From assembly GCA_047495785.1 (NCBI GenBank), contig JBLDXI010000001.1, positions 1,798,001 through 1,862,000 on the forward strand: a stretch of DNA of 64,000 bases, read 5' to 3'. The translations under genes were made by a program, and so were the position numbers. Shown here piece after piece: positions 1 through 64,000 of the stretch. This stretch comes from Lepidodermella squamata (lineage: Eukaryota; Animalia; Gastrotricha). The notes beneath the pieces are model-generated. The model was not told the origin of the DNA, did not search any database, and was given only the letters and a program-made list of their open reading frames with translations. Within the stretch, counting starts at the first letter, position 1; each line of letters opens with the position of its first letter.

Positions 1-322
1 AATAACAAATAATAGAAAATAAGTTGGTTAAATCATGATAAAGCCGGATCTCCAATAGATGAAGAGAATTTTCAAATGAATATCTCAAAATTCCGAAAAT
101 ATCAAGATACTCTGAAAAAGGATTTCTGAGCTGATAGTTCGATTTCGCGATGCCCTTATTGAATTATCAGTTCCAAAGATATCGAGGAATGAACTTCCAG
201 TAACACTCAAAATTTTAAATTAAAATTAAAATTATTTTAAAAATTATTTAAATTTCGAATTTGAATTTGAACTATTTGAATTTTGAATTTTAATTATTTT
301 AAATTTAATTAATTATTTAATC

Positions 323-2576
323 TTAGAACATCATTATTTCAATTTTTTTTATTAAATTACGTCTGCAAACGCCGAAATCTCCAGACCAGTCGAATCGAAC
401 GCAAAAAGCCCGATCTCTCGTGCTAGGGTAGACTTCGTAGTCCGGGTTGCACTTCAACACCGCCATCATGCCGTCAGTCACCGATACACTGAGAATGTCC
501 TGACTTTCCGAAGTCACAAATTTCCCATTCGAAACTGCCGGAAGCAAACATCGCTAAAATGAAAGTCAGATTTTCAATTGAAACTAAAACAAAATCAATC
601 TAGCAAACCGCCGTTGCTGATCCGATCATTGGCATCGGTGGTGGGGCAGTCGAAGGTGCAGGAGCGCCCATTTCTTGAAAAAACACAATGAAATAAACCA
701 GCGATAACGAGATTCAACCGAAACTTACGTCGGCACATGCCAAAAGACCCGGTCCAAATACCGTTGCTGCAATACGCCCTTGCAACGCCTTGATCTATCA
801 CGCAGGTAGAATCACACTGAAGCACGATCAGCGTTCCATCCGGAACGGTTGGGCCCATCACACGTTGGATACTCGAAGCGTTGATGAATACCCCGTTAGG
901 GACATTAGGCAGGGTGCAGTCGCCGAGAATTCGGATACAGGAGCCGAGAGTGGGCGATAAGACACCATCGGAACAAAGCGCGGTCTGCGAGCCACGCGCC
1001 GATGCGTAACCAGGGTTGCAGCGTAAAATGACGGCAGTATCAGGCGCAACCCAGGTAACGGTCAACATTTCGCCTTCGATGGTAAAAAATCGCCCGTAGA
1101 GATCGAACGGCAATGAGCATCTCCGCATAGGTGTGGTGGTTGTAGTTCGCCGGGTTGTTGTAGTTGGGGTAGTTGTAGGGGTAGGTGGGAACGGCCAAAC
1201 TTGAAAGTTTAGGGTTTTAGATCAATGACAACTAAAATAATGTCCATACTTGAGCGGCAAGTTCCGAAGGGAGGTGTCCAAACTCCATTCATGCAAATCG
1301 ACTTTTCCACTCCTTGCAGCGTGTAGCCAACATCGCAGCAGAGCACGGCCATCATGCGATTCGGGACAATGCTGCCTCGAATAGCGTCGCCGGTTTGAGT
1401 CATAAGGCGCCCGTTCGGAAAATCCGGAATTTCACACCAGACAATTGGCGAAGCTGAAAAGAATTGGAAGCATTTATGTGTTATACAAAAATTTTGTTAC
1501 CAACTTCGAATCTGTCCTTCGACACATGCGCCAACTTTATTCGACCAAACGCCGTCGCTGCTACATGTAGCTCGGTCTTGGCCGACGAGAACGTAACCGG
1601 GTTTACAGGTTATTTTGATAACTGCGTACATAGGGGCGATGAAACCGGAGCCTTCTATACCGGGCCCGCCGTTAACCGATACCACTCCATCGCAGACGTA
1701 GGGCACATCGCACTGAGAAAATTGCAAAAAATGCTTAATTTCGATCTAATTCAAATATTTTTACCGATGCAGTGACAGAAGGAACTGATAAAAAAATTAA
1801 AGAAATTAAGACAAATTTGGCTAAAAAAGCGCTTAAATTTTACTTCTAATTGTTGGCGGTGAAAGAATGCATCGGCCAATTCGGTTCGACCACGCGCCAG
1901 AGTCTAAACAGTCGCTCTCCGAATTGCCGGCAATTTCATAGCCAGGGTCGCATGTCAGCTGGATACGCGTTCCGCATTCGACATCGAAATTGAGCAGGGG
2001 AAACGGCGCTCGGTATCTGTCGGCAATCAAATGGCCATTCGTGACGAACGGCACAACGCACTTGAAAATTTCAATTAAATTAAGGCGGAATTTTCAACAA
2101 TATTCGCAATCTACTTTTTGCGGCTGGATGCGAGGCGTAACCGTGCCGAAAAAAGATCCACCGGCTGGGTATTCTGAAAAAAACAATAAATTTCGAAAAG
2201 ATTGCAAGTTCGAAATTTAACCTCGGACGCAATCGCTGAGGGTAGCGGTCCAAGTTCCATCATCGCTGCAGTACGCACGTGATTCGCCTCCTGAGCTAGG
2301 TTTGTAACCGAGTTTGCACGTCACTACAACAAATGATGACGGCCCGACGTAGCGCTCAGTTATCCGTTGGCCAAACACGCTTAGAACTGTTCCCGATGAC
2401 ACATTAGGCAAAGGACACGCGAAAAGCTGTGTTGTAAACTCAATTAAAAATACACTGGTTAGATTATTAGTCCTGTCACCTACATAAGAATTTTGTTGGG
2501 CCGCGGTTTTCGTCAGGAGAAACCCTGACGTTAACAGGGCTGTTAAAATGGCTGGCAACGGGTTAATCGCTGTCAT
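323..2576 (-). CDS. Secreted multi-Sushi/CCP (complement control protein module) protein, >=7 modules with Thr/Pro-rich linkers; 3' end probably outside the window
   Basis: Signal peptide MTAINPLPAILTALLTSGFLL... Seven exon-encoded modules match C-x-x-P-x-V-x-N-G ... C-x-P-G-Y ... C-x-x-G-x-W-x4-5-C (ORFs 2217-2576, 1833-2054, 1497-1727, 1209-1403, two in 595-1128, 323-547), separated by GT-AG introns. The last visible exon ends at a GT donor near 360. Confidence 0.9.
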
Positions 2577-2964
2577 TTTAGCATTCTGGAAATTCAGTCG
2601 CCAAGGGAGGAGACTTTGTACTCGGAAAGAAAAAATGTAGAAAGGATGACGATTACGATGATAAACATCTTAACACTATATCAAATGTCGGCCACTTGGA
2701 GTTGCGCAGGTGACAAAAGCATCGTCGCGAGATGGTGATACATCAAGTGCGGCTTGTAGTAGTAGACGTAGTAGTAGTAGTACTATATAGAACACGTGAG
2801 AAAGTGAAGACAAAACCGTTTTTTTTTATTTCATCACCTGGGCGGTGCATTTCAATCAGCAATTACTCGACAGAAATTTAGGATAGAAAAAATTGCAGCA
2901 AGTTGCGAAAATAATCAAGTTATAATAATTTTTCATCATCAAAAAGCAGTGTTTAAAATGCAGT

Positions 2965-5499
2965 TTAAAGCTGGTTCAAAAACCGGGAAATAATGCCAGA
3001 AATCACGATAAGAACCAGATTTAGGCCGAGAGAGGACGCGGAAGATGCCTTGTAGACGGTTTTCGGGCATGGCTTCGCAGTTGTTACTGGAAGGTCGGGC
3101 GACGCTGCTAGCTTGGCATAAAGCGCCGGTAAATCTTTCGACCAAAACTGAAACAGAAAAAGGGTAAAAGGCTGGCTTTTTAATATTCAATTAACCAACC
3201 TCGCAATCTCGAGCTTTATACGATTTAATCAACTTTTGCTCCTCGCCCGAGTGGATGTCGAATGTATAGCCATACTGCTCGTATTTCGGCCACTCAGCCA
3301 AAGGAACCTGGTTCGGTATTTTATCAGCAACGTTCGGGTCGCTAAATTCAATTTTCTATAAAAAAAATCCGGTTGGGTAAAAGGCCGTCATACCCAAATT
3401 TAGCGAAGTTGGTCCACCATTGGATTGCTCGTTTAGCCACCTTTCGGTCCGCCTCTTGGTAATTAACCTTACTCTTCGGGTCATTTTGGTTCAAAGCATC
3501 GCCGAGAACAAACCTGAAAATCACGGTTTTAATTGACAGTTCAATTTTCAGGTCTAAATCTTACGGCATTTCATCTCCATGGCTGACCCCGTAATACGGT
3601 GGATTCGGCGAAAATTCAGCGCGATGGGAGAAGTAATAGTGGTAGACATTATTTTTGCTAGAATTAGCGAATGCTGTAGCCCAGTCTAGAGCAGGGCAAA
3701 TGATTGCCTCATCTCCGATAACGTCCTTAACCTGCTCAGCGACTAGATCTTTCACCATAACAGGCTGATTATCGAAATCAGGAACGCGCCAGTACTGCAT
3801 TTCGATGGCATCTCGCAGCAATTCTTCGCTTCGAATGCCGTTTGCCGGGTAAAAGACGAAAAGGCTGTCGATCGCACGGCGAAGTAGCGATTGCGTAAAT
3901 TCTTCAAAATTTTCCTCGTGTTTATCCATATTCGGGAAGAGCGAGTTGATCTGCGCGAGAAATTGAATTCCCCAAAAAAATTAAAAAAAATTAACTTACA
4001 AGAGGAATGACTTTCAAGAACATTGAGCCGTCGTCACTATTCGAGCCAACAATTATTGGCACGTCGTTGAAATTTCCTTCTGCGAGCATCTCGCGAGGGC
4101 TTTTCGGTAGAAAATCGCCGTCAACCACCGGCACCCAAGGTATCGACATCAGGCCAGGTGTTACCGTCTTCAAATCCTGCGAATAAATCCAACTTAAAAT
4201 TTGACAAAATTTCTCAGTATTTATATTACGTATTCGATAGCTAGAAATTGAGCTCTGACTATCTTTTTGGCATCACCAGCGCGGAGGCAGTCAAGTTTAG
4301 TTTTGACAGACGTAGTAGGAATAGCCCCCTCGATGCAGGCATCTTTTTTCCCCTTCGCCTGGACGTAGCAAAGGCCAAACGGGGTCAATTTGCTGATGAG
4401 ACTTGGAATGTCCGAAAGGTTCAGACCCTTCGGAAACTTCTCGCGGCACTCAGCCAACGGCCTCATTCCTTTCGACAGCGTTCCCATCAATCGATGAGTT
4501 CGAGTGAGTGCCTCTGATTTCGTCATAGTACCCCAGCTCGAGAAGGCTGAGGCGCTTTCGATGATAGCCCGGTGGAACAGGCCTTTGCTGTAGGGTGACA
4601 GCAGATGAAGGGCCACTGAGACAGCACCTGCACTCTCCCCGGCAATTGTGACCTTATTAGGATCGCCGCCGAATGAGGCGATATTTCTCTGGACCCATTT
4701 CAGAGCTTCAACCTGGTCCCACATACCCTGGTTACCAGGGACCTCATTGGTGCCAAGATAGGCGAAACCAAGTGGTCCAACTCGGTATTGAATGGCGACG
4801 AAAATCACGTTTTGGTGTCCGGCCATAACGGTTCCGTTATAGATGGTCATCGTGGTCATTCCAGTGGCGAAACCTCCGCCGTAAATCCAAACGAAAACTG
4901 AAAAGGAAAAGGAAAAGGAAAATTAACCTTAATTTCAGTGCGTAAGATCCTAACCTGGTAAAGGGTCCGGCTTCGGTTTCACATTCAAAGTGTCATCCAA
5001 ATGCCTCTTCGGTACGAAAACGTTCAGGCTAAGGCAGTCTTCACTATCTGGTACGTCTAGAGCCTATTAAAAATAAGAAATTAAATTTATAAAAAAAAAA
5101 TAAAAAAAATTGTCAACTAACGAAAAGGGCTACAATACCCGATGGGGGTATTTGCGGGCACCGAGCCGGTAATGCAATGGCGTCAAAAGGCTTGTTCGCA
5201 CTTCCTAGTTTCGCCTTTGTTTGAGGCTTGGCGTAACGGCGGAAAACGGGTCGAAAAATGGTACCGCCGTCCACAGGAGCTTCAGCACTGAAATTAAACG
5301 GGATTAGAACTTCAAAATATCGAGACTTTGCAACAAACTAAGGAATTCCAGTGAACTCGTAAACGTCATCATTAGCGTCTTTCACGTTAACATAGTGACC
5401 CCGGATGAATCCAGCAGGTGCAGAAATCGTTGGGGAATAGATCATCTCGCAACTCGTTAGTTCGAGAGCGATACCGAGTAATACCAGGAACCGAATCAT
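2965..5499 (-). CDS. Type-B carboxylesterase/cholinesterase-like protein CE1, catalytically competent, probable GPI anchor
   Basis: Spliced model has signal peptide MIRFLVLLGIAL, SEDCL, GGGF oxyanion loop, GESAG nucleophile, GSNSDDG acid and GVSHGDE His. C-terminus ...KASSASSLGLNLVLIVISGIISRFLNQL* is small residues followed by a hydrophobic tail. Confidence 0.9.
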
Positions 5500-5892
5500 T
5501 CTCGAATAATTCCTAGCTAAAAATTAACACGTCCAAATAAACTAGTCTGCCAACATGAACAACTTACATTCAGTGCTTTCTCTGGACGGGCACACCCTAC
5601 CCATTGCTCCAGTGAGCAAAAAACGGTGGCTAAGAGATAAGATAATGAGGAAAAAATCACCTCTTATGAACTACATGTTGGCCAACTCCAAAGATAATAT
5701 TAACGGACTAGATCAAAATTATGTCAAATAAAAAACGTCAACTTTTTGGCAGTTGAGAGATAATTCATACCAGTTTATTCTATAAAAGATTACAAAAATA
5801 TTTACAACTGAAAGGCGATCGCGTAGTGAGAAAGTGGGAAAATGCTGTAAATTTCGAAGTAACAATTGAAAAATCTAAGCGAATCAGGGATC

Positions 5893-7330
5893 TCAAGTCA
5901 ACTTGTCGTGCGTTTTCTTGTGATGTGATAGGCTTGTTTGAAGTTGAAACGCTTTGCCGCAAGTGTCGCAACGAAATTGCCGCTCTGAGCTGTGGGTGAA
6001 CATATGCTTCTTGAGGTTCCCTGGGCTTGACAGCGTCCGGAAACAGACTTTGCACGTATTGGGCGAGGAAGAAAAGGCGGGGTCCGGCTCCACTTTGTAC
6101 GCAATTGAGTGCGATGGAGCTATAAATAAAGGTCAATTCACGCTTAAAAATGTTGTTAAATTGGCAGTTATTAATAGCGAGGGTCCGGATCAGAAAATTA
6201 TGGGATATATTTGAGCCCATTAACCCTTTCACGGCGGAATTTTTTTTCAGCCAAGCAAAAAAAAATCGAATTTTTTAAATTTCCAGCAAATTAAGGAAGG
6301 AATCGGAAATCGGCAACCACATGCTATTTTAAGGCATGATGCGCATATTTCGCATCAGTTACTGGTTTCACTGAAATTTTCAATCCCGCTATTTTTTCAA
6401 AAATAGATTCATCCGGATGAATTCATAGAAATCGTCAGCCATGCTATTGTGCTGTCAGTTTTTCTTGGAATTTGGAAAAAACTGAATGGGTAGTCAATTA
6501 GACCCTGCCGGACACGTCTGTGAAGTCAGATAGACCAGGAAAAGTACCCAAGACATCGTTTTACTCGATTGAAAAAAATAAGAAAAACGTGCGTCGGTTT
6601 GAAATTTTAAAATTAATCGTATTCCAAGAGGAAAACAGATAACTAAATTTGACTTATGGATTCTTGTAGGCAACATCCGAAAATAGTATTTTGCCAATTA
6701 TCATGGAAAAATTCGTTAAATTGATGGAACTGTGAATTGGCAAAGTCGAAATTCCGAAATCGTCCTTTCCGCCGTGAAAGAGTTAAGGCAATTTTGATTT
6801 TGACCTTTCGCAGTTCGCAGGGCATTCACTGAAACTGAAATGTATTTTTCTCATTTTTTGATGCTAAATCTGTCCAAATTCATTTCAAAACAATGCTCAA
6901 TATAAGCTGAAAACTCCAAGTGCGATTCTACATGAAAATTAGCGTCAAAAATTAATTTATGCTAATCGCCCAAATGCGTTCATGATCGCCAAAAATCAGG
7001 TAAAAATCGTAAAATCACAATAATTTGCAGGTAATTCAGGAATCCCCTTCTTGTTTAGCCCAAAATTAACCGACTCTATGCTTAGCTGCTGTTGCTTGAA
7101 ATCAAACTCACCGGCTTTTTTAGTCCCCTCCTTGAGAGCCTCGTTTTCTAAGAACAGCTTCCGGTTTGCGGCTTCAAGTTCAGCAACTATAAATTATGAT
7201 AGCTATTAATCCAAAAATTCTGAGCTGAAAGGAACAGCCAACTCTTTTTCGAAGCGTCCTGCAATTCTTGCTTCATTCGGTGATATTCAGGCAAAGGGAT
7301 TGTAATGGATGCCGGGTTCAATCGAGCCAT
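5893..7330 (-). CDS. Small coiled-coil + 2x C2H2 zinc-finger protein (ZF1, 3 exons)
   Basis: Exons at ~7330-7243, ~7186-7112 and ~6119-5893 join in frame via GT-AG introns: MARLNP...KKIAELEAANRKLFLENEALKEG...CKVCFRTLSSPGNLKKHMFTH...CDTCGKAFQLQTSLSHHKKTH. Confidence 0.8.
6224..6782. mobile_element. piggyBac-type non-autonomous element (MITE) in ZF1 intron 2
   Basis: TTAA on both sides (6220-6223, 6783-6786). 16-bp terminal inverted repeats ccctttcacggcggaa / ttccgccgtgaaagag (1 mismatch). No transposase ORF. Confidence 0.85.
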
Positions 7331-7474
7331 TGAAATTCGATAGCGTGATCTTATCTTTGATTTAAAAAAAAATTCTATAAGCCAAAATATTGCTGAAAAA
7401 TCAATTTGAGACATGTAAATCAATAGAGAAATTCAGGTGATGTCATTCGTAGTAATATCAAGCAATCATTATTG

Positions 7475-7822
7475 TCATTTGTTGCACCTACGCCGGTGTC
7501 CCATGAGAACAGTGGGTTGGTGGAAGGCCTTGCCGCAATTTTCGCACTTGAAGCGTTTCACAGGATCGTGGATATAGGAATGCTCGACCAGATTAGACTT
7601 CGTTTTGAACTCACGAAAACAAACCGGGCACGTTTTGTCGGACAGTGGCTTGTTAGCTGTAGCATCGAAGGAGTAGGTTGACGAGTTACCTATGGAAATA
7701 ATTGATCTATCACACGGGCTAACTCGCATTGCCAGCCCCTTACCTTGCTCGGCAATCTGTTGTCGTAGTTTTTCGAACTCGGCTTTGCAAGATTGGCAAG
7801 AAGATATGTGAGAGCAGGGCAT
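7475..7822 (-). CDS. CHCC-cap/coiled-coil/C2H2+C2HC zinc-finger mini-protein (ZF2)
   Basis: MPCSHISSCQSC...LRQQIAEQ, then a 54-nt GT-AG intron, then YSF...CPVC..HSYIHDPVKRFKCENC..HRRRC. Confidence 0.85.
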   Translation of the reverse strand: MPCSHISSCQSCKAEFEKLRQQIAEQGKGLAMRVSPCDRSIISIGNSSTYSFDATANKPLSDKTCPVCFREFKTKSNLVEHSYIHDPVKRFKCENCGKAFHQPTVLMGHRRRCNK

Positions 7823-7960
7823 TTCAATAAATCGCTATAAAGACTGAATCTTTAATAGAAAAAAATCTGCCCGATTCCAACATATAGCAAATAAAAAAAA
7901 TATATTAGGTAAAAATGCGATCGTATCAGATTTCACAAATAGTCTTGTTAGGTATTTCCC

Positions 7961-8302
7961 TTAATTGCACCTACGACGATGGCCACTGAGGCCGGTGGGT
8001 TGTTGGAAGGCTTTGCCGCAATTTTCGCATTTGAAGCGTTTAACAGGATCATGGGTATAGGAATGCTCGACCAAATGAGCCTTCGTTTTGAACTCACGAA
8101 AACAAACTTTACAAGTCAAGGCGGACAAAGGTTTGCTGCCCGCTTCATCAAACGCGTATCTCGACGATTTTTCTGCAAAAATTAGAACTTGAACTTCGGA
8201 AATTTGTTTTAGGTTACTGTTACCTAATTCAGCATTTCGATTCAGAATTTTTTCGAATTGAGCTTTGCAAGCCAGACAATTGGAAATATGAGAGCAAGAC
8301 AT
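7961..8302 (-). CDS. CHCC-cap/coiled-coil/zinc-finger mini-protein (ZF3)
   Basis: MSCSHISNCLAC..., 51-nt intron at the same position, finger pair closely similar to ZF2. Confidence 0.85.
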   Translation of the reverse strand: MSCSHISNCLACKAQFEKILNRNAELGNSNLKQISEVQVLIFAEKSSRYAFDEAGSKPLSALTCKVCFREFKTKAHLVEHSYTHDPVKRFKCENCGKAFQQPTGLSGHRRRCN

Positions 8303-8374
8303 TGTAAAAAAATCACTATATAAAACATTAATTATTCAAAAAAAATTATCCAGAAATTTCACAGCATAGTCCGA

Positions 8375-8731
8375 TCAGTTCCCGCATTTTCTTCGATGGG
8401 TGTTGAACCCGCTCGGTTGTTGAAATGTCAAGCCGCAGTTCTCGCACTTGAACTTTCGAACTGGGTCATGAATGTGGGAGTGCTCGGTCAGATAATATTT
8501 CTTCTTGAAGCCACGAAAACAGATCTTGCAAGTAAATTCCGACAAGTCTGAACTATTCTGCGATTCGAACGTGTAATTCGATGAGTGGGCTGTATTCAAG
8601 GTTGAAATTGGCAGCAAATTTAGAATAAAATTTAGAATATTACCTTGTTTCTCAAGTTCTGCAACCCGCTGACGCAGATGGGCGATCTCCCATTGACATT
8701 GTTTACACGCCGAATTATGAGAGTCTGCCAT
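8375..8731 (-). CDS. Coiled-coil/zinc-finger mini-protein (ZF4; first Cys of the cap replaced by Asp)
   Basis: MADSHNSACKQC...LRQRVAELEKQ, 54-nt intron, CKIC..HSHIHDPVRKFKCENC..HRRKC. Confidence 0.85.
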   Translation of the reverse strand: MADSHNSACKQCQWEIAHLRQRVAELEKQGNILNFILNLLPISTLNTAHSSNYTFESQNSSDLSEFTCKICFRGFKKKYYLTEHSHIHDPVRKFKCENCGLTFQQPSGFNTHRRKCGN

Positions 8732-8812
8732 GCAATCTGTTACAATAACCCTAAAACTAATAGATAAACTTTCATTTAGCCTAGTGACCTTGTAGCAAGT
8801 GATATGTAAAAA

Positions 8813-9177
8813 TTAGTCCGATTTGCCGCATCTCTTGAGGTGATGTCTCATGACGCTAGGTTGTTTGAACGCTTTGCCGCAAAATTCACATTTGAAGCGG
8901 CGAATAGCGTCATGGAGGTACGAATGCTGGATCAGGAGACGTTTGCTCTTAAACTCACGAAGGCAAACCTTACACGTTGTCTCGCTGATAGTCGGCTCCG
9001 AGGTTACAGCGAATGAATAACCAGAATTGCTGACTGGAACGTGAATAAGATAAATTGGAAAAAAATTATAAAAAAAGTTGCTTTACCCTGATTCTCCAGC
9101 TCGGTTATTCGTTTTCTTAAGCTTTCGACCTCAATTCTACAGGTTTGACACGTTGAGTTGTGGCTGCACAACATCAT
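8813..9177 (-). CDS. CHCC-cap/coiled-coil/zinc-finger mini-protein (ZF5)
   Basis: MMLCSHNSTCQTC...LRKRITELENQ. A 53-nt GT-AG intron restores frame to SGYSF...CKVCLREFKSKRLLIQHSYLHDAIRRFKCEFCGKAFKQPSVMRHHLKRCGKSD*. This second exon is not in the ORF track. Confidence 0.85.
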
Positions 9178-9243
9178 TAAATGATTCCCAACTACCAATA
9201 GGAAAATAAGACAGCATTTTCGGAGGAATTTAAAACAGGAATG

Positions 9244-9861
9244 TTATTTAAGGTCCAAGCTGGAATCTTTCACTTCAGTTTGATCATTAGGGTCTTCGAA
9301 GTTCATGGAATCTTCCAGGTTTTGAAAAGGCCCAATTGGGTTGTTCCCACAAATCCTTTCATGACACCGTAAGGTTGATGGGTGTCGAAATTTCAGCCCA
9401 CATCGTGAGCATTTAAACCTGCGTTCTGGGTCATGAATAAACGAATGAAGCTTCAAGTTTCTCGTGTTTTTGAACTTCGCCGAGCAAATATTGCAGATGA
9501 CATCGATTGACGCATTTCCACGGCCGCCGCATTTCTGCAGGTGTCTTCGAAGCGAAAAAAGGTGTTTGAAGTGGGCGCCACAGTTCGCACAGTGCTGACG
9601 AGCTGATCCGCTGTCGGAATTTTGGAGAGCAGCTTTGATCGCGATCTGCAAAGGGTTCGAATCATTTTCCAAGATCACAACTTCAGACGAGTTTTCTAGG
9701 GTAGTTGGAACATCCGAAGTTAAGGAATTCAAATAAGGCTGGTAGGATTCAGATCTTTGCATGAGTTCGGCTATTCGAAATTCGAGGCTGGCCAATTTCA
9801 AATTCTTACGTGCATCGGTTAGCCTGCAGACGGCACATGAGGCAATATGGGAGCAAGACAT
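9244..9861 (-). CDS. CHCC-cap/coiled-coil protein with three zinc fingers (ZF6)
   Basis: 205-aa ORF: MSCSHIASCAVC, then fingers CANC..HLQKC, CNIC..HSFIH and CSRC..HERIC. Confidence 0.85.
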   Translation of the reverse strand: MSCSHIASCAVCRLTDARKNLKLASLEFRIAELMQRSESYQPYLNSLTSDVPTTLENSSEVVILENDSNPLQIAIKAALQNSDSGSARQHCANCGAHFKHLFSLRRHLQKCGGRGNASIDVICNICSAKFKNTRNLKLHSFIHDPERRFKCSRCGLKFRHPSTLRCHERICGNNPIGPFQNLEDSMNFEDPNDQTEVKDSSLDLK

Positions 9862-9917
9862 AATAATTCCTATAAATTGAGCGAAAAATCAGAGCTCAGT
9901 CAATTTCATAAAACCAG

Positions 9918-10280
9918 TCATTTGCATTTCATGCGGTGATGTCGCAGAGCAGACGGTTGTTGAAAGGCGGCTCCACATTTTTCGCATTTGAAACGACGTA
10001 CGGGGTCATGAAGTGGCAAATGATCTCTCAAAGTGTTCTTTGACGAAAATTCTCGGAAACAAATTTTACAAGCCAATTCTGACAGATTCGTTTTCGCAGC
10101 ATCGAAGGAATACGCGCTGGAACCCACTGCATAAAAATATTAGGAAGCTGTACTCAAATTAGGATCAATACCTTGGCTTCTAAGTTCAGCGAGCTCATTT
10201 CGCAGCTTTTCAATCTCCAATGCCGTCTGATTAAAGAAAGTTTTGCAGGTCTTACACGATGAGCGATGAGGACAAGACAT
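9918..10280 (-). CDS. CHCC-cap/coiled-coil/zinc-finger mini-protein (ZF7)
   Basis: MSCPHRSSCKTC...LRNELAELRSQ, 45-nt intron, then ORF 9918-10127 with the finger pair. Confidence 0.85.
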
Positions 10281-10389
10281 AATTCCAAGTCAACTCTAGA
10301 GCAACAAATAATGGTATCAAAACTACTATGCCAAACTTTAAAATGTACACAGGCGACTCAAGTAGAGCGAACTGCAAGGGCTTCAACTA

Positions 10390-10555
10390 ATTTTCCAAGG
10401 CCACAACTTCAGATGATTTTTCAGTTGTACTTGGAACCTCTGGAAAGGAATTCAAACAAGGCTGGGAAGATTCAGAACTTCGCATAAGTTCGGCTATTCG
10501 AGCTTCGAGACTCATGTCGAGACTGGCAAACTTCAAATTCTTACGGGCAGCACAT
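10390..10555 (-). pseudogene. Truncated, degenerate copy of the ZF6 5' half
   Basis: Translates ARKNLKFASLDMSLEARIAELMRSSESSQPCLNSFPEVPSTTEKSSEVVALEN*, colinear with ZF6. It has no cap, no in-frame start at the homologous site and no fingers. Confidence 0.7.
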
Positions 10556-10621
10556 TATATTTTCTCAAAACTAAGCGAAAATAGACGAAAAATCAGATCT
10601 CAGTCATTTTAATAAAAATAG

Positions 10622-10999
10622 TCATTTGCATTTCATGCGGTGATGTCGCAGAGCAGACGGTTGTTGAAAGGCGGATCCACATTTCTCGCATTTGAAACGG
10701 CGCACGGGGTCATGAAGCGGCAAATGATCTTTCAAATTTCTCTTCGACGTAAATTCTCGGAAGCAAACGTTACAAGCCAATTCCGACAGCTGCGTTTTAG
10801 TTTCACCGAAGGAGTACGCACTGGAACCAGCTGCATGATAAATATTACGATTTTGTATTCAAGTAAAACTAATTTATCGAGTCTCAATACCTTGGCTCTC
10901 AAGTTCAGCGACCCGATTTCGCAGCTTCGCAATCTCCAATGCCGTTTGATCAAAGACAAGTTTACAGTTCTTACACGATGAGCGATGAGGACAAGACAT
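10622..10999 (-). CDS. CHCC-cap/coiled-coil/zinc-finger mini-protein (ZF8), recent duplicate of ZF7
   Basis: MSCPHRSSCKNC...LRNRVAELESQ, 60-nt intron, then AGSSAYSF...CNVCFREFTSKRNLKDHLPLHDPVRRFKCEKCGSAFQQPSALRHHRMKCK*. Confidence 0.85.
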
Positions 11000-11105
11000 A
11001 ATTCCAAGTCAACTCTAGAGCAACAAATATTGACGGCAAAATTATCATGCGAAATTTTAAAATGTACACAGGCGGCTCAGTTAGGTAAATAGATCAGTCA
11101 GTTCA

Positions 11106-11634
11106 TTATGAGCGTTTTTTACACCTGGCTCTATGACTTCGAAGAGTAGACGGATGTTGAAATGCTGCTCCGCATTTCTCGCACTTGAAGCGCTTCGTCG
11201 GCGCGTGGACGTAAACGTGCTCCTTCAGGTTTTTCTTGTGTTTGAATTGAACAAAACAAAGGTTGCAGGTGAGTTCTGGAAATGAAGTGTCTCGGCTTTC
11301 CATAAATGAATAGTTCTTGTTCTCCACACTACTTTGAGCTATTCAATAAAATGCAATACAATTTCAAAGACCCAGCAAAAGCTTCAATTAAAAACTTGAA
11401 TTAACCTTTAGGATCGCCAACTTTATCATCCGATTCTTCTAGAATAATGCCCAATAAATTAAAATTCAGCCTTTCGTGTTTAATAGAAAGATTTTCTTTA
11501 CCAGAACTCGAGCGAAGAAGGTTATTTATCTTCAGAATTTTTACTTCCTGTAGCGCAAGTTTCATTCGCAATTCGTTATTCTCTTTCTGCAGTTTTGCCA
11601 ACTCGGCAGCCATTTTCTTCATTGTACCATCCAT
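11106..11634 (-). CDS. Coiled-coil/zinc-finger mini-protein without the CHCC cap (ZF9, ~3 exons)
   Basis: MDGTMKKMAAELAKLQKENNELRMKL... spliced to YSF...CNLC..HVYVHAPTKRFKCEKC..HRARC. Confidence 0.8.
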
Positions 11635-12130
11635 AATTAACAGCTGGAATTCCTAAGCAATGCAACTTTCTTCAACACATTTTTGTTTCGAAGATAAGTA
11701 CAGTAGAAATCTTGATCAGAGATAATCAGAGAATGGCACACAGCACACCCCTAGGTATCGATATATTCCGTGAGGAGCCGCCAAAATACTACTTCATTCG
11801 AAAATTGCCTAGCAAATTGTTTGATAAATGGGAGTTTTGATTTGCCTTATCCAACGGTACCCCACTCGCAAAATCCCGGCCATTTCAAAAATGTCAAAGA
11901 TACCACATCTGACGATAAGAAATCTGAAGGAAACATGAGGAAATGAAAATACAAATTCATATCCGGGGAAGTTCATCGCACTGAATTTAATTGCATGGGT
12001 GTGTCACCACAGCATTCAAGGTTATGCTTTATTGAAATTTCAGCACGTTAAGCGGAGAACAGACGAGGAGTGCGCGCCATGCAAGCACGCATTTCATGGG
12101 CAGGTTGAACTTCATATTCAAAGGCGGGTT

Positions 12131-14378
12131 TCAGCTTCGACCGTGACAATGCAGTCCACCATTGCAGCTATCTTCTGAGAAATAAGATGAGGTTTGAATG
12201 AATTTCAAATGATTTTTTTATCGTTTTTGTATACCTGATGCTGTATCATCTCGGCTAATGACCTTGACCATCTTTGGCACAAAGCTGTTCCAGAACTGTT
12301 AAAATTGAATTCAATTGGGATTGACCTTTAATGAAGTCAAAGGGGCTTACACGACAATCTTTCGTTTTCAGTGCACACACCATGCCTTTGCCGTAATTGT
12401 GAAGCTGAATAACCGGATTCAAATCGTAGATCTGCTGAGGGCAATCTTCACCGATGTACAACGGCCATTGTCGAAGCTGGGGACCATTGGCTAGATTTTG
12501 TGTGTCCGCCTTAACAAAATTAGGCTGCCTATTAATAAATTGATTATTAGCGATTTTCGCCCTGGAGTAAATTCAAATTTTCGAACCCGTATTTTACAAA
12601 ATTAGTCCAATAGGCCATAAGAGATCTGCTTAATTGCTGAAAGAAAGCTGAGCTTAGCAAAAACGATATGACCTGATTAATAGCCAGCTACCTTATCATC
12701 ATGAGAATAATTATATTTCGATGCATATTTCGCGAAAGGCTCTCCCCAGATGAAAGGCAACTCGTCCCCATGAGTTACACCCATCCATTCCGGCCAAGCA
12801 TGCTAGAAAAAGTCAAAAATGAAAGCTTAAACCGCGGAAAACTTAGAAAACTCACCCCCGTTCGCCGGTGTGTAAAGAAATAAGCGTAAACCTTAAATTG
12901 AAATTTCGAAAAATAAGGAAATTATCTAGATAATTTACTGAACCTGAGATTTCATTTCTGAATGTGAAGATGCAACATCTGCCCAAGTCAAAAAAGGACA
13001 GGCAAAAGCTGCATCACTTATCGCCCAATTTGCCCCGTTTATCGCCCTGGCTCCGGCCGGGTATCCATTCCTGCTATTGATGTCCAACTTCGAAGTAGAC
13101 CAATATTCCAGCTGAACAGCCTCCGCGAGAAGCGGATGAACTTCCGGTTCAGATAGATGTAAAATCTCTAGACTTGCAGCCGCTAATTGCTCGTATTCAT
13201 AGAGTTTCAGATGATTCATCGCAGGATTCTGCGGCGAATTTGGCATTGTCAACAAATTCCTAGCCGCTTCGGTGTGGAGTAAAAGCATCGATCCATCGTC
13301 CTTATTCGCTCCAATCATAACTGGAACATGGCTAAATTTTCCAGATTTCAATAAAACCAATGGATCATCAGGAATAAAGTCGCCGTCGATGACTGGTCGA
13401 AAAGCTGGGTAATGACCGGCTTTAACTTCGGCATGTGGAAAGATTCCAGCTTCAACGGATCGTAAACAAGATACTAAATCGCTGCTATCATCTTGACAAT
13501 GGCTTTTCATCACGTGATCAGCCAGCAATTTTGTAACTTTTCTAGCCTGTTCACGCGTTTTATAAGCCCAGGGAGCAATGGCACTGCCGGATTGAGCTAT
13601 AGCCCGGTGAAAATAAGGCTGACTCTGGGGAGACAGTAAATGGAAGGTCACAGACGCCGCTCCAGAACTAGCTCCAGCTAACGTGACCGCGTTTGAATCT
13701 CCGTGGAAGGCTTCAATGTTTTGATTGATCCATTTCAAAGCTTCTAGCTGATCCCAAAGACCCATGTTACCGGGGGAATCTTCAAAAACGGCGAATCCTA
13801 ACGATCCCAGGCGGTATTGGATTGTTACAACTATGATATCGTTGTAAGCTGATAGCACTGTGCCGTTCATAGCCTCGATAGACGAACCTCCGGAGCTGTA
13901 ACCTTCTCCATTTATGAAAGCTAGTACCGGAGCTTTCCTATCGGAGTCATCTAATACAGCTTTCGGTACCCATATGCTCAGAGTTAAACAATCCTCCGAC
14001 TGCTGACCTTTCTGTTATGAATTGTTTAAAATTAGAAAAAATTGATTTTCGATTGCTTACAGGAGAAATTCTGTCATAACCAACAAAGCCGTTGAATAAA
14101 CCCGATTTTGATAATTGAGGGCAAGCTTTAGGTAGATCTTTGGCGTCGAATTCTTCAGACCAAGGTATTTTTGGCTGCGGTTTCTTGAATCTCAGCGGAC
14201 CGATCGGAGGTTCTGCGTAAGGCAGGCCGAGAAATTCGTAGGCTTGAGGCTTATTAGATGCCCCAACCAAACGACCCTTAACTGAACCAAGTTGAGTCTG
14301 TACCGCTACGGTTGGCAAATCATCGCATCTCACCAGGGAAATACCAAGCAGAATGTAGGTTAAATAAAAAGAAACCAT
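12131..14378 (-). CDS. Secreted carboxylesterase/cholinesterase-like protein CE2
   Basis: Signal peptide, GLPYAEPP, SEDCL, GASSG (Ser retained), GANKDDG, GVTHGDEL. Predicted end ...EDSCNGGLHCHGRS*. Confidence 0.88.
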
Positions 14379-14636
14379 TTTTCAAGCATCTATTCCACCT
14401 CAAGTCCAGCCAAATTCATGGCACATTTCTTATCTCGGTCTCGAAAATTCCTCATTTAAATTGCTGGATGAATCAAGATAACATTTGCACTGAAAAAATT
14501 GGTCACTTCTCAGCTTGTAGAAATGCTTGTATTTTATCAAGCGTTTGATTCACTTTTCTTAATAAATTATATTGCGAGTATATAATACTGGGTTTGACCC
14601 ACGTTGTTGAGCACATCATACACATTCACAAGCAAT

Positions 14637-16850
<2,214 letters not shown>

Positions 16851-17161
16851 TTTCTAATCGATTTTTCTAACAAAGGCTGTACAGTGTTAAAGTTGGGTTA
16901 AAGGCATAACAATGAAAACAAAATGATGATAAGTCGCAATGACACAAACACCGGCCTGTATTGTGACACGGAGAGAATGACTTTTCGTTGTCTTTTGTTT
17001 CTAAATTGTAAACAAACCTCTCGCGCAAAAAACGACGGCGACAAAAAAACACTTTTTATTGCAAAACTCGTTGGAGCAAAAACAGGTACTAAAATGTGGA
17101 ATTCGTCACTTTTTGAAGTGATACAACATAAAACAATTTTAATATATTTTGTTATAGCAGT

Positions 17162-19544
17162 TTAGCTGACTTGTGGACGATTGGGTAATACGACCCTTGG
17201 CAGGCGAGGGTCCCGCACTAAGCCAGCTGGAATGCCACCAGCAGGGAGTGGCGGCGGTTGTTTATCACGCGGTGGAGCTTGCGGTGGTGGACTTGCTTCG
17301 TTTTTACGAACTAAGAAAAAATTACAAAACTTGCAGAGCAAAATAATATTTGCACTCACTCAAATCAACCAGCGTCGGGAAGAATTCATTCCAAAACTAC
17401 AAAAAAAATGTTTTCGATCTTGGATGAAAGCTGAATTCTGATAAATACCATGCACTCGCGCTCCTTGAATTTAGGAACGATTTGCTCCTGCAGGGATACG
17501 TCATCGGGGTATAGGGACATTGCTGCCTTAACGGTTATGTTGTAACGGGGCCAGTTTTTCAGACTCAGCATCATGCTGTTCGGATTCCCATTGTCGATCG
17601 AATTCACGTTTCTTTATAGACAAAGGTTGAAGGAATTGAGAACGGAAATCTCCTTAAAATTTACCCGAACTTGGCAAAGTTGGTCCAATAAGCCATCAGC
17701 TGACGGCTGAAAAGTCGCTCGGCCGGTGAGAACTGAAAACCTGATTTTCCGATGTTCGTGAAAGGAAATCCCATTACGAATGGTATCTGAAACATTCCCG
17801 ACAATAGTTTCGACCTTTGTTATTTATTCAAACTTACCTCATCAGTATGAGGCACTCCCATCCATTCTGGCCATAGTGGCTGGGCAATGAAATGATACGT
17901 GTAAATCCACTGAAAAATTATGGTTATTTTGTCTTACATTACAGTTTCGATGGGCATATGTGTACATGAAGACCTGTAAAATCATCGTTGAATATGAATT
18001 AATTTTGAAATAAGTCATCTTTACCGTTGAAGAATTCGCCAAAATATCAGCAAACTCTACACTCGGGCAAACAACGGCAAAGTCGCTAGTTGCTGCCACC
18101 AGAGCCTTCAGCACAGCATCTCCCTTCAAATTCTTCGAGTCGCACGTGTATTGCATTTCAATGAAGCGCCGCATCATATCAGTCGTTGGCAAATTATTAC
18201 GCGGGTAAAACGCGAAATACTCGCGAATGAAAGCCGAAAAATCAGTCGAATTCAAGCTATCTGTCGACTTCGATGCATCGAGAGGTGTTGGGAACTTATC
18301 AAGAGCCTTACTCGACGATAGCATGTACAAGGACGCTTCCTCTGTGGTTGTTCCGATCAAAATCGGCTTGGTTATCTGCAGTTCTTTAGCTTGAACGCTT
18401 GGGTTTTTCGTGAGGAAAACGCCATCAATTATTGGGGTGAATGTGCCGTATGGAAGTCCGAGCGACCCACTGCTATCAGGCCTCAAGAGTCGATTCTGCA
18501 ATCTGACTAGGTCCTCTACGTCAAGAAGCTTCAAACAAGTTAGTTTGTCCTCGACAGTTGAGTTCCGATCAACATTCTCGCAAAGAGTTTCCACGGCTGT
18601 ATTAGCCAGTAAAAGGGTTCGTCTCGCAGCCTCCAACTTAGGAACGTAGTTCCAAGCGGCCGATGTTGGCGAGCCACTTTGCAAGATCGCGTGTTTGAAG
18701 TAGGGTGCGCTAATGTTGGCCAGGAGATGGATACCCACAGACGCAGCCCCGGCGCCTTGCCCGAAAATCGTGACCTTATCCGGGTTCCCGCCGAACGCGA
18801 TTATGTTGCTTTGAATCCATTTCAGGGCTTCGAGTTGATCCCACAAACCCATGTTACCCGGCATGTCTTTGTCGTCCAGGTAGCCGAACCCTAATACGCC
18901 CAGTCGGTATTGAACGGAAACTACGATAACGTTGTTGTAAGCGGCCAATGCGCTACCGTTATTGACCGGCATTTGGCCTGACCCTGATTCGTACGCTCCG
19001 CCGGGAAATAGAACCATGACAGCTAAACTAGCGGTGTGGTTAGTTTTCGGAAGGGAACCAGGGTTCAGCGGTCCACTCAATGAATTAGCGGTATAGATCT
19101 TTTCCAGGGTCATCCGAGGTACCCAGATGTTGAGGAAAAGGCAATCTTCCGAGTAAGATTCAGTTGGAATCATGAGGTCGACATAGTCCTGCTTGAACAT
19201 GGGAACCCCGGTTGGCTGGGGGCAAGCCGCAGCTGGTTTAGCAGCGACTAGTAGTTGTACTTGCCGGCTACTCTTCGGCCGAGTCTTTTGAAACCGGAGC
19301 TCACCAACGGGAGGTTCGGCATCTAATAGTAAAATGTATTATAAGATTTTCGGTAAATTACGTAAATCTCACATGGAATTCCGAGAAACTCGTAGACAAA
19401 TAAGCCACTACCTCTGCCACCGATGTTGAGCCCTCTGCCCTGAATGACTCCAGAAGTCGTGGAAATCGCAGGGCTGTATCGGTCTTGAGAGCAGGCGAGG
19501 TTGAGAAAGACCGCTAAAATAGCTAAAATTACTGTTTTCGTCAT
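17162..19544 (-). CDS. Non-catalytic cholinesterase-like secreted protein CE4 with Pro-rich tail
   Basis: Paralog of CE3 with elbow GQGAG. Tail is RKNEASPPPQAPPRDKQPPPLPAGGIPAGLVRDPRLPRVVLPNRPQVS*. Confidence 0.88.
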
Positions 19545-21434
19545 TTTTTAAACGACGCCAAAAATATGTAAATGAAATCCGATGAGCTGTAGTTGACCGA
19601 ACCCGACGCCTTGTTATAAGCGTGTCAAGTGCGAACCAACACCCGGCTAAGGATGAGTCCGCGGATGTTTACGCAAAAGGCGCGACCGGTATTTTTATAA
19701 ACACTGCACCCGTGCGCGGTAAAAATCCCACAAAAACCAACCCGCTCATCTCGGTGTAAATTTACGTGGTTCCGTCCTCAATTGCATTTCACTTTTGATA
19801 AATATAACGCCGGTAGTTGATTCGCGACTGTACTTTCACATTGTTGCGCCAAAATTAAATTTTTCCACTAATGAAAAATCATTGTAAAAAAAGCTTTCGC
19901 TATTCGCGAAAATTGCGCAACTATAAAATGAGCATAAGACGATAAACGACAAAAGAGCAACTTTAATCATTTATCCGCGATAATTGCGCAATAAAAACTA
20001 GGACGAATTTAGCGCTATGACAGAAGAGCAAATTATTCAATTATTATTTTTTGAAGTTTGGAAGAAAAATCTCATTCAAGTGCGTTTTCTAAGCTCGCAT
20101 CCCGAGGCGGTTACCGTGCAGCGCAGAATTGTCCACGGGTCCGGTTTGACCGGGATCGAGTCCGTTTGAGGTTCCAAAGGATTCGGGCCGGATTCGGTTC
20201 GAAATTTTAGAACGGTAGGCAACTATGTGTCAGCGTAAGAAATTCGGATTTTATTAATTTTCTCATTTTCGTCACTTCATTTCACTCGAATTTCGCTGCT
20301 ACTCTAGAAAATAAGATTGAATTTGCTCTTTTGTCGCTTTGTCGTTTTCGTTGTGCATTTTTTTTTACGAGTAGGATTGAGCAAAACCATAAATCACCAA
20401 ATTGAACACATTTTCGGGAAAAAAAACTGATCAATCGCAAGAATCGTTAATTATTTATTTGAAACGACTGCTGTTGGTTACAAAATATTTCATGAAGTTT
20501 ACTCGATATAATATATATCTAACGAACATCAGATATGTATCGTCTCGGCTACAGTAACGACTCAGTATGGCACTGATTTTATTAGCTCATCAAAAATAAT
20601 TTTGCAAGTTGAGAATTTTCCGCTACTGAAGTACTGCATAAGCAAAAGGTATCAACAGGGTCGTGAAAATGTACGGTGTCTACAGGTTTCTCAAGGCGGA
20701 AGCTGACAGGTATAACTTCGAACGTATGTAAATGCGAAACGGACATGGTGAGAAAACAAGGCAATGCTGAAGAAATTTACACCTCACCTGAATTGAACTC
20801 AAGACAATAGAAAGCACGAGACTGGTAGAAAGAATTCTCATTCAGGCCCTTCATCGGCCGCAGGTGTAAATCTTCAAATTTTATTCGATAGGATTCCCTA
20901 AACGGGGTATGATGTATGAAGCATTCTAAAAGCGAATTTGCGAAAAATCAGAATCTCTCAAACTCTGCCATTAAATTATAGATTGCATGACTAGGACGAG
21001 AAAAGCGCGCCATAAAAACATCAAATAATGAAAAATTATGAGGAAACAAATAAAGGAAAAATCAAACTGGGCAGAGTCCATCATAGAAAAATTGAGGAAG
21101 AAATGCAGACATCAAAGGGAGAATATCGGTGACATCGGTTAACAGCGGCACGAAAAATAGTCGCCGATTACTGGGTCGAATGACATTATTACAAGCTCCG
21201 ATTTAATCTAAAGGCTTCCTCAAATCAACGGTTTCCTATAATATCACGTTAAAGTTGAGATTTTTATCAATTTTTCTCATCTAAATTGCGGTTACAACAT
21301 TTAACGAGTAAAACATTAGAATGAGCTCAGTGCGAATCTAAACATAGATTTTACGTAAGCAACGTGAACATTTCGTTTTATTTCGAATTCTAAATTCGCG
21401 ATACAAGTTCTGAATTATATGATAGGAAAAACTG

Positions 21435-23816
21435 TCAAGATGAAGCACCGGGTAGCGGGCCCTCGTACGACGAGGTGACCTTAGCTCGAGGAGGCGAGGC
21501 GATGTCCATTGCGTCATTGCCGCTCTCTTCCTCGTGTTCGAGCTGCTCCAGCTCTTGCTCGACCATTTTCTTAGCGTCCTTCAGCAAATGGCCTTCGTTG
21601 TAATGAATTTTGCGTCGTTCTTCAAACTTAGAGCGATGAGCTAAAAAAATCAGACAAAAATCAATCAACTGCGGAATTTTTAGAAAATTTCGCCTCAACA
21701 CTTAGAAAAAAATCAGTGCGCGCAAAATGAGGGTACACAAAAGAAAAGTGGGGGCCGGTGAATTTTCAGGAAATCTCGAAAGTTGAGATGACGATGCTTT
21801 CACTTTCACTTTAACTTTCAGATTTTAGAAATATTCCATGAGATGCTACTATCCACCTCAAGTAGATAGGAAATCAATGTGTCTTCGAAAAGTTTTTCGG
21901 GTGATGTGGAAAATTCCGTCTCAACTTTTGAATATTCAGCATTTACCCCTCATCTCAGAATACGGGATAACTTTGTTCATCGAACCATTTTTTCGAACTG
22001 GTTCAAGGATTCAAGGATTCGGTGTCAGTTCATATTCGGCGTTTCATACGCGATCATTCCGTACAAGTGACAAGCTGGCCAGGCCGGTCTGATTCGGCAA
22101 GCTTATCCACAGGGCGGCCAGCAGCCAGCTCAACAGGGTAGGTACGTGGCTCCACCACAAGGCGTCCAGCAGCTAGCTCAAGGACAGTATGCGCCTCAGC
22201 AACAGGGTGGCCTGCTTCCAATAGTACCGGCATTGGACCTTATGCACATAGGCTAGCTTCCTTATCCACTAGGCTAGTGCTCCCCCTATGATGAACTCTG
22301 GTGTTGATTCCTATTTGTTTAAAGTAGTCGGCGAAGATCGGTGGTGCGTTTATCGTAAGGAATATCGAACTAACAACTTCGCGGAAGGAAATAACAACAA
22401 AATAAAAACCAAGGTTGGAGTTAGCCATCCGAACGCGTGGCGTTTCTCGAACTCCATGCTTGACTTGGAAAACGACTCGCAAGTGATCCTCGACCAGCTA
22501 GCTCTGGGTCAAAGCTTTACGCTCGCATCTCCGAACCGATTAACAAGTATTGGGACGAACTGGATCGCAACAAGCTGACCTCGATCCAATTTCTTGATTC
22601 AGTGTCCCACTGTCTCTCCGAGCTGAAGGAGAAGAAACCTCGGCAAAAGGAGGACTTCCGCGAGCTTGGTCCGCTGGACTTCGTGATAGCGATGACGAGG
22701 GTGATGCTTTGGATGACTAGCGAGGAGTAATTTGAATACTTATGTGACTGCCAAGATATTATTAATAAATATGAAATGGTCACGATTTCTATTGATATGT
22801 TTATGTATTGAAATAGTCACGAAAATATCAGAAAAATGTATTGAAATAACCACGAAAAATCAGTATGAAATACCACTGCAAAAGTATGAAATGTTCATGA
22901 TACCCAATTTGAACTGAAACTTTATCATTTCAAGTACGATTTTAATCAATTATTTCAACTAATTACGATTTTAAATCGAGCGGAAGGTTTTTTCGCAGAT
23001 TTTTGACAAATTTCCAAGGCAAAGTTTCGGTTAGATGAAAAAGACATAGCCCATAATACCCCAATAAAGAATCGATATTTCTTGGTTTAACAATAAATCC
23101 GATAACTCGGTTTAATATTATTTCACTTCTGGCTCATTAATCTTGCAAATTTCGCCAACCCATACTTATCACTTGCTAACGCTCGTATAGAAAAAAATCC
23201 ACCTTAAAATATTGAGAAATCTCGTGTAAACATGCGTGTGCGCAATAGATTTATGCGATAGGAAATAATAAAGTGCGCCGCTGCCGTTTTCATATTTACC
23301 ATAAAATTTCTGTCGATAAAATATAGCGAAATGCTATCGAAAATTCAATAAGAAAATAAGGCGATCACATGGCCGTGAAAATAACTAAGCCTTACCTTTT
23401 TGTTCAGGAGTTTCTTCCGCTTCGTCCTCGTCGCCTTCACACGACGATAGGCTAACGTGAGAGCCGTGATGTAGAGCCATTTTCTGCTCAGCCTTCAGCC
23501 GACGCTGAATTTCGTCCGCATCAATGCCATGCACTTCCTCGGCCGGGTCGACATAATTGAACGGCGTTTTCGGCTCGTCGATTTTCATATGGCCGTAGTC
23601 TTTATCGGGCGGGTGGTACGTCTGCAGTATATTCATCTCGTCCCAACGCGCAGCTTTTTCGCAAGTCGCAGACGACGAGCGAGGGGTGGTCGCCTTTTCG
23701 ACGGCTTCTTCCATTGAAACGACATTCTTCTTCAAAATGCCTTTTTTCGGCGATTTTAAACCACTTGCGGACGCTGAATTATCGCTTGAACTAGCTCCAC
23801 CAGCCGCAAGCATCAT
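21435..23816 (-). CDS. PPP1R2: Protein phosphatase 1 inhibitor-2 (IPP-2), 2 coding exons, 1.75-kb intron
   Basis: KGILK motif, WDEMNILQTYHPPDKDYGHMKIDEPKTPF, and FEERRKIHYNE in exon 2 (21435-21640). Confidence 0.95.
22288..22660 (+). mobile_element. Mutator-like (MULE) transposase C-terminal remnant in the IPP-2 intron
   Basis: RWCVY...RTNNFAEGNNNKIK...HPNAWRF matches the RTNNxxEGxN...HPNxWxF signature of animal MULE transposases. It is fragmentary. Confidence 0.7.
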
Positions 23817-23969
23817 CGGGCAAATTATTAAAATAAAAAAACTAGAAGAAAATCAGCGATGAAAATATATTTCACAATCGATGAAATACAATAATTCAAT
23901 AAATAATCGGAAATTTTCTTTGAATCACGATTGAAGCAATTGATTTAGCAAATCAACGTGTTTTGCGAT

Positions 23970-26094
23970 TTACAATCGACTTTGTTCCTTGCTTTGCAGC
24001 AAGGCTTGCACCTTCATCGCCAGCGCCATGTTGCCGCTAATTTTAAGCTGGCCGTTGAAAAACGCCTTCTGCGGCATCAACCGGCCCAGTTTCAACTCTA
24101 GCAAATCGCTGTCTGACATGGTCAAAATGCAATCGCCCTTCGCCTTCGCCGCCTCAGTCCACTCAATCGACGGCGTGGCGCTTTTCAGGTCAATAATCCA
24201 CGCAGCATCGCCGTCGGATTTAGTCACCTTGAAGCATAGCACGCCGTTGACTTTCTTCTTCAAATCAGCCGAACGAGCCGGGTCGTTGATAGCACGGCTC
24301 AGCTCATCGAAAACCGGGTAAGACTTGAAAGACGTGGCGTTGCTTGGAAGACCGGCGGGGGCAGGCTTGCTATTGGAAGCATTCGACTGATTCGAACAGA
24401 AACCAAGGCGATAGGCTGCTACAACAGCGGCCCCTCCCAAGCCGATATTGTGTTGCAAAGCCACTTTCGCATTCGCAACTTGACGCGGGCCCGCAAGACC
24501 TGAAAAAAATAAGAGCTTTAAATTAAATAAAAATCCTCCTTAATAAATTTACCTCGCAATTGCCAACACAATTCGGCGCATTGGGCGAGTCCGGTAGCTC
24601 CAAGGGGGTGTCCCTTAGAAATCAACCCTCCACTGGGGTTTACGACCCATTTTCCGCCGTACGTGTTGTCACCCCGGTCAATCAATTCGCCAGCCTTGCC
24701 AACCGGGCACAGGCTCAACGCTTCGTAGGTGATGAGTTCATTCGCCGAGAAACAATCGTGCAGTTCGACGACCTGAACGTCGTTCGGCGTTATGTTAGCC
24801 TTCTTGTAGACGCGATCAGCCGCCGCTTTCGACATGTCCCAGCCAACACCGCTGATGCACGAGCCGTTGTTGATTTGCTCCACATCAGTCGACATTTCCA
24901 TAGCCAGAATTTCAACGGCTTGCTTCTCAAGACCGCGTTGCTTGACGAAGTCCTCCGATACGACAATAGCCGCAGCTGCTCCATCGCTGGTTGGGCAGCA
25001 TTGCAATTTAGTCAAAGGATCGTGAACAGTGGGTGACTAAATTGAAGAAAGAAACACATAAATGCATGCTTGAAACGTTTAGTTTGATAAACCTTGCCAA
25101 ATCATGCCAAAGTTTCCTGCAGACTTGAAAGGATTTTTGTAAATTTTAATCTCAACCACAGCATGATTTCAGTCGATAATAAGGTTCAAAAATTAAGACA
25201 AATAAATCATCAAATCACGCGCTTAATCCGAGATTATACCGCAGGTCTAATTAAACACTTCAAGCATCAGAGCTCGCAGGGAATTTACTCGAGTGCAAAA
25301 TTATTGTACCTTTCTAGCAAAATAGGACAATGTCTCGCCAAATTCACCTACAGTCTAACAAAATTGTCCTGAGAAATCGATTTTTTAGCTCACAAATACC
25401 CTAGCTTAATAAGACACTGAGCAGGAAAATTGTCTCACCTTCAAAATATCCTCGAGCGAATAGATATCACGGAACTGTGAATTCGGATTGTTCGCAGAGT
25501 GTCTATGGTTTTTCTCTGCAATTTTCGCAAATTGTTCTCGTGTAGTGCCATATTTTTCCATATGTTCACGCCCGGCGTTGCCAAACATCTGAATTACGCA
25601 TAAAAAATAAACATTTCTATTTGCTAGACAGATTACCACCATACCTGAGCAGCGAAAGGCCCAGCGGAAATTCCGTACTTGTTAATAGTTGCTTCCATGC
25701 ATTTTTCAAACGGACTCGCTCGATCACTCCAGCGACTTTGCAGCGAGCCCTTCTCCATCTTTTCGAAACCAGCCGCTAAAACGCAATGCGAACCCGCCAG
25801 AATCATGTTCCGCGCCAAAATGAGTGCACTAGCGCCCGTTGAACAGTTGTTATTGACGTTGAAAACCGGAATGCCCGTGAGACCCATTTCGTAAAGTGCT
25901 CGCTGGCCCGATGTTGATTCACCGTAGACGTAGCCAACAGCCGCTTGCTCGACATCAGTATACGCCGATTTCGCGTCATTAAGCGCACTTGTAACGGCCT
26001 CTTTCACCATTTCCGGGTAATCCGGATTTCCGGGACGTCCAGGCTTCAGAAATTTGGTCATGCCAACGCCGACCACAAAAACGCGCCGCGACAT
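23970..26094 (-). CDS. SCP2: SCPx: peroxisomal 3-ketoacyl-CoA thiolase fused to a sterol carrier protein 2 domain
   Basis: NVNNNCSTG active site, [24 protein letters not shown] and a C-terminal SCP2 domain ending in PTS1 -SRL. Four exons. Confidence 0.96.
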
Positions 26095-26575
26095 TTTAAA
26101 TCAACTCGATAAAAATCTAGGTAATTCGACAAAAAATCATTCGATTAAATCCGACCAATTTCACGTTGTATTATCTCTCTCATAATTTATGCACATCCCC
26201 GAACAAAACAACACCAATGGAAAGACCTTCCTGAGCTTCTTTTTGGTCATAAGTATACAATTTCATTCAGCAAGAGAAAAATCACCGCTCGTTATGTTAA
26301 AGCCAGGACTCAACGCTCAGGTAACTCGTTCATCTATGGAATAGTAAATACAATAAAGAAGACCCTTGTTCTCTACAAATTTCGCCAAATAAAACGGGCG
26401 GAATGACTATTACAGATAATGACGATCCCATCACAAAAACAGAATAAATATGTTCTTTATATAGCACATTGATTAGCGACGTTATGGCAAGTCGGAAAAC
26501 AGAACGGCGAGAAAGAAGATTTTATAACAAAAGAATGCATAGATACAGCGACTCGCTTATTTAAAGATCCATCCT

Positions 26576-28441
26576 CTATTTCCAGGTGAAGACTTCTTTA
26601 ACCTTCCACTGCTGCTTCGGTTCGTCAGGATTGCAGGCGCGAAGACGAAGTTCTTGCCCAGAATGGTCACCCTCGACGCATTTGTTTTGAGACTTGTGTC
26701 GAACCATTCGAGTGACCGGTTCATATTGGAAGTCGCCCGTTGGTTCGACAGGGCAAACGACAACGCGCAGAGTATCGCCGACGGACACAACGCAACGCTC
26801 GCCGGTCGCAATTTGACCCTGCGCGTTGAAACGGAACATTTGATTACCGCCCTGGTGATGGCAACCGCTGAGAGTAAGGGTGGTTCCAGTATCTTGGTGG
26901 CCCTTGTCCCAACAGAAGTTCGTAGAACCGTCCTTGAAAACGACTTCACCCCAGGCAATATTTTTCGGAAGAGGCGGGAATTTCTCCAGAACCGAGTAAC
27001 CAACTTCGTCCATGAAGAACTTGAATGGCTTGCATTGAAGCTTCTTCTTCAGCGAAATTTGATCGGTTAAATCTCCAATATCGTAACCCTTCATATCGGG
27101 CTGGCGAGTGTAGAAATACTCGCGATACTCTGGATCCAGCCAGACCTCTACTACTCGCATGTAATTTACGTTGATCACAGGAATCTTGTGGTCGATCGAC
27201 CCGAGACCGTAAGGCATATGAGTGCGGTAAACGTGGCCAACATGCGAGCAAGGTACCCATTCAATGGAGCCACCACATTGCCAGATCTTGAAGGACAATT
27301 CAAAGTTCTCACCACCCCAAATCTGCAGACCAGGATCATATGCTCCCAAGGTGAAGAAGAAATCACGATTCATGGCAAAGAGACCACCGGCGTGGGTTGG
27401 CGATCTGTATGGCTCGCTGTCATACTTACGACGAGAAAGCTCTCGGTCAGGAACTTCCGTCTCTTTGTACAAAAAGCCCCATTCGAAGATGCCCTGGTAA
27501 TGGACGCCGTGCTGATATACTGGGCGATAGGCGAAAGTATCGTGATCAATGCCATCGACAATGGGCACAGCCATAATAGTCGGATCTAATGCAATACGAG
27601 CCAATAGCGGAACTAGCCAGTTTCTGTTGCACTCACAGTGAGCGTCCAAGAACAATATAACTTCAGAAGTTGCGTATTTAGCTCCGAGAGTTCGAGTATT
27701 GATGAGACCTTCTCGCTTTTTGTTACGATATAGCTTAACCAAATCTCCAAAGTGTTCTTTCAAATAGTTTTCTAGCTTCTCGCCAAGATCTTCCTTGTCA
27801 CTATAATCGTCAACCATAACGATTTCCTTCAAATATTGAGGCGGGCTCGTGTTTTTAATCGAGTGAATCGTTCGCATTAGAGTCGAAAAGCCTTCATTAT
27901 GAAAAGCAACAATGACACTCACAGTAGGAAGATCCTCTGAGTAATGCCAATATTTGCATTCATCTAGACGAACGTCGGGAATGTTACGATCCATCGCAAT
28001 CATGTTACTAGTTTCAACGTTGAAGCCGTACTCTTGAACAGATCGACGGCCCTCCTCTCGTTTGGACGAGGGCAAATGAACCGCAACGCCGTCTTCTCCA
28101 GGACCAGACTTGTGAGTGATATGCGGCTCAAAGTTACCGAGAATACCGGACTTCATGACAGCAGTCGGCTTTGGTCTAGGAGTGCCGAATTTATCACGAA
28201 TGATATTTCCGGTATTCTCGTGTTTCTTCTCTCGTTTTTTAACAGGCTCATTGTGACCATCATCGTCAGGGTGTGCGACTTCTGGTTCGGTGCCCTCGTC
28301 TGAGAGTTGACCATCGCGATGAGATAAGCTGACAGCAGCGCGTTGCTCTTTGTCCAAGCGGAAGGTCATGAGTAAGACCCCGAATAGAAATAAGCCGACA
28401 ATCGCACATAGCTTAGTAAAAAAGCCGAACCGAAAACGCAT
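26576..28441 (-). CDS. GALNT7: Polypeptide N-acetylgalactosaminyltransferase, GALNT7/pgant7-like, intronless
   Basis: 621-aa ORF: type II TM, LGNFEP..GPGE, FHNEG, DAHCE (DxH), WGGENFELSFKIWQCGG and a C-terminal ricin lectin domain. Confidence 0.92.
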   Translation of the reverse strand: MRFRFGFFTKLCAIVGLFLFGVLLMTFRLDKEQRAAVSLSHRDGQLSDEGTEPEVAHPDDDGHNEPVKKREKKHENTGNIIRDKFGTPRPKPTAVMKSGILGNFEPHITHKSGPGEDGVAVHLPSSKREEGRRSVQEYGFNVETSNMIAMDRNIPDVRLDECKYWHYSEDLPTVSVIVAFHNEGFSTLMRTIHSIKNTSPPQYLKEIVMVDDYSDKEDLGEKLENYLKEHFGDLVKLYRNKKREGLINTRTLGAKYATSEVILFLDAHCECNRNWLVPLLARIALDPTIMAVPIVDGIDHDTFAYRPVYQHGVHYQGIFEWGFLYKETEVPDRELSRRKYDSEPYRSPTHAGGLFAMNRDFFFTLGAYDPGLQIWGGENFELSFKIWQCGGSIEWVPCSHVGHVYRTHMPYGLGSIDHKIPVINVNYMRVVEVWLDPEYREYFYTRQPDMKGYDIGDLTDQISLKKKLQCKPFKFFMDEVGYSVLEKFPPLPKNIAWGEVVFKDGSTNFCWDKGHQDTGTTLTLSGCHHQGGNQMFRFNAQGQIATGERCVVSVGDTLRVVVCPVEPTGDFQYEPVTRMVRHKSQNKCVEGDHSGQELRLRACNPDEPKQQWKVKEVFTWK

Positions 28442-28949
28442 GGTGACGAACCTTCGTTGAAAGATAAGTTATTGATCGATTATTTCAAACGAAAGCATCT
28501 GGTTTCCTAGAAGATAACATATCAAAGTAAGAACTTTAACCGGAAGCTTGGAACGGACGAAGACCCAAGTGCCAAGTAGAGCGGAAACCGCACAAGAAAA
28601 GCAAATCCTTGGAGAGAAACTAGCTAAACGGAGCTTATCACTTATCACTTACTATAAAGAGTACTACATGATAGCTATTAACCTTGGCGAGCTTGATATG
28701 ATCACGTTTTTAAAACCAGCACCATTTGTCCGGTTAGTCTGAAGACAAAAAGCGGTGGTGGCGGTGTCTCTCGTTACGTCCGCTAGAACTGGACACCTGA
28801 TCATTTTCACTCAAAAACTAGTTAGCCTTGCTACAACTTTAATTCACAAGAGCAATGTTCCCACGTATGAAATTCAACATAAAATTGGTTTATATACATT
28901 ATGGTTTGATTTCCTAAAAATTAAGTGTCAACATTTTGCGCTATTTTCT

Positions 28950-29720
28950 CATAGCTCTGGGCGCGGTGCTGGATGAGAGAGGGTCTTTGCGGTCCCTGCT
29001 TCGCGAGATCTGCGAGCCTCGGCTTTGACCTGAACGATCCGGACTAGCTGGCCATGAAGGTCTTGCTGGTCCTCTCTTTGGAAATCCTTCTGTGTTGTCT
29101 GTGATACGTGGTTATTTTATTGGCTCCGGACCCGTTAACTGAACCGAAAAGCCCAAACGTGGCGTAGACTAGCGATTAGCGGTCGCCCTTGCCATTTTCG
29201 GGCGTGGCTAAGATCAATATAACTAACTTTTGGCTCATGTTTCGAGTTTTGCTCGGTAAATAAGGAGTAGGACGATATTGAGGCTAACTTCCTTGCAAGT
29301 TTTTGGCGTGTCCCGTGCGACTGCTCTGTTTAGGATCATCTACAACCTTGTCAAAGTCGAGGAAAGGTCAATTTTTATCCAGTTGAATGAATGAATGAGT
29401 TTTTATTGTTAAAGCCCAGACTCTAACATATTTCGTGAATGTTATTGAAATGACATACTGAGTTGAGAGGATATGATACAAAGTCTTACAAGAATGTCTC
29501 ACAATACAGTCACCACGCTAGTTTATATTTGAAAAGTTTGAATGAATCTATTTAATATGCTCTTAAGCTTGACTAAAATGTCTCTGTTGTAAAAATCGAA
29601 GTCGAGCCATTCAGCTAAGTCGGCGATAACAAGCAGATTGTATTGGTGTCGTTCCTCTTGTATTAGTGTCGTTCCTCCTGTCGTTTGTATCTAGTTAAAA
29701 CGCCAACTGGACCCGTGTCA
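28950..29720 (-). mobile_element. Possible decayed non-LTR retrotransposon 3' fragments
   Basis: On the minus strand, AATAAA followed by (ATTC)n near 29385-29410 resembles an L2/CR1-type tail. Frameshifted RG..KTFM..QL...RDR words near 28990-29080 resemble an RTE C-terminus. Weak. Confidence 0.35.
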
Positions 29721-30314
29721 GAAGAGTAATGGCTCACCGAACTGAGTTATAACATCAATCACTTCTTAATTCATATTCATGAAGCGCACTGTCTGTTCGA
29801 TCTCTTCGGCTTCTCATAACCGAACCAAGGAAAGCAGCTTTGGCCGCGGAAACCTTGAATCGAAACTGAAACAAAACTGTTCGGTGGTCAATCCCGGTTG
29901 ATATGATGCCAGTTGATATGGCATGAAAAAGATTTTATTTTGCAACCTTTGCCTCTCGGCACTCGCGCGATATGATGATAGTCAGTGGCAAACTGAATTC
30001 CGAATCAATATCCAGATTTAATTTAATGCGAGTGCGCATTGCTGATTATCAGAAGTAAGCCTGTCTGTAGCGGGCTTAATTATTAGACTCGAGGCATCAT
30101 CCGCTTGAGCAGGTACATACTTCAAAGGGTGTGACCTTCATATTGTTGCGATTAATAAGTGTTAGAATGTTTAAGTCGAATCAACTTGATACACTAGAAT
30201 CGAAAGTTCTTTTATTTTATTTACCGCCTCGCCAGAGCCACGTTGCCTAACTACTTGGCCATTTCATTTGATGTTTTATTACTTTTAGTTTGTTATTCAA
30301 TTTGAAACCTCAAG

Positions 30315-30713
30315 ATGCCCGAGCTTCCGTCGAGCGCCTCTACCTTCAAGTCTCTCGTCATATATCAAGAAATCGAGAAGGGGATGGAAGATACAGCAAA
30401 GGCGGCAGATTTAGCCAAAAAGGTCAATGGAGTTCTTTGCTTCAAATTGAAAAAGTCTGATGGCAAAGAGGCCGCGTGGGTGATTGACCTCAAGGCCGCA
30501 AAACCGTCAATCCGCTGGGTTGAAGATGTTAAATCCGCTACTGGTGATTGCACTCTCACCCTTGGCGACGAAGACATGATGGGCCTGGCCACGGGTAAAC
30601 TGCTGCCACAGAAGGCGTTTTTCAGCGGTCAGCTCAAAATCACTGGAAACATGGCTATGGCCATGAAGGTGCAAAATCTGCTGCAAATGGCTGATGTTAA
30701 AGCAAAGCTCTAA
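30315..30713 (+). CDS. Stand-alone sterol carrier protein 2 (SCP2) domain protein
   Basis: 132-aa intronless ORF colinear with the SCPx C-terminal domain ([21 protein letters not shown]; PQKAFF.GQLKI.GNMA). Ends in PTS1 -AKL. Confidence 0.92.
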   Translation: MPELPSSASTFKSLVIYQEIEKGMEDTAKAADLAKKVNGVLCFKLKKSDGKEAAWVIDLKAAKPSIRWVEDVKSATGDCTLTLGDEDMMGLATGKLLPQKAFFSGQLKITGNMAMAMKVQNLLQMADVKAKL

Positions 30714-30891
30714 GCTTTCGATTTTATTCCATGCAAAGTGCTCGAAATTTAAATATTGTCTTGTGATTCATTTTTTCTCCATTAAATTATATGGAATGAT
30801 GGCTGTTAATAGCAAAACCTAACGAAATAAATTGCTTGTGATTGAGTAACGTTTTTTAATTATTTTACATTTCATAGATTTGTTGAAATAA

Positions 30892-31932
30892 ATGGCGGAA
30901 GAAACCGGGGAAGCCGCCGGTGCCGTGAAGGCGACAGAAAACAAAGAAACTGTGAAGAAATATCCTCAGAAACGAGATTATCGTCAGAGGGCTCATGCTA
31001 ATCCTATCAGTGATCATGACTTTGATGTGTGAGTTTTCTATTCGATCGGTTTCGGGTTTATTTGATAATTTTAACAGACCGCCGAATCCGGATGCTATGA
31101 ACTGGCAAGAGCTTTACCCAACTAAGACTGATTTCGCAAATAGAGACTTCTTTTTGGATGCTGGTTGCGGTTACGGTGGGATGTTGGGTAATTTTCTTCA
31201 ACATTTAACAATTTTCAATACATTTCTTGAATCGATTTCGCTGCTGCTTGTGTATTCTAATCTCAGGCAAGACATCGAAAAGTCGGCCTGCCTGAAATTA
31301 ATATACATTAAGCACTATCTGTAATTGTAGCTGAGGCGGATTTTATTTCAGACACGATTTAAATCTAGCTAATTGTGTTTTATTTATTAGTAACACTGGC
31401 CACACTCTATCCGGAGCAGCTGATGCTAGGCATTGAAATCCGAACGAAAGTTGCAGATTTTGTCCAACAGAGAATCGCCTCATTACGCGAAAGCACGGCG
31501 AAAGAAGGCAACCCGCAGTACCAGAATATTGCCTGTGTTCTTTCAAACGCGATGAAATTCCTGCCAAATTATTTCCACAAGTTTCAAGTCTCGAAAATGT
31601 TCCTGCTATTTCCGGATCCTCATTTCAAGAAGTCGAAGCACAAATGGCGTTTCATCTCGCAGGCAACTATGCCCGATATAAGTTACGTCATCAGACCAGG
31701 CGGTAAAATCTACCTCATCACCGACGTTGAAGATCTTTACAACTGGATGGTTGAACATCTGTGTAGCAACAAGCTTTTCCGGCGTCTTTCCGACGAAGAA
31801 ATGGCAGCTGATCCGATAACACCTCTGCTGATTTGTTCCACGGAGGAGGGCAAAAAAGTCCAACGGGCCGGCGGGAAAACCTACCCGGCAATATTTTTGC
31901 GAATCGCCAGCCCGGAGCATGATTGTTGTTGA
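30892..31932 (+). CDS. METTL1: tRNA (guanine-N7)-methyltransferase catalytic subunit (METTL1/Trm8), 3 exons
   Basis: PQKRDYRQRAHANP, DAGCGYGG, GIEIR, FPDPHFKK, STEEGKKV. Confidence 0.96.
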
Positions 31933-34900
31933 TTAGCTAGTAGTTGTGCATAAATAAAATCGAAAATATTGCGGTTTTTTCTACTCTTTAGTCCTGAGAA
32001 GTGATGAACCGGCCTATCACGATCTCGTCTTGCGTAGAACTCCAGATATTTTCGCCGAAAATCGATAATATACGTGCCGGCTAAAAACACCTGCGGCGGT
32101 GCGGGGTAAGGCTAATGAAACGTGGCTGCGTTGTAAAAAGGCGCTGACACTCGATACAGATAACGAATATAAGTCGATGCATAGCGCGATATTGCAAAAC
32201 GTACTCATCTTGTCATTCAAACGGCCTGCCTTGAGAACCATCCGATTTTCCTTTTAAAGTTATGAAAAAATCGGCATCAGCCAAGACAAGTTTCATTAAA
32301 TCAAGTGCATTGATTTATATCGTGTGATTTCATTATAATTCATTTTTACACTATTGACAGCTGACTTTTTTGCCACTAAAAAACTATTGCCCTCGGAAAA
32401 TGCGCAATGGAGTCATTCATTATGAGTTCGATTTTTTTTAGCGTCACCCACTTCCGTGGAAGCGATGCATGAATTTAACAAACTCTGTGGAAAGGGTTTA
32501 GTCATAGAGTGTTGCCCTATTTATGAAGCGGAAAAGCGCAGAAAATACGTATATAATCATCGTAATGATAGATTATTTTATTATGATTATTACCATCTTT
32601 ATCATTCAATGCTGAGTATGGGAAAAATTAGGCCGAAGATACACAGGCGTTATAAAATAATAAGCACTCGGCCCCGAAAAATAGCCGTTGCACTTTTCGC
32701 GAGGCGAGACGCGCGCGAATCGATGCAAATCAACTGCGGACATCTTGGTAGCAGCTAGAAAAAATTTTCTGCTTCACTCGCCGCCTTATTCTTTATTTTC
32801 TCTCATCTCGTGCCACGTATATTTGTAATATTTCCTCTCTCTTCTCATCCTCGCTTTGCTGAAGCGTATTGTTCCGCAGCCTACTTCTTTGCAGTGCGTA
32901 TTTCTCGGTCCCATACTTTTTCACACAGTCGCATTCAGAGCGCTGCCCACCAAAATGCGCGTCGTTTCATTACGATCCGCGAGTGTGGATCAGCAGCCAC
33001 GGATACAAAAGTATTAGCCTTGATGATGGACTTATACTGCCATATTATTATTGTTTATTATGCTATTTTTTCAGTATTAGTCGCCATCTTCCTGCGATAA
33101 ATTTGTATTAGTATGACGACGACAGTCTCTTCTTATTCGCATATGTCATGTTCTGTTTCGCATTATACGCGACGATATAATTTTACATTTTTACGATATA
33201 TACGCATAATACGATGACTAGAAGGCGCGCCCAGCTGTAGTATATACGAACAATAATAATATAACCATAGAAACTTTTCCAACTAAAGGGGGCGCTGCCA
33301 GAAACCAAACCCCAAGTTGAAAATAAGTCGCCTTGATTTTTATTGTTTTAAATATACGCGATTTTTTGGAAAACGCGAAGAAAGCGGCTGCGCCATGACA
33401 TCACAGTGATTGAGCGCGCCCGATACAAAAAGGCGAGGCTAGAATATATAAAAAATATAAATAATTATATACGCGGGCGCATGTAATGCAGTAAGCGTGA
33501 GGAGACATTTTTCATCGCCATTTTGCACTCCCCTAAGGCAGCGAGCCGATAATCAGTGAGACACGCGGCTCCATTATTTATCAGTTTTATTATTGTATTT
33601 TTCAGAGGAAATTTTGCTAGAAACTGAATTTATATTATAAAACAACCAGCGGCGCCTTTTAATTCGCCTCTCGTGCGGCAAATCGGTCCGTTTTTACAAT
33701 TTTTTCACTCGAAATTCTTAAGAAATCGGGGCCGATGAATAGCCGAAATTCGCATGTAGGTCACGCAAATTGTCATGTTCCATACTATTATTTATTGACC
33801 GAATGTTATTACCCGCTAACAATGACCATTGCGATTCACTTCAGCTGAATCATATTTATCGTTATAGCTGGCGAGACTGTTTGAATAAATAAAAAATAAT
33901 ATAATTCTATGGCGCGAGTTCGCGTGACCTAAATAATGGGACCTTGTAAAAGGCGGCGAAAATCAAATTTTCGAGTTACAGCTCCACGTTTCAGAAAACT
34001 CTTCACATTTTTCGTGCCGTTGCCTAGCTTTTTTTTAAGATGTGACCCCCGCTTTTAACAAAACGCTCATTTACGCAACTTCTATCAAAGAATATTTTCA
34101 TACAGCGGGGTGCAACTTTTCGCGACGATTTTTTATTATCTGCAGCTTTTTCTATGCTCTTTAACTTGCCGCGGTTTAAACCTCGAGATGACAAATATTT
34201 CTTCAAAATGACCTGCCGTGATCTTGAGCGCAAAATTACTAGAATTATCGACCGCTGTCTCAGAAATCTTTTATTTTTCTAGAGCTAAGAAAGCTGTTAT
34301 AACGCAAATAAAATTATTATTAAATATACGATTTTTACCGGGTTCATTAAACGCGCATTGTATGTTTTATCAGCTGCAGAGCGTTGCATCTTTGCTTTTC
34401 CTCCCACTCGCTTTTCCAACTTTCAGCCGGGTATAGTAAAATACAAATAATTATTCATTGTCGCACGTCGCGCCTTACCACTGCCTGACGTTGTCGTAAT
34501 CGTATATAATCGCCACCGGTCTTGTAATAAAGCCCCTATTATTTATGACACGATTATTAGCATACAACGGGCGACACCTGCTCGGCGTGTCCATCAATCG
34601 AACAATGGCAGCGCCTCCCTATAAGCTATTTTATTATTAGGTTTTACGAAATATATTACATACCTACGAATTAGCGTCCTGACACGCTATCGTTTTTTAC
34701 CGCCACATATAACCCGACCTCATGTTTTTATTATGGAAAAATTAATTAATAAGAGAACAAATGCGGCAGCGCCAAGCATCACAGATCCTTGTTTGCAGGT
34801 ACTGAATGCTGAAAGATGCGCCTGTTTGTTGAGGTTTTATTGCTGCATCATTATTATTTGACCCAGGCCAAGGTTAGTGACACATGGCTGCGACGACTGT

Positions 34901-35930
34901 GTGCTCTGATAGTGTACTTTGACACCCGAGATCGATAATCGCAAATTCAGAACTCCGCGCGATGACGCCTTATATTCAGTCACCCTTGCTACCTAATTTT
35001 ACGGATCATCGCTTTCTTCAAACAAAAAAAACGCCTGGATTTTTATTTATTTGATTTACTTTCTGATTTCCTAGTGGCAGTAATTTTTTGTTTAACAATA
35101 TACATGCAACACCAGATACCGTATCGATTTTACGGTTGGCAGGTTATTTATGTTACAATGTGATCGCAATAGAAAATTGCGCGCTCACTTTTTTGCTCTT
35201 GTGTATGCGAATGTAATTTTGATTTTTCACCACTTTATAGATGGCATAGGAACATCGCTTCAGCAGCAGATGTGTAGAGCGGCGCTATAAATTACTGGCT
35301 TTCGGCGGCAACGCTGATGGTTGGTTGTATTTTGGTCTATCATTAGGCGAAAAAATTGTTTAATAGCAGTAGCTACCTTTAAGATGGGCGAAAGATGATG
35401 CGATTTCAACGCCCGACCGCGGCCTGCTGGCGGCGCTTTTGCTAGATTTAGCCTAACAATAATCATCATCCATCATATGACTGCGATTGCTTTGCTGAGT
35501 ATAAACGCTATTTAACAGATATAAAGGAGTACACGGCTGCGAAAGTGATTATTTATTTATTTGTTAAAATACCGATCAAAACTGGCATTTCGCTTGCATT
35601 CGTGTTATTATTATCGGCGTTATTATTATCATCATTATTACTACATGGGCTGATGCGCTAGTTCGCCCGGCTAAATAATACTATGGTATTAAGCATGCGC
35701 GTAGCTATTATTATTCTGACATCGCCGTGTAGTCAGCGCCTGGGCCATTCGATCGCACTTTTGAGCGCGCCTTGGCGTCTGTGCGCGCCCGCAACCGCCG
35801 CCTGTAAAAAAGTACTCGCTCACTCTCACACACACGCGCCTCACACACAAACACATGCAATACAAGCCGCGTAAAGATCGGTCACCTCCACCGCTCATCG
35901 CTGTGGCGCGCCCATTCGGAGGCAACCCAC

Positions 35931-35980
35931 AACTACCAATACTACTACTACTACTACAACTACTACTACTACAACTACTA
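35931..35980 (+). repeat. Imperfect (CTA)n microsatellite
   Basis: actactactactactacaactactactactacaactacta read directly from the sequence. Confidence 0.85.
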
Positions 35981-36498
35981 TACCGCATATGATAATATTC
36001 TCATCGCCTATTTGCCGTCTACCTATATTACCATGTATTAAATTGCATGAAGGCTGTTTAAAGTAAATTCGCCCCTTTTTACGTATTCATCTGTTATTAC
36101 TATCTTCGGGCAGGCAATGGGATACTTTTACAGGGCGTTTTCTCACTACCTTTTTGGCCCGGCGCCTGGGCAATAAAACGAATTATCGAAGCTGTTATTT
36201 ATTTTGCTGAATCTAATTTCATTTCACTTCCTCGTCTAGGTTTTATTAATTTTTTTATTTTACGTGCGCATAAGTGTTATATTTATTCCGCGAAATTGTA
36301 CAACTCTCGTACCTGCCGTCCTATGTGATTACTTGTTAACAGTGCTGTGTGAAATAAAATGCTACGCTGCTATCGATATCGATCGCTGTGCTGATGCAAA
36401 GTAGGTGATTCTGGCGGTGATGGCGGCTGGCTTTAATATCGGCACGTGAAATGGCCTAAAATTGCTGTCCACCACCCGCGTGTACATCATTCTAAATA

Positions 36499-38880
36499 AT
36501 GTGCCATCCGCCGACATGCGTCTACCGCGTCTACATAGCCGCCTGCTGCGTTGTCTGCCTCATCGGCGCCGTTGCCGTCATCGCCATCGGCATGGCCCTC
36601 GGTTACCGCATGGGCGAAGATTCAGTCTACAACTTCAAAGAAAATCGGCCAAACGGCGTCGCGGTGTCTACCAAAAATCGAGAGCAAATGGTCGAAGTTC
36701 AAAGTCATTTCAAGCACATAACGAGTAAGAGAAGATTATTTATTAAGGCGGATTTTTTTTAAATATTATTATTTTATTCAGCCTCACTCACTGGTAGTGG
36801 AATCGTTTCCGGCACGATTTCTATGATTGGAGGCTATGGTGCTTGTTGCAATTTAGCTCTAGCTCTTTATTTAGTAAGTCACCTTGAAATGAAGATTCTA
36901 AGGATTCCAAAGGGCATATGATTTCTTAGTTCATGGTTGGAGTCGCTTTGTTGGTTGTAGCTGAGGTCGCTACCGGTGCCGTCGTTTACTACAAGCAGAC
37001 TTTGATAATTGAAACTCTCACAGAATTTCGTTCAAATGGAATATGTGGCGTAAGTTCGACCTTATAATCCTCTGGACAACTCTAGGATATCACTTTTTCT
37101 CTAGACAATCTGCTTTCTTGATGATCTCGTTTCAAGGCAACTTATGTCAGCTGTTATCATAGTTATTGGAATGACTGTCCTTCAAGTGAGTGCATAATTT
37201 GATTCAGTAGAATAATATTTTACTTTCTCGATTTAATTTTAGGTTGGCCAAATAGTTTGTGCCTACTGCATTGTAAGGCGTCTGAGTACTCCTAAGCCGG
37301 TTCGAAATATTCAGCACGCCGTGCGTCGCATGACGGCGCATTTGTTCAACATTCACTCGACTGCAGTTAACAGCCCGGCAACGGGAGGCGTTGCTGGTAG
37401 TAGCAGCGGTGCAGCATCTACAACACCGCGTCCGGACAAACCCGCCTCGTCAGACGCGTCTCCTAACACGCATGCCCCAGCCATACATACGCCGTCTCTA
37501 ATGATGACGGGTGTTAACGCGGCGAGGGAGCAGCGGAACAGCCAACAAAGCACTACTATAGACCTAACTCCTAACAGCGCTGCGAAGAAACAAGCAATTT
37601 TGGTTTCGGAGGGGCAGCAAACCGATGATTTAGAGGAGCTATCTCGGCCGTTGATAGTGAAGCGGGTCGAGGAGCAGGGTTGTCAGACGCCCTCCGCAGC
37701 TCAATTGGCGAGGAGTGGTAGTTTAAATAACGCCAAAGCTAGTGATTCCGACGTGATTGATGTTATAGAAGAGACCACTGTCGTAGGCCAGAAGAGTTGC
37801 ATGCGCTATGCGGCCGGGTCTAGCGCGAGGCCGACCAGTGTTTCTAGTACAAAAGAGGTGATTCTCGCGGCGGGCGAGGCTGTGAGGGAAGCTAGGCAGC
37901 AACATTTTCACAGCAGCCGAGTTCCCGAGAGTCCGTCGTCTTCCGCGGTGAGGTCGTCAAACGAGCTCGTGGATACGGTGACGTCTGCTTACGGCTACAT
38001 TAGTACCTCCGCTATGGCGTCGGATAGCAACACGACGACAGATGGCGAGCGTCCCAGCCACGATCTCACGCCGTCTGCCATAGCTTTACCAAGTCTTTCG
38101 TCAACTTCTCATCATCAGCAACATCATGCAACAACTGTGCCGTCGTCCGGCGCCGGTCCGCCCCAGCCGCCCGGGCACAACGTCAAACCCGAGCATACTG
38201 CTGTTCCTGCCCTTACTCATCAGGCGTCGACGACATCCAGGTCAAGCCGCGTAGCTAAGCTCATTCCTTCTTCGTGTCACTCGTCGCTTCCAGCACCTCA
38301 TTACGTCCGTAAACTCAATGATTTTAGGGAAATTCAGCAACCACTCGCCCTGCAACAACAACAGCAACAACATCCACAACCGCATGGCTCACCATCTCCC
38401 ACTGCCAGGAGACGTCACTTGATGATCCCTGTAGCGCCCTCGATGTCTTCGACCTCAACCTCAACCCTGCCACGGGTTCCTCCCCCGCCACCGCCGCCGC
38501 TCGACGACACGCCCGGCCGACCTCCAATCGCGCCGACGCTTCGTTTTGCGGCTCTTCCACCCTCCGCAGTTATCAGCAGCCAACACGCGTCGAATTTGGC
38601 CAAAAATCGGCGCGCGCGCAGCTATACCAACGTCGATACGACGGACAATGAGGCGCTGGAAGCGGCGGACTACATTGACCTGCGCGAGTTGCGCCGAAGC
38701 CCCGGCACCCCGGGGCGGATGGCACGGTTCGGCCACTTGCACAGTCGCAATGCCTTAGTATGCAGCCACCAGCAACAACCTCCTCTTATGCCACAGCCGG
38801 CGCACGCGCTAGGCTCGTATCCTGACAGGAACCAGTGGCGACTGCCCGAAATTCGAACGCTCTATGTTTCTTATGTGTAA
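36499..38880 (+). CDS. Atypical tetraspanin-like four-TM protein with a ~530-aa disordered cytoplasmic tail
   Basis: Five exons (36499-36724, 36782-36874, ~36930-37049, ~37106-37186, 37243-38880) join in frame via GTAAG/GTGAG-AG introns. Four hydrophobic helices, IGGYGACC at the end of TM2, Glu in TM3 and Gln in TM4. Confidence 0.8.
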
Positions 38881-39263
38881 AATCTGTTTAAATGTCTCGA
38901 AATGATAAATTATAGTTTTCTTCTGGCTGATCCACACGATAATATGATGGCTACGGTGTGGTTTAGCTGTCTTGATGATGATGAATCTTCATTCATACAG
39001 CATATAGAACTAAAAAATGGCTTACCGAACCTATTGCTTCTTTTTTATTGAATGTAGCCTTTGCGCGTTGTCAAAATAAAACAAGAGCAATGATCTGTTA
39101 CTGATATCCATTCTGATCTCCCATCTCGATCCAAGCAATGGTTAAAAAATGTACAAATCATTAAAACACCATAGCAATATTTCATAGAAGGAGTTTATTG
39201 ATAACAAATCAAGACGGAAAAATAACTGATTAGATTTCAGGAGAAGCTTAGTTAACTTCTATT

Positions 39264-42200
39264 TTAAGGGTACGGGATTTCGAGAGGTGCTGGGCATGGT
39301 GTTGTAGTTAGACCAGGCTGGAAGTTTCCTTGTAGACGAGCGTAAGTCTTGGGCAACTGACTCATCCAAAACTAAATCAAACATTTCGGTTATGATCTGA
39401 TTAAATTCATGCATACACAGAAGAATTACCTGACAATCTCTTCTTTTCGGAGAATGTATAAGCTTCTGTTTTGATCCATCCACATCGAGAACGAGTGAAG
39501 GACCCACTAAGGGCTTGTACAGAGGCCACTCTGGTAGCTTGAGTCTGTCACCAAGGCTGTTATCTACTTTGTTAGGATCTCTTTAAAGGTGTTACTACTT
39601 TTAGAATGTATAGCTAACTTAGATGCGACATAAATTTACCCCGTGCGAGCGAAATTCGCAACATACTGCGTAGCGTACCTAGCGAGCATCTTCTCATCTT
39701 TTGTGTACGGTATTCGAACTTCATTTTCACGCAATGCATCACCGAGGGTATAGAGCAGCTCGTCAGTATGCTGAACACCCAACCAAGCTGGATCTTCTAT
39801 GCCTTCCGTTCGGTGCTCGAAATGAAAACTGTAAACCTGCAAAGCGAAAAATACATTAAGAATAAGACTGAGAGATAAATTGAGCTTACAGAGGAATTTC
39901 TAGCATAGGCATCCGCCCAAGCCAGAACAGGACACTTGAACATTTGATCACTGACCATCTGGTTGAGGGCTTCCACTACCTCCATGCCTTTCATGGGCTG
40001 CTGGCTGATTTTATCATTATCAGACCTCCAATACTGGGTGTACATAGCCTTGGTGATAATTGGATCAATTTTGATTCCATTAAGAGGATAATAGGGGTAG
40101 TAGGAACCAATCAATTGTACATATGTTTCCATAGTGAAAGCACTGACATCCCTGTCGGGATTCTTTGAAGTTGGGAGTATTTTCCCACCCTAATACAATT
40201 AAGAAGTTTATCTCATACTCATAGCTATCATGTTATCATAAATACCAGTGGAGTAGTAGTAAGGAAGAAGCTTCCTTCATCCTTAGTAAGGCCTACTAGT
40301 ATAGGCACGTCCTTATAATTACCGTCAGCGATCATTCGCACAGGATCTCCAGTGAACATATCGCCATCGATAACTGGGGGTAGTCCGATGCCCCCGACAA
40401 GGCTGGTAGACCCAGTTTCAGGGCTAACATCAGGCAATGCGAGCTGCAGCCTTGACGCGTATTTGTGTGGTACTTCACGTAAACATTTAACTTGCGCTTC
40501 CAACGTGGAAATATCACTACAATAGTCTGGGTAGTTTTTCGATAGGTATTTTAGCAACTTGACGGTTCGTTGTATCCCTTGTTCCTTTGTAATTGTTCCC
40601 CAAGATACGATCGGCGATCCACTAACCACCATGGCTCTATCGATGTACTGTTGAGCTTTTGGGGTCAGCAGCAACAATGAAGCAGAAGCCGCACCGGCAC
40701 TTTGACCAGCGAGGGTAATTTGGTTAGGATTTCCACCAAAAGCCGCGATATTTGCTTTGACCCACTTCAAAGCTTCGATCATGTCCCAGAGACCCATGTT
40801 GCCAGGAACGTCATCTATTCCAAGATAGGCGAAACCTAGTGGGCCTAGACGATATTGAATCGAGACGTAGACAAGATTCTCAAAGGACGAGAGCGATGTT
40901 CCGTTGAACTTCAAAATTGTTGTAGAGCCCTCCTGGAATGAACCTCCATGAATCCAGACAAAAACTGGAAAGAACGTTAAATACATATCTAAAATAAAAT
41001 CTGTCTTCGATCTAGTTTTAGACAGTCTAACACACAGAACGAATCCGTGTCAGATTGACGGATATTATTTCAGATGGACCGATTTTTTGAGAAGCCGAAT
41101 CTGAATTTCTGTGTTAGACACGCTATCGAAAACCAGAACGAAGTCCGCAAGTAAATCTCCGAAAGTAAAACTTAAGGCTCGGGGCCCGGGAATAAAATAC
41201 AGCCGGAATTTAAAACTACAGGTAAATTACTTAATACAGCATTTCGAATATTCCCAGCAATCAAAATCACTAAATTTATCGATTTTTTTATTTCTGCCAA
41301 ATTGGCAGCTATTCCGAAGTTTCTAAATACAGGTTGTTACAAAATAAAATATGGGGTTAGCCACCTAAAATTGCATACAAAGTTTTGTGGCGTTCACGGT
41401 AAGGCTAATGAAAACTAGGCCTCCGTGATTTATAAGCACTAATAAAAAACGCTATTTGTCCGGATAATTGAATTCGAACAAATAAGAAGGGTGCCTAAAA
41501 TTATGGAACCATAAGTGAGCTCAAAAACTGAAAATCTGCATTCCCGTAGCCGTTCGAACCACCATAGATTACCTTGAATTGGGCGATCGATTTTCCACAA
41601 TCGGTCATGAAAGCATCCATTTAAGCACAAAATATCTAAACGGCAACTAACTTTCAAACGAAATTCGAGAAAATGAAAGCCCAAAGTCCGAAAGCAATTG
41701 CCCGGATGCACTTATGTACCGAAAGCTGATTCCCGTAAGTCGAACACCCGATTATTGTCTAGTTACGTAATCACTGAAACTGGGTGAAAATAAAATTTTA
41801 ATACACCAGGAGGCGTTTCGATCCCTTGATTTCGCGGACGTTATACTGAACTTATTACATTTCTCTATGGCTAGCTATAGAATAATCCTTTAGTATTTAG
41901 TTATTAAGTAAAATTGAGACCTGGCGCAGAAGCCTTGGTGTCAAATGTGGACTTGCGAACCCAAATGTTGAGGAACAAGCAATCTTCTGAGTCGCTCACA
42001 TTTTGGCCCTAAGGATAAACATAACTTGAATGAAAAATGGCGTTCAAAGAATATGCTTACGAATTGTATTGTAGTTGCACTGGGTGGCGGCTGGGAGCAC
42101 TGGCTGGGTAACGTGGTGGCGATCAGCTCCTCAGTCCATGGCTTTTTTGGCACTGTCTTTCGGAACCTGTTCTCACCGATTGGTGGCTCTGCGAATGGAA

Positions 42201-42351
42201 TAGCTGAAAATTCGTAAATTTCATTGCCGCCAGGAACTTGTATTAAACGGCCTCTGAGTGGACCTGTGGATGTTTTCACTTGCGGCGAGAGTGTCTCCTC
42301 AGAAAACACACCACCAACAAGTAGAATACTCAAAATTGGCAATAAAATCAT
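39264..42351 (-). CDS. Secreted carboxylesterase CE5 (tandem family copy 1)
   Basis: Signal peptide, GGSF, GQSAG, GLTKDEG, GVQHTDEL. Spliced end ...FWMSQLPKTYARLQGNFQPGLTTTPCPAPLEIPYP*. One intron is expanded to ~0.95 kb (about 40965-41920). Confidence 0.9.
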
Positions 42352-42799
42352 TATTACTGGAGAGAGAATATCAGGTCAAATAAACTATGCAGTATATGTA
42401 GCTTCTGTTGTTTGATTAGATAACGACCGCCCTTATTTCCCTTACCATCCAACTGACCTGTTAGATAAGTGCTGCGATGAATAGTGCTTGAAATCGCCCT
42501 CATGAAACAATTGCCTCACTGAAGGGACTAACCTAGTCGGACGATTTCCTATTATCAAACAATCTCATATCAAACCCCCTTCAACGACCGGCTCTTTCAC
42601 CCTTCGACACACATTCTGCTAATTGAAAAATTGAAGATTTCGAGATTTGGTTAAAAGTAAAGTAATTACCCGATTAAAAATTGAAAATAGCATGCGTTTT
42701 TATTTTATGATTTAATCGGTCCTGATTGCTGTAATAATCATGAAATAGCCCAAGAAGTGAAAGTTATGATTACAGCAACTGTTATGAAAACTGTTATGA

Positions 42800-45700
42800 T
42801 TACGGATAAGGTATCTCGAGTGGTGGTGGACATGGTGTTGTAGTTAGACCAGGCTGGAAGTTTCCTTGTAGACGAGCGTAAGTCTTGGGCAACTGACTCA
42901 TCCAAAACTAAATCAAACATTTCGGTTATGATCTGATTAAATTCATGCATACACAGAAGAATTACCTGACAATCTCTTCTTTTCGGAGAATGTATAAGCT
43001 TCTGTTTTGATCCATCCACATCGAGAACGAGTGAAGGACCCACTAAGGGCTTGTACAGAGGCCACTCTGGTAGCTTGAGTCTGTCACCAAGGCTGTTGTC
43101 GACTTTGTTAGGATCCCTTCAAAAGATTTACTCTTTGAATTTATATCGGTTAAATGAAATCTGCCGCCCCAAAAGTTAGCCAAGGGCTTAACGCTTTCAT
43201 GGTCATACGGAAGATTTCGGAATTTTGACTTTGCATGCTCACAGCTCGCTTAATTTGTCGAATTTTTGTGTCTCCTTTCGTACAGTACTACTTTTGGTAC
43301 GTACAGTACTACTTTCAATCGAAGAAATCGTTATGCCAGAAATTTTTTCCGTTAGATCTGACAGTCTTGACTTAACAGCCGTGTTCGGCAGAGTCTCATT
43401 GACTACCTATTCCATTTTTATGACTTTTTACGTAAAACTGGCAAAACGGTAACCTGGCTGACGAATCCTACGAATTCATCCGGGTGAATCTATATTCAAA
43501 TAACTTGGGTGATTGCAGTTATCAGTAAAATCAGAACCTGATGCGAACTATGCGCCCAAGTGCCTAGTTTGGCATACCGTTGTCGATTTTCCGACTTGTT
43601 TCTTCATTTGCCAGAAAATTCAAAAATTCAAAAATTTCTTTGCTTGGCTGAAAAAAAATTCGGCCGTGAAAGTAAATGTGCAAAAAACCAAATTCATGGT
43701 TATAAACAAAGGAGATGAAATTGTTGAGCCTTTTATTATTTACAACGAACGGTTAGAAGAAGTTAGTAGCTTCACATATTTAGTAGCATAATTACCTACT
43801 TCAGATGGAGCTTCAAAAAGCGACATCAGAGGCAGAATTGAGAAAAGCTGAAAAGCTTTCGGTGCCTTCAAAATTTAAATTCAAAATTTAGAGGATCCGG
43901 ATGATCTAGCGATGGGTTGATGGGTTGATGAATCTGATACTCCTCGTGGGATTTTATAAATTTTGTTTCATTGATGAAAAGTTATTTCGGTTTAACTAGG
44001 ATCGGTCCCCGAGACTGTTCCTCCTAGGACACGCGGAATGACTGTCAAAGAAACCCAGACCGGCACAAAATAAGCTGAAATACGCTGAAATAATTAATCT
44101 GGAATAAGCTGGCATATGATTTCAGGGGATTTCAGATTAGCGTTTTTCCAGCATATTTCAGCTTAGAATTATTTCAAGCTTAGAATTTCAGCACTTTCCA
44201 GACGAGGGAAATTTATTTCAGCACTTTTCCGGCCATATAATTGTTTTTCTTTTTCATTCAAAATTTCGAAAGTTTGAAAGCCAACAATTTCCTGAAAAGG
44301 ACAATGGGCGTAAAAGTGGAAAATCGGCCCAATAGATAATGAAATAAAAAAATACCATCATTTAGAACTTTTCATTCTGAATCTATTTGTCTATTGCCAC
44401 TATCGCGTGAGAAGAAAAAAAACGTTTAAAGATGTAACTATTTATTTCACAACTTGGCGAAACAAAAAGCGATGATTTTCGTTGCGATAAACATGAAGAA
44501 AAAACTTGACGGTGGAAAACTGCGCCTTTAATACGTTCACATGCATTTTTTGAATTGTATTAATAAAATAAAATAAAATATTATTTTGTAAAATGTATAA
44601 GATTTTATATATCAAATTAAAATGCTAAATTGAGGGTGATTGGGCCGTCAACTTTTGAGTTTTTTTGAGGTTTCTGCAGTGATGTCAGTTGCTCTTCTGT
44701 CTAGAGACAAATTTCCGTACCGCCCATGTTTCGCCTATGGGCTTTCCTCGACACCGTCTTTGAACCAGCTAAATCTTAGCGGTACGCTAATTGGTCTTGT
44801 ATTTATTTTGACGCGTCGCCATCTTCAGCAATTTTGTTCTCCCCTTTGCCCTCCTCCGTTCAAGATGGCATGCCCTAATTCGTAAACTGCAGCCCGCGGA
44901 CTGTTTTCTAGATTTTTTCTAGCCAAAAGCTGAAAATTTTGCCGCAGGCGATCTTAACGCCATACTTTGGGCCGATTCCTGTGCGTTCACGCCCCTTGTG
45001 CTTTATCCCCACTCTTTTGGATGGACAAAAATGTCTGAAAAATCGGACCCACATCTTTTCATCGGAATAATAAAAACTTTCATCGTACTCTTTTTCTTTA
45101 AACCATCGGAAATACAATTTTTCAGAAAATTTCGCATTAAACCATCGGAATCGAAAACGTGCATAATTCCATCGGAACACACGATTTTTTCATCGGAACA
45201 TGCCATTAATGCATCGGAAAAGGGGTTTATAGGTGGTCATATTTCAAGATTGCTTAGAGACAATAAATAGACAATAAATAGACAATAAATGTTGCGAAAT
45301 TACGCCTCAGATGATGAGGCAGAAGGTAGGAGCCGATCAATGCTTTTTCCAATCCGCTGATGAGGATAGGAAGACCTCGAAATCTTTGATAAGTTATGTG
45401 ATCAATTACGAATTCGACGGGCAGCCAGCGAAAAAAGGAGAAAAGCCTCTTTGGACCGTGGTGATTTCTTGCAATTTTCTTCTCAAATTGCTAGCAGCGG
45501 CCAAGCGCTTTCAAGTTGATGCTATCCACAAGGTCATCCAAGGGGGTTATTTCAAGACGGCTATTATTCGGTGTTTCGTGCTTGAGATTTTATGGCTATG
45601 TGTTACTTTCATATGAGTTTAATTGCCGCAAATGGTTCGGAAGAAGTGCTTTATTTGTTTTTCCGATGGTTTCAGTCAGTAATTTGCTGTTACAGCGGGC

Positions 45701-48700
45701 GGAATTAAGCTTTGGTACGCGGTCCACGAAGGTGTCGTCCAACTTGCGAAAGATTACAACGAGGCGATTTCCGACGGTTTCAGACGATAATTAATTAATT
45801 TCTCTTTGCAGTTCCTAGTGTTATGGCTTATGGCTATCGACGAAGGATGAGCTTAGGGCTATTCCTAATGCTTACGTTTACGAAGACTTCATTTAGTAAT
45901 TCGAGCCAATTTATATCTATGGCCCGCTGCCGTGTTAGTATGAAGGCGCCTCAGATTTTATAATAATAAAGCACTATAACTAATAACGCGAATGAATCGC
46001 TGAAAAATCGGTTAAAGGCTGAAGGAACTGATAGGACTGTCCCGCCTTCACAGCATTTCTCTCGAAAACCGACGATGTCATCAATCATTGGGTTTCTGAA
46101 ACCTTTGATTGCTGAGCCTAGACGTGGTCGCGGGCGGGGTCGTAGTACGGCTTTTGTTCCAGCCCAAGCTGAACCTGTGGTTTCTGAATCAAGGCATGGT
46201 CGTAGTCGGTTAACAGCTATCACATCGATATCTGTTGACGAAACTTTCTATTGCCGAGGTCGAGTTCGTGGCAAACTCACCAGCTCTGTTTCTGTCGACG
46301 AAGAAAAAAAGGAGGGCTAACAACTCGAAATACACGCCGGGGTTGAAATTTGGAAACAGCTTTCTAATTATTTGTCGGAAATCAGTATCTTATTAGTGTC
46401 GGAATATACTGTTATTAAAATGAAGCTTTTCCGATGAAATAATGCATTTTTAATAGCGAAATATTTATTCCGATGGTTCCGATGGTTTCAGATAAAAATG
46501 GTAAGATGAAAGTAATTATTGTTCCGATGATTTGAAGTTACTTCGAAAAATCGAATATTAACCCGTATAAACCTGACCCCAGATATCGATCAGGGAAAAT
46601 TATTCTCTGATTGGTTTCTAGTGTAACGTTTTTCGCTGATTCTAAATCTGAAAACCGTATATTTTTATCATGCACTGTTATCGAGTTACGTAACCACACG
46701 CCGGCGTGTGTCCAGGCACAAAGCGCTAACAAACAAAATGCATTTTTTTCGTAAAAAAAATGGCGTAAGTCTTTGAAAAAATTTGATGAAATCAGTTCCA
46801 GCACATTTCAGCTCATTTCGTGCCGGTCTGGGAAGAGCTAAGAAGCTGCGGGTCGACGATCTGATGGTCGATCAAATCGCTCTAGTCATGCAGTTTATCC
46901 AGCAGTTACGCTCGGATAATGCTGACACCGCTCCGTCATCTCACTGCCCGCCGACTGGGCAGTCCCCTCGTAACTGGCATGACTCGTGGAGAGCTTGAGC
47001 CGGAGTTGGTCAGCGTTGCGCCGTGGCTGTCGATCGGCGCTGTCGATGTCATGAGCAGCGGCGGCCTCCGCGTGAGTACGCCACTGCGACGAACGCTGAC
47101 AAGCTGATCAAGCGTGTCGGCTTCCCTAAGGATGCGTTCCGCAAATCAGACTTCCGCGTTCACTATCCGGGCCGGCCTGACCCGACGGTGACCGAATCGG
47201 CTCGCATTTTGAAAGACAAAAGCTCGGCCATCTGCTTCCGCCTGCCCCCTGTTACACTGGCGACACTCTGCGCCCACTTTTCAGGTCCAGGTATATCGAC
47301 GAAATCCGCGAGATTCCCACGCTCCCTGGTAAGCAGACGTCGCCGACGGTGCTCGTCTTCCGAACAGCTGAGCATTACGAGGGCGCCATGGCTAATGGTG
47401 TCAAGTTTCTGAATCGTCGCATTAAAGTCCACATGTTGAAAAGCAAGGCTCTCCCGCCTAACTGCCTGAAATGGGCCGCGGGCCGCTTACGGCCACGTCG
47501 CTGTCGATTGCTCTCCGGACAACACCCAAAGCTGCAGCCGCTGTGTTGCGACTGACCACACGATTTCCACCTGTCTCGCTGAGCCTGAGGATCGTCATTG
47601 CCCCCACTGCAGTGGCGGCGGTGGGTCTGGTTTGTGGCGTGGCTGCCCTGCATTCAAGGCCGCACAGGCTGAAGAGGTGGCTTGCCGCCGTGCCATCGCC
47701 GTCGCCCGTGAAGAGAAAGCTGCCGAACGTGCGTCGGCAAACAAGCGAAGATTAAGATTCCCGAACACCTATGAGGTGGCCCTACGCACTTCTTCTCCAC
47801 CCGTGACTTTGCCGGCGGACCGCCGCCCGCTCCATGGTCACCCCCGCCTCCTATGACGGTGCCTCCTGCTACTTCGCCTCCGTCTGCCAATCCACTTTCT
47901 ATCGCCTGATGGCGCCCGGCTTTTTAGTCTTATGGAAGAGCGGTTCCAGCGTATGAACGCCGTATCGAAACTGTCGGACGCTTATTCGACAGGCTCTTCG
48001 CTTCCCCGCTGCCACCTCAAACCAGCTCGTCCCGCAATGGCTAGTACGCTGCACACGCTACTACAATGGAACCCGTGCGGACTAAGGACCTGACAAGGAC
48101 CTTGAAGCTTGTCGACTTATCAACCCTTGGCTTTTTTCATAAGTGAAACCTTTCTTTTCTCTCTTTTACGTGTCACCACTAGGGGATAATGCCATTTTTC
48201 GTTGTGATCGGGTACAGGACCCCGATGATCTGTTGCTCAATGGCGCTCGTGGCGGCGCTGCTCTGTTTGTTCGGGAGGGCGCTCTCGTGCTTGCCGAGCG
48301 GCGGCTGGCTCTGACTGGTCGCAAGCTTAGTGAGTGGCTCGCTTTGGTGTCGTCCCTTTCACTGGCTCGTCTGTCGTTCGGTTGCTTACTGGCTATTGTC
48401 CGCCGACTTCGTCCTTAGATCTCAGCTTCCTGGAAACCGAGTTCGCAGGGGCCTCAGCCTCAGGTTTCCCTTGTTTCTTTAGCGGGGACCTTAATGGCAA
48501 GTCTCCGTAACGCCTTGGATCTTGGATGCCCAGTTCCGCGCTGCGAAAGCGGCTCAGAAATTGAGGCGGGGTGATTTCAACCAGCGATATGTTGAAGCCC
48601 TGTCATTCCAGCACTGCTACCGTGAAGCTTATGCCCGCCTACATCGTTTCGATGTCGCTGCAGATTCTTCGTGCTTCCGATGTTATCCGCATGCCCGCTC

Positions 48701-51484
48701 TCGGCGAGTTTTCTGTCAGTCAAAGGATGCTCGCTGACGCTGTTAGCCGCTTAAAGTCCTTTAAAGCACCTGGCTTGGATGGTATTCAAAACATCTACCT
48801 GAAGTGGGGTGTCCCTTTCCACGGAGCCATGTTCCCGCAAGTCAAGTCGATACGAGTTTTCGGAGTTCACTTTGACCCTAAACTGACGTGCAAAGTTCAT
48901 ATGGACAATATCTCTGACCGCTGCCGCAGAAATCTGGGTTTTTTTCAAACATCTCATGTTCACCCTTGGGCTGTCGAGCCGCTGGCGCCGCCCCCTTTAC
49001 TTGACCCTGGTCTTATGGGACTGTCTGCCTCGCTACCGCCTCGAAGCAACATATTAATCGTCTCGCTGCAATGCGTGCAATGCTCAGTGTTCGTTGGGGT
49101 GACCGGGTCCGCGTGTCGGAGTTGGAATCTCGTTGCCGTATCCAGAGTGTCACTATGTCGCTATGTCGCAAATGCTGCAGTCAGTTCGTCCTGCCGCTGC
49201 GCGAGGACCTCGAGAGCGTCCGCCTGATGGCCCACTCCCCTCTGCGCTCGCCCTTCGTGCTGTTGAGCAACAGGCTTCCTCGTGGTCCTCTACCCGACTT
49301 TTTAGGTTAGGCTCTTGAAAACTATTTTTTCTATCTCTCTCCCTGTTTCCCTTGCATCTCCCCTTCCCCACTCTTTTCCGGTGCCGCTTGTCTCTTAGCT
49401 GTTTCAGTCGTTATTTATGTTCAGTCCGACTTCTTTTCCGCTTCCCTTTGTCTCCAGCGTGGTCTAGCTATGGACTATCATGTAGTAAAAGTGTTTTAAT
49501 TGTTCCCCCATCCTGCAATATTGTCTGTGTTTCAACCTCCAGCCTATGATTACTGCCCTGTCCATGATAAACTCCTTATATCCCCATTTACTGTTTCTCT
49601 TACGCACCGTGGCTAATAATTTTTGGGCAGGTGCGGCCTTTCGCGATAAACATGATAAATATGATGGTAGAGGAACTTACCCAGTGCGAGCGAAATTGGC
49701 AACATACTGCGTAACGTGCCTAGCGAGCATCTTCTCTTCTTTGGTGTAAGCTATGCGAACTTCATTTTCACGCAATGCATCACCAAGGGTGTAAAGCAGC
49801 TCGTCAGCATGCTGAACACCCAACCAGGCTGGATCCTCTAAGCCTTCGGTGCGGTGCTCAAAATGAAAACTGTAAACCTAGAATTATAGAAAAATTAATA
49901 CTAAGACAAGCGCGTTAATCGAAATTACTGAAGAATTTCTAGCATAGGCATCCGCCCAAGCCAGAACAGGACACTTGAACATTTGATCACTGACCATCTG
50001 GTTGACGGCTTCCACTACCTCCATTCCTTTCATGGGCTTCTGGCTGATTTTATCATTATCAGACCTCCAATACTGGGTGTACATAGCCTTGGCGATGATT
50101 GGATCAATTTTAATTCCGTTCAGAGGATAAAAGGGGAAGTAGGAAGCAATCATTTGTCCATAAGTTTCCATATTGAAGCCACTAACATCCCTGTCAGGAT
50201 TCTTCGAAGTTGGGAGTATCTTCTGGCCCTAAAACGAAGAAGTTTATCTCCTATTCATAGCTATCATTTTATCGTAAATACCAGTGGAGTAGTAGTCATG
50301 AAGAAGCTTCCATCATCCTTAGTAAGACCTACCAGTATAGGCACGTCCTTGTAATTACCGTCAGCGATCATTTGCACAGGATCTTCAGGGAACATATCGC
50401 CATCGATAACCGGAGGTAGTCCGATGCTGTCGACAACGCCAGGAGCCCCAGTTTCAGGATTAATATCAGGCAATGCGAGCTGCAGCCTGGACCCGTATTC
50501 GTGTGGAACTTCACGTAAGCATTTAGCTTGCGCTTCCACCGTGGAAATATCGCTACAATATTTAGGGTAGTTTTGCGATAGGTATTTCAAGACCTTGCCA
50601 GTTCGATATATTGCTTGTTCCTTTGTACTTGTTGCCCAAGATACGATCGGTGATCCACTAACCACCATGGCTCTATTGATGTACGGATGAGCTTTTGGGG
50701 TCAGCAGCAACAATGAAGCAGAAGCCGCACCGGCACTTTGACCACCGAGGGTAATTTGGTTAGGATTTCCACCAAAAGCCGCGATATTTGCTTTGACCCA
50801 TTTCAAAGCTTCGATCATGTCCCAAAGACCCATGTTGCCAGGAACGTCATCAACTCCAAGATAGGCGAAACCCAGTGGGCCTAGACGATATTGAACCGAG
50901 ACGTAGACAAGATTCTCAAAGGACGAGAGCGAAGTTCCGTTGAACTTCAAAATTGTTGTAGAGCCCTCCTGGAATGAACCTCCATGAATCCAGACAAAAA
51001 CTAGAAAGAAGCATCATAGTTTATTACAGAATTTTCATTAGTAAAATTGATACCTGGCGCGGAAGCCTTGGTGTCAAATGTTGACTTGCGAACCCAAACG
51101 TTAAGGAACAAGCAATCTTCTGAATCGCTCACATTCTGGCCCTAAGGATCCCCATAAATTGAATGAAAAATGGCGTTCAAATAATATTCATACGAATTGT
51201 ATTGTAGTTGCACTGGGTGGTGGCTGGGGGCACTGGTTAGGTAGCGTGGTGGCAATCAGCTCCTCAGTCCATGGCTTTTTTGGCACAGTCTTTCGGAACC
51301 TGTTCACACCGACTGGTGGTTCTGCGAACGGAATAGCTGAAAATTCGTAAATTTCATTACCGCCAGGAACTTGTACCAAACGGCCTCTTAGTGGACCCGT
51401 GGAAGTTTTCACTTGCGGCGAGAGTGTCTCCTCAGAAAACACACCACCAACAAGTAGAAGACTTAAAATTGGCAATATAATCAT
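42800..51484 (-). CDS. Secreted carboxylesterase CE6 (copy 2) with a ~6.5-kb transposon-filled intron
   Basis: 5' exons at 49680-51484 (GQSAG, GLTKDDG, GVQHADEL) and 3' exons at 42800-43116. Donor (gtaagt near 49680) and acceptor (near 43117) are intact, and no disabling change was seen. Confidence 0.85.
43640..43870 (+). mobile_element. Reverse-transcriptase thumb fragment of an RTE/L2-like LINE
   Basis: VKVNVQKTKFMVIN...LEEVSSFTYLV...DIRGRIEK, with stops. Confidence 0.7.
44054..46832. mobile_element. Non-autonomous CMC/EnSpm(CACTA)-type DNA element
   Basis: ~37-bp imperfect TIRs cccagaccggcacaaaataagctgaaat / atttcagctcatttcgtgccggtctggg, CCC...GGG ends, a 2-bp AA duplication and subterminal gctgaaat repeats. 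Confidence 0.75.
45055..46537 (+). mobile_element. Mutator-like element with long imperfect TIRs, nested in the CACTA-type element
   Basis: catcggaa-rich left arm (45055-45220) mirrors the ttccgatg-rich right arm (46420-46537). The internal decayed ORF has a MULE-like FQVDAIHKVI segment. Confidence 0.6.
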
Positions 51485-52059
51485 TTTTACTGGAGAGACA
51501 ATATCAGTTCAAATAAACTATCCAATATAAGTCGCCTCTGTTGTTTGATTAGATAACGACCGCCGTTATACCGTCCAGAACTGATAGATAATTTCTGCGA
51601 TTAATAGTGCTTGAAATCGCCCTTAAGAAGCAATTACCTCACTAAAGGCAATCGCACAGTCGGCTTTCCTTTTAACGATCCTATATACTACAACTCACTT
51701 CAACGACCGGCTCTTCCACCAAATCACACACTACTACATACTAAATACAAATAACGTCGAGATTGCATTATAAGCAGGTTAAGCTTTCGATTTTCGTTTT
51801 GAAAAGCACGTGGATTTTTTTCGCCCGTTTCTTAACTTGACTTTTTAATTTCCCGACCTCTTCTATATAATTCCAAGCCGGGCCTAGCTTGCTCCCTATA
51901 CATTACTATTTATGATGGCTCAGCCGTCAACTTTTTCGGACGATCGAATTAATAAGCCAAGCTACTGAAATCGACCTCGACGTGTCTGTCGAAGAGCCAA
52001 GGGTATCAATTGATGACGGGCAAGCCGACGACAGCGATATTCAGATGGTCGCAAATAAA

Positions 52060-53300
52060 AAGGAATGAAAATTTCGTCATGGAAATGAAGGCAACACCTC
52101 GTTCGGGTACGACAGTACACCCGGCCGCAACCGAAAAGTGGCCACTCGTCAGGAGATCCCACATGGACAGGGGCGCAATAGCGAGATGAAGCAAGCCAAA
52201 ACCTGCTACGGGATAGAGCTGCGAATTGTTGTGATTGACAATGTCCCGCCAAACTTTATCGATCAGAAGGTGGTGCAGGACGAACTTCAGCGTCTCCTTG
52301 AGGGCACTTACGTTACAGAATTAAGATATTAGCCAGAGGTGGCTTTCGAAGTGAGCGCGGAAGAAGTTATAAGGTCAACTAGTCCAGATTACGTTGAGGA
52401 CGTGGTCACCTCAAAAATGATCATCAAATTGTTATCTGCTTTTTTAAATATAAAGCTATAGCTTCGAATGTGATAAACAATGGGCTATGTTGGCAGAAAA
52501 TATGGCAAATCTTCGGCAAAGAAATGAAAGCCAAGGTCACCCCGCCCACGTGCAACTACCGCCAAACATTCAGGCATCTCATGACAGCATGCAAAGCTCC
52601 CAAAGGCTGCAAAATGCGGCTGGTGCCCACATCACTCCATGAGTGCAAGAAGGCTGGCAACGAAGTCTTCCGGAAGTGGGCGAACTGCGATAGTCTGCAC
52701 TCGTCTGGCTGGTTCGGCTGTAAGGCAGTACGAGACGCTTGGATTAAACACCAGGAATAGGTCCGCAATCCACAATTTGAGGGTCCGACACAGCCCAAAA
52801 GCAAGCCGACGCCTGCTGTGGCTACCCCGCCGCCAGTCAAGAACGAATGACTGGAGTGAAAGCCACAGAAGACGAACAAGCTGGCACCAGCTGCCACTAA
52901 GCACGCCCCCTCGGGACAAGAGTCTTTGGCTCCGATCGACGCCAAAATCGAACAAATTACCAACGCAGCGCTAAATAAGGTAAAAACTCAAGTTGACTCC
53001 ATGATCGCCGAAGTGCTCGCCAGGCAGGCTCAGCGTATTGAAGCACTAGAAACCAAAATGACTGAACTCATCGCTCTGCTTAAGGGCAATATCTGCCCTT
53101 CAAAACAGAAATAATCGCTGACGTAATCGCTTACGCCGGCGTCGACTCCATTGAGGATGTCTTCCTTGATGCCTTTAAACGCTATGGCGAACGCTGCTTA
53201 GCAGCAGGCAGCAGGTCTCGACATGGCGGACTACATCAACTACGAAAGTGGTATTCGCCCGAAGTCAGAAGACGCCCGCAAAGTTCTTGCCGATAAGTGC
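52060..53300 (+). mobile_element. Decayed LINE ORF1 (gag-like) remnant
   Basis: Three degenerate knuckles TCNYRQTFRHLMTAC..CKMR...HEC...WANCDSLHSSGWFGC, followed by a coiled-coil segment. Stops and frameshifts are present. Confidence 0.65.
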
Positions 53301-53408
53301 CCAGCTTGGCATTAACGCGAAGTACCAAAACCTAGCTAGCAGAGCCTCTCACACGGTACTGGCTACAAGTCGTTTTATAACCAGCACTCTTTTTAGAGAA
53401 ACGGTATA

Positions 53409-54613
53409 CAGTAAAACCTGTTATCTCGAACTCTGTGTATCTCGAAAACCTGTGTATGTCGAAGTCTTGCCGAGGAACCGTGGGTTTTTCAGCATGTAGC
53501 CCATATTATTCACTCTGTGAAGTCGAACTCTGTCTATCTCGAAAGTCGAAGGGCGGGAAAGGAACTGTAGCCATATGGTGCATTATTGTGACTCTTTGAA
53601 GTCGAATGTTCGAAGCTCTTTCTTAATTTTGAGCGATACCGCGCGCGCAAGGCAAGGCGCGAAGTGGCTAAAGAGGGTCTAAGCGTGTTGTTAACCTACC
53701 TGCAGCGCTCTCGGCGAAATGCTAAAGCTGCTCGTAATCGTCAACCCCCGCGTTGCGTAATCCTCCTTGAACACTTCATTTTAGGTCACGCGGCCTATCC
53801 CAGCGCATTTAAGGCCGACAACGCGGCTTGTGACTTGGGTAATTACAGAATACCGTATTTCTCGAAAATATACGACACACCTGTATATATCCCCGCTCCC
53901 TAATACAACCCGACGAAAAAATCGTTTGTTCATATTTAACCCAGGCCTCGAAATTGTACCACAGCTATTTTAATTTGGGCGAAGCATGCGTTGGAACAAA
54001 AGAAAAGCCTTATTAATGACGCATTATCGTAATCAGTGATTAGCTATCGCTTCAAGGATGGAAAGCCGTGCGCTGCTGGCCGAGAGCTACTGGCTTCGAA
54101 GATGGCATCAAACGACACGTTCGATCAAGTCATCAGCCTGGATGATTTCAACGATGACGAAAGTGAACCTGACTTTTTTTTTATTGATAATTGATTTTGT
54201 TGGTTGATCAAAAAATTGTTAACTTTTTCACTTTTTCACTGAATCGACAAATAAAACAATCTAAAAACGTCGTCTTAATACGAATTGCTCGCGGCTTTTT
54301 GTGATGATTCGCAATTAAACAGCACACCCGTATATATCCCCACTCCCTAATACAACCCGAATCAAAAATCATTTGTTCATAAATATAGCCCGCGGTAAAT
54401 TTTCGAGAAATACGGTATTTCAAATCTAGCGCTAATATTCAATAAAATGTTGCTATTTGTGCTCTAAAATATTGGGGTGATTAAATGAACGCTTTAAAAT
54501 AGGCCCAGTGGTGTTTTTATGCGATATATGTCAGTCTCCCTCTATCTCGAATCTCTCTGGAAGTCGAATGGGTCGAATGGCACCGTGAGCCTTCGAGATA
54601 ACAGGTTTTACTG
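53409..54613. mobile_element. Tc1/mariner-pogo (Tigger-like) MITE
   Basis: Perfect 22-bp TIRs cagtaaaacctgttatctcgaa / ttcgagataacaggttttactg, flanked by TA on both sides. Confidence 0.9.
53853..54415. mobile_element. Second pogo-like MITE nested inside the first
   Basis: 17-bp TIRs ccgtatttctcgaaaat / attttcgagaaatacgg with TA flanks, an internal ~50-bp direct repeat (near 53883 and 54330) and an acidic DDFNDDESEPDF remnant. Confidence 0.85.
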
Positions 54614-54881
54614 TATCGTCTTTTCTACCGTTAATTTTTAATCGCCTTTTTACATTGTTGATTGCATCATAAATTTTCAAGTCTGCGAGGGTATGTAATC
54701 GCGCCGAGAGCGCCGTAACAAGCGATGGTGGCAAATTAAACTCAGAAATATGCCATTGATTGAAAAATCACAATAGTAAGTAGGCACATGTTTTTTATTT
54801 TAAAATTGTATCGCGCTTGATTTCTGTCATAATCATTAAAAAGCCAAAGAAATGAAAGCTGGGCAGCCATGATTGTTATGA

Positions 54882-57073
54882 TTATTCCGGATAGGGTATC
54901 TCGAGTGGCGCCGGGCATGGCGTGGTGGTTAGACCAGGCTGGAAGTTTCCTTGTAGACGAGCGTATGTCTTTGGCAACTGACTCATCCAGAACTAAAGCC
55001 AACATTTAGTTTTCATCTGATCAAATTCGTACACATGAAAGGAATTACCTGACAATCTCTTCTCTTCGGAGAATGTATAAGCTTCTGTTTTGATCCATCC
55101 ACATCGAGAACGAGTGATGGACCCACTAAGGGCTTGTAGAGAGGCCACTCTGGTAGCTTGAGTCGGTCACCAAGGCTGTTATCGACTTTGTTAGGATCCC
55201 TTTAAATGAGTTACTCTTTGAATTTATAGCTTATTTTGATGATAAAAGAACTCACCCTGTGCGAGCGAAATTCGCAACGTACTGCGTTGCGTGCCTCGCG
55301 AGCATCTTCTCTTCTTTTGTGTAAGCTATGCGCACTTCGTTTTCACGCAATGCATCACCAAGGGTATATAGCAGCTCGTCAGTGTGTTGAACACCCAACC
55401 AGGCAGGGTCCTCTATGGCTTCTGTGCGGTGCTCAAAATGAAAACTGTAAACCTGGAAATAAAGAAAATTTTAAAACAAAGACAAACGCATCAATCGAGC
55501 TTACCGGAGAATTTCTAGCATAGGCATCCGCCCAAGCCAGAACAGGACACTTGAACATTTGATCACTAATCATCTGGTTAACGGCTTCCACTACCTCCAT
55601 GCCTTTCATGGGCTGCTGGCTGATTTTATCATTATTAGACCTCCAATACTGGGTGTACATAGCCTTGGCGATGATTGGATCAATTTTAATTCCGTTCAGA
55701 GGATAAAAGGGGAAGTAGGAAGCAATCATTTGTCCATAAGTTTCCATATTGAAGCCACTAACATCCCTGTCAGGATTCTTCGAGGTTGGGAGTATCTTCT
55801 GGCCCTAAAATTAAGAAGTAAATTAAGATCTCCAATTCATAGCTATCATGTTATCATAACTACCAGTGGAGTAGTAGTCAAGAAGAAGCTGCCTTCATCC
55901 TTAGTAAGACCTACAAGTATAGGCACGTCCTTGTAATTACCGTCAGCAATCATTCGCACAGGGTCTTCAGTGAACATATCGCCATCGACAACCGGGGGAA
56001 GACCGATACTGTCGACTACGCCGGGAGCCCCGGTTTCAGGGTTGATATCAGGCAAAGCGAGCTGCAGCCTTGACGCGTATTCGTGAGGGACCTCACGTAA
56101 GCATTTAACTTGCGCTTCTACCGTAGAAATATCTCTGCAATATCTAGGGTAGTTTTTCGATAGATATTTCAGCAGCTTGCCAGTTCGGTATGTTGCTGTT
56201 TCCTTTGAAACTGTTGCCCAAGATACGAGTGGGGATCCACTAACCACCATGGCTCTATTGATGTACGGATGAGCTTTTGGGGTCAGCAGCAACAATGAAG
56301 CAGAAGCCGCACCGGCACTTTGACCACCGAGGGTAATTTGGTTAGGATTTCCACCAAAAGCCGCGATATTTGCTTTGACCCATTTCAAAGCTTCGATCAT
56401 GTCCCAAAGACCCATGTTGCCAGGAACGTCATCAACTCCAAGATAGGCGAAACCCAGTGGGCCTAGACGATATTGAACCGAGACGTAGACAAGATTCTCA
56501 AAGGACGAGAGCGAAGTTCCGTTGAACTTCAAAATTGTTGTAGAGCCCTCCTGGAATGAACCTCCATGAATCCAGACAAAAACTAGAAAGAAGCATCATA
56601 GTTTATTACAGAATTTTCATTAGTAAAATTGATACCTGGCGCGGAAGCCTTGGTGTCAAATGTTGACTTGCGAACCCAAACGTTGAGGAACAAGCAATCT
56701 TCTGAATCGCTCACATTCTGGCCCTAAAGATAAACATAAATTGAATGAAAAATAGCGTTCAAATAATATATAATTTGCTTACAAATTGTATTGTAGTTGC
56801 ACTGGGCGGTGGCTGGGAGCACTGGTTAGGCAGTGTGGTGGCAATCAGCTCCTCAGTCCACGGCTTTTTAGGCACAGTCTTTCGGAACCTGTTCTCACCG
56901 ACTGGTGGTTCTGCGAACGGAATAGCTGAAAATTCGTAAATTTCATTACCGCCAGGAACTTGTACCAAACGGCCTCTTAGCGGACCCGTGGAAGTTTTCA
57001 CTTGCGGCGAGAGTGTCTCCTCAGAAAACACACCACCAACAAGTAGAAGACTTAAAATTGGCAATAAAATCAT
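54882..57073 (-). CDS. Secreted carboxylesterase CE7 (copy 3)
   Basis: Same exon structure as CE5/CE6, with GQSAG, GLTKDEG and GVQHTDEL. Ends ...LEIPYPE*. Confidence 0.9.
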
Positions 57074-57543
57074 TTTTTACTGGAGAGACAATATCAGGTC
57101 AAATAAACTACCCTTATATAGCTTCTGTTGTTTGATTAGATAACGACCGGCCTTATTTCCCTTACCATCCAACTGACCTGTTAGATAAGTGCTGTGATGA
57201 ATAGTGCTTGAGATCGCCCTTCTAAAGCAATTGCCCTACTCAAAGGACTCCCCTATTCGGATTTCCTATTAACATATCCTATAGTTACAACTCGCTATGC
57301 AATTTTGCAAGTTCTTGCACAATTAATTATTTACTTGAGTTGACAGCGATTTGAGAAAGACAAGCAACTACTAAGTGAATAAAATATCGAGATTAGGTTA
57401 TAATCCCATTAATTAACCGATTGAATAAATCACAATGGTAGGCACACATTTTTATTTTTAAATTTCATCGGGCTTGATTGCTGTCATAATCATTTATCTA
57501 ATAGCCAAAGAAAATGAAAGCTTGATAGTCATAACTGTTTTGG

Positions 57544-59735
57544 TTACGGATAGGGTATCTCGAGAGGTGGCGGGCATGGCGTGGTGGTTAGACCAGGCTG
57601 GAAGTTTCCTTGTAGACGAGCGTATGTCTTTGGCAACTGACTCATCCAAAACTAAAACCAATATTTCGTGTTTGATCTGATTTAATTCGCGCATACAAAA
57701 CATTACCTGACAATCTCTTCTCTTCGGAGAATGTATAAGCTTCTGTTTTGATCCATCCACATCGAGCACGAGTGATGGACCCACTAAGGGCTTGTAGAGA
57801 GGCCACTCTGGTAGCTTGAGTCTGTCACCTAAACTGTTGTCGACGGTGTTTGGATTTCTTATTTTGTATCGAAAGAGAAAATTCATAAAAGCATCTCGTA
57901 AAAGCGCAACATTTTACCCGGTTCGAGCGAAATTCGCAACATACTGGATGCCATGTCTGGCAAGCATTTTCTCGTCTTTCGTATAGGTTAGACGAGCTGC
58001 ATTTTCCCGCAATGCATCTCCAAGGGTGTAAAGTTGCTCAGCGGAGTGTTTTACGCCCATCCAAGCTGGGTCGTCCAAAGCTTCAGTGCGGTGCTCGAAG
58101 TGGAAGCTATATACCTAATATTATTATGGAATATTTAAAGTTATATGGAAAGAGAGTAAAGAAAACGTTTACTGAAGAGTTCCTAGCATAGGCATCTGCC
58201 CAAGCCAGCACAGGACACTTGAACGATGCATCGCTGACCATTAGATTGACAGCATTGACAACCTCTATGCCTTGCAGTTGCCGTTGACTCACTTTATTAT
58301 TGTCGGACCTCCAATACTGGGTGTAGATAGCTTTTGAGATTACTGGATCAGTGTCAATTCCATTCAGCGGATAGAAGGGAAAGGATGACGCAACGAATTT
58401 TCGATAAGTTTCCATATCGAAATTATCGATGCTCTTGTTAGGGTTCTGCTTCGAAGGTAGTAGCAGTTGGCCCTAATGATAAAAATTATATGAGAGTTGA
58501 TTTTTCTTAGAAGTTTTAATGACATTACCACAGGACTAGTGAGCATAACAAAGGTTCCTTCATCCTTGGTTAGTCCCGTCAGTATAGGAACATTCTTGTA
58601 GTTGCCATCAGCAACCATTCGCACGGGGTCTCCAGTGAACATATCACCATCGATTACAGGGGTTAACCCGAGGTTGTCGATAACCCCAGGTGCTCCCACT
58701 TCTAGACTGACATCGAGTAGCAAATGCTGAAGTTTCGATGAATATTCACCGGGACACTCACGCAGGCATTTAGCCTGCTTTTCAACTGTGGAAATGTCCC
58801 TGCAATATCGAGGATACTTCTTCGACAGAAAGTTTAGCAGCTTTCCGGTTCGATAAACTCCCTGTTCTTTGGTCATTGACGACCAAGAATTGAGGGGGGA
58901 ACCGCTAATCACCATCGCTCTATCGATGTATGGATGTGCCTTCGGGCTCATTAACAACAAAGAAACTGCAGAAGCCCCAGCACTTTGTCCGGCGACCGTA
59001 ATCTGGTTGGGGTTTCCACCGAAAGACGCAATATTATTCTTGATCCACTTCAAAGCTTCGACCATGTCCCAGAGGCCCATATTTCCAGGTACATCTTCAA
59101 CTCCAAGATACGCGAAACCTAGAGGACCTATTCTATATTGTATGGAGACGTAGACAAGGTTCTCGAATGACGAAAGAGTTGTTCCATTATATTTTAATAG
59201 CGTCGATGAGCCTTCGATGAATGAGCCACCATGAATCCAAACAAAAACTGTTAAAGATTAGACGATTTATCACCAAGTTGACTGATTGAAAGATTATAAA
59301 ACCTGGCGCAGAAGCCTTGGTGTCAAATGTTGACTTGCGAACCCAAACATTGAGGAACAAGCAATCTTCTGAATCGCTAACATTCTGGCCCTATACAAGA
59401 GCTAAATTAATACTCGTTATGTAATGCATGGGAATTCATACAAATCTCTTCCCAGTTGCACTGGGTGGTGGCTGTGGACATTGATTAGGCAGCGTATTAG
59501 CGATCAGCTCCTCAGTCCATGGCTTTTTAGGCACTGTCTTTCGGAACCTATTCTCACCCACAGGTGGTTCTGCGTACGGGATCGCCGAAAATTCATAGAT
59601 TTCATAACCGCCAGGAACTCTGACCAAATGCCCCCTGAGTGGACCCGTCTGAGTATTCACTTGCGGTGACAACGGGTTCTCATCGGCCAACGCTGTGCCA
59701 ACAATCGCAAGGCTTAATATCAGAAACATGACCAT
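57544..59735 (-). CDS. Secreted carboxylesterase CE8 (copy 4, most divergent)
   Basis: Signal peptide, GQSAG, GLTKDEG, GVKHSAE. Ends ...LEIPYP*. Confidence 0.9.
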
Positions 59736-59994
59736 TACTGTTCCAGAAAATGGGCGTTACTACAACTGTTGAAGACTCTTAGGATGCACTTAACAGCTCT
59801 TGCTAATTTATAAGATAAGATAACAATTGCTCCATTACGTTTTTTATTTTTTATGGACATCTGAGAGAAGTACGATAAGCGGTGCAAAAAATGGTAGGTT
59901 TAAGGCTATCGAGCTGCTGGGCGTTCAGTCATATGAAGTTTTACAGGATTAGTAACGGGACCTGTATCAGGGAAAAATAATGGTAGAAAATTCG

Positions 59995-62900
59995 TCACTC
60001 AAGAAAAAAGGGTTGCTTTTTACCGAAAAGCGGCTCGTCTTTTGGATGCTCATTAGGGGTGGGTATCTCTTCATTTTTTCTGGGGGTAGAAAGCGGGGGA
60101 GGACGGATATGTGAGCTTACACCTGTGACTACAAGAAAGTTCTCTTTTTTCTTCAGTATCTCGTCACGTGATATTGCTAAGTAGGGCCATTGGCGACCTG
60201 GCCGAAGGTAAGGCTCCAGGAGTACAGCTTGATGTTCGATGGCCGCTTGGACTCGCTTGTCGTCGAACAAGAATTCGAGAAGTCGGCTTTTGTTGATGGT
60301 TTTGGCGGGTAGAGAGTCTGCAAGGTTGAATGTAGGCGTGGGAGTCCGAGGGGGCGTCCAGTCTCCATGCTTTTCGAAATGATTTGCCTTATTCCAGACT
60401 TCCTTCGCCACAGCCTTAACTGGTTCTTTAACTTCAGATCATAAAAATCAGTAAGGAAGCTGTCCAATGACATATGGAAAAGAAAAGTGTTTCAATTAAT
60501 TACCTTCAAGCGTGAGTAACATCGGTTGAACTAACTTAGCTTCTTTTGGAGCTTGCGATGGAGTTGCCGAAGGCTGAAAGTTCGAAAAAATCATTAAAGA
60601 TCTGCCTTTCAATTCAATTGACTGTTTCATACCGGGTGATTGAAAGTTGGCGTTTCGGAATTCATCAGTGGTGTAGTCGGAGGAGGATCCAGCTCACTGG
60701 AAAGTTCGCTGATAAAAGCCGCCTTAATCGAAAGGAAGAAACTTACTGTGGAGTGTGCTTCCTAAAGGCTGCAAGGAAGTGGTTTTTACCGAGAAACGTC
60801 AATTGATGACCTAATTTAGGTAGATGCTTCACCGGCTCTCTACAAAGGTTTAGTTTCTATAGGAATTCAGCTAATAATTGACAACTTACGACATTGATCG
60901 GTAGTCTAAATCCAAAGTTGTGTGTTCGCGTTTCTTTACTAGTAACTCTGGCGACATGTATTCGGGATAGACTGATTGCTTGAGAGGCGGCGGAAACATT
61001 CGTCTTTGAACGACCCGTTTCGAAGTAGTCATCGTTGGCACCCAAATCGGAACATTGAGCTGGCTTTTTCGCTGAGTAGCTGCGTGCCGGAATAGTGTTG
61101 TTATGACATGTTCTCGCTCGCAATCTCCTTCAAAAAGCAATTCTCGGAGGGCTAGGGCAGCGTCGGTTTTCGACTCATTTGTTTTAGTCAGTCGCCTACC
61201 AAGCTGCTTGTCCTTCTCACAATCTCGCAGTCGTTTCTTGTCGGGCTTTCTAACTGAATTCAGCTGTGCCAAATGAGCGTTCATGGACTCATCGTCGACG
61301 GTTACCACGCTTACTGTGGTCGGCTTCATTACGTAATTCATTTCGAACAAGTCTTAGGCTCATAGAAAAATCTCAGCATTATATCGCAAATCCCGTTATG
61401 ATTTGCATCGCACTTTCGAGGAGGTCATCAATGTTTTATTAAGCGAAGAAAACGATAGACCTAACCCACATTAGAGCAGGTCATTAGGAAAATCCATCGA
61501 GACCTAGCAACGCACCATTCCAAGTGGTCACCTGGCAATCTGGAGCAGTGATTAGCAGCATCGATTTAAAACAACATATGTCTATTACGACACTTCTTCA
61601 ATTTTATTTAGCACCGATAATTTCTACAGAAACAAAATGGGTTTTTTTAATCCAACTGGACATCGGAAAGCACTGACCATGACTAAATGCAGGGATTAAA
61701 AGTCTACATGAAAATCCTTGTTTGGAAAGTACCTTACCTTCAAAAAGTCAAAATAACGGGTATGATATAGCGTTGAAAGGACAGTTGTAGGTGAGTGGTA
61801 GAAATGATCTAAGCATTCGTTGTAATCGCCCTCCGCGGCAGCTGCTTCGACTTCTTCCGCGTTTGCAGCGCCGCTCAAGCTAACGACGAGGTTTTGTTCT
61901 ACAAAGGGACAGAAAGGAAAGAAGCAAAGTATAAGCGCTGGGGTCTACTGATAACCTAAAATAGGCTAGATTTACCACGAAGCAAACGTTTTTCCTTTCG
62001 GTTTCCGACGAGAGTATGACGGTTAACGTCCTTAGTGAGCCCTGCAGAAATGCGAGGAGGCTTATTCTTTTTCTTCTTCGAGACATTGCGGTCTGGGGTG
62101 AAAACAGCTAACTCTTCTCCGCTATAAACCAAATGCATTAGCAATAGTAAACAATAATTTGCTTATAACTAACTTTACGGCGTAGAAAACGACCTGGCCT
62201 TGGATTGGGCTCGAGATACCATCTTCAGGTAGTGAGTCAGTGAGGCCTTTTCCTTTTCGCTTTTTTCGACGATTCTTTGCAATTTTTGTTGACTCGTCAA
62301 GAGGCTGCTCACGTTCCAATTGATGGAACGGAGTAGGTGACTTGGAGAGAATGCTTATCGAAACCACATGACCATCTGGGTCTTGCAGTGTGGCCGGCAC
62401 AGTTGGTGTCATAGAGGTTCCACTATTGACAATTAGGTCATTCGGAACACTTTCTCGCCTTCCATGACCTGAATTCACGCGAAGGTCGGGTGACTGGCGA
62501 GGTGTGAGAAGCGAAGGCATTTGCTTGCTAGCTATTTTAGCCAGATGTTTGGCCGATGCCGGGAATCCACTCGGAGGCTTACCTGTGACAACGACGCTAT
62601 GTTTTAATACCTCAGTGGGCTTTGAGGAATCAAGGGTAAATGACTTTTCGGTGATGAAAAACGTTTGTTGTGACATCGTGTCGCCTTCATCGTCCGGCTC
62701 AGGGCTGTATTGAACGGCACGATCGACGGTTCTCACGACGGGTTTTACAGGTTCCTGGGACTTGATAGGCTTCGGGAGCTTCTTAATGGGCGGTTTGACC
62801 AGGACTAGCGACATCGTTTTCGACCGATCCATTCGTGCCTTTTCCAGGCCTGAGTTACGCTTCATATCAAAACCAGACCCTTTTACATTGAAATCGACCG

Positions 62901-63650
62901 GGGAGTTTTCTTCCATCTTCTGTAGTTTCGTCGTACCTCTGAAGGGAATGATTTTCGGTAGAGGCTTGAATGTATCGCTCATGGGCGGTGGCTGGGAGAT
63001 TTTATCGTCCATCACCTTAGGTCTAGACTTCTGGGTTAATGAAAGGCCTTTGACTGGAGGGGCAAGGCGGCGAGGAATTAGAAGACCGATGCCCTCGCAA
63101 TCCTTCTTCCAGCGAGTAATCCACGTGCTGAGATTGTTCAGGTCAACTACGGAATCTTTAACGTTGGTTTTTTGTTTCCCAGGGGAAACGGACGAATTTT
63201 CTCTAGAGTAAGGCACCATCATTGATGAGGAATGCGTTCTGATAGACGGGCTTTCAAAGGCTTTCCTAGAAGGAGATGCAATCGTCGGCAAGGCCATTGC
63301 CTTCTCAATCTCAGCCTCCGGAACAGGTAATGCAACTCGAATTTTTAAACGATGCTCTTCATTTTGTTTCGATGGAAGCGCATAAGCATTCGAAAGGCGG
63401 GTTGCAGGAATATGTTTGCGATACTTGAGCAGCCGCTCGGGTGATTTTGGCACCGGTGCTGATTTCAGCGAGATTTTTGTCTGGAATTGCTTTCTTTGAA
63501 TAACAGAAATGGAGATTACTGCCGGGTAAATGCATTTTAAAATACCTTGTTGAAAAGCCGGGAGCCCATGCCAACGTTTTGTTTTCTTCGGAATTCGGCT
63601 CCGACAATATTTTGTTGCCAGGCTGCCTCATTTCCGGCATTGAAGGCATT
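59995..63650 (-). CDS. Unidentified multi-exon protein, largely basic/Ser-Pro-rich and probably disordered
   Basis: Chain of minus-strand ORFs (62122-63453, 61956-62144, 61696-61878, 60886-61350, 59995-60411) separated by ~50-nt GT-AG-bounded gaps. No domain recognised, and the start is uncertain. Confidence 0.6.
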
Positions 63651-64000
63651 CGCCTGAAGAATATATGTGGTCTTTTATCCGTTAGCATGAAAGAATTCTT
63701 ACCCCAAATCCCCCGGCATCAGTCTCACCCTTGTCTCAAAGAACAGAGCATATGGGAAAACAACACCTTCATTGTTCTAATCTCGATGCGAAACACGTAG
63801 AATTGTCAGTGGTTGTTGTTCTCTCATAACTGAATGTAAAACGGCATAACGGTTCGCGCTGATTATTGATTCGCGACCTTGTTTTTACGCTGAATAAAGC
63901 ACGCGCATTTGATGATGTCACTCTCCAACGGCAACGCGTTAATATTTTAACGAGCGGCCAGCCCTCGCTCGTACGCTTGCGCTAGAGGGGGTGTAGGGCT

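Follow-up and report, generated by a model that had tools for sequence, protein, structure and literature searches.

The region between positions 5893 and 11634 of the window (the whole 64-kb stretch of DNA that was analysed) was found by ORF and gene modelling to be occupied by nine minus-strand genes and one decayed fragment. These genes look like a lineage-restricted, tandemly duplicated and apparently new family; C2H2 factors that carry an oligomerisation module at the N-terminus are already known. The reading we favour, with a probability of about 0.5, is that of a minimal C2H2 transcription-factor-like family combining a putative zinc cap, a parallel dimeric zipper and a DNA-binding finger pair. 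According to this proposal, exon 1 would encode an N-terminal [C/D]-x-H-x3-C-x2-C motif binding one zinc per chain and capping a short parallel dimeric leucine zipper, and exon 2 would supply a flexible SSxY[SAT]F linker of ~20 residues and a basic C2H2 + C2HC pair of canonical geometry. The dimer would place four fingers on DNA, so that two half-sites, each of about 6 bp, could be read. We infer zinc binding, dimerisation, DNA binding and a regulatory role for these proteins from their sequences.

Each of the nine units starts with an ATG and ends with a stop codon of its own, all reading frames are intact and the splice sites are conserved. The predicted proteins measure 96-129 aa, with the exception of g6 (205 aa). 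Every intron of the array has GT..AG ends and lies in phase 1; in the five intron-bearing capped genes it spans 45-60 nt and is located after the cap and helix. The features are as follows.

7330-7243, 7186-7112 and 6119-5893, minus strand: g1, 129 aa, three exons, capless end gene; Pfam zf-C2H2 at 38 bits
7822-7744 and 7689-7475, minus strand: g2, 97 aa, cap MPCSHISSCQSC, short zipper, C2H2 + C2HC fingers; Pfam match
7743-7690, minus strand: g2 intron, 54 nt, phase 1
8302-8224 and 8172-7961, minus strand: g3, 96 aa, cap MSCSHISNCLAC, Asn at core a23, C2H2 + C2HC fingers
8223-8173, minus strand: g3 intron, 51 nt
8731-8644 and 8589-8375, minus strand: g4, 100 aa, cap variant MADSHNSACKQC, C2H2 + C2HC fingers
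8643-8590, minus strand: g4 intron, 54 nt
9174-9087 and 9033-8813, minus strand: g5, 102 aa, cap MLCSHNSTCQTC, finger linker HDAIRRFKC
9086-9034, minus strand: g5 intron, 53 nt
9861-9244, minus strand: g6, 205 aa, intronless, cap MSCSHIASCAVC, long-form helix, three fingers
10280-10172 and 10126-9918, minus strand: g7, 105 aa, cap MSCPHRSSCKTC, long-form zipper (one heptad more)
10171-10127, minus strand: g7 intron, 45 nt
10367-10536, minus strand: psi-g6, decayed partial copy of the g6 5′ half, recognised by direct repeats and ORF translation
10999-10891 and 10830-10622, minus strand: g8, 105 aa, cap MSCPHRSSCKNC, recent g7 duplicate
10890-10831, minus strand: g8 intron, 60 nt
11634-11502 and 11338-11106, minus strand: g9, about 121 aa, capless end gene, C2H2 + C2HC fingers
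11501-11339, minus strand: g9 intron, splice choice tentative

The gene g1 has an additional 75-nt exon (7186-7112). In g6, a ~55-aa spacer and an extra C2HC finger lie between the cap and helix and the C2H2 + C2HC pair, and the protein ends in an acidic tail. In psi-g6, the cap is deleted and the fingers are absent, and its direct repeats D7 and D8 show 78-87% identity to 9641-9789. The array is nested within a cluster of carboxylesterase (detoxification-type) genes. The nine same-strand genes proposed by the sequence-only reading were borne out by the gene models and by a tandem finger-pair regex, whose 9 matches in the window all fall inside the array; its conserved phase-1 intron was found in five capped genes and does not extend to the intronless g6.

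Seven of the nine proteins open with M-x-[C/D]-x-H-x3-C-x2-C, the motif always starting at residue 3. A six-frame regex for [CD]xHx3Cx2C gave 7 matches in the 64 kb, all on the minus strand, at 7816-10993 and after an ATG, whereas 50 shuffles of the window averaged 0.26 and never gave more than 2; it recovered all of the caps reported earlier, six of the form C[SP]Hx3Cx2C and one DSHNSACKQC. All seven caps share the His and both cysteines of the CxxC. At the first ligand position, six have Cys and g4 has Asp, which is another zinc ligand; Cys to Asp is the sole ligand change. These residues are kept although their codons differ among paralogs (TGC/TGT, CAC/CAT, TCN/AGC). The cap is probably a metal-binding-type site, likely with one zinc per chain. 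A solved precedent for a 10-residue C-x-H-x3-C-x2-C site was not found among PDB sequences or by literature string search.

The cap passes directly, with no gap, into a heptad-patterned helix, which carries the LRxR[IV]AELExQ segment already noted from the letters. AF2 modelled residues 10-35 of g7 exon 1 as helical (pLDDT 91-97), the mean pLDDT of residues 1-10 being 77. When residue 9 is taken as a and residue 12 as d of the heptads, the core reads C, C, [FIV]16, [LI]19, [IVN]23 and L26, the first two being the CxxC cysteines Cys9 and Cys12. By the Harbury rules, beta-branched residues or Asn at a together with Leu at d form the dimer pattern. What sets the long form apart from the short one is an indel of 7 residues between cap and zipper, which amounts to exactly one heptad. 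The zipper comprises 2-3 heptads in capped members and at least 4 in the capless end genes, which keep coiled coil and fingers as had been described: g1 has 4.5 heptads, with Asn at a37 and a44, followed by two C2H2 fingers, and g9 has 4-5 heptads with Asn at a19, its N-terminal part giving weak coiled-coil matches and nothing else in Pfam. Among the g-to-e′ (i, i+5) pairs, 16 of 26 are attractive and none is repulsive, a result matched by 0 of 20,000 shuffles of non-core residues, a significance that is overstated since paralogs are non-independent samples. Reciprocal charge swaps were seen at the g29/e34 pair (E29/R34 in g7, R29/E34 in g8) and at the preceding pair (K22/E27 in g6, E22/R27 in g7 and g8), and the charges of each paralog are complementary in a pairing with itself. 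A parallel dimeric zipper, the dimerising coiled coil proposed earlier, is well supported in silico, because the CxxC lies at a/d, the indel is one heptad, capless zippers are longer, and the g-e′ pairs are attractive with swaps.

Because of the self-complementary charges, the reciprocal swaps and the one-heptad difference between short and long forms, the sequences predict that homodimers are favoured and that the long forms (n=3) are mutually insulated, with no free combinatorial mixing. A heterodimer of g7 and g8, the youngest pair, would be disfavoured by the E29/R34 versus R29/E34 swap; cross-pairing may perhaps occur among g3-g5 and, less clearly, g2. Thus, from the earlier idea of bZIP-like combinatorial heterodimers, bZIP-like pairing set by charge was retained, but the charges favour homodimers and the long forms appear insulated.

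Since the zipper is too short for stability alone, it is proposed that the metal cap staples it, either within each chain or across two chains, both of which would be possible because the CxxC cysteines lie on the a/d core face. The capless g1 and g9 would compensate by zippers of 4 or more heptads. In the CD4-Lck zinc clasp and the Rad50 zinc hook, C-x-C or C-x2-C pairs of two chains share one zinc beside helices or coiled coils, which is a possible model, by analogy, for a cross-chain cap; however, these contribute two ligands per chain against four in the array and have no sequence relation to it.

The position of the CxxC cysteines at the a/d core, where two chains meet, also bears on whether the cap, with architecture and dimer unchanged, is a regulatory sensor and not a structural site. 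Metal or redox state would then control dimerisation, and so DNA binding, through reversible binding of zinc, copper or Fe-S or through disulfides formed by Cys9/Cys12 across the dimer axis. Sets of 3Cys+1His ligands are typical of labile sites too, and the array lies within a detoxification-type cluster. However, neighbouring esterase genes are weak evidence, and the capless members show fingers and zipper working without a cap, so that we regard a sensor as distinctly unlikely. Slightly less probable still is a metal-free linear signal for lipidation, degradation or docking, with a helix binding another protein and not itself. It would agree with a motif that matches no known zinc domain, but the four ligand positions are kept amid varying neighbours, the CxxC falls exactly at the helix N-terminus, the usual place of a zinc ligand pair, and the g-e′ complementarity and charge swaps point to self-pairing.

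A Pfam scan of exon 2 or the whole ORF of each gene returned zf-C2H2 (PF00096) as the sole family, in all nine genes at 27.9-38 bits (gathering cut-off 25.2), matching two stretches per gene and three in g6. A 49-residue template fits all nine finger pairs, with C-x2-C-x12-H-x3-H/C spacing and a 7-residue H-to-C linker. The pair is preceded by the SSxY[SAT]F linker, whose Y[SAT]F, previously assigned to the family, is present in seven of nine genes and missing from two. The expected order of C2H2 then C2HC is seen in eight genes, whose last finger is C-x2-C-x12-H-x3-C, but g1 ends in C2H2. Likewise, the non-canonical linker holds as HDPV[KR][RK]FKC in g2-g4, g7 and g8, where it replaces the usual TGEKPY/FxC at equal length, and the remaining four genes have variants. 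The finger profile is in register with DNA-bound ZNF568, PRDM9, CTCF and Zif268 over both fingers and the 7-residue linker, and the top Foldseek matches were the DNA-bound two-finger modules ZBTB10 ZF1-2, SALL4 and ZNF217, the designed Zif23-GCN4 dimer ranking tenth. The net charge of the finger region is +3 in g6 and ranges from +7 to +12 in the other eight genes. At contact positions -1, 2, 3 and 6 the pairwise identity of the paralogs is 0.25, as compared with 0.51 at other non-ligand positions. Paralogs differ mainly at finger 1 DNA-contact positions and zipper e/g charges, which points to diversified targets with mostly homodimeric pairing. The basic charge, the variable contacts and the DNA-bound structural neighbours are indirect evidence for the predicted sequence-specific DNA binding.

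Ubiquitin-binding CCHC fingers share the C-x2-C-x12-H-x3-C spacing of the last finger, and adaptors such as NEMO have a C-terminal C2HC finger after a coiled coil. The array proteins could accordingly be adaptors that bind protein, ubiquitin or RNA, and not DNA, like NEMO, optineurin or FOG-type CCHC fingers, and the profile of the N-terminal helix has a weak likeness to the coiled coils of NEMO and TRAF3 (E 0.4-1). Nevertheless, the canonical register of both fingers and linker, the strongly basic finger region, the variation concentrated at DNA-contact positions and the absence of any UBZ-type Pfam match make an adaptor a shade more doubtful than a linear signal.

The favoured combination of cap, zipper and finger pair has partial counterparts. 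The engineered Zif23-GCN4 (PDB 1LLM) also joins two Cys2His2-type fingers to a leucine zipper, its dimer reading two short half-sites; the array would be its natural counterpart, in which the zipper lies N-terminal instead of C-terminal to the fingers and is joined by a metal cap, which the engineered protein lacks. With bZIP proteins the array shares Leu at d, Asn at a and attractive g-e′ pairs, which set pairing specificity in bZIP, and its helices show the heptads and complementary g-e′ charges of such zippers. Unlike bZIP, it has no contiguous basic region, DNA reading would be via the fingers, and capped zippers have only 2-3 heptads. bZIP identity was rejected, as the cap at residues 3-12 precedes the zipper and bZIP_1/bZIP_2 gave no Pfam match.

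The ZAD (zf-AD, PF07776), of roughly 75-90 residues, is likewise an N-terminal zinc-coordinating dimerisation module before C2H2 fingers, a role that is predicted for the cap, and the insect ZAD-C2H2 proteins resemble the array in being lineage-specific, tandemly clustered and fast-diversifying. However, the ZAD is a C4 module that lacks a coiled coil and has two widely separated CxxC pairs, whereas the cap has 10 residues (C/D, H, C, C) and is fused to a zipper, and the array proteins have just two fingers (three in one) in about 100 aa. ZADs homodimerise, with heterodimers limited to close paralogs (PMC7913770), which parallels the homodimer-favouring charge pattern of the array. ZAD identity was rejected, since zf-AD gave no match at E <= 1 and the cap consists of one CxxC plus C/D-x-H within 10 residues.

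BCL11A/BCL11B are C2H2 factors that self-associate through one N-terminal zinc site with 3Cys+1His ligands (PMC8036541, PMC12127727). Their CCHC finger resembles the putative zinc site of the array in being single and N-terminal with 3Cys+1His, but has another ligand order and spacing and no zipper, and belongs to large proteins with no detected sequence similarity to the array. The RING consensus centre is C-x-H-x(2-3)-C-x2-C followed by a helix (PMC13064309), and in Pfam the cap matched parts of zf-C3HC4_3 (positions 18-34, E 0.015) and of zf-RING_2 (E 0.039), at 14.7-15.5 bits against cut-offs of 27. This likeness to the centre of a RING was the one sequence resemblance of the cap that came to light. 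In RING, C-x-H and C-x2-C serve two different zinc ions. RING identity was rejected: four of eight ligands are present, the distal pair is absent, and the motif begins at residue 3, which leaves no space for a first CxxC.

When 1.84 billion representative proteins (a library lacking this genome, which probably comes from an unsampled phylum), the PDB and one metagenome scan were searched with a profile of cap and helix, no relative emerged, and no homologue outside this genome was found. KRAB, SCAN and BTB domains gave no Pfam match at E <= 1. A known domain was sought for the cap, and no named family was found in Pfam, PDB sequences, the 1.84 billion proteins or a literature string search, in agreement with the sequence-only reading, which had not recognised the architecture.

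The dN/dS ratio was 0.12 for g2/g3 and 0.41 for g7/g8 (dS = 0.27), and pN was 0.3-0.5 with saturated pS, synonymous sites being saturated between most paralogs; these values indicate that the paralogs are old and that purifying selection is acting. Read depth over the array is ~60-160, that is, single-copy, true repeats nearby reaching thousands, so the array is not transposon cargo. In a single RNA-type run (X2), at least g1 is transcribed and spliced, with both introns visible: the ends at the joint 6119|7112 are CT..AC when read on the plus strand, and the loose end at 7186 continues into 7243-7257. X2 contigs also lie on g7 and on g8 (exon 2 and 3′ end); in this run no RNA was seen for g5, g6 and g9, and splicing of the small introns was not seen among the X2 matches listed. 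The concern that the loci might be untranscribed or transposon cargo was not borne out, at least g1 being spliced and the depth being single-copy. That the array is decaying or non-functional DNA (pseudogenes, transposon cargo) or the exons of one larger gene is largely refuted and close to negligible, for psi-g6 and the three genes without RNA stand against the intact frames and splice sites, the substitution ratios, the single-copy depth, the ATG and stop codon of each unit and the agreement of g1 splicing with its model.

A role of the family in transposon control has no link in the present results. A more specific form of the favoured cap-zipper-finger reading, which we hold to be unlikely, would be a natural zinc-stapled zipper with two chain-bridging zinc sites at the N-terminal end of a minimal leucine zipper, one formed by Cys9/Cys12 and the other by Cys3/His5 of both chains, giving metal-dependent dimers and an insulated homodimer set, with the nine paralogs probably coming from one trans-spliced operon. 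If true, dimerisation, and hence DNA binding by proteins of 100 residues, would be strictly metal-dependent, the cap and zipper would add a hitherto undescribed oligomerisation domain to those of C2H2 factors, and no smaller dimeric zinc-finger regulators would be known.

The ORF listing and the minus-strand sequence placed nine genes head-to-tail on the minus strand at 5893-11634, numbered here from g1 (7330-5893) to g9 (11634-11106), and the nine same-strand genes of the sequence-only reading were borne out by this listing together with intron enumeration. The enumeration of frame-restoring GT..AG introns left one clearly best model per gene, with donors of the AAG/GTAAGG type and T-rich acceptors ending in CAG or TAG; the splice choice of g9 is tentative, and so is the start of g5, placed at the second of two ATGs. 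Every intron is in phase 1, those of five capped genes measure 45-60 nt, and the proteins are 96-129 aa long, except for g6, an intronless ORF of 205 aa with three fingers. The introns of g2 (7690-7743), g3 (8173-8223) and g4 (8590-8643), of 54, 51 and 54 nt, respectively, contain no in-frame stop, so that their retention would lengthen the linker by 17-18 residues and leave the frame intact. Alignment, heptad analysis, dN/dS and the tree relied on joined spliced proteins, and every search and structure prediction on single exons or intact ORFs; the tree of the nine proteins resolved g2/g3 and g7/g8 only.

The word depth of the DNA sequencing run X1 was ~30-200 over the array versus 2,973-8,358 over high-copy repeats at 6194-6784 in the long intron of g1, which indicates that the array is not itself repetitive. 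These intronic repeats, which include a second stretch at 6982-7178 (depth 863, where the remaining array lies at about 100), presented many variant contigs and many loose ends, and are probably small transposon-derived repeats. Synonymous sites were saturated in most paralog pairs (pS 0.74-0.97, pN 0.29-0.52), and dN/dS was 0.12 for g2/g3 and 0.41 for g7/g8. The second run, X2, confirmed both introns of the three-exon gene g1: the 992-nt joint at 6119/7112 had plus-strand ends CT..AC, and the loose end found at 7186 ran on into 7243-7257. It is this spliced form that shows X2 to contain RNA-derived contigs. Other X2 contigs lay on g8 exon 2, the g8 3′ end and g7 exon 2; depth was low on g2-g4, no contigs were found on g5, g6 and g9, and no splicing of the small introns was seen among the X2 matches listed. 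A pseudogene array was ruled out by depth, intact frames and dN/dS, and the same frames and ratios, with the single-copy depth, ruled out transposon cargo. The loci are thus neither wholly untranscribed, as g1 is spliced in X2, nor carried by a transposon family, two of the outcomes that had been named beforehand as refuting the proposal. The array is real, selected, single-copy and at least partly expressed.

Between g8 and g7 lies a decayed fragment (10367-10536; low depth in X2), a copy of part of the 5′ half of g6 in which the cap is deleted and the fingers are absent. It shows that the youngest duplication took g7 plus the start of g6, and it is what was left behind when g8 arose from g7. 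This relic occupies the 341-nt gap between g8 and g7, while the other intergenic gaps within 7331-11105 are of 56-144 nt. A T-rich acceptor ending in AG was found 13-20 nt upstream of each ATG, and reading the listed intergenic stretches by eye turned up no AATAAA. This layout is operon-like and, as read from the genomic sequence, suggests spliced-leader trans-splicing. Carboxylesterase (PF00135) paralogs form a large same-strand cluster on both sides of the array; three of them were checked via Pfam and the remainder judged by translation.

Carboxylesterase paralogs of the same-strand cluster (window coordinates)
4221-5499, carboxylesterase paralog
12935-14378, carboxylesterase paralog
15306-16610, carboxylesterase paralog
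17842-19200, carboxylesterase paralog
40228-40986, carboxylesterase paralog
50264-50950, carboxylesterase paralog
55846-56532, carboxylesterase paralog
58364-59080, carboxylesterase paralog

A neighbouring ORF encodes a GalNAc-transferase; exact look-ups of it and of g6 in public assemblies gave no record. Elsewhere in the window, 46000-50000 is GC-rich (0.51 vs ~0.43 in the rest) and includes a plus-strand ORF (48571-49227) with a 'KAPGLDGI'-like string that recalls non-LTR reverse transcriptases, for which Pfam gave no match.

The first exon of the capped genes g2-g8 encodes a short N-terminal cap followed by a helix. A six-frame search of the 64-kb window with the expression [CD]xHx3Cx2C returned seven matches, each at residue 3 of an array gene, against a mean of 0.26 matches on shuffled sequence. 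Alignment of the seven cap exons revealed that M1, H5, C9 and C12 are invariant and that at residue 3 six genes have Cys and g4 has Asp, in agreement with the six Cys-first caps and one Asp-first variant originally described. The cap codons vary (TGC/TGT, CAC/CAT, and TCT, TCC or AGC for Ser4), and since the ligands are kept despite these differences, conservation acts on the protein. The AlphaFold2 model of g7 exon 1, built with the cap-exon alignment, presented a helix at residues 10-35 (pLDDT 91-97) preceded by a less confident segment (mean pLDDT 77 for residues 1-10), which puts C9 immediately before the helix and C12 within its first turn. The N-terminal start of a helix is the usual site of a zinc ligand pair, and the binding of zinc by the cap is predicted with moderate confidence. 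An ATCUN-type N-terminal copper site was rejected, the His being at position 4 or 5 and not at position 3.

The cap had been described as unrecognised, and we could not find a known domain that it matches. A RING requires eight ligands; the cap has four, beginning at residue 3, and was rejected as a RING. Pfam recognised zf-C2H2-type families only in the array proteins; RING models aligned with residues 1-17 just through their middle part and below threshold (E 0.015-0.039; 14.7-15.5 bits, with cut-offs of 27), and in the literature searched the string C-x-H-x3-C-x2-C was found only as the centre of the RING C3HC4 consensus (PMC13064309). An exhaustive HMMER search with the cap and helix profile over 1.84 billion representative proteins revealed nothing credible, its six matches (E 6e-8 to 8e-4) all being repetitive coiled coils or low-complexity repeats without an N-terminal cap. 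PDB sequences gave coiled-coil peptides only (E > 0.3), and Foldseek gave no match for the 36-residue exon-1 model. The g2 ORF, g7 exon 2 and g6 likewise found no match in word-indexed protein searches, for g6 ESM Atlas returned generic C2H2 clusters only, and the literature search yielded no paper that treats this family or the zinc fingers of the animal group. A metagenome scan with the finger profile recovered no family member, its one match being an unrelated multi-finger gene (ODIC01002653.1, 653-1480) with the inter-finger linker HDPVKRFKC, which is therefore not unique to the array family. As the window's own proteins were not included in the protein libraries, these blank searches say little on relatives, and do not show confinement to one species.

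With C9 set at a and C12 at d of the heptad register, the later core positions of the helix are [FIV]16, [LI]19, [IVN]23 and L26, followed in the long forms (g6-g8) by a30 and L33. Hydrophobic residues occupy 31/40 of a and 28/35 of d positions, versus 2-3 of 34-35 at b, c, e and g, and 10/33 at f. By the Harbury rules, parallel dimers are classically marked by Leu at d together with a beta-branched residue or Asn at a. The short forms (g2-g5) differ from the long forms by an indel of exactly seven residues, which leaves the heptad register between cap and zipper unchanged. Opposite charges face each other in 16 of the 26 g-to-e′ (i, i+5) pairs and like charges in none, whereas other registers gave 0-8 attractive pairs as well as some repulsive ones. 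Shuffling the non-core residues 20,000 times never reached the observed value, a result that is not a true probability because the paralogs are related. Moreover, the charges are reciprocally swapped at two places: E29/R34 of g7 is R/E in g8, g3, g4 and g5, and K22/E27 of g6 is E/R in g7, g8 and the aligned pair of g2, g4 and g5. These swaps argue for maintained interhelical pairs, and from them the g7:g8 and g6:g7/g8 heterodimers are predicted to be disfavoured and every homodimer favoured. Members g3-g5 are predicted to pair with one another, g2 less clearly so. A coiled-coil dimer is predicted with fairly high confidence. The end genes g1 and g9, as first noticed, are capless and retain the coiled coil and the fingers; their zippers extend over 4-5 heptads with Asn at a, versus 2-3 heptads in the capped genes, a difference that fits a cap compensating for a short zipper.

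All nine finger pairs follow one 49-residue template, C-x2-C-x12-H-x3-H, a 7-residue linker and C-x2-C-x12-H-x3-C, with the final ligand being H instead of C in g1, and the corresponding expression matched nine times, always within the array. The finger profile spans both fingers and the linker when aligned to DNA-bound tandem fingers. AlphaFold2 folded exon 2 into two beta-beta-alpha units (pLDDT 72-84) after a poorly ordered SSxYSF segment, and the best structural neighbours of this model were the DNA-bound two-finger modules of ZBTB10 (ZF1-2), SALL4, ZNF217 and BCL11A, in addition to the designed Zif23-GCN4 dimer. Net charge over the fingers is +7 to +12 (+3 in g6). At the contact positions, paralog identity is 0.19 in finger 1 and 0.31 in finger 2, versus 0.51 at other non-ligand positions, the pattern that would be expected for diversifying DNA specificity. 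DNA binding by these proteins is predicted with fairly high confidence, slightly above that for the coiled-coil dimer.

In the proposed mechanism, a short parallel zipper would join the two chains, and zinc would stabilise its N-terminal end. Each chain may bind its own zinc, or the sites may bridge the chains, which is geometrically plausible since C9 and C12 lie on the a/d face. A linker of ~20 residues would connect each chain's two-finger reading head, and the dimer would read two short half-sites, predicted at about 6 bp each. The joint reading, as dimeric DNA-binding factors that combine a zipper with a metal-binding cap, is given a probability of about 0.5.

C2H2 factors have repeatedly acquired lineage-specific N-terminal modules (KRAB, SCAN, BTB, ZAD) that shape pairing and recruitment. 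The array proteins belong to the classical C2H2 superfamily and failed the membership tests for ZAD, RING, bZIP, KRAB, SCAN and BTB; we rate the family as putative C2H2 factors with a predicted lineage-specific N-terminal oligomerisation module. In its predicted function it is alike to ZAD-C2H2 proteins, with their zinc-dependent N-terminal homodimerisation and tandem expansion (PMC7913770), and to the N-terminal CCHC of BCL11 (PMC8036541, PMC12127727), and alike in design to Zif23-GCN4 (PDB 1LLM). If true, a 10-residue metal cap with a zipper of 2-3 heptads would solve C2H2 pairing in a novel way and at very small size, and would be a natural counterpart to engineered two-finger/leucine-zipper dimers. 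With whole proteins of ~100 residues, it would offer a compact scaffold for the study or design of dimeric DNA readers. The family comes from a barely sampled animal lineage, in the unusual setting of an apparent operon of paralogous regulators, and the e/g charge swaps among its young paralogs would provide a clean test case of how duplicated dimeric regulators become mutually insulated.
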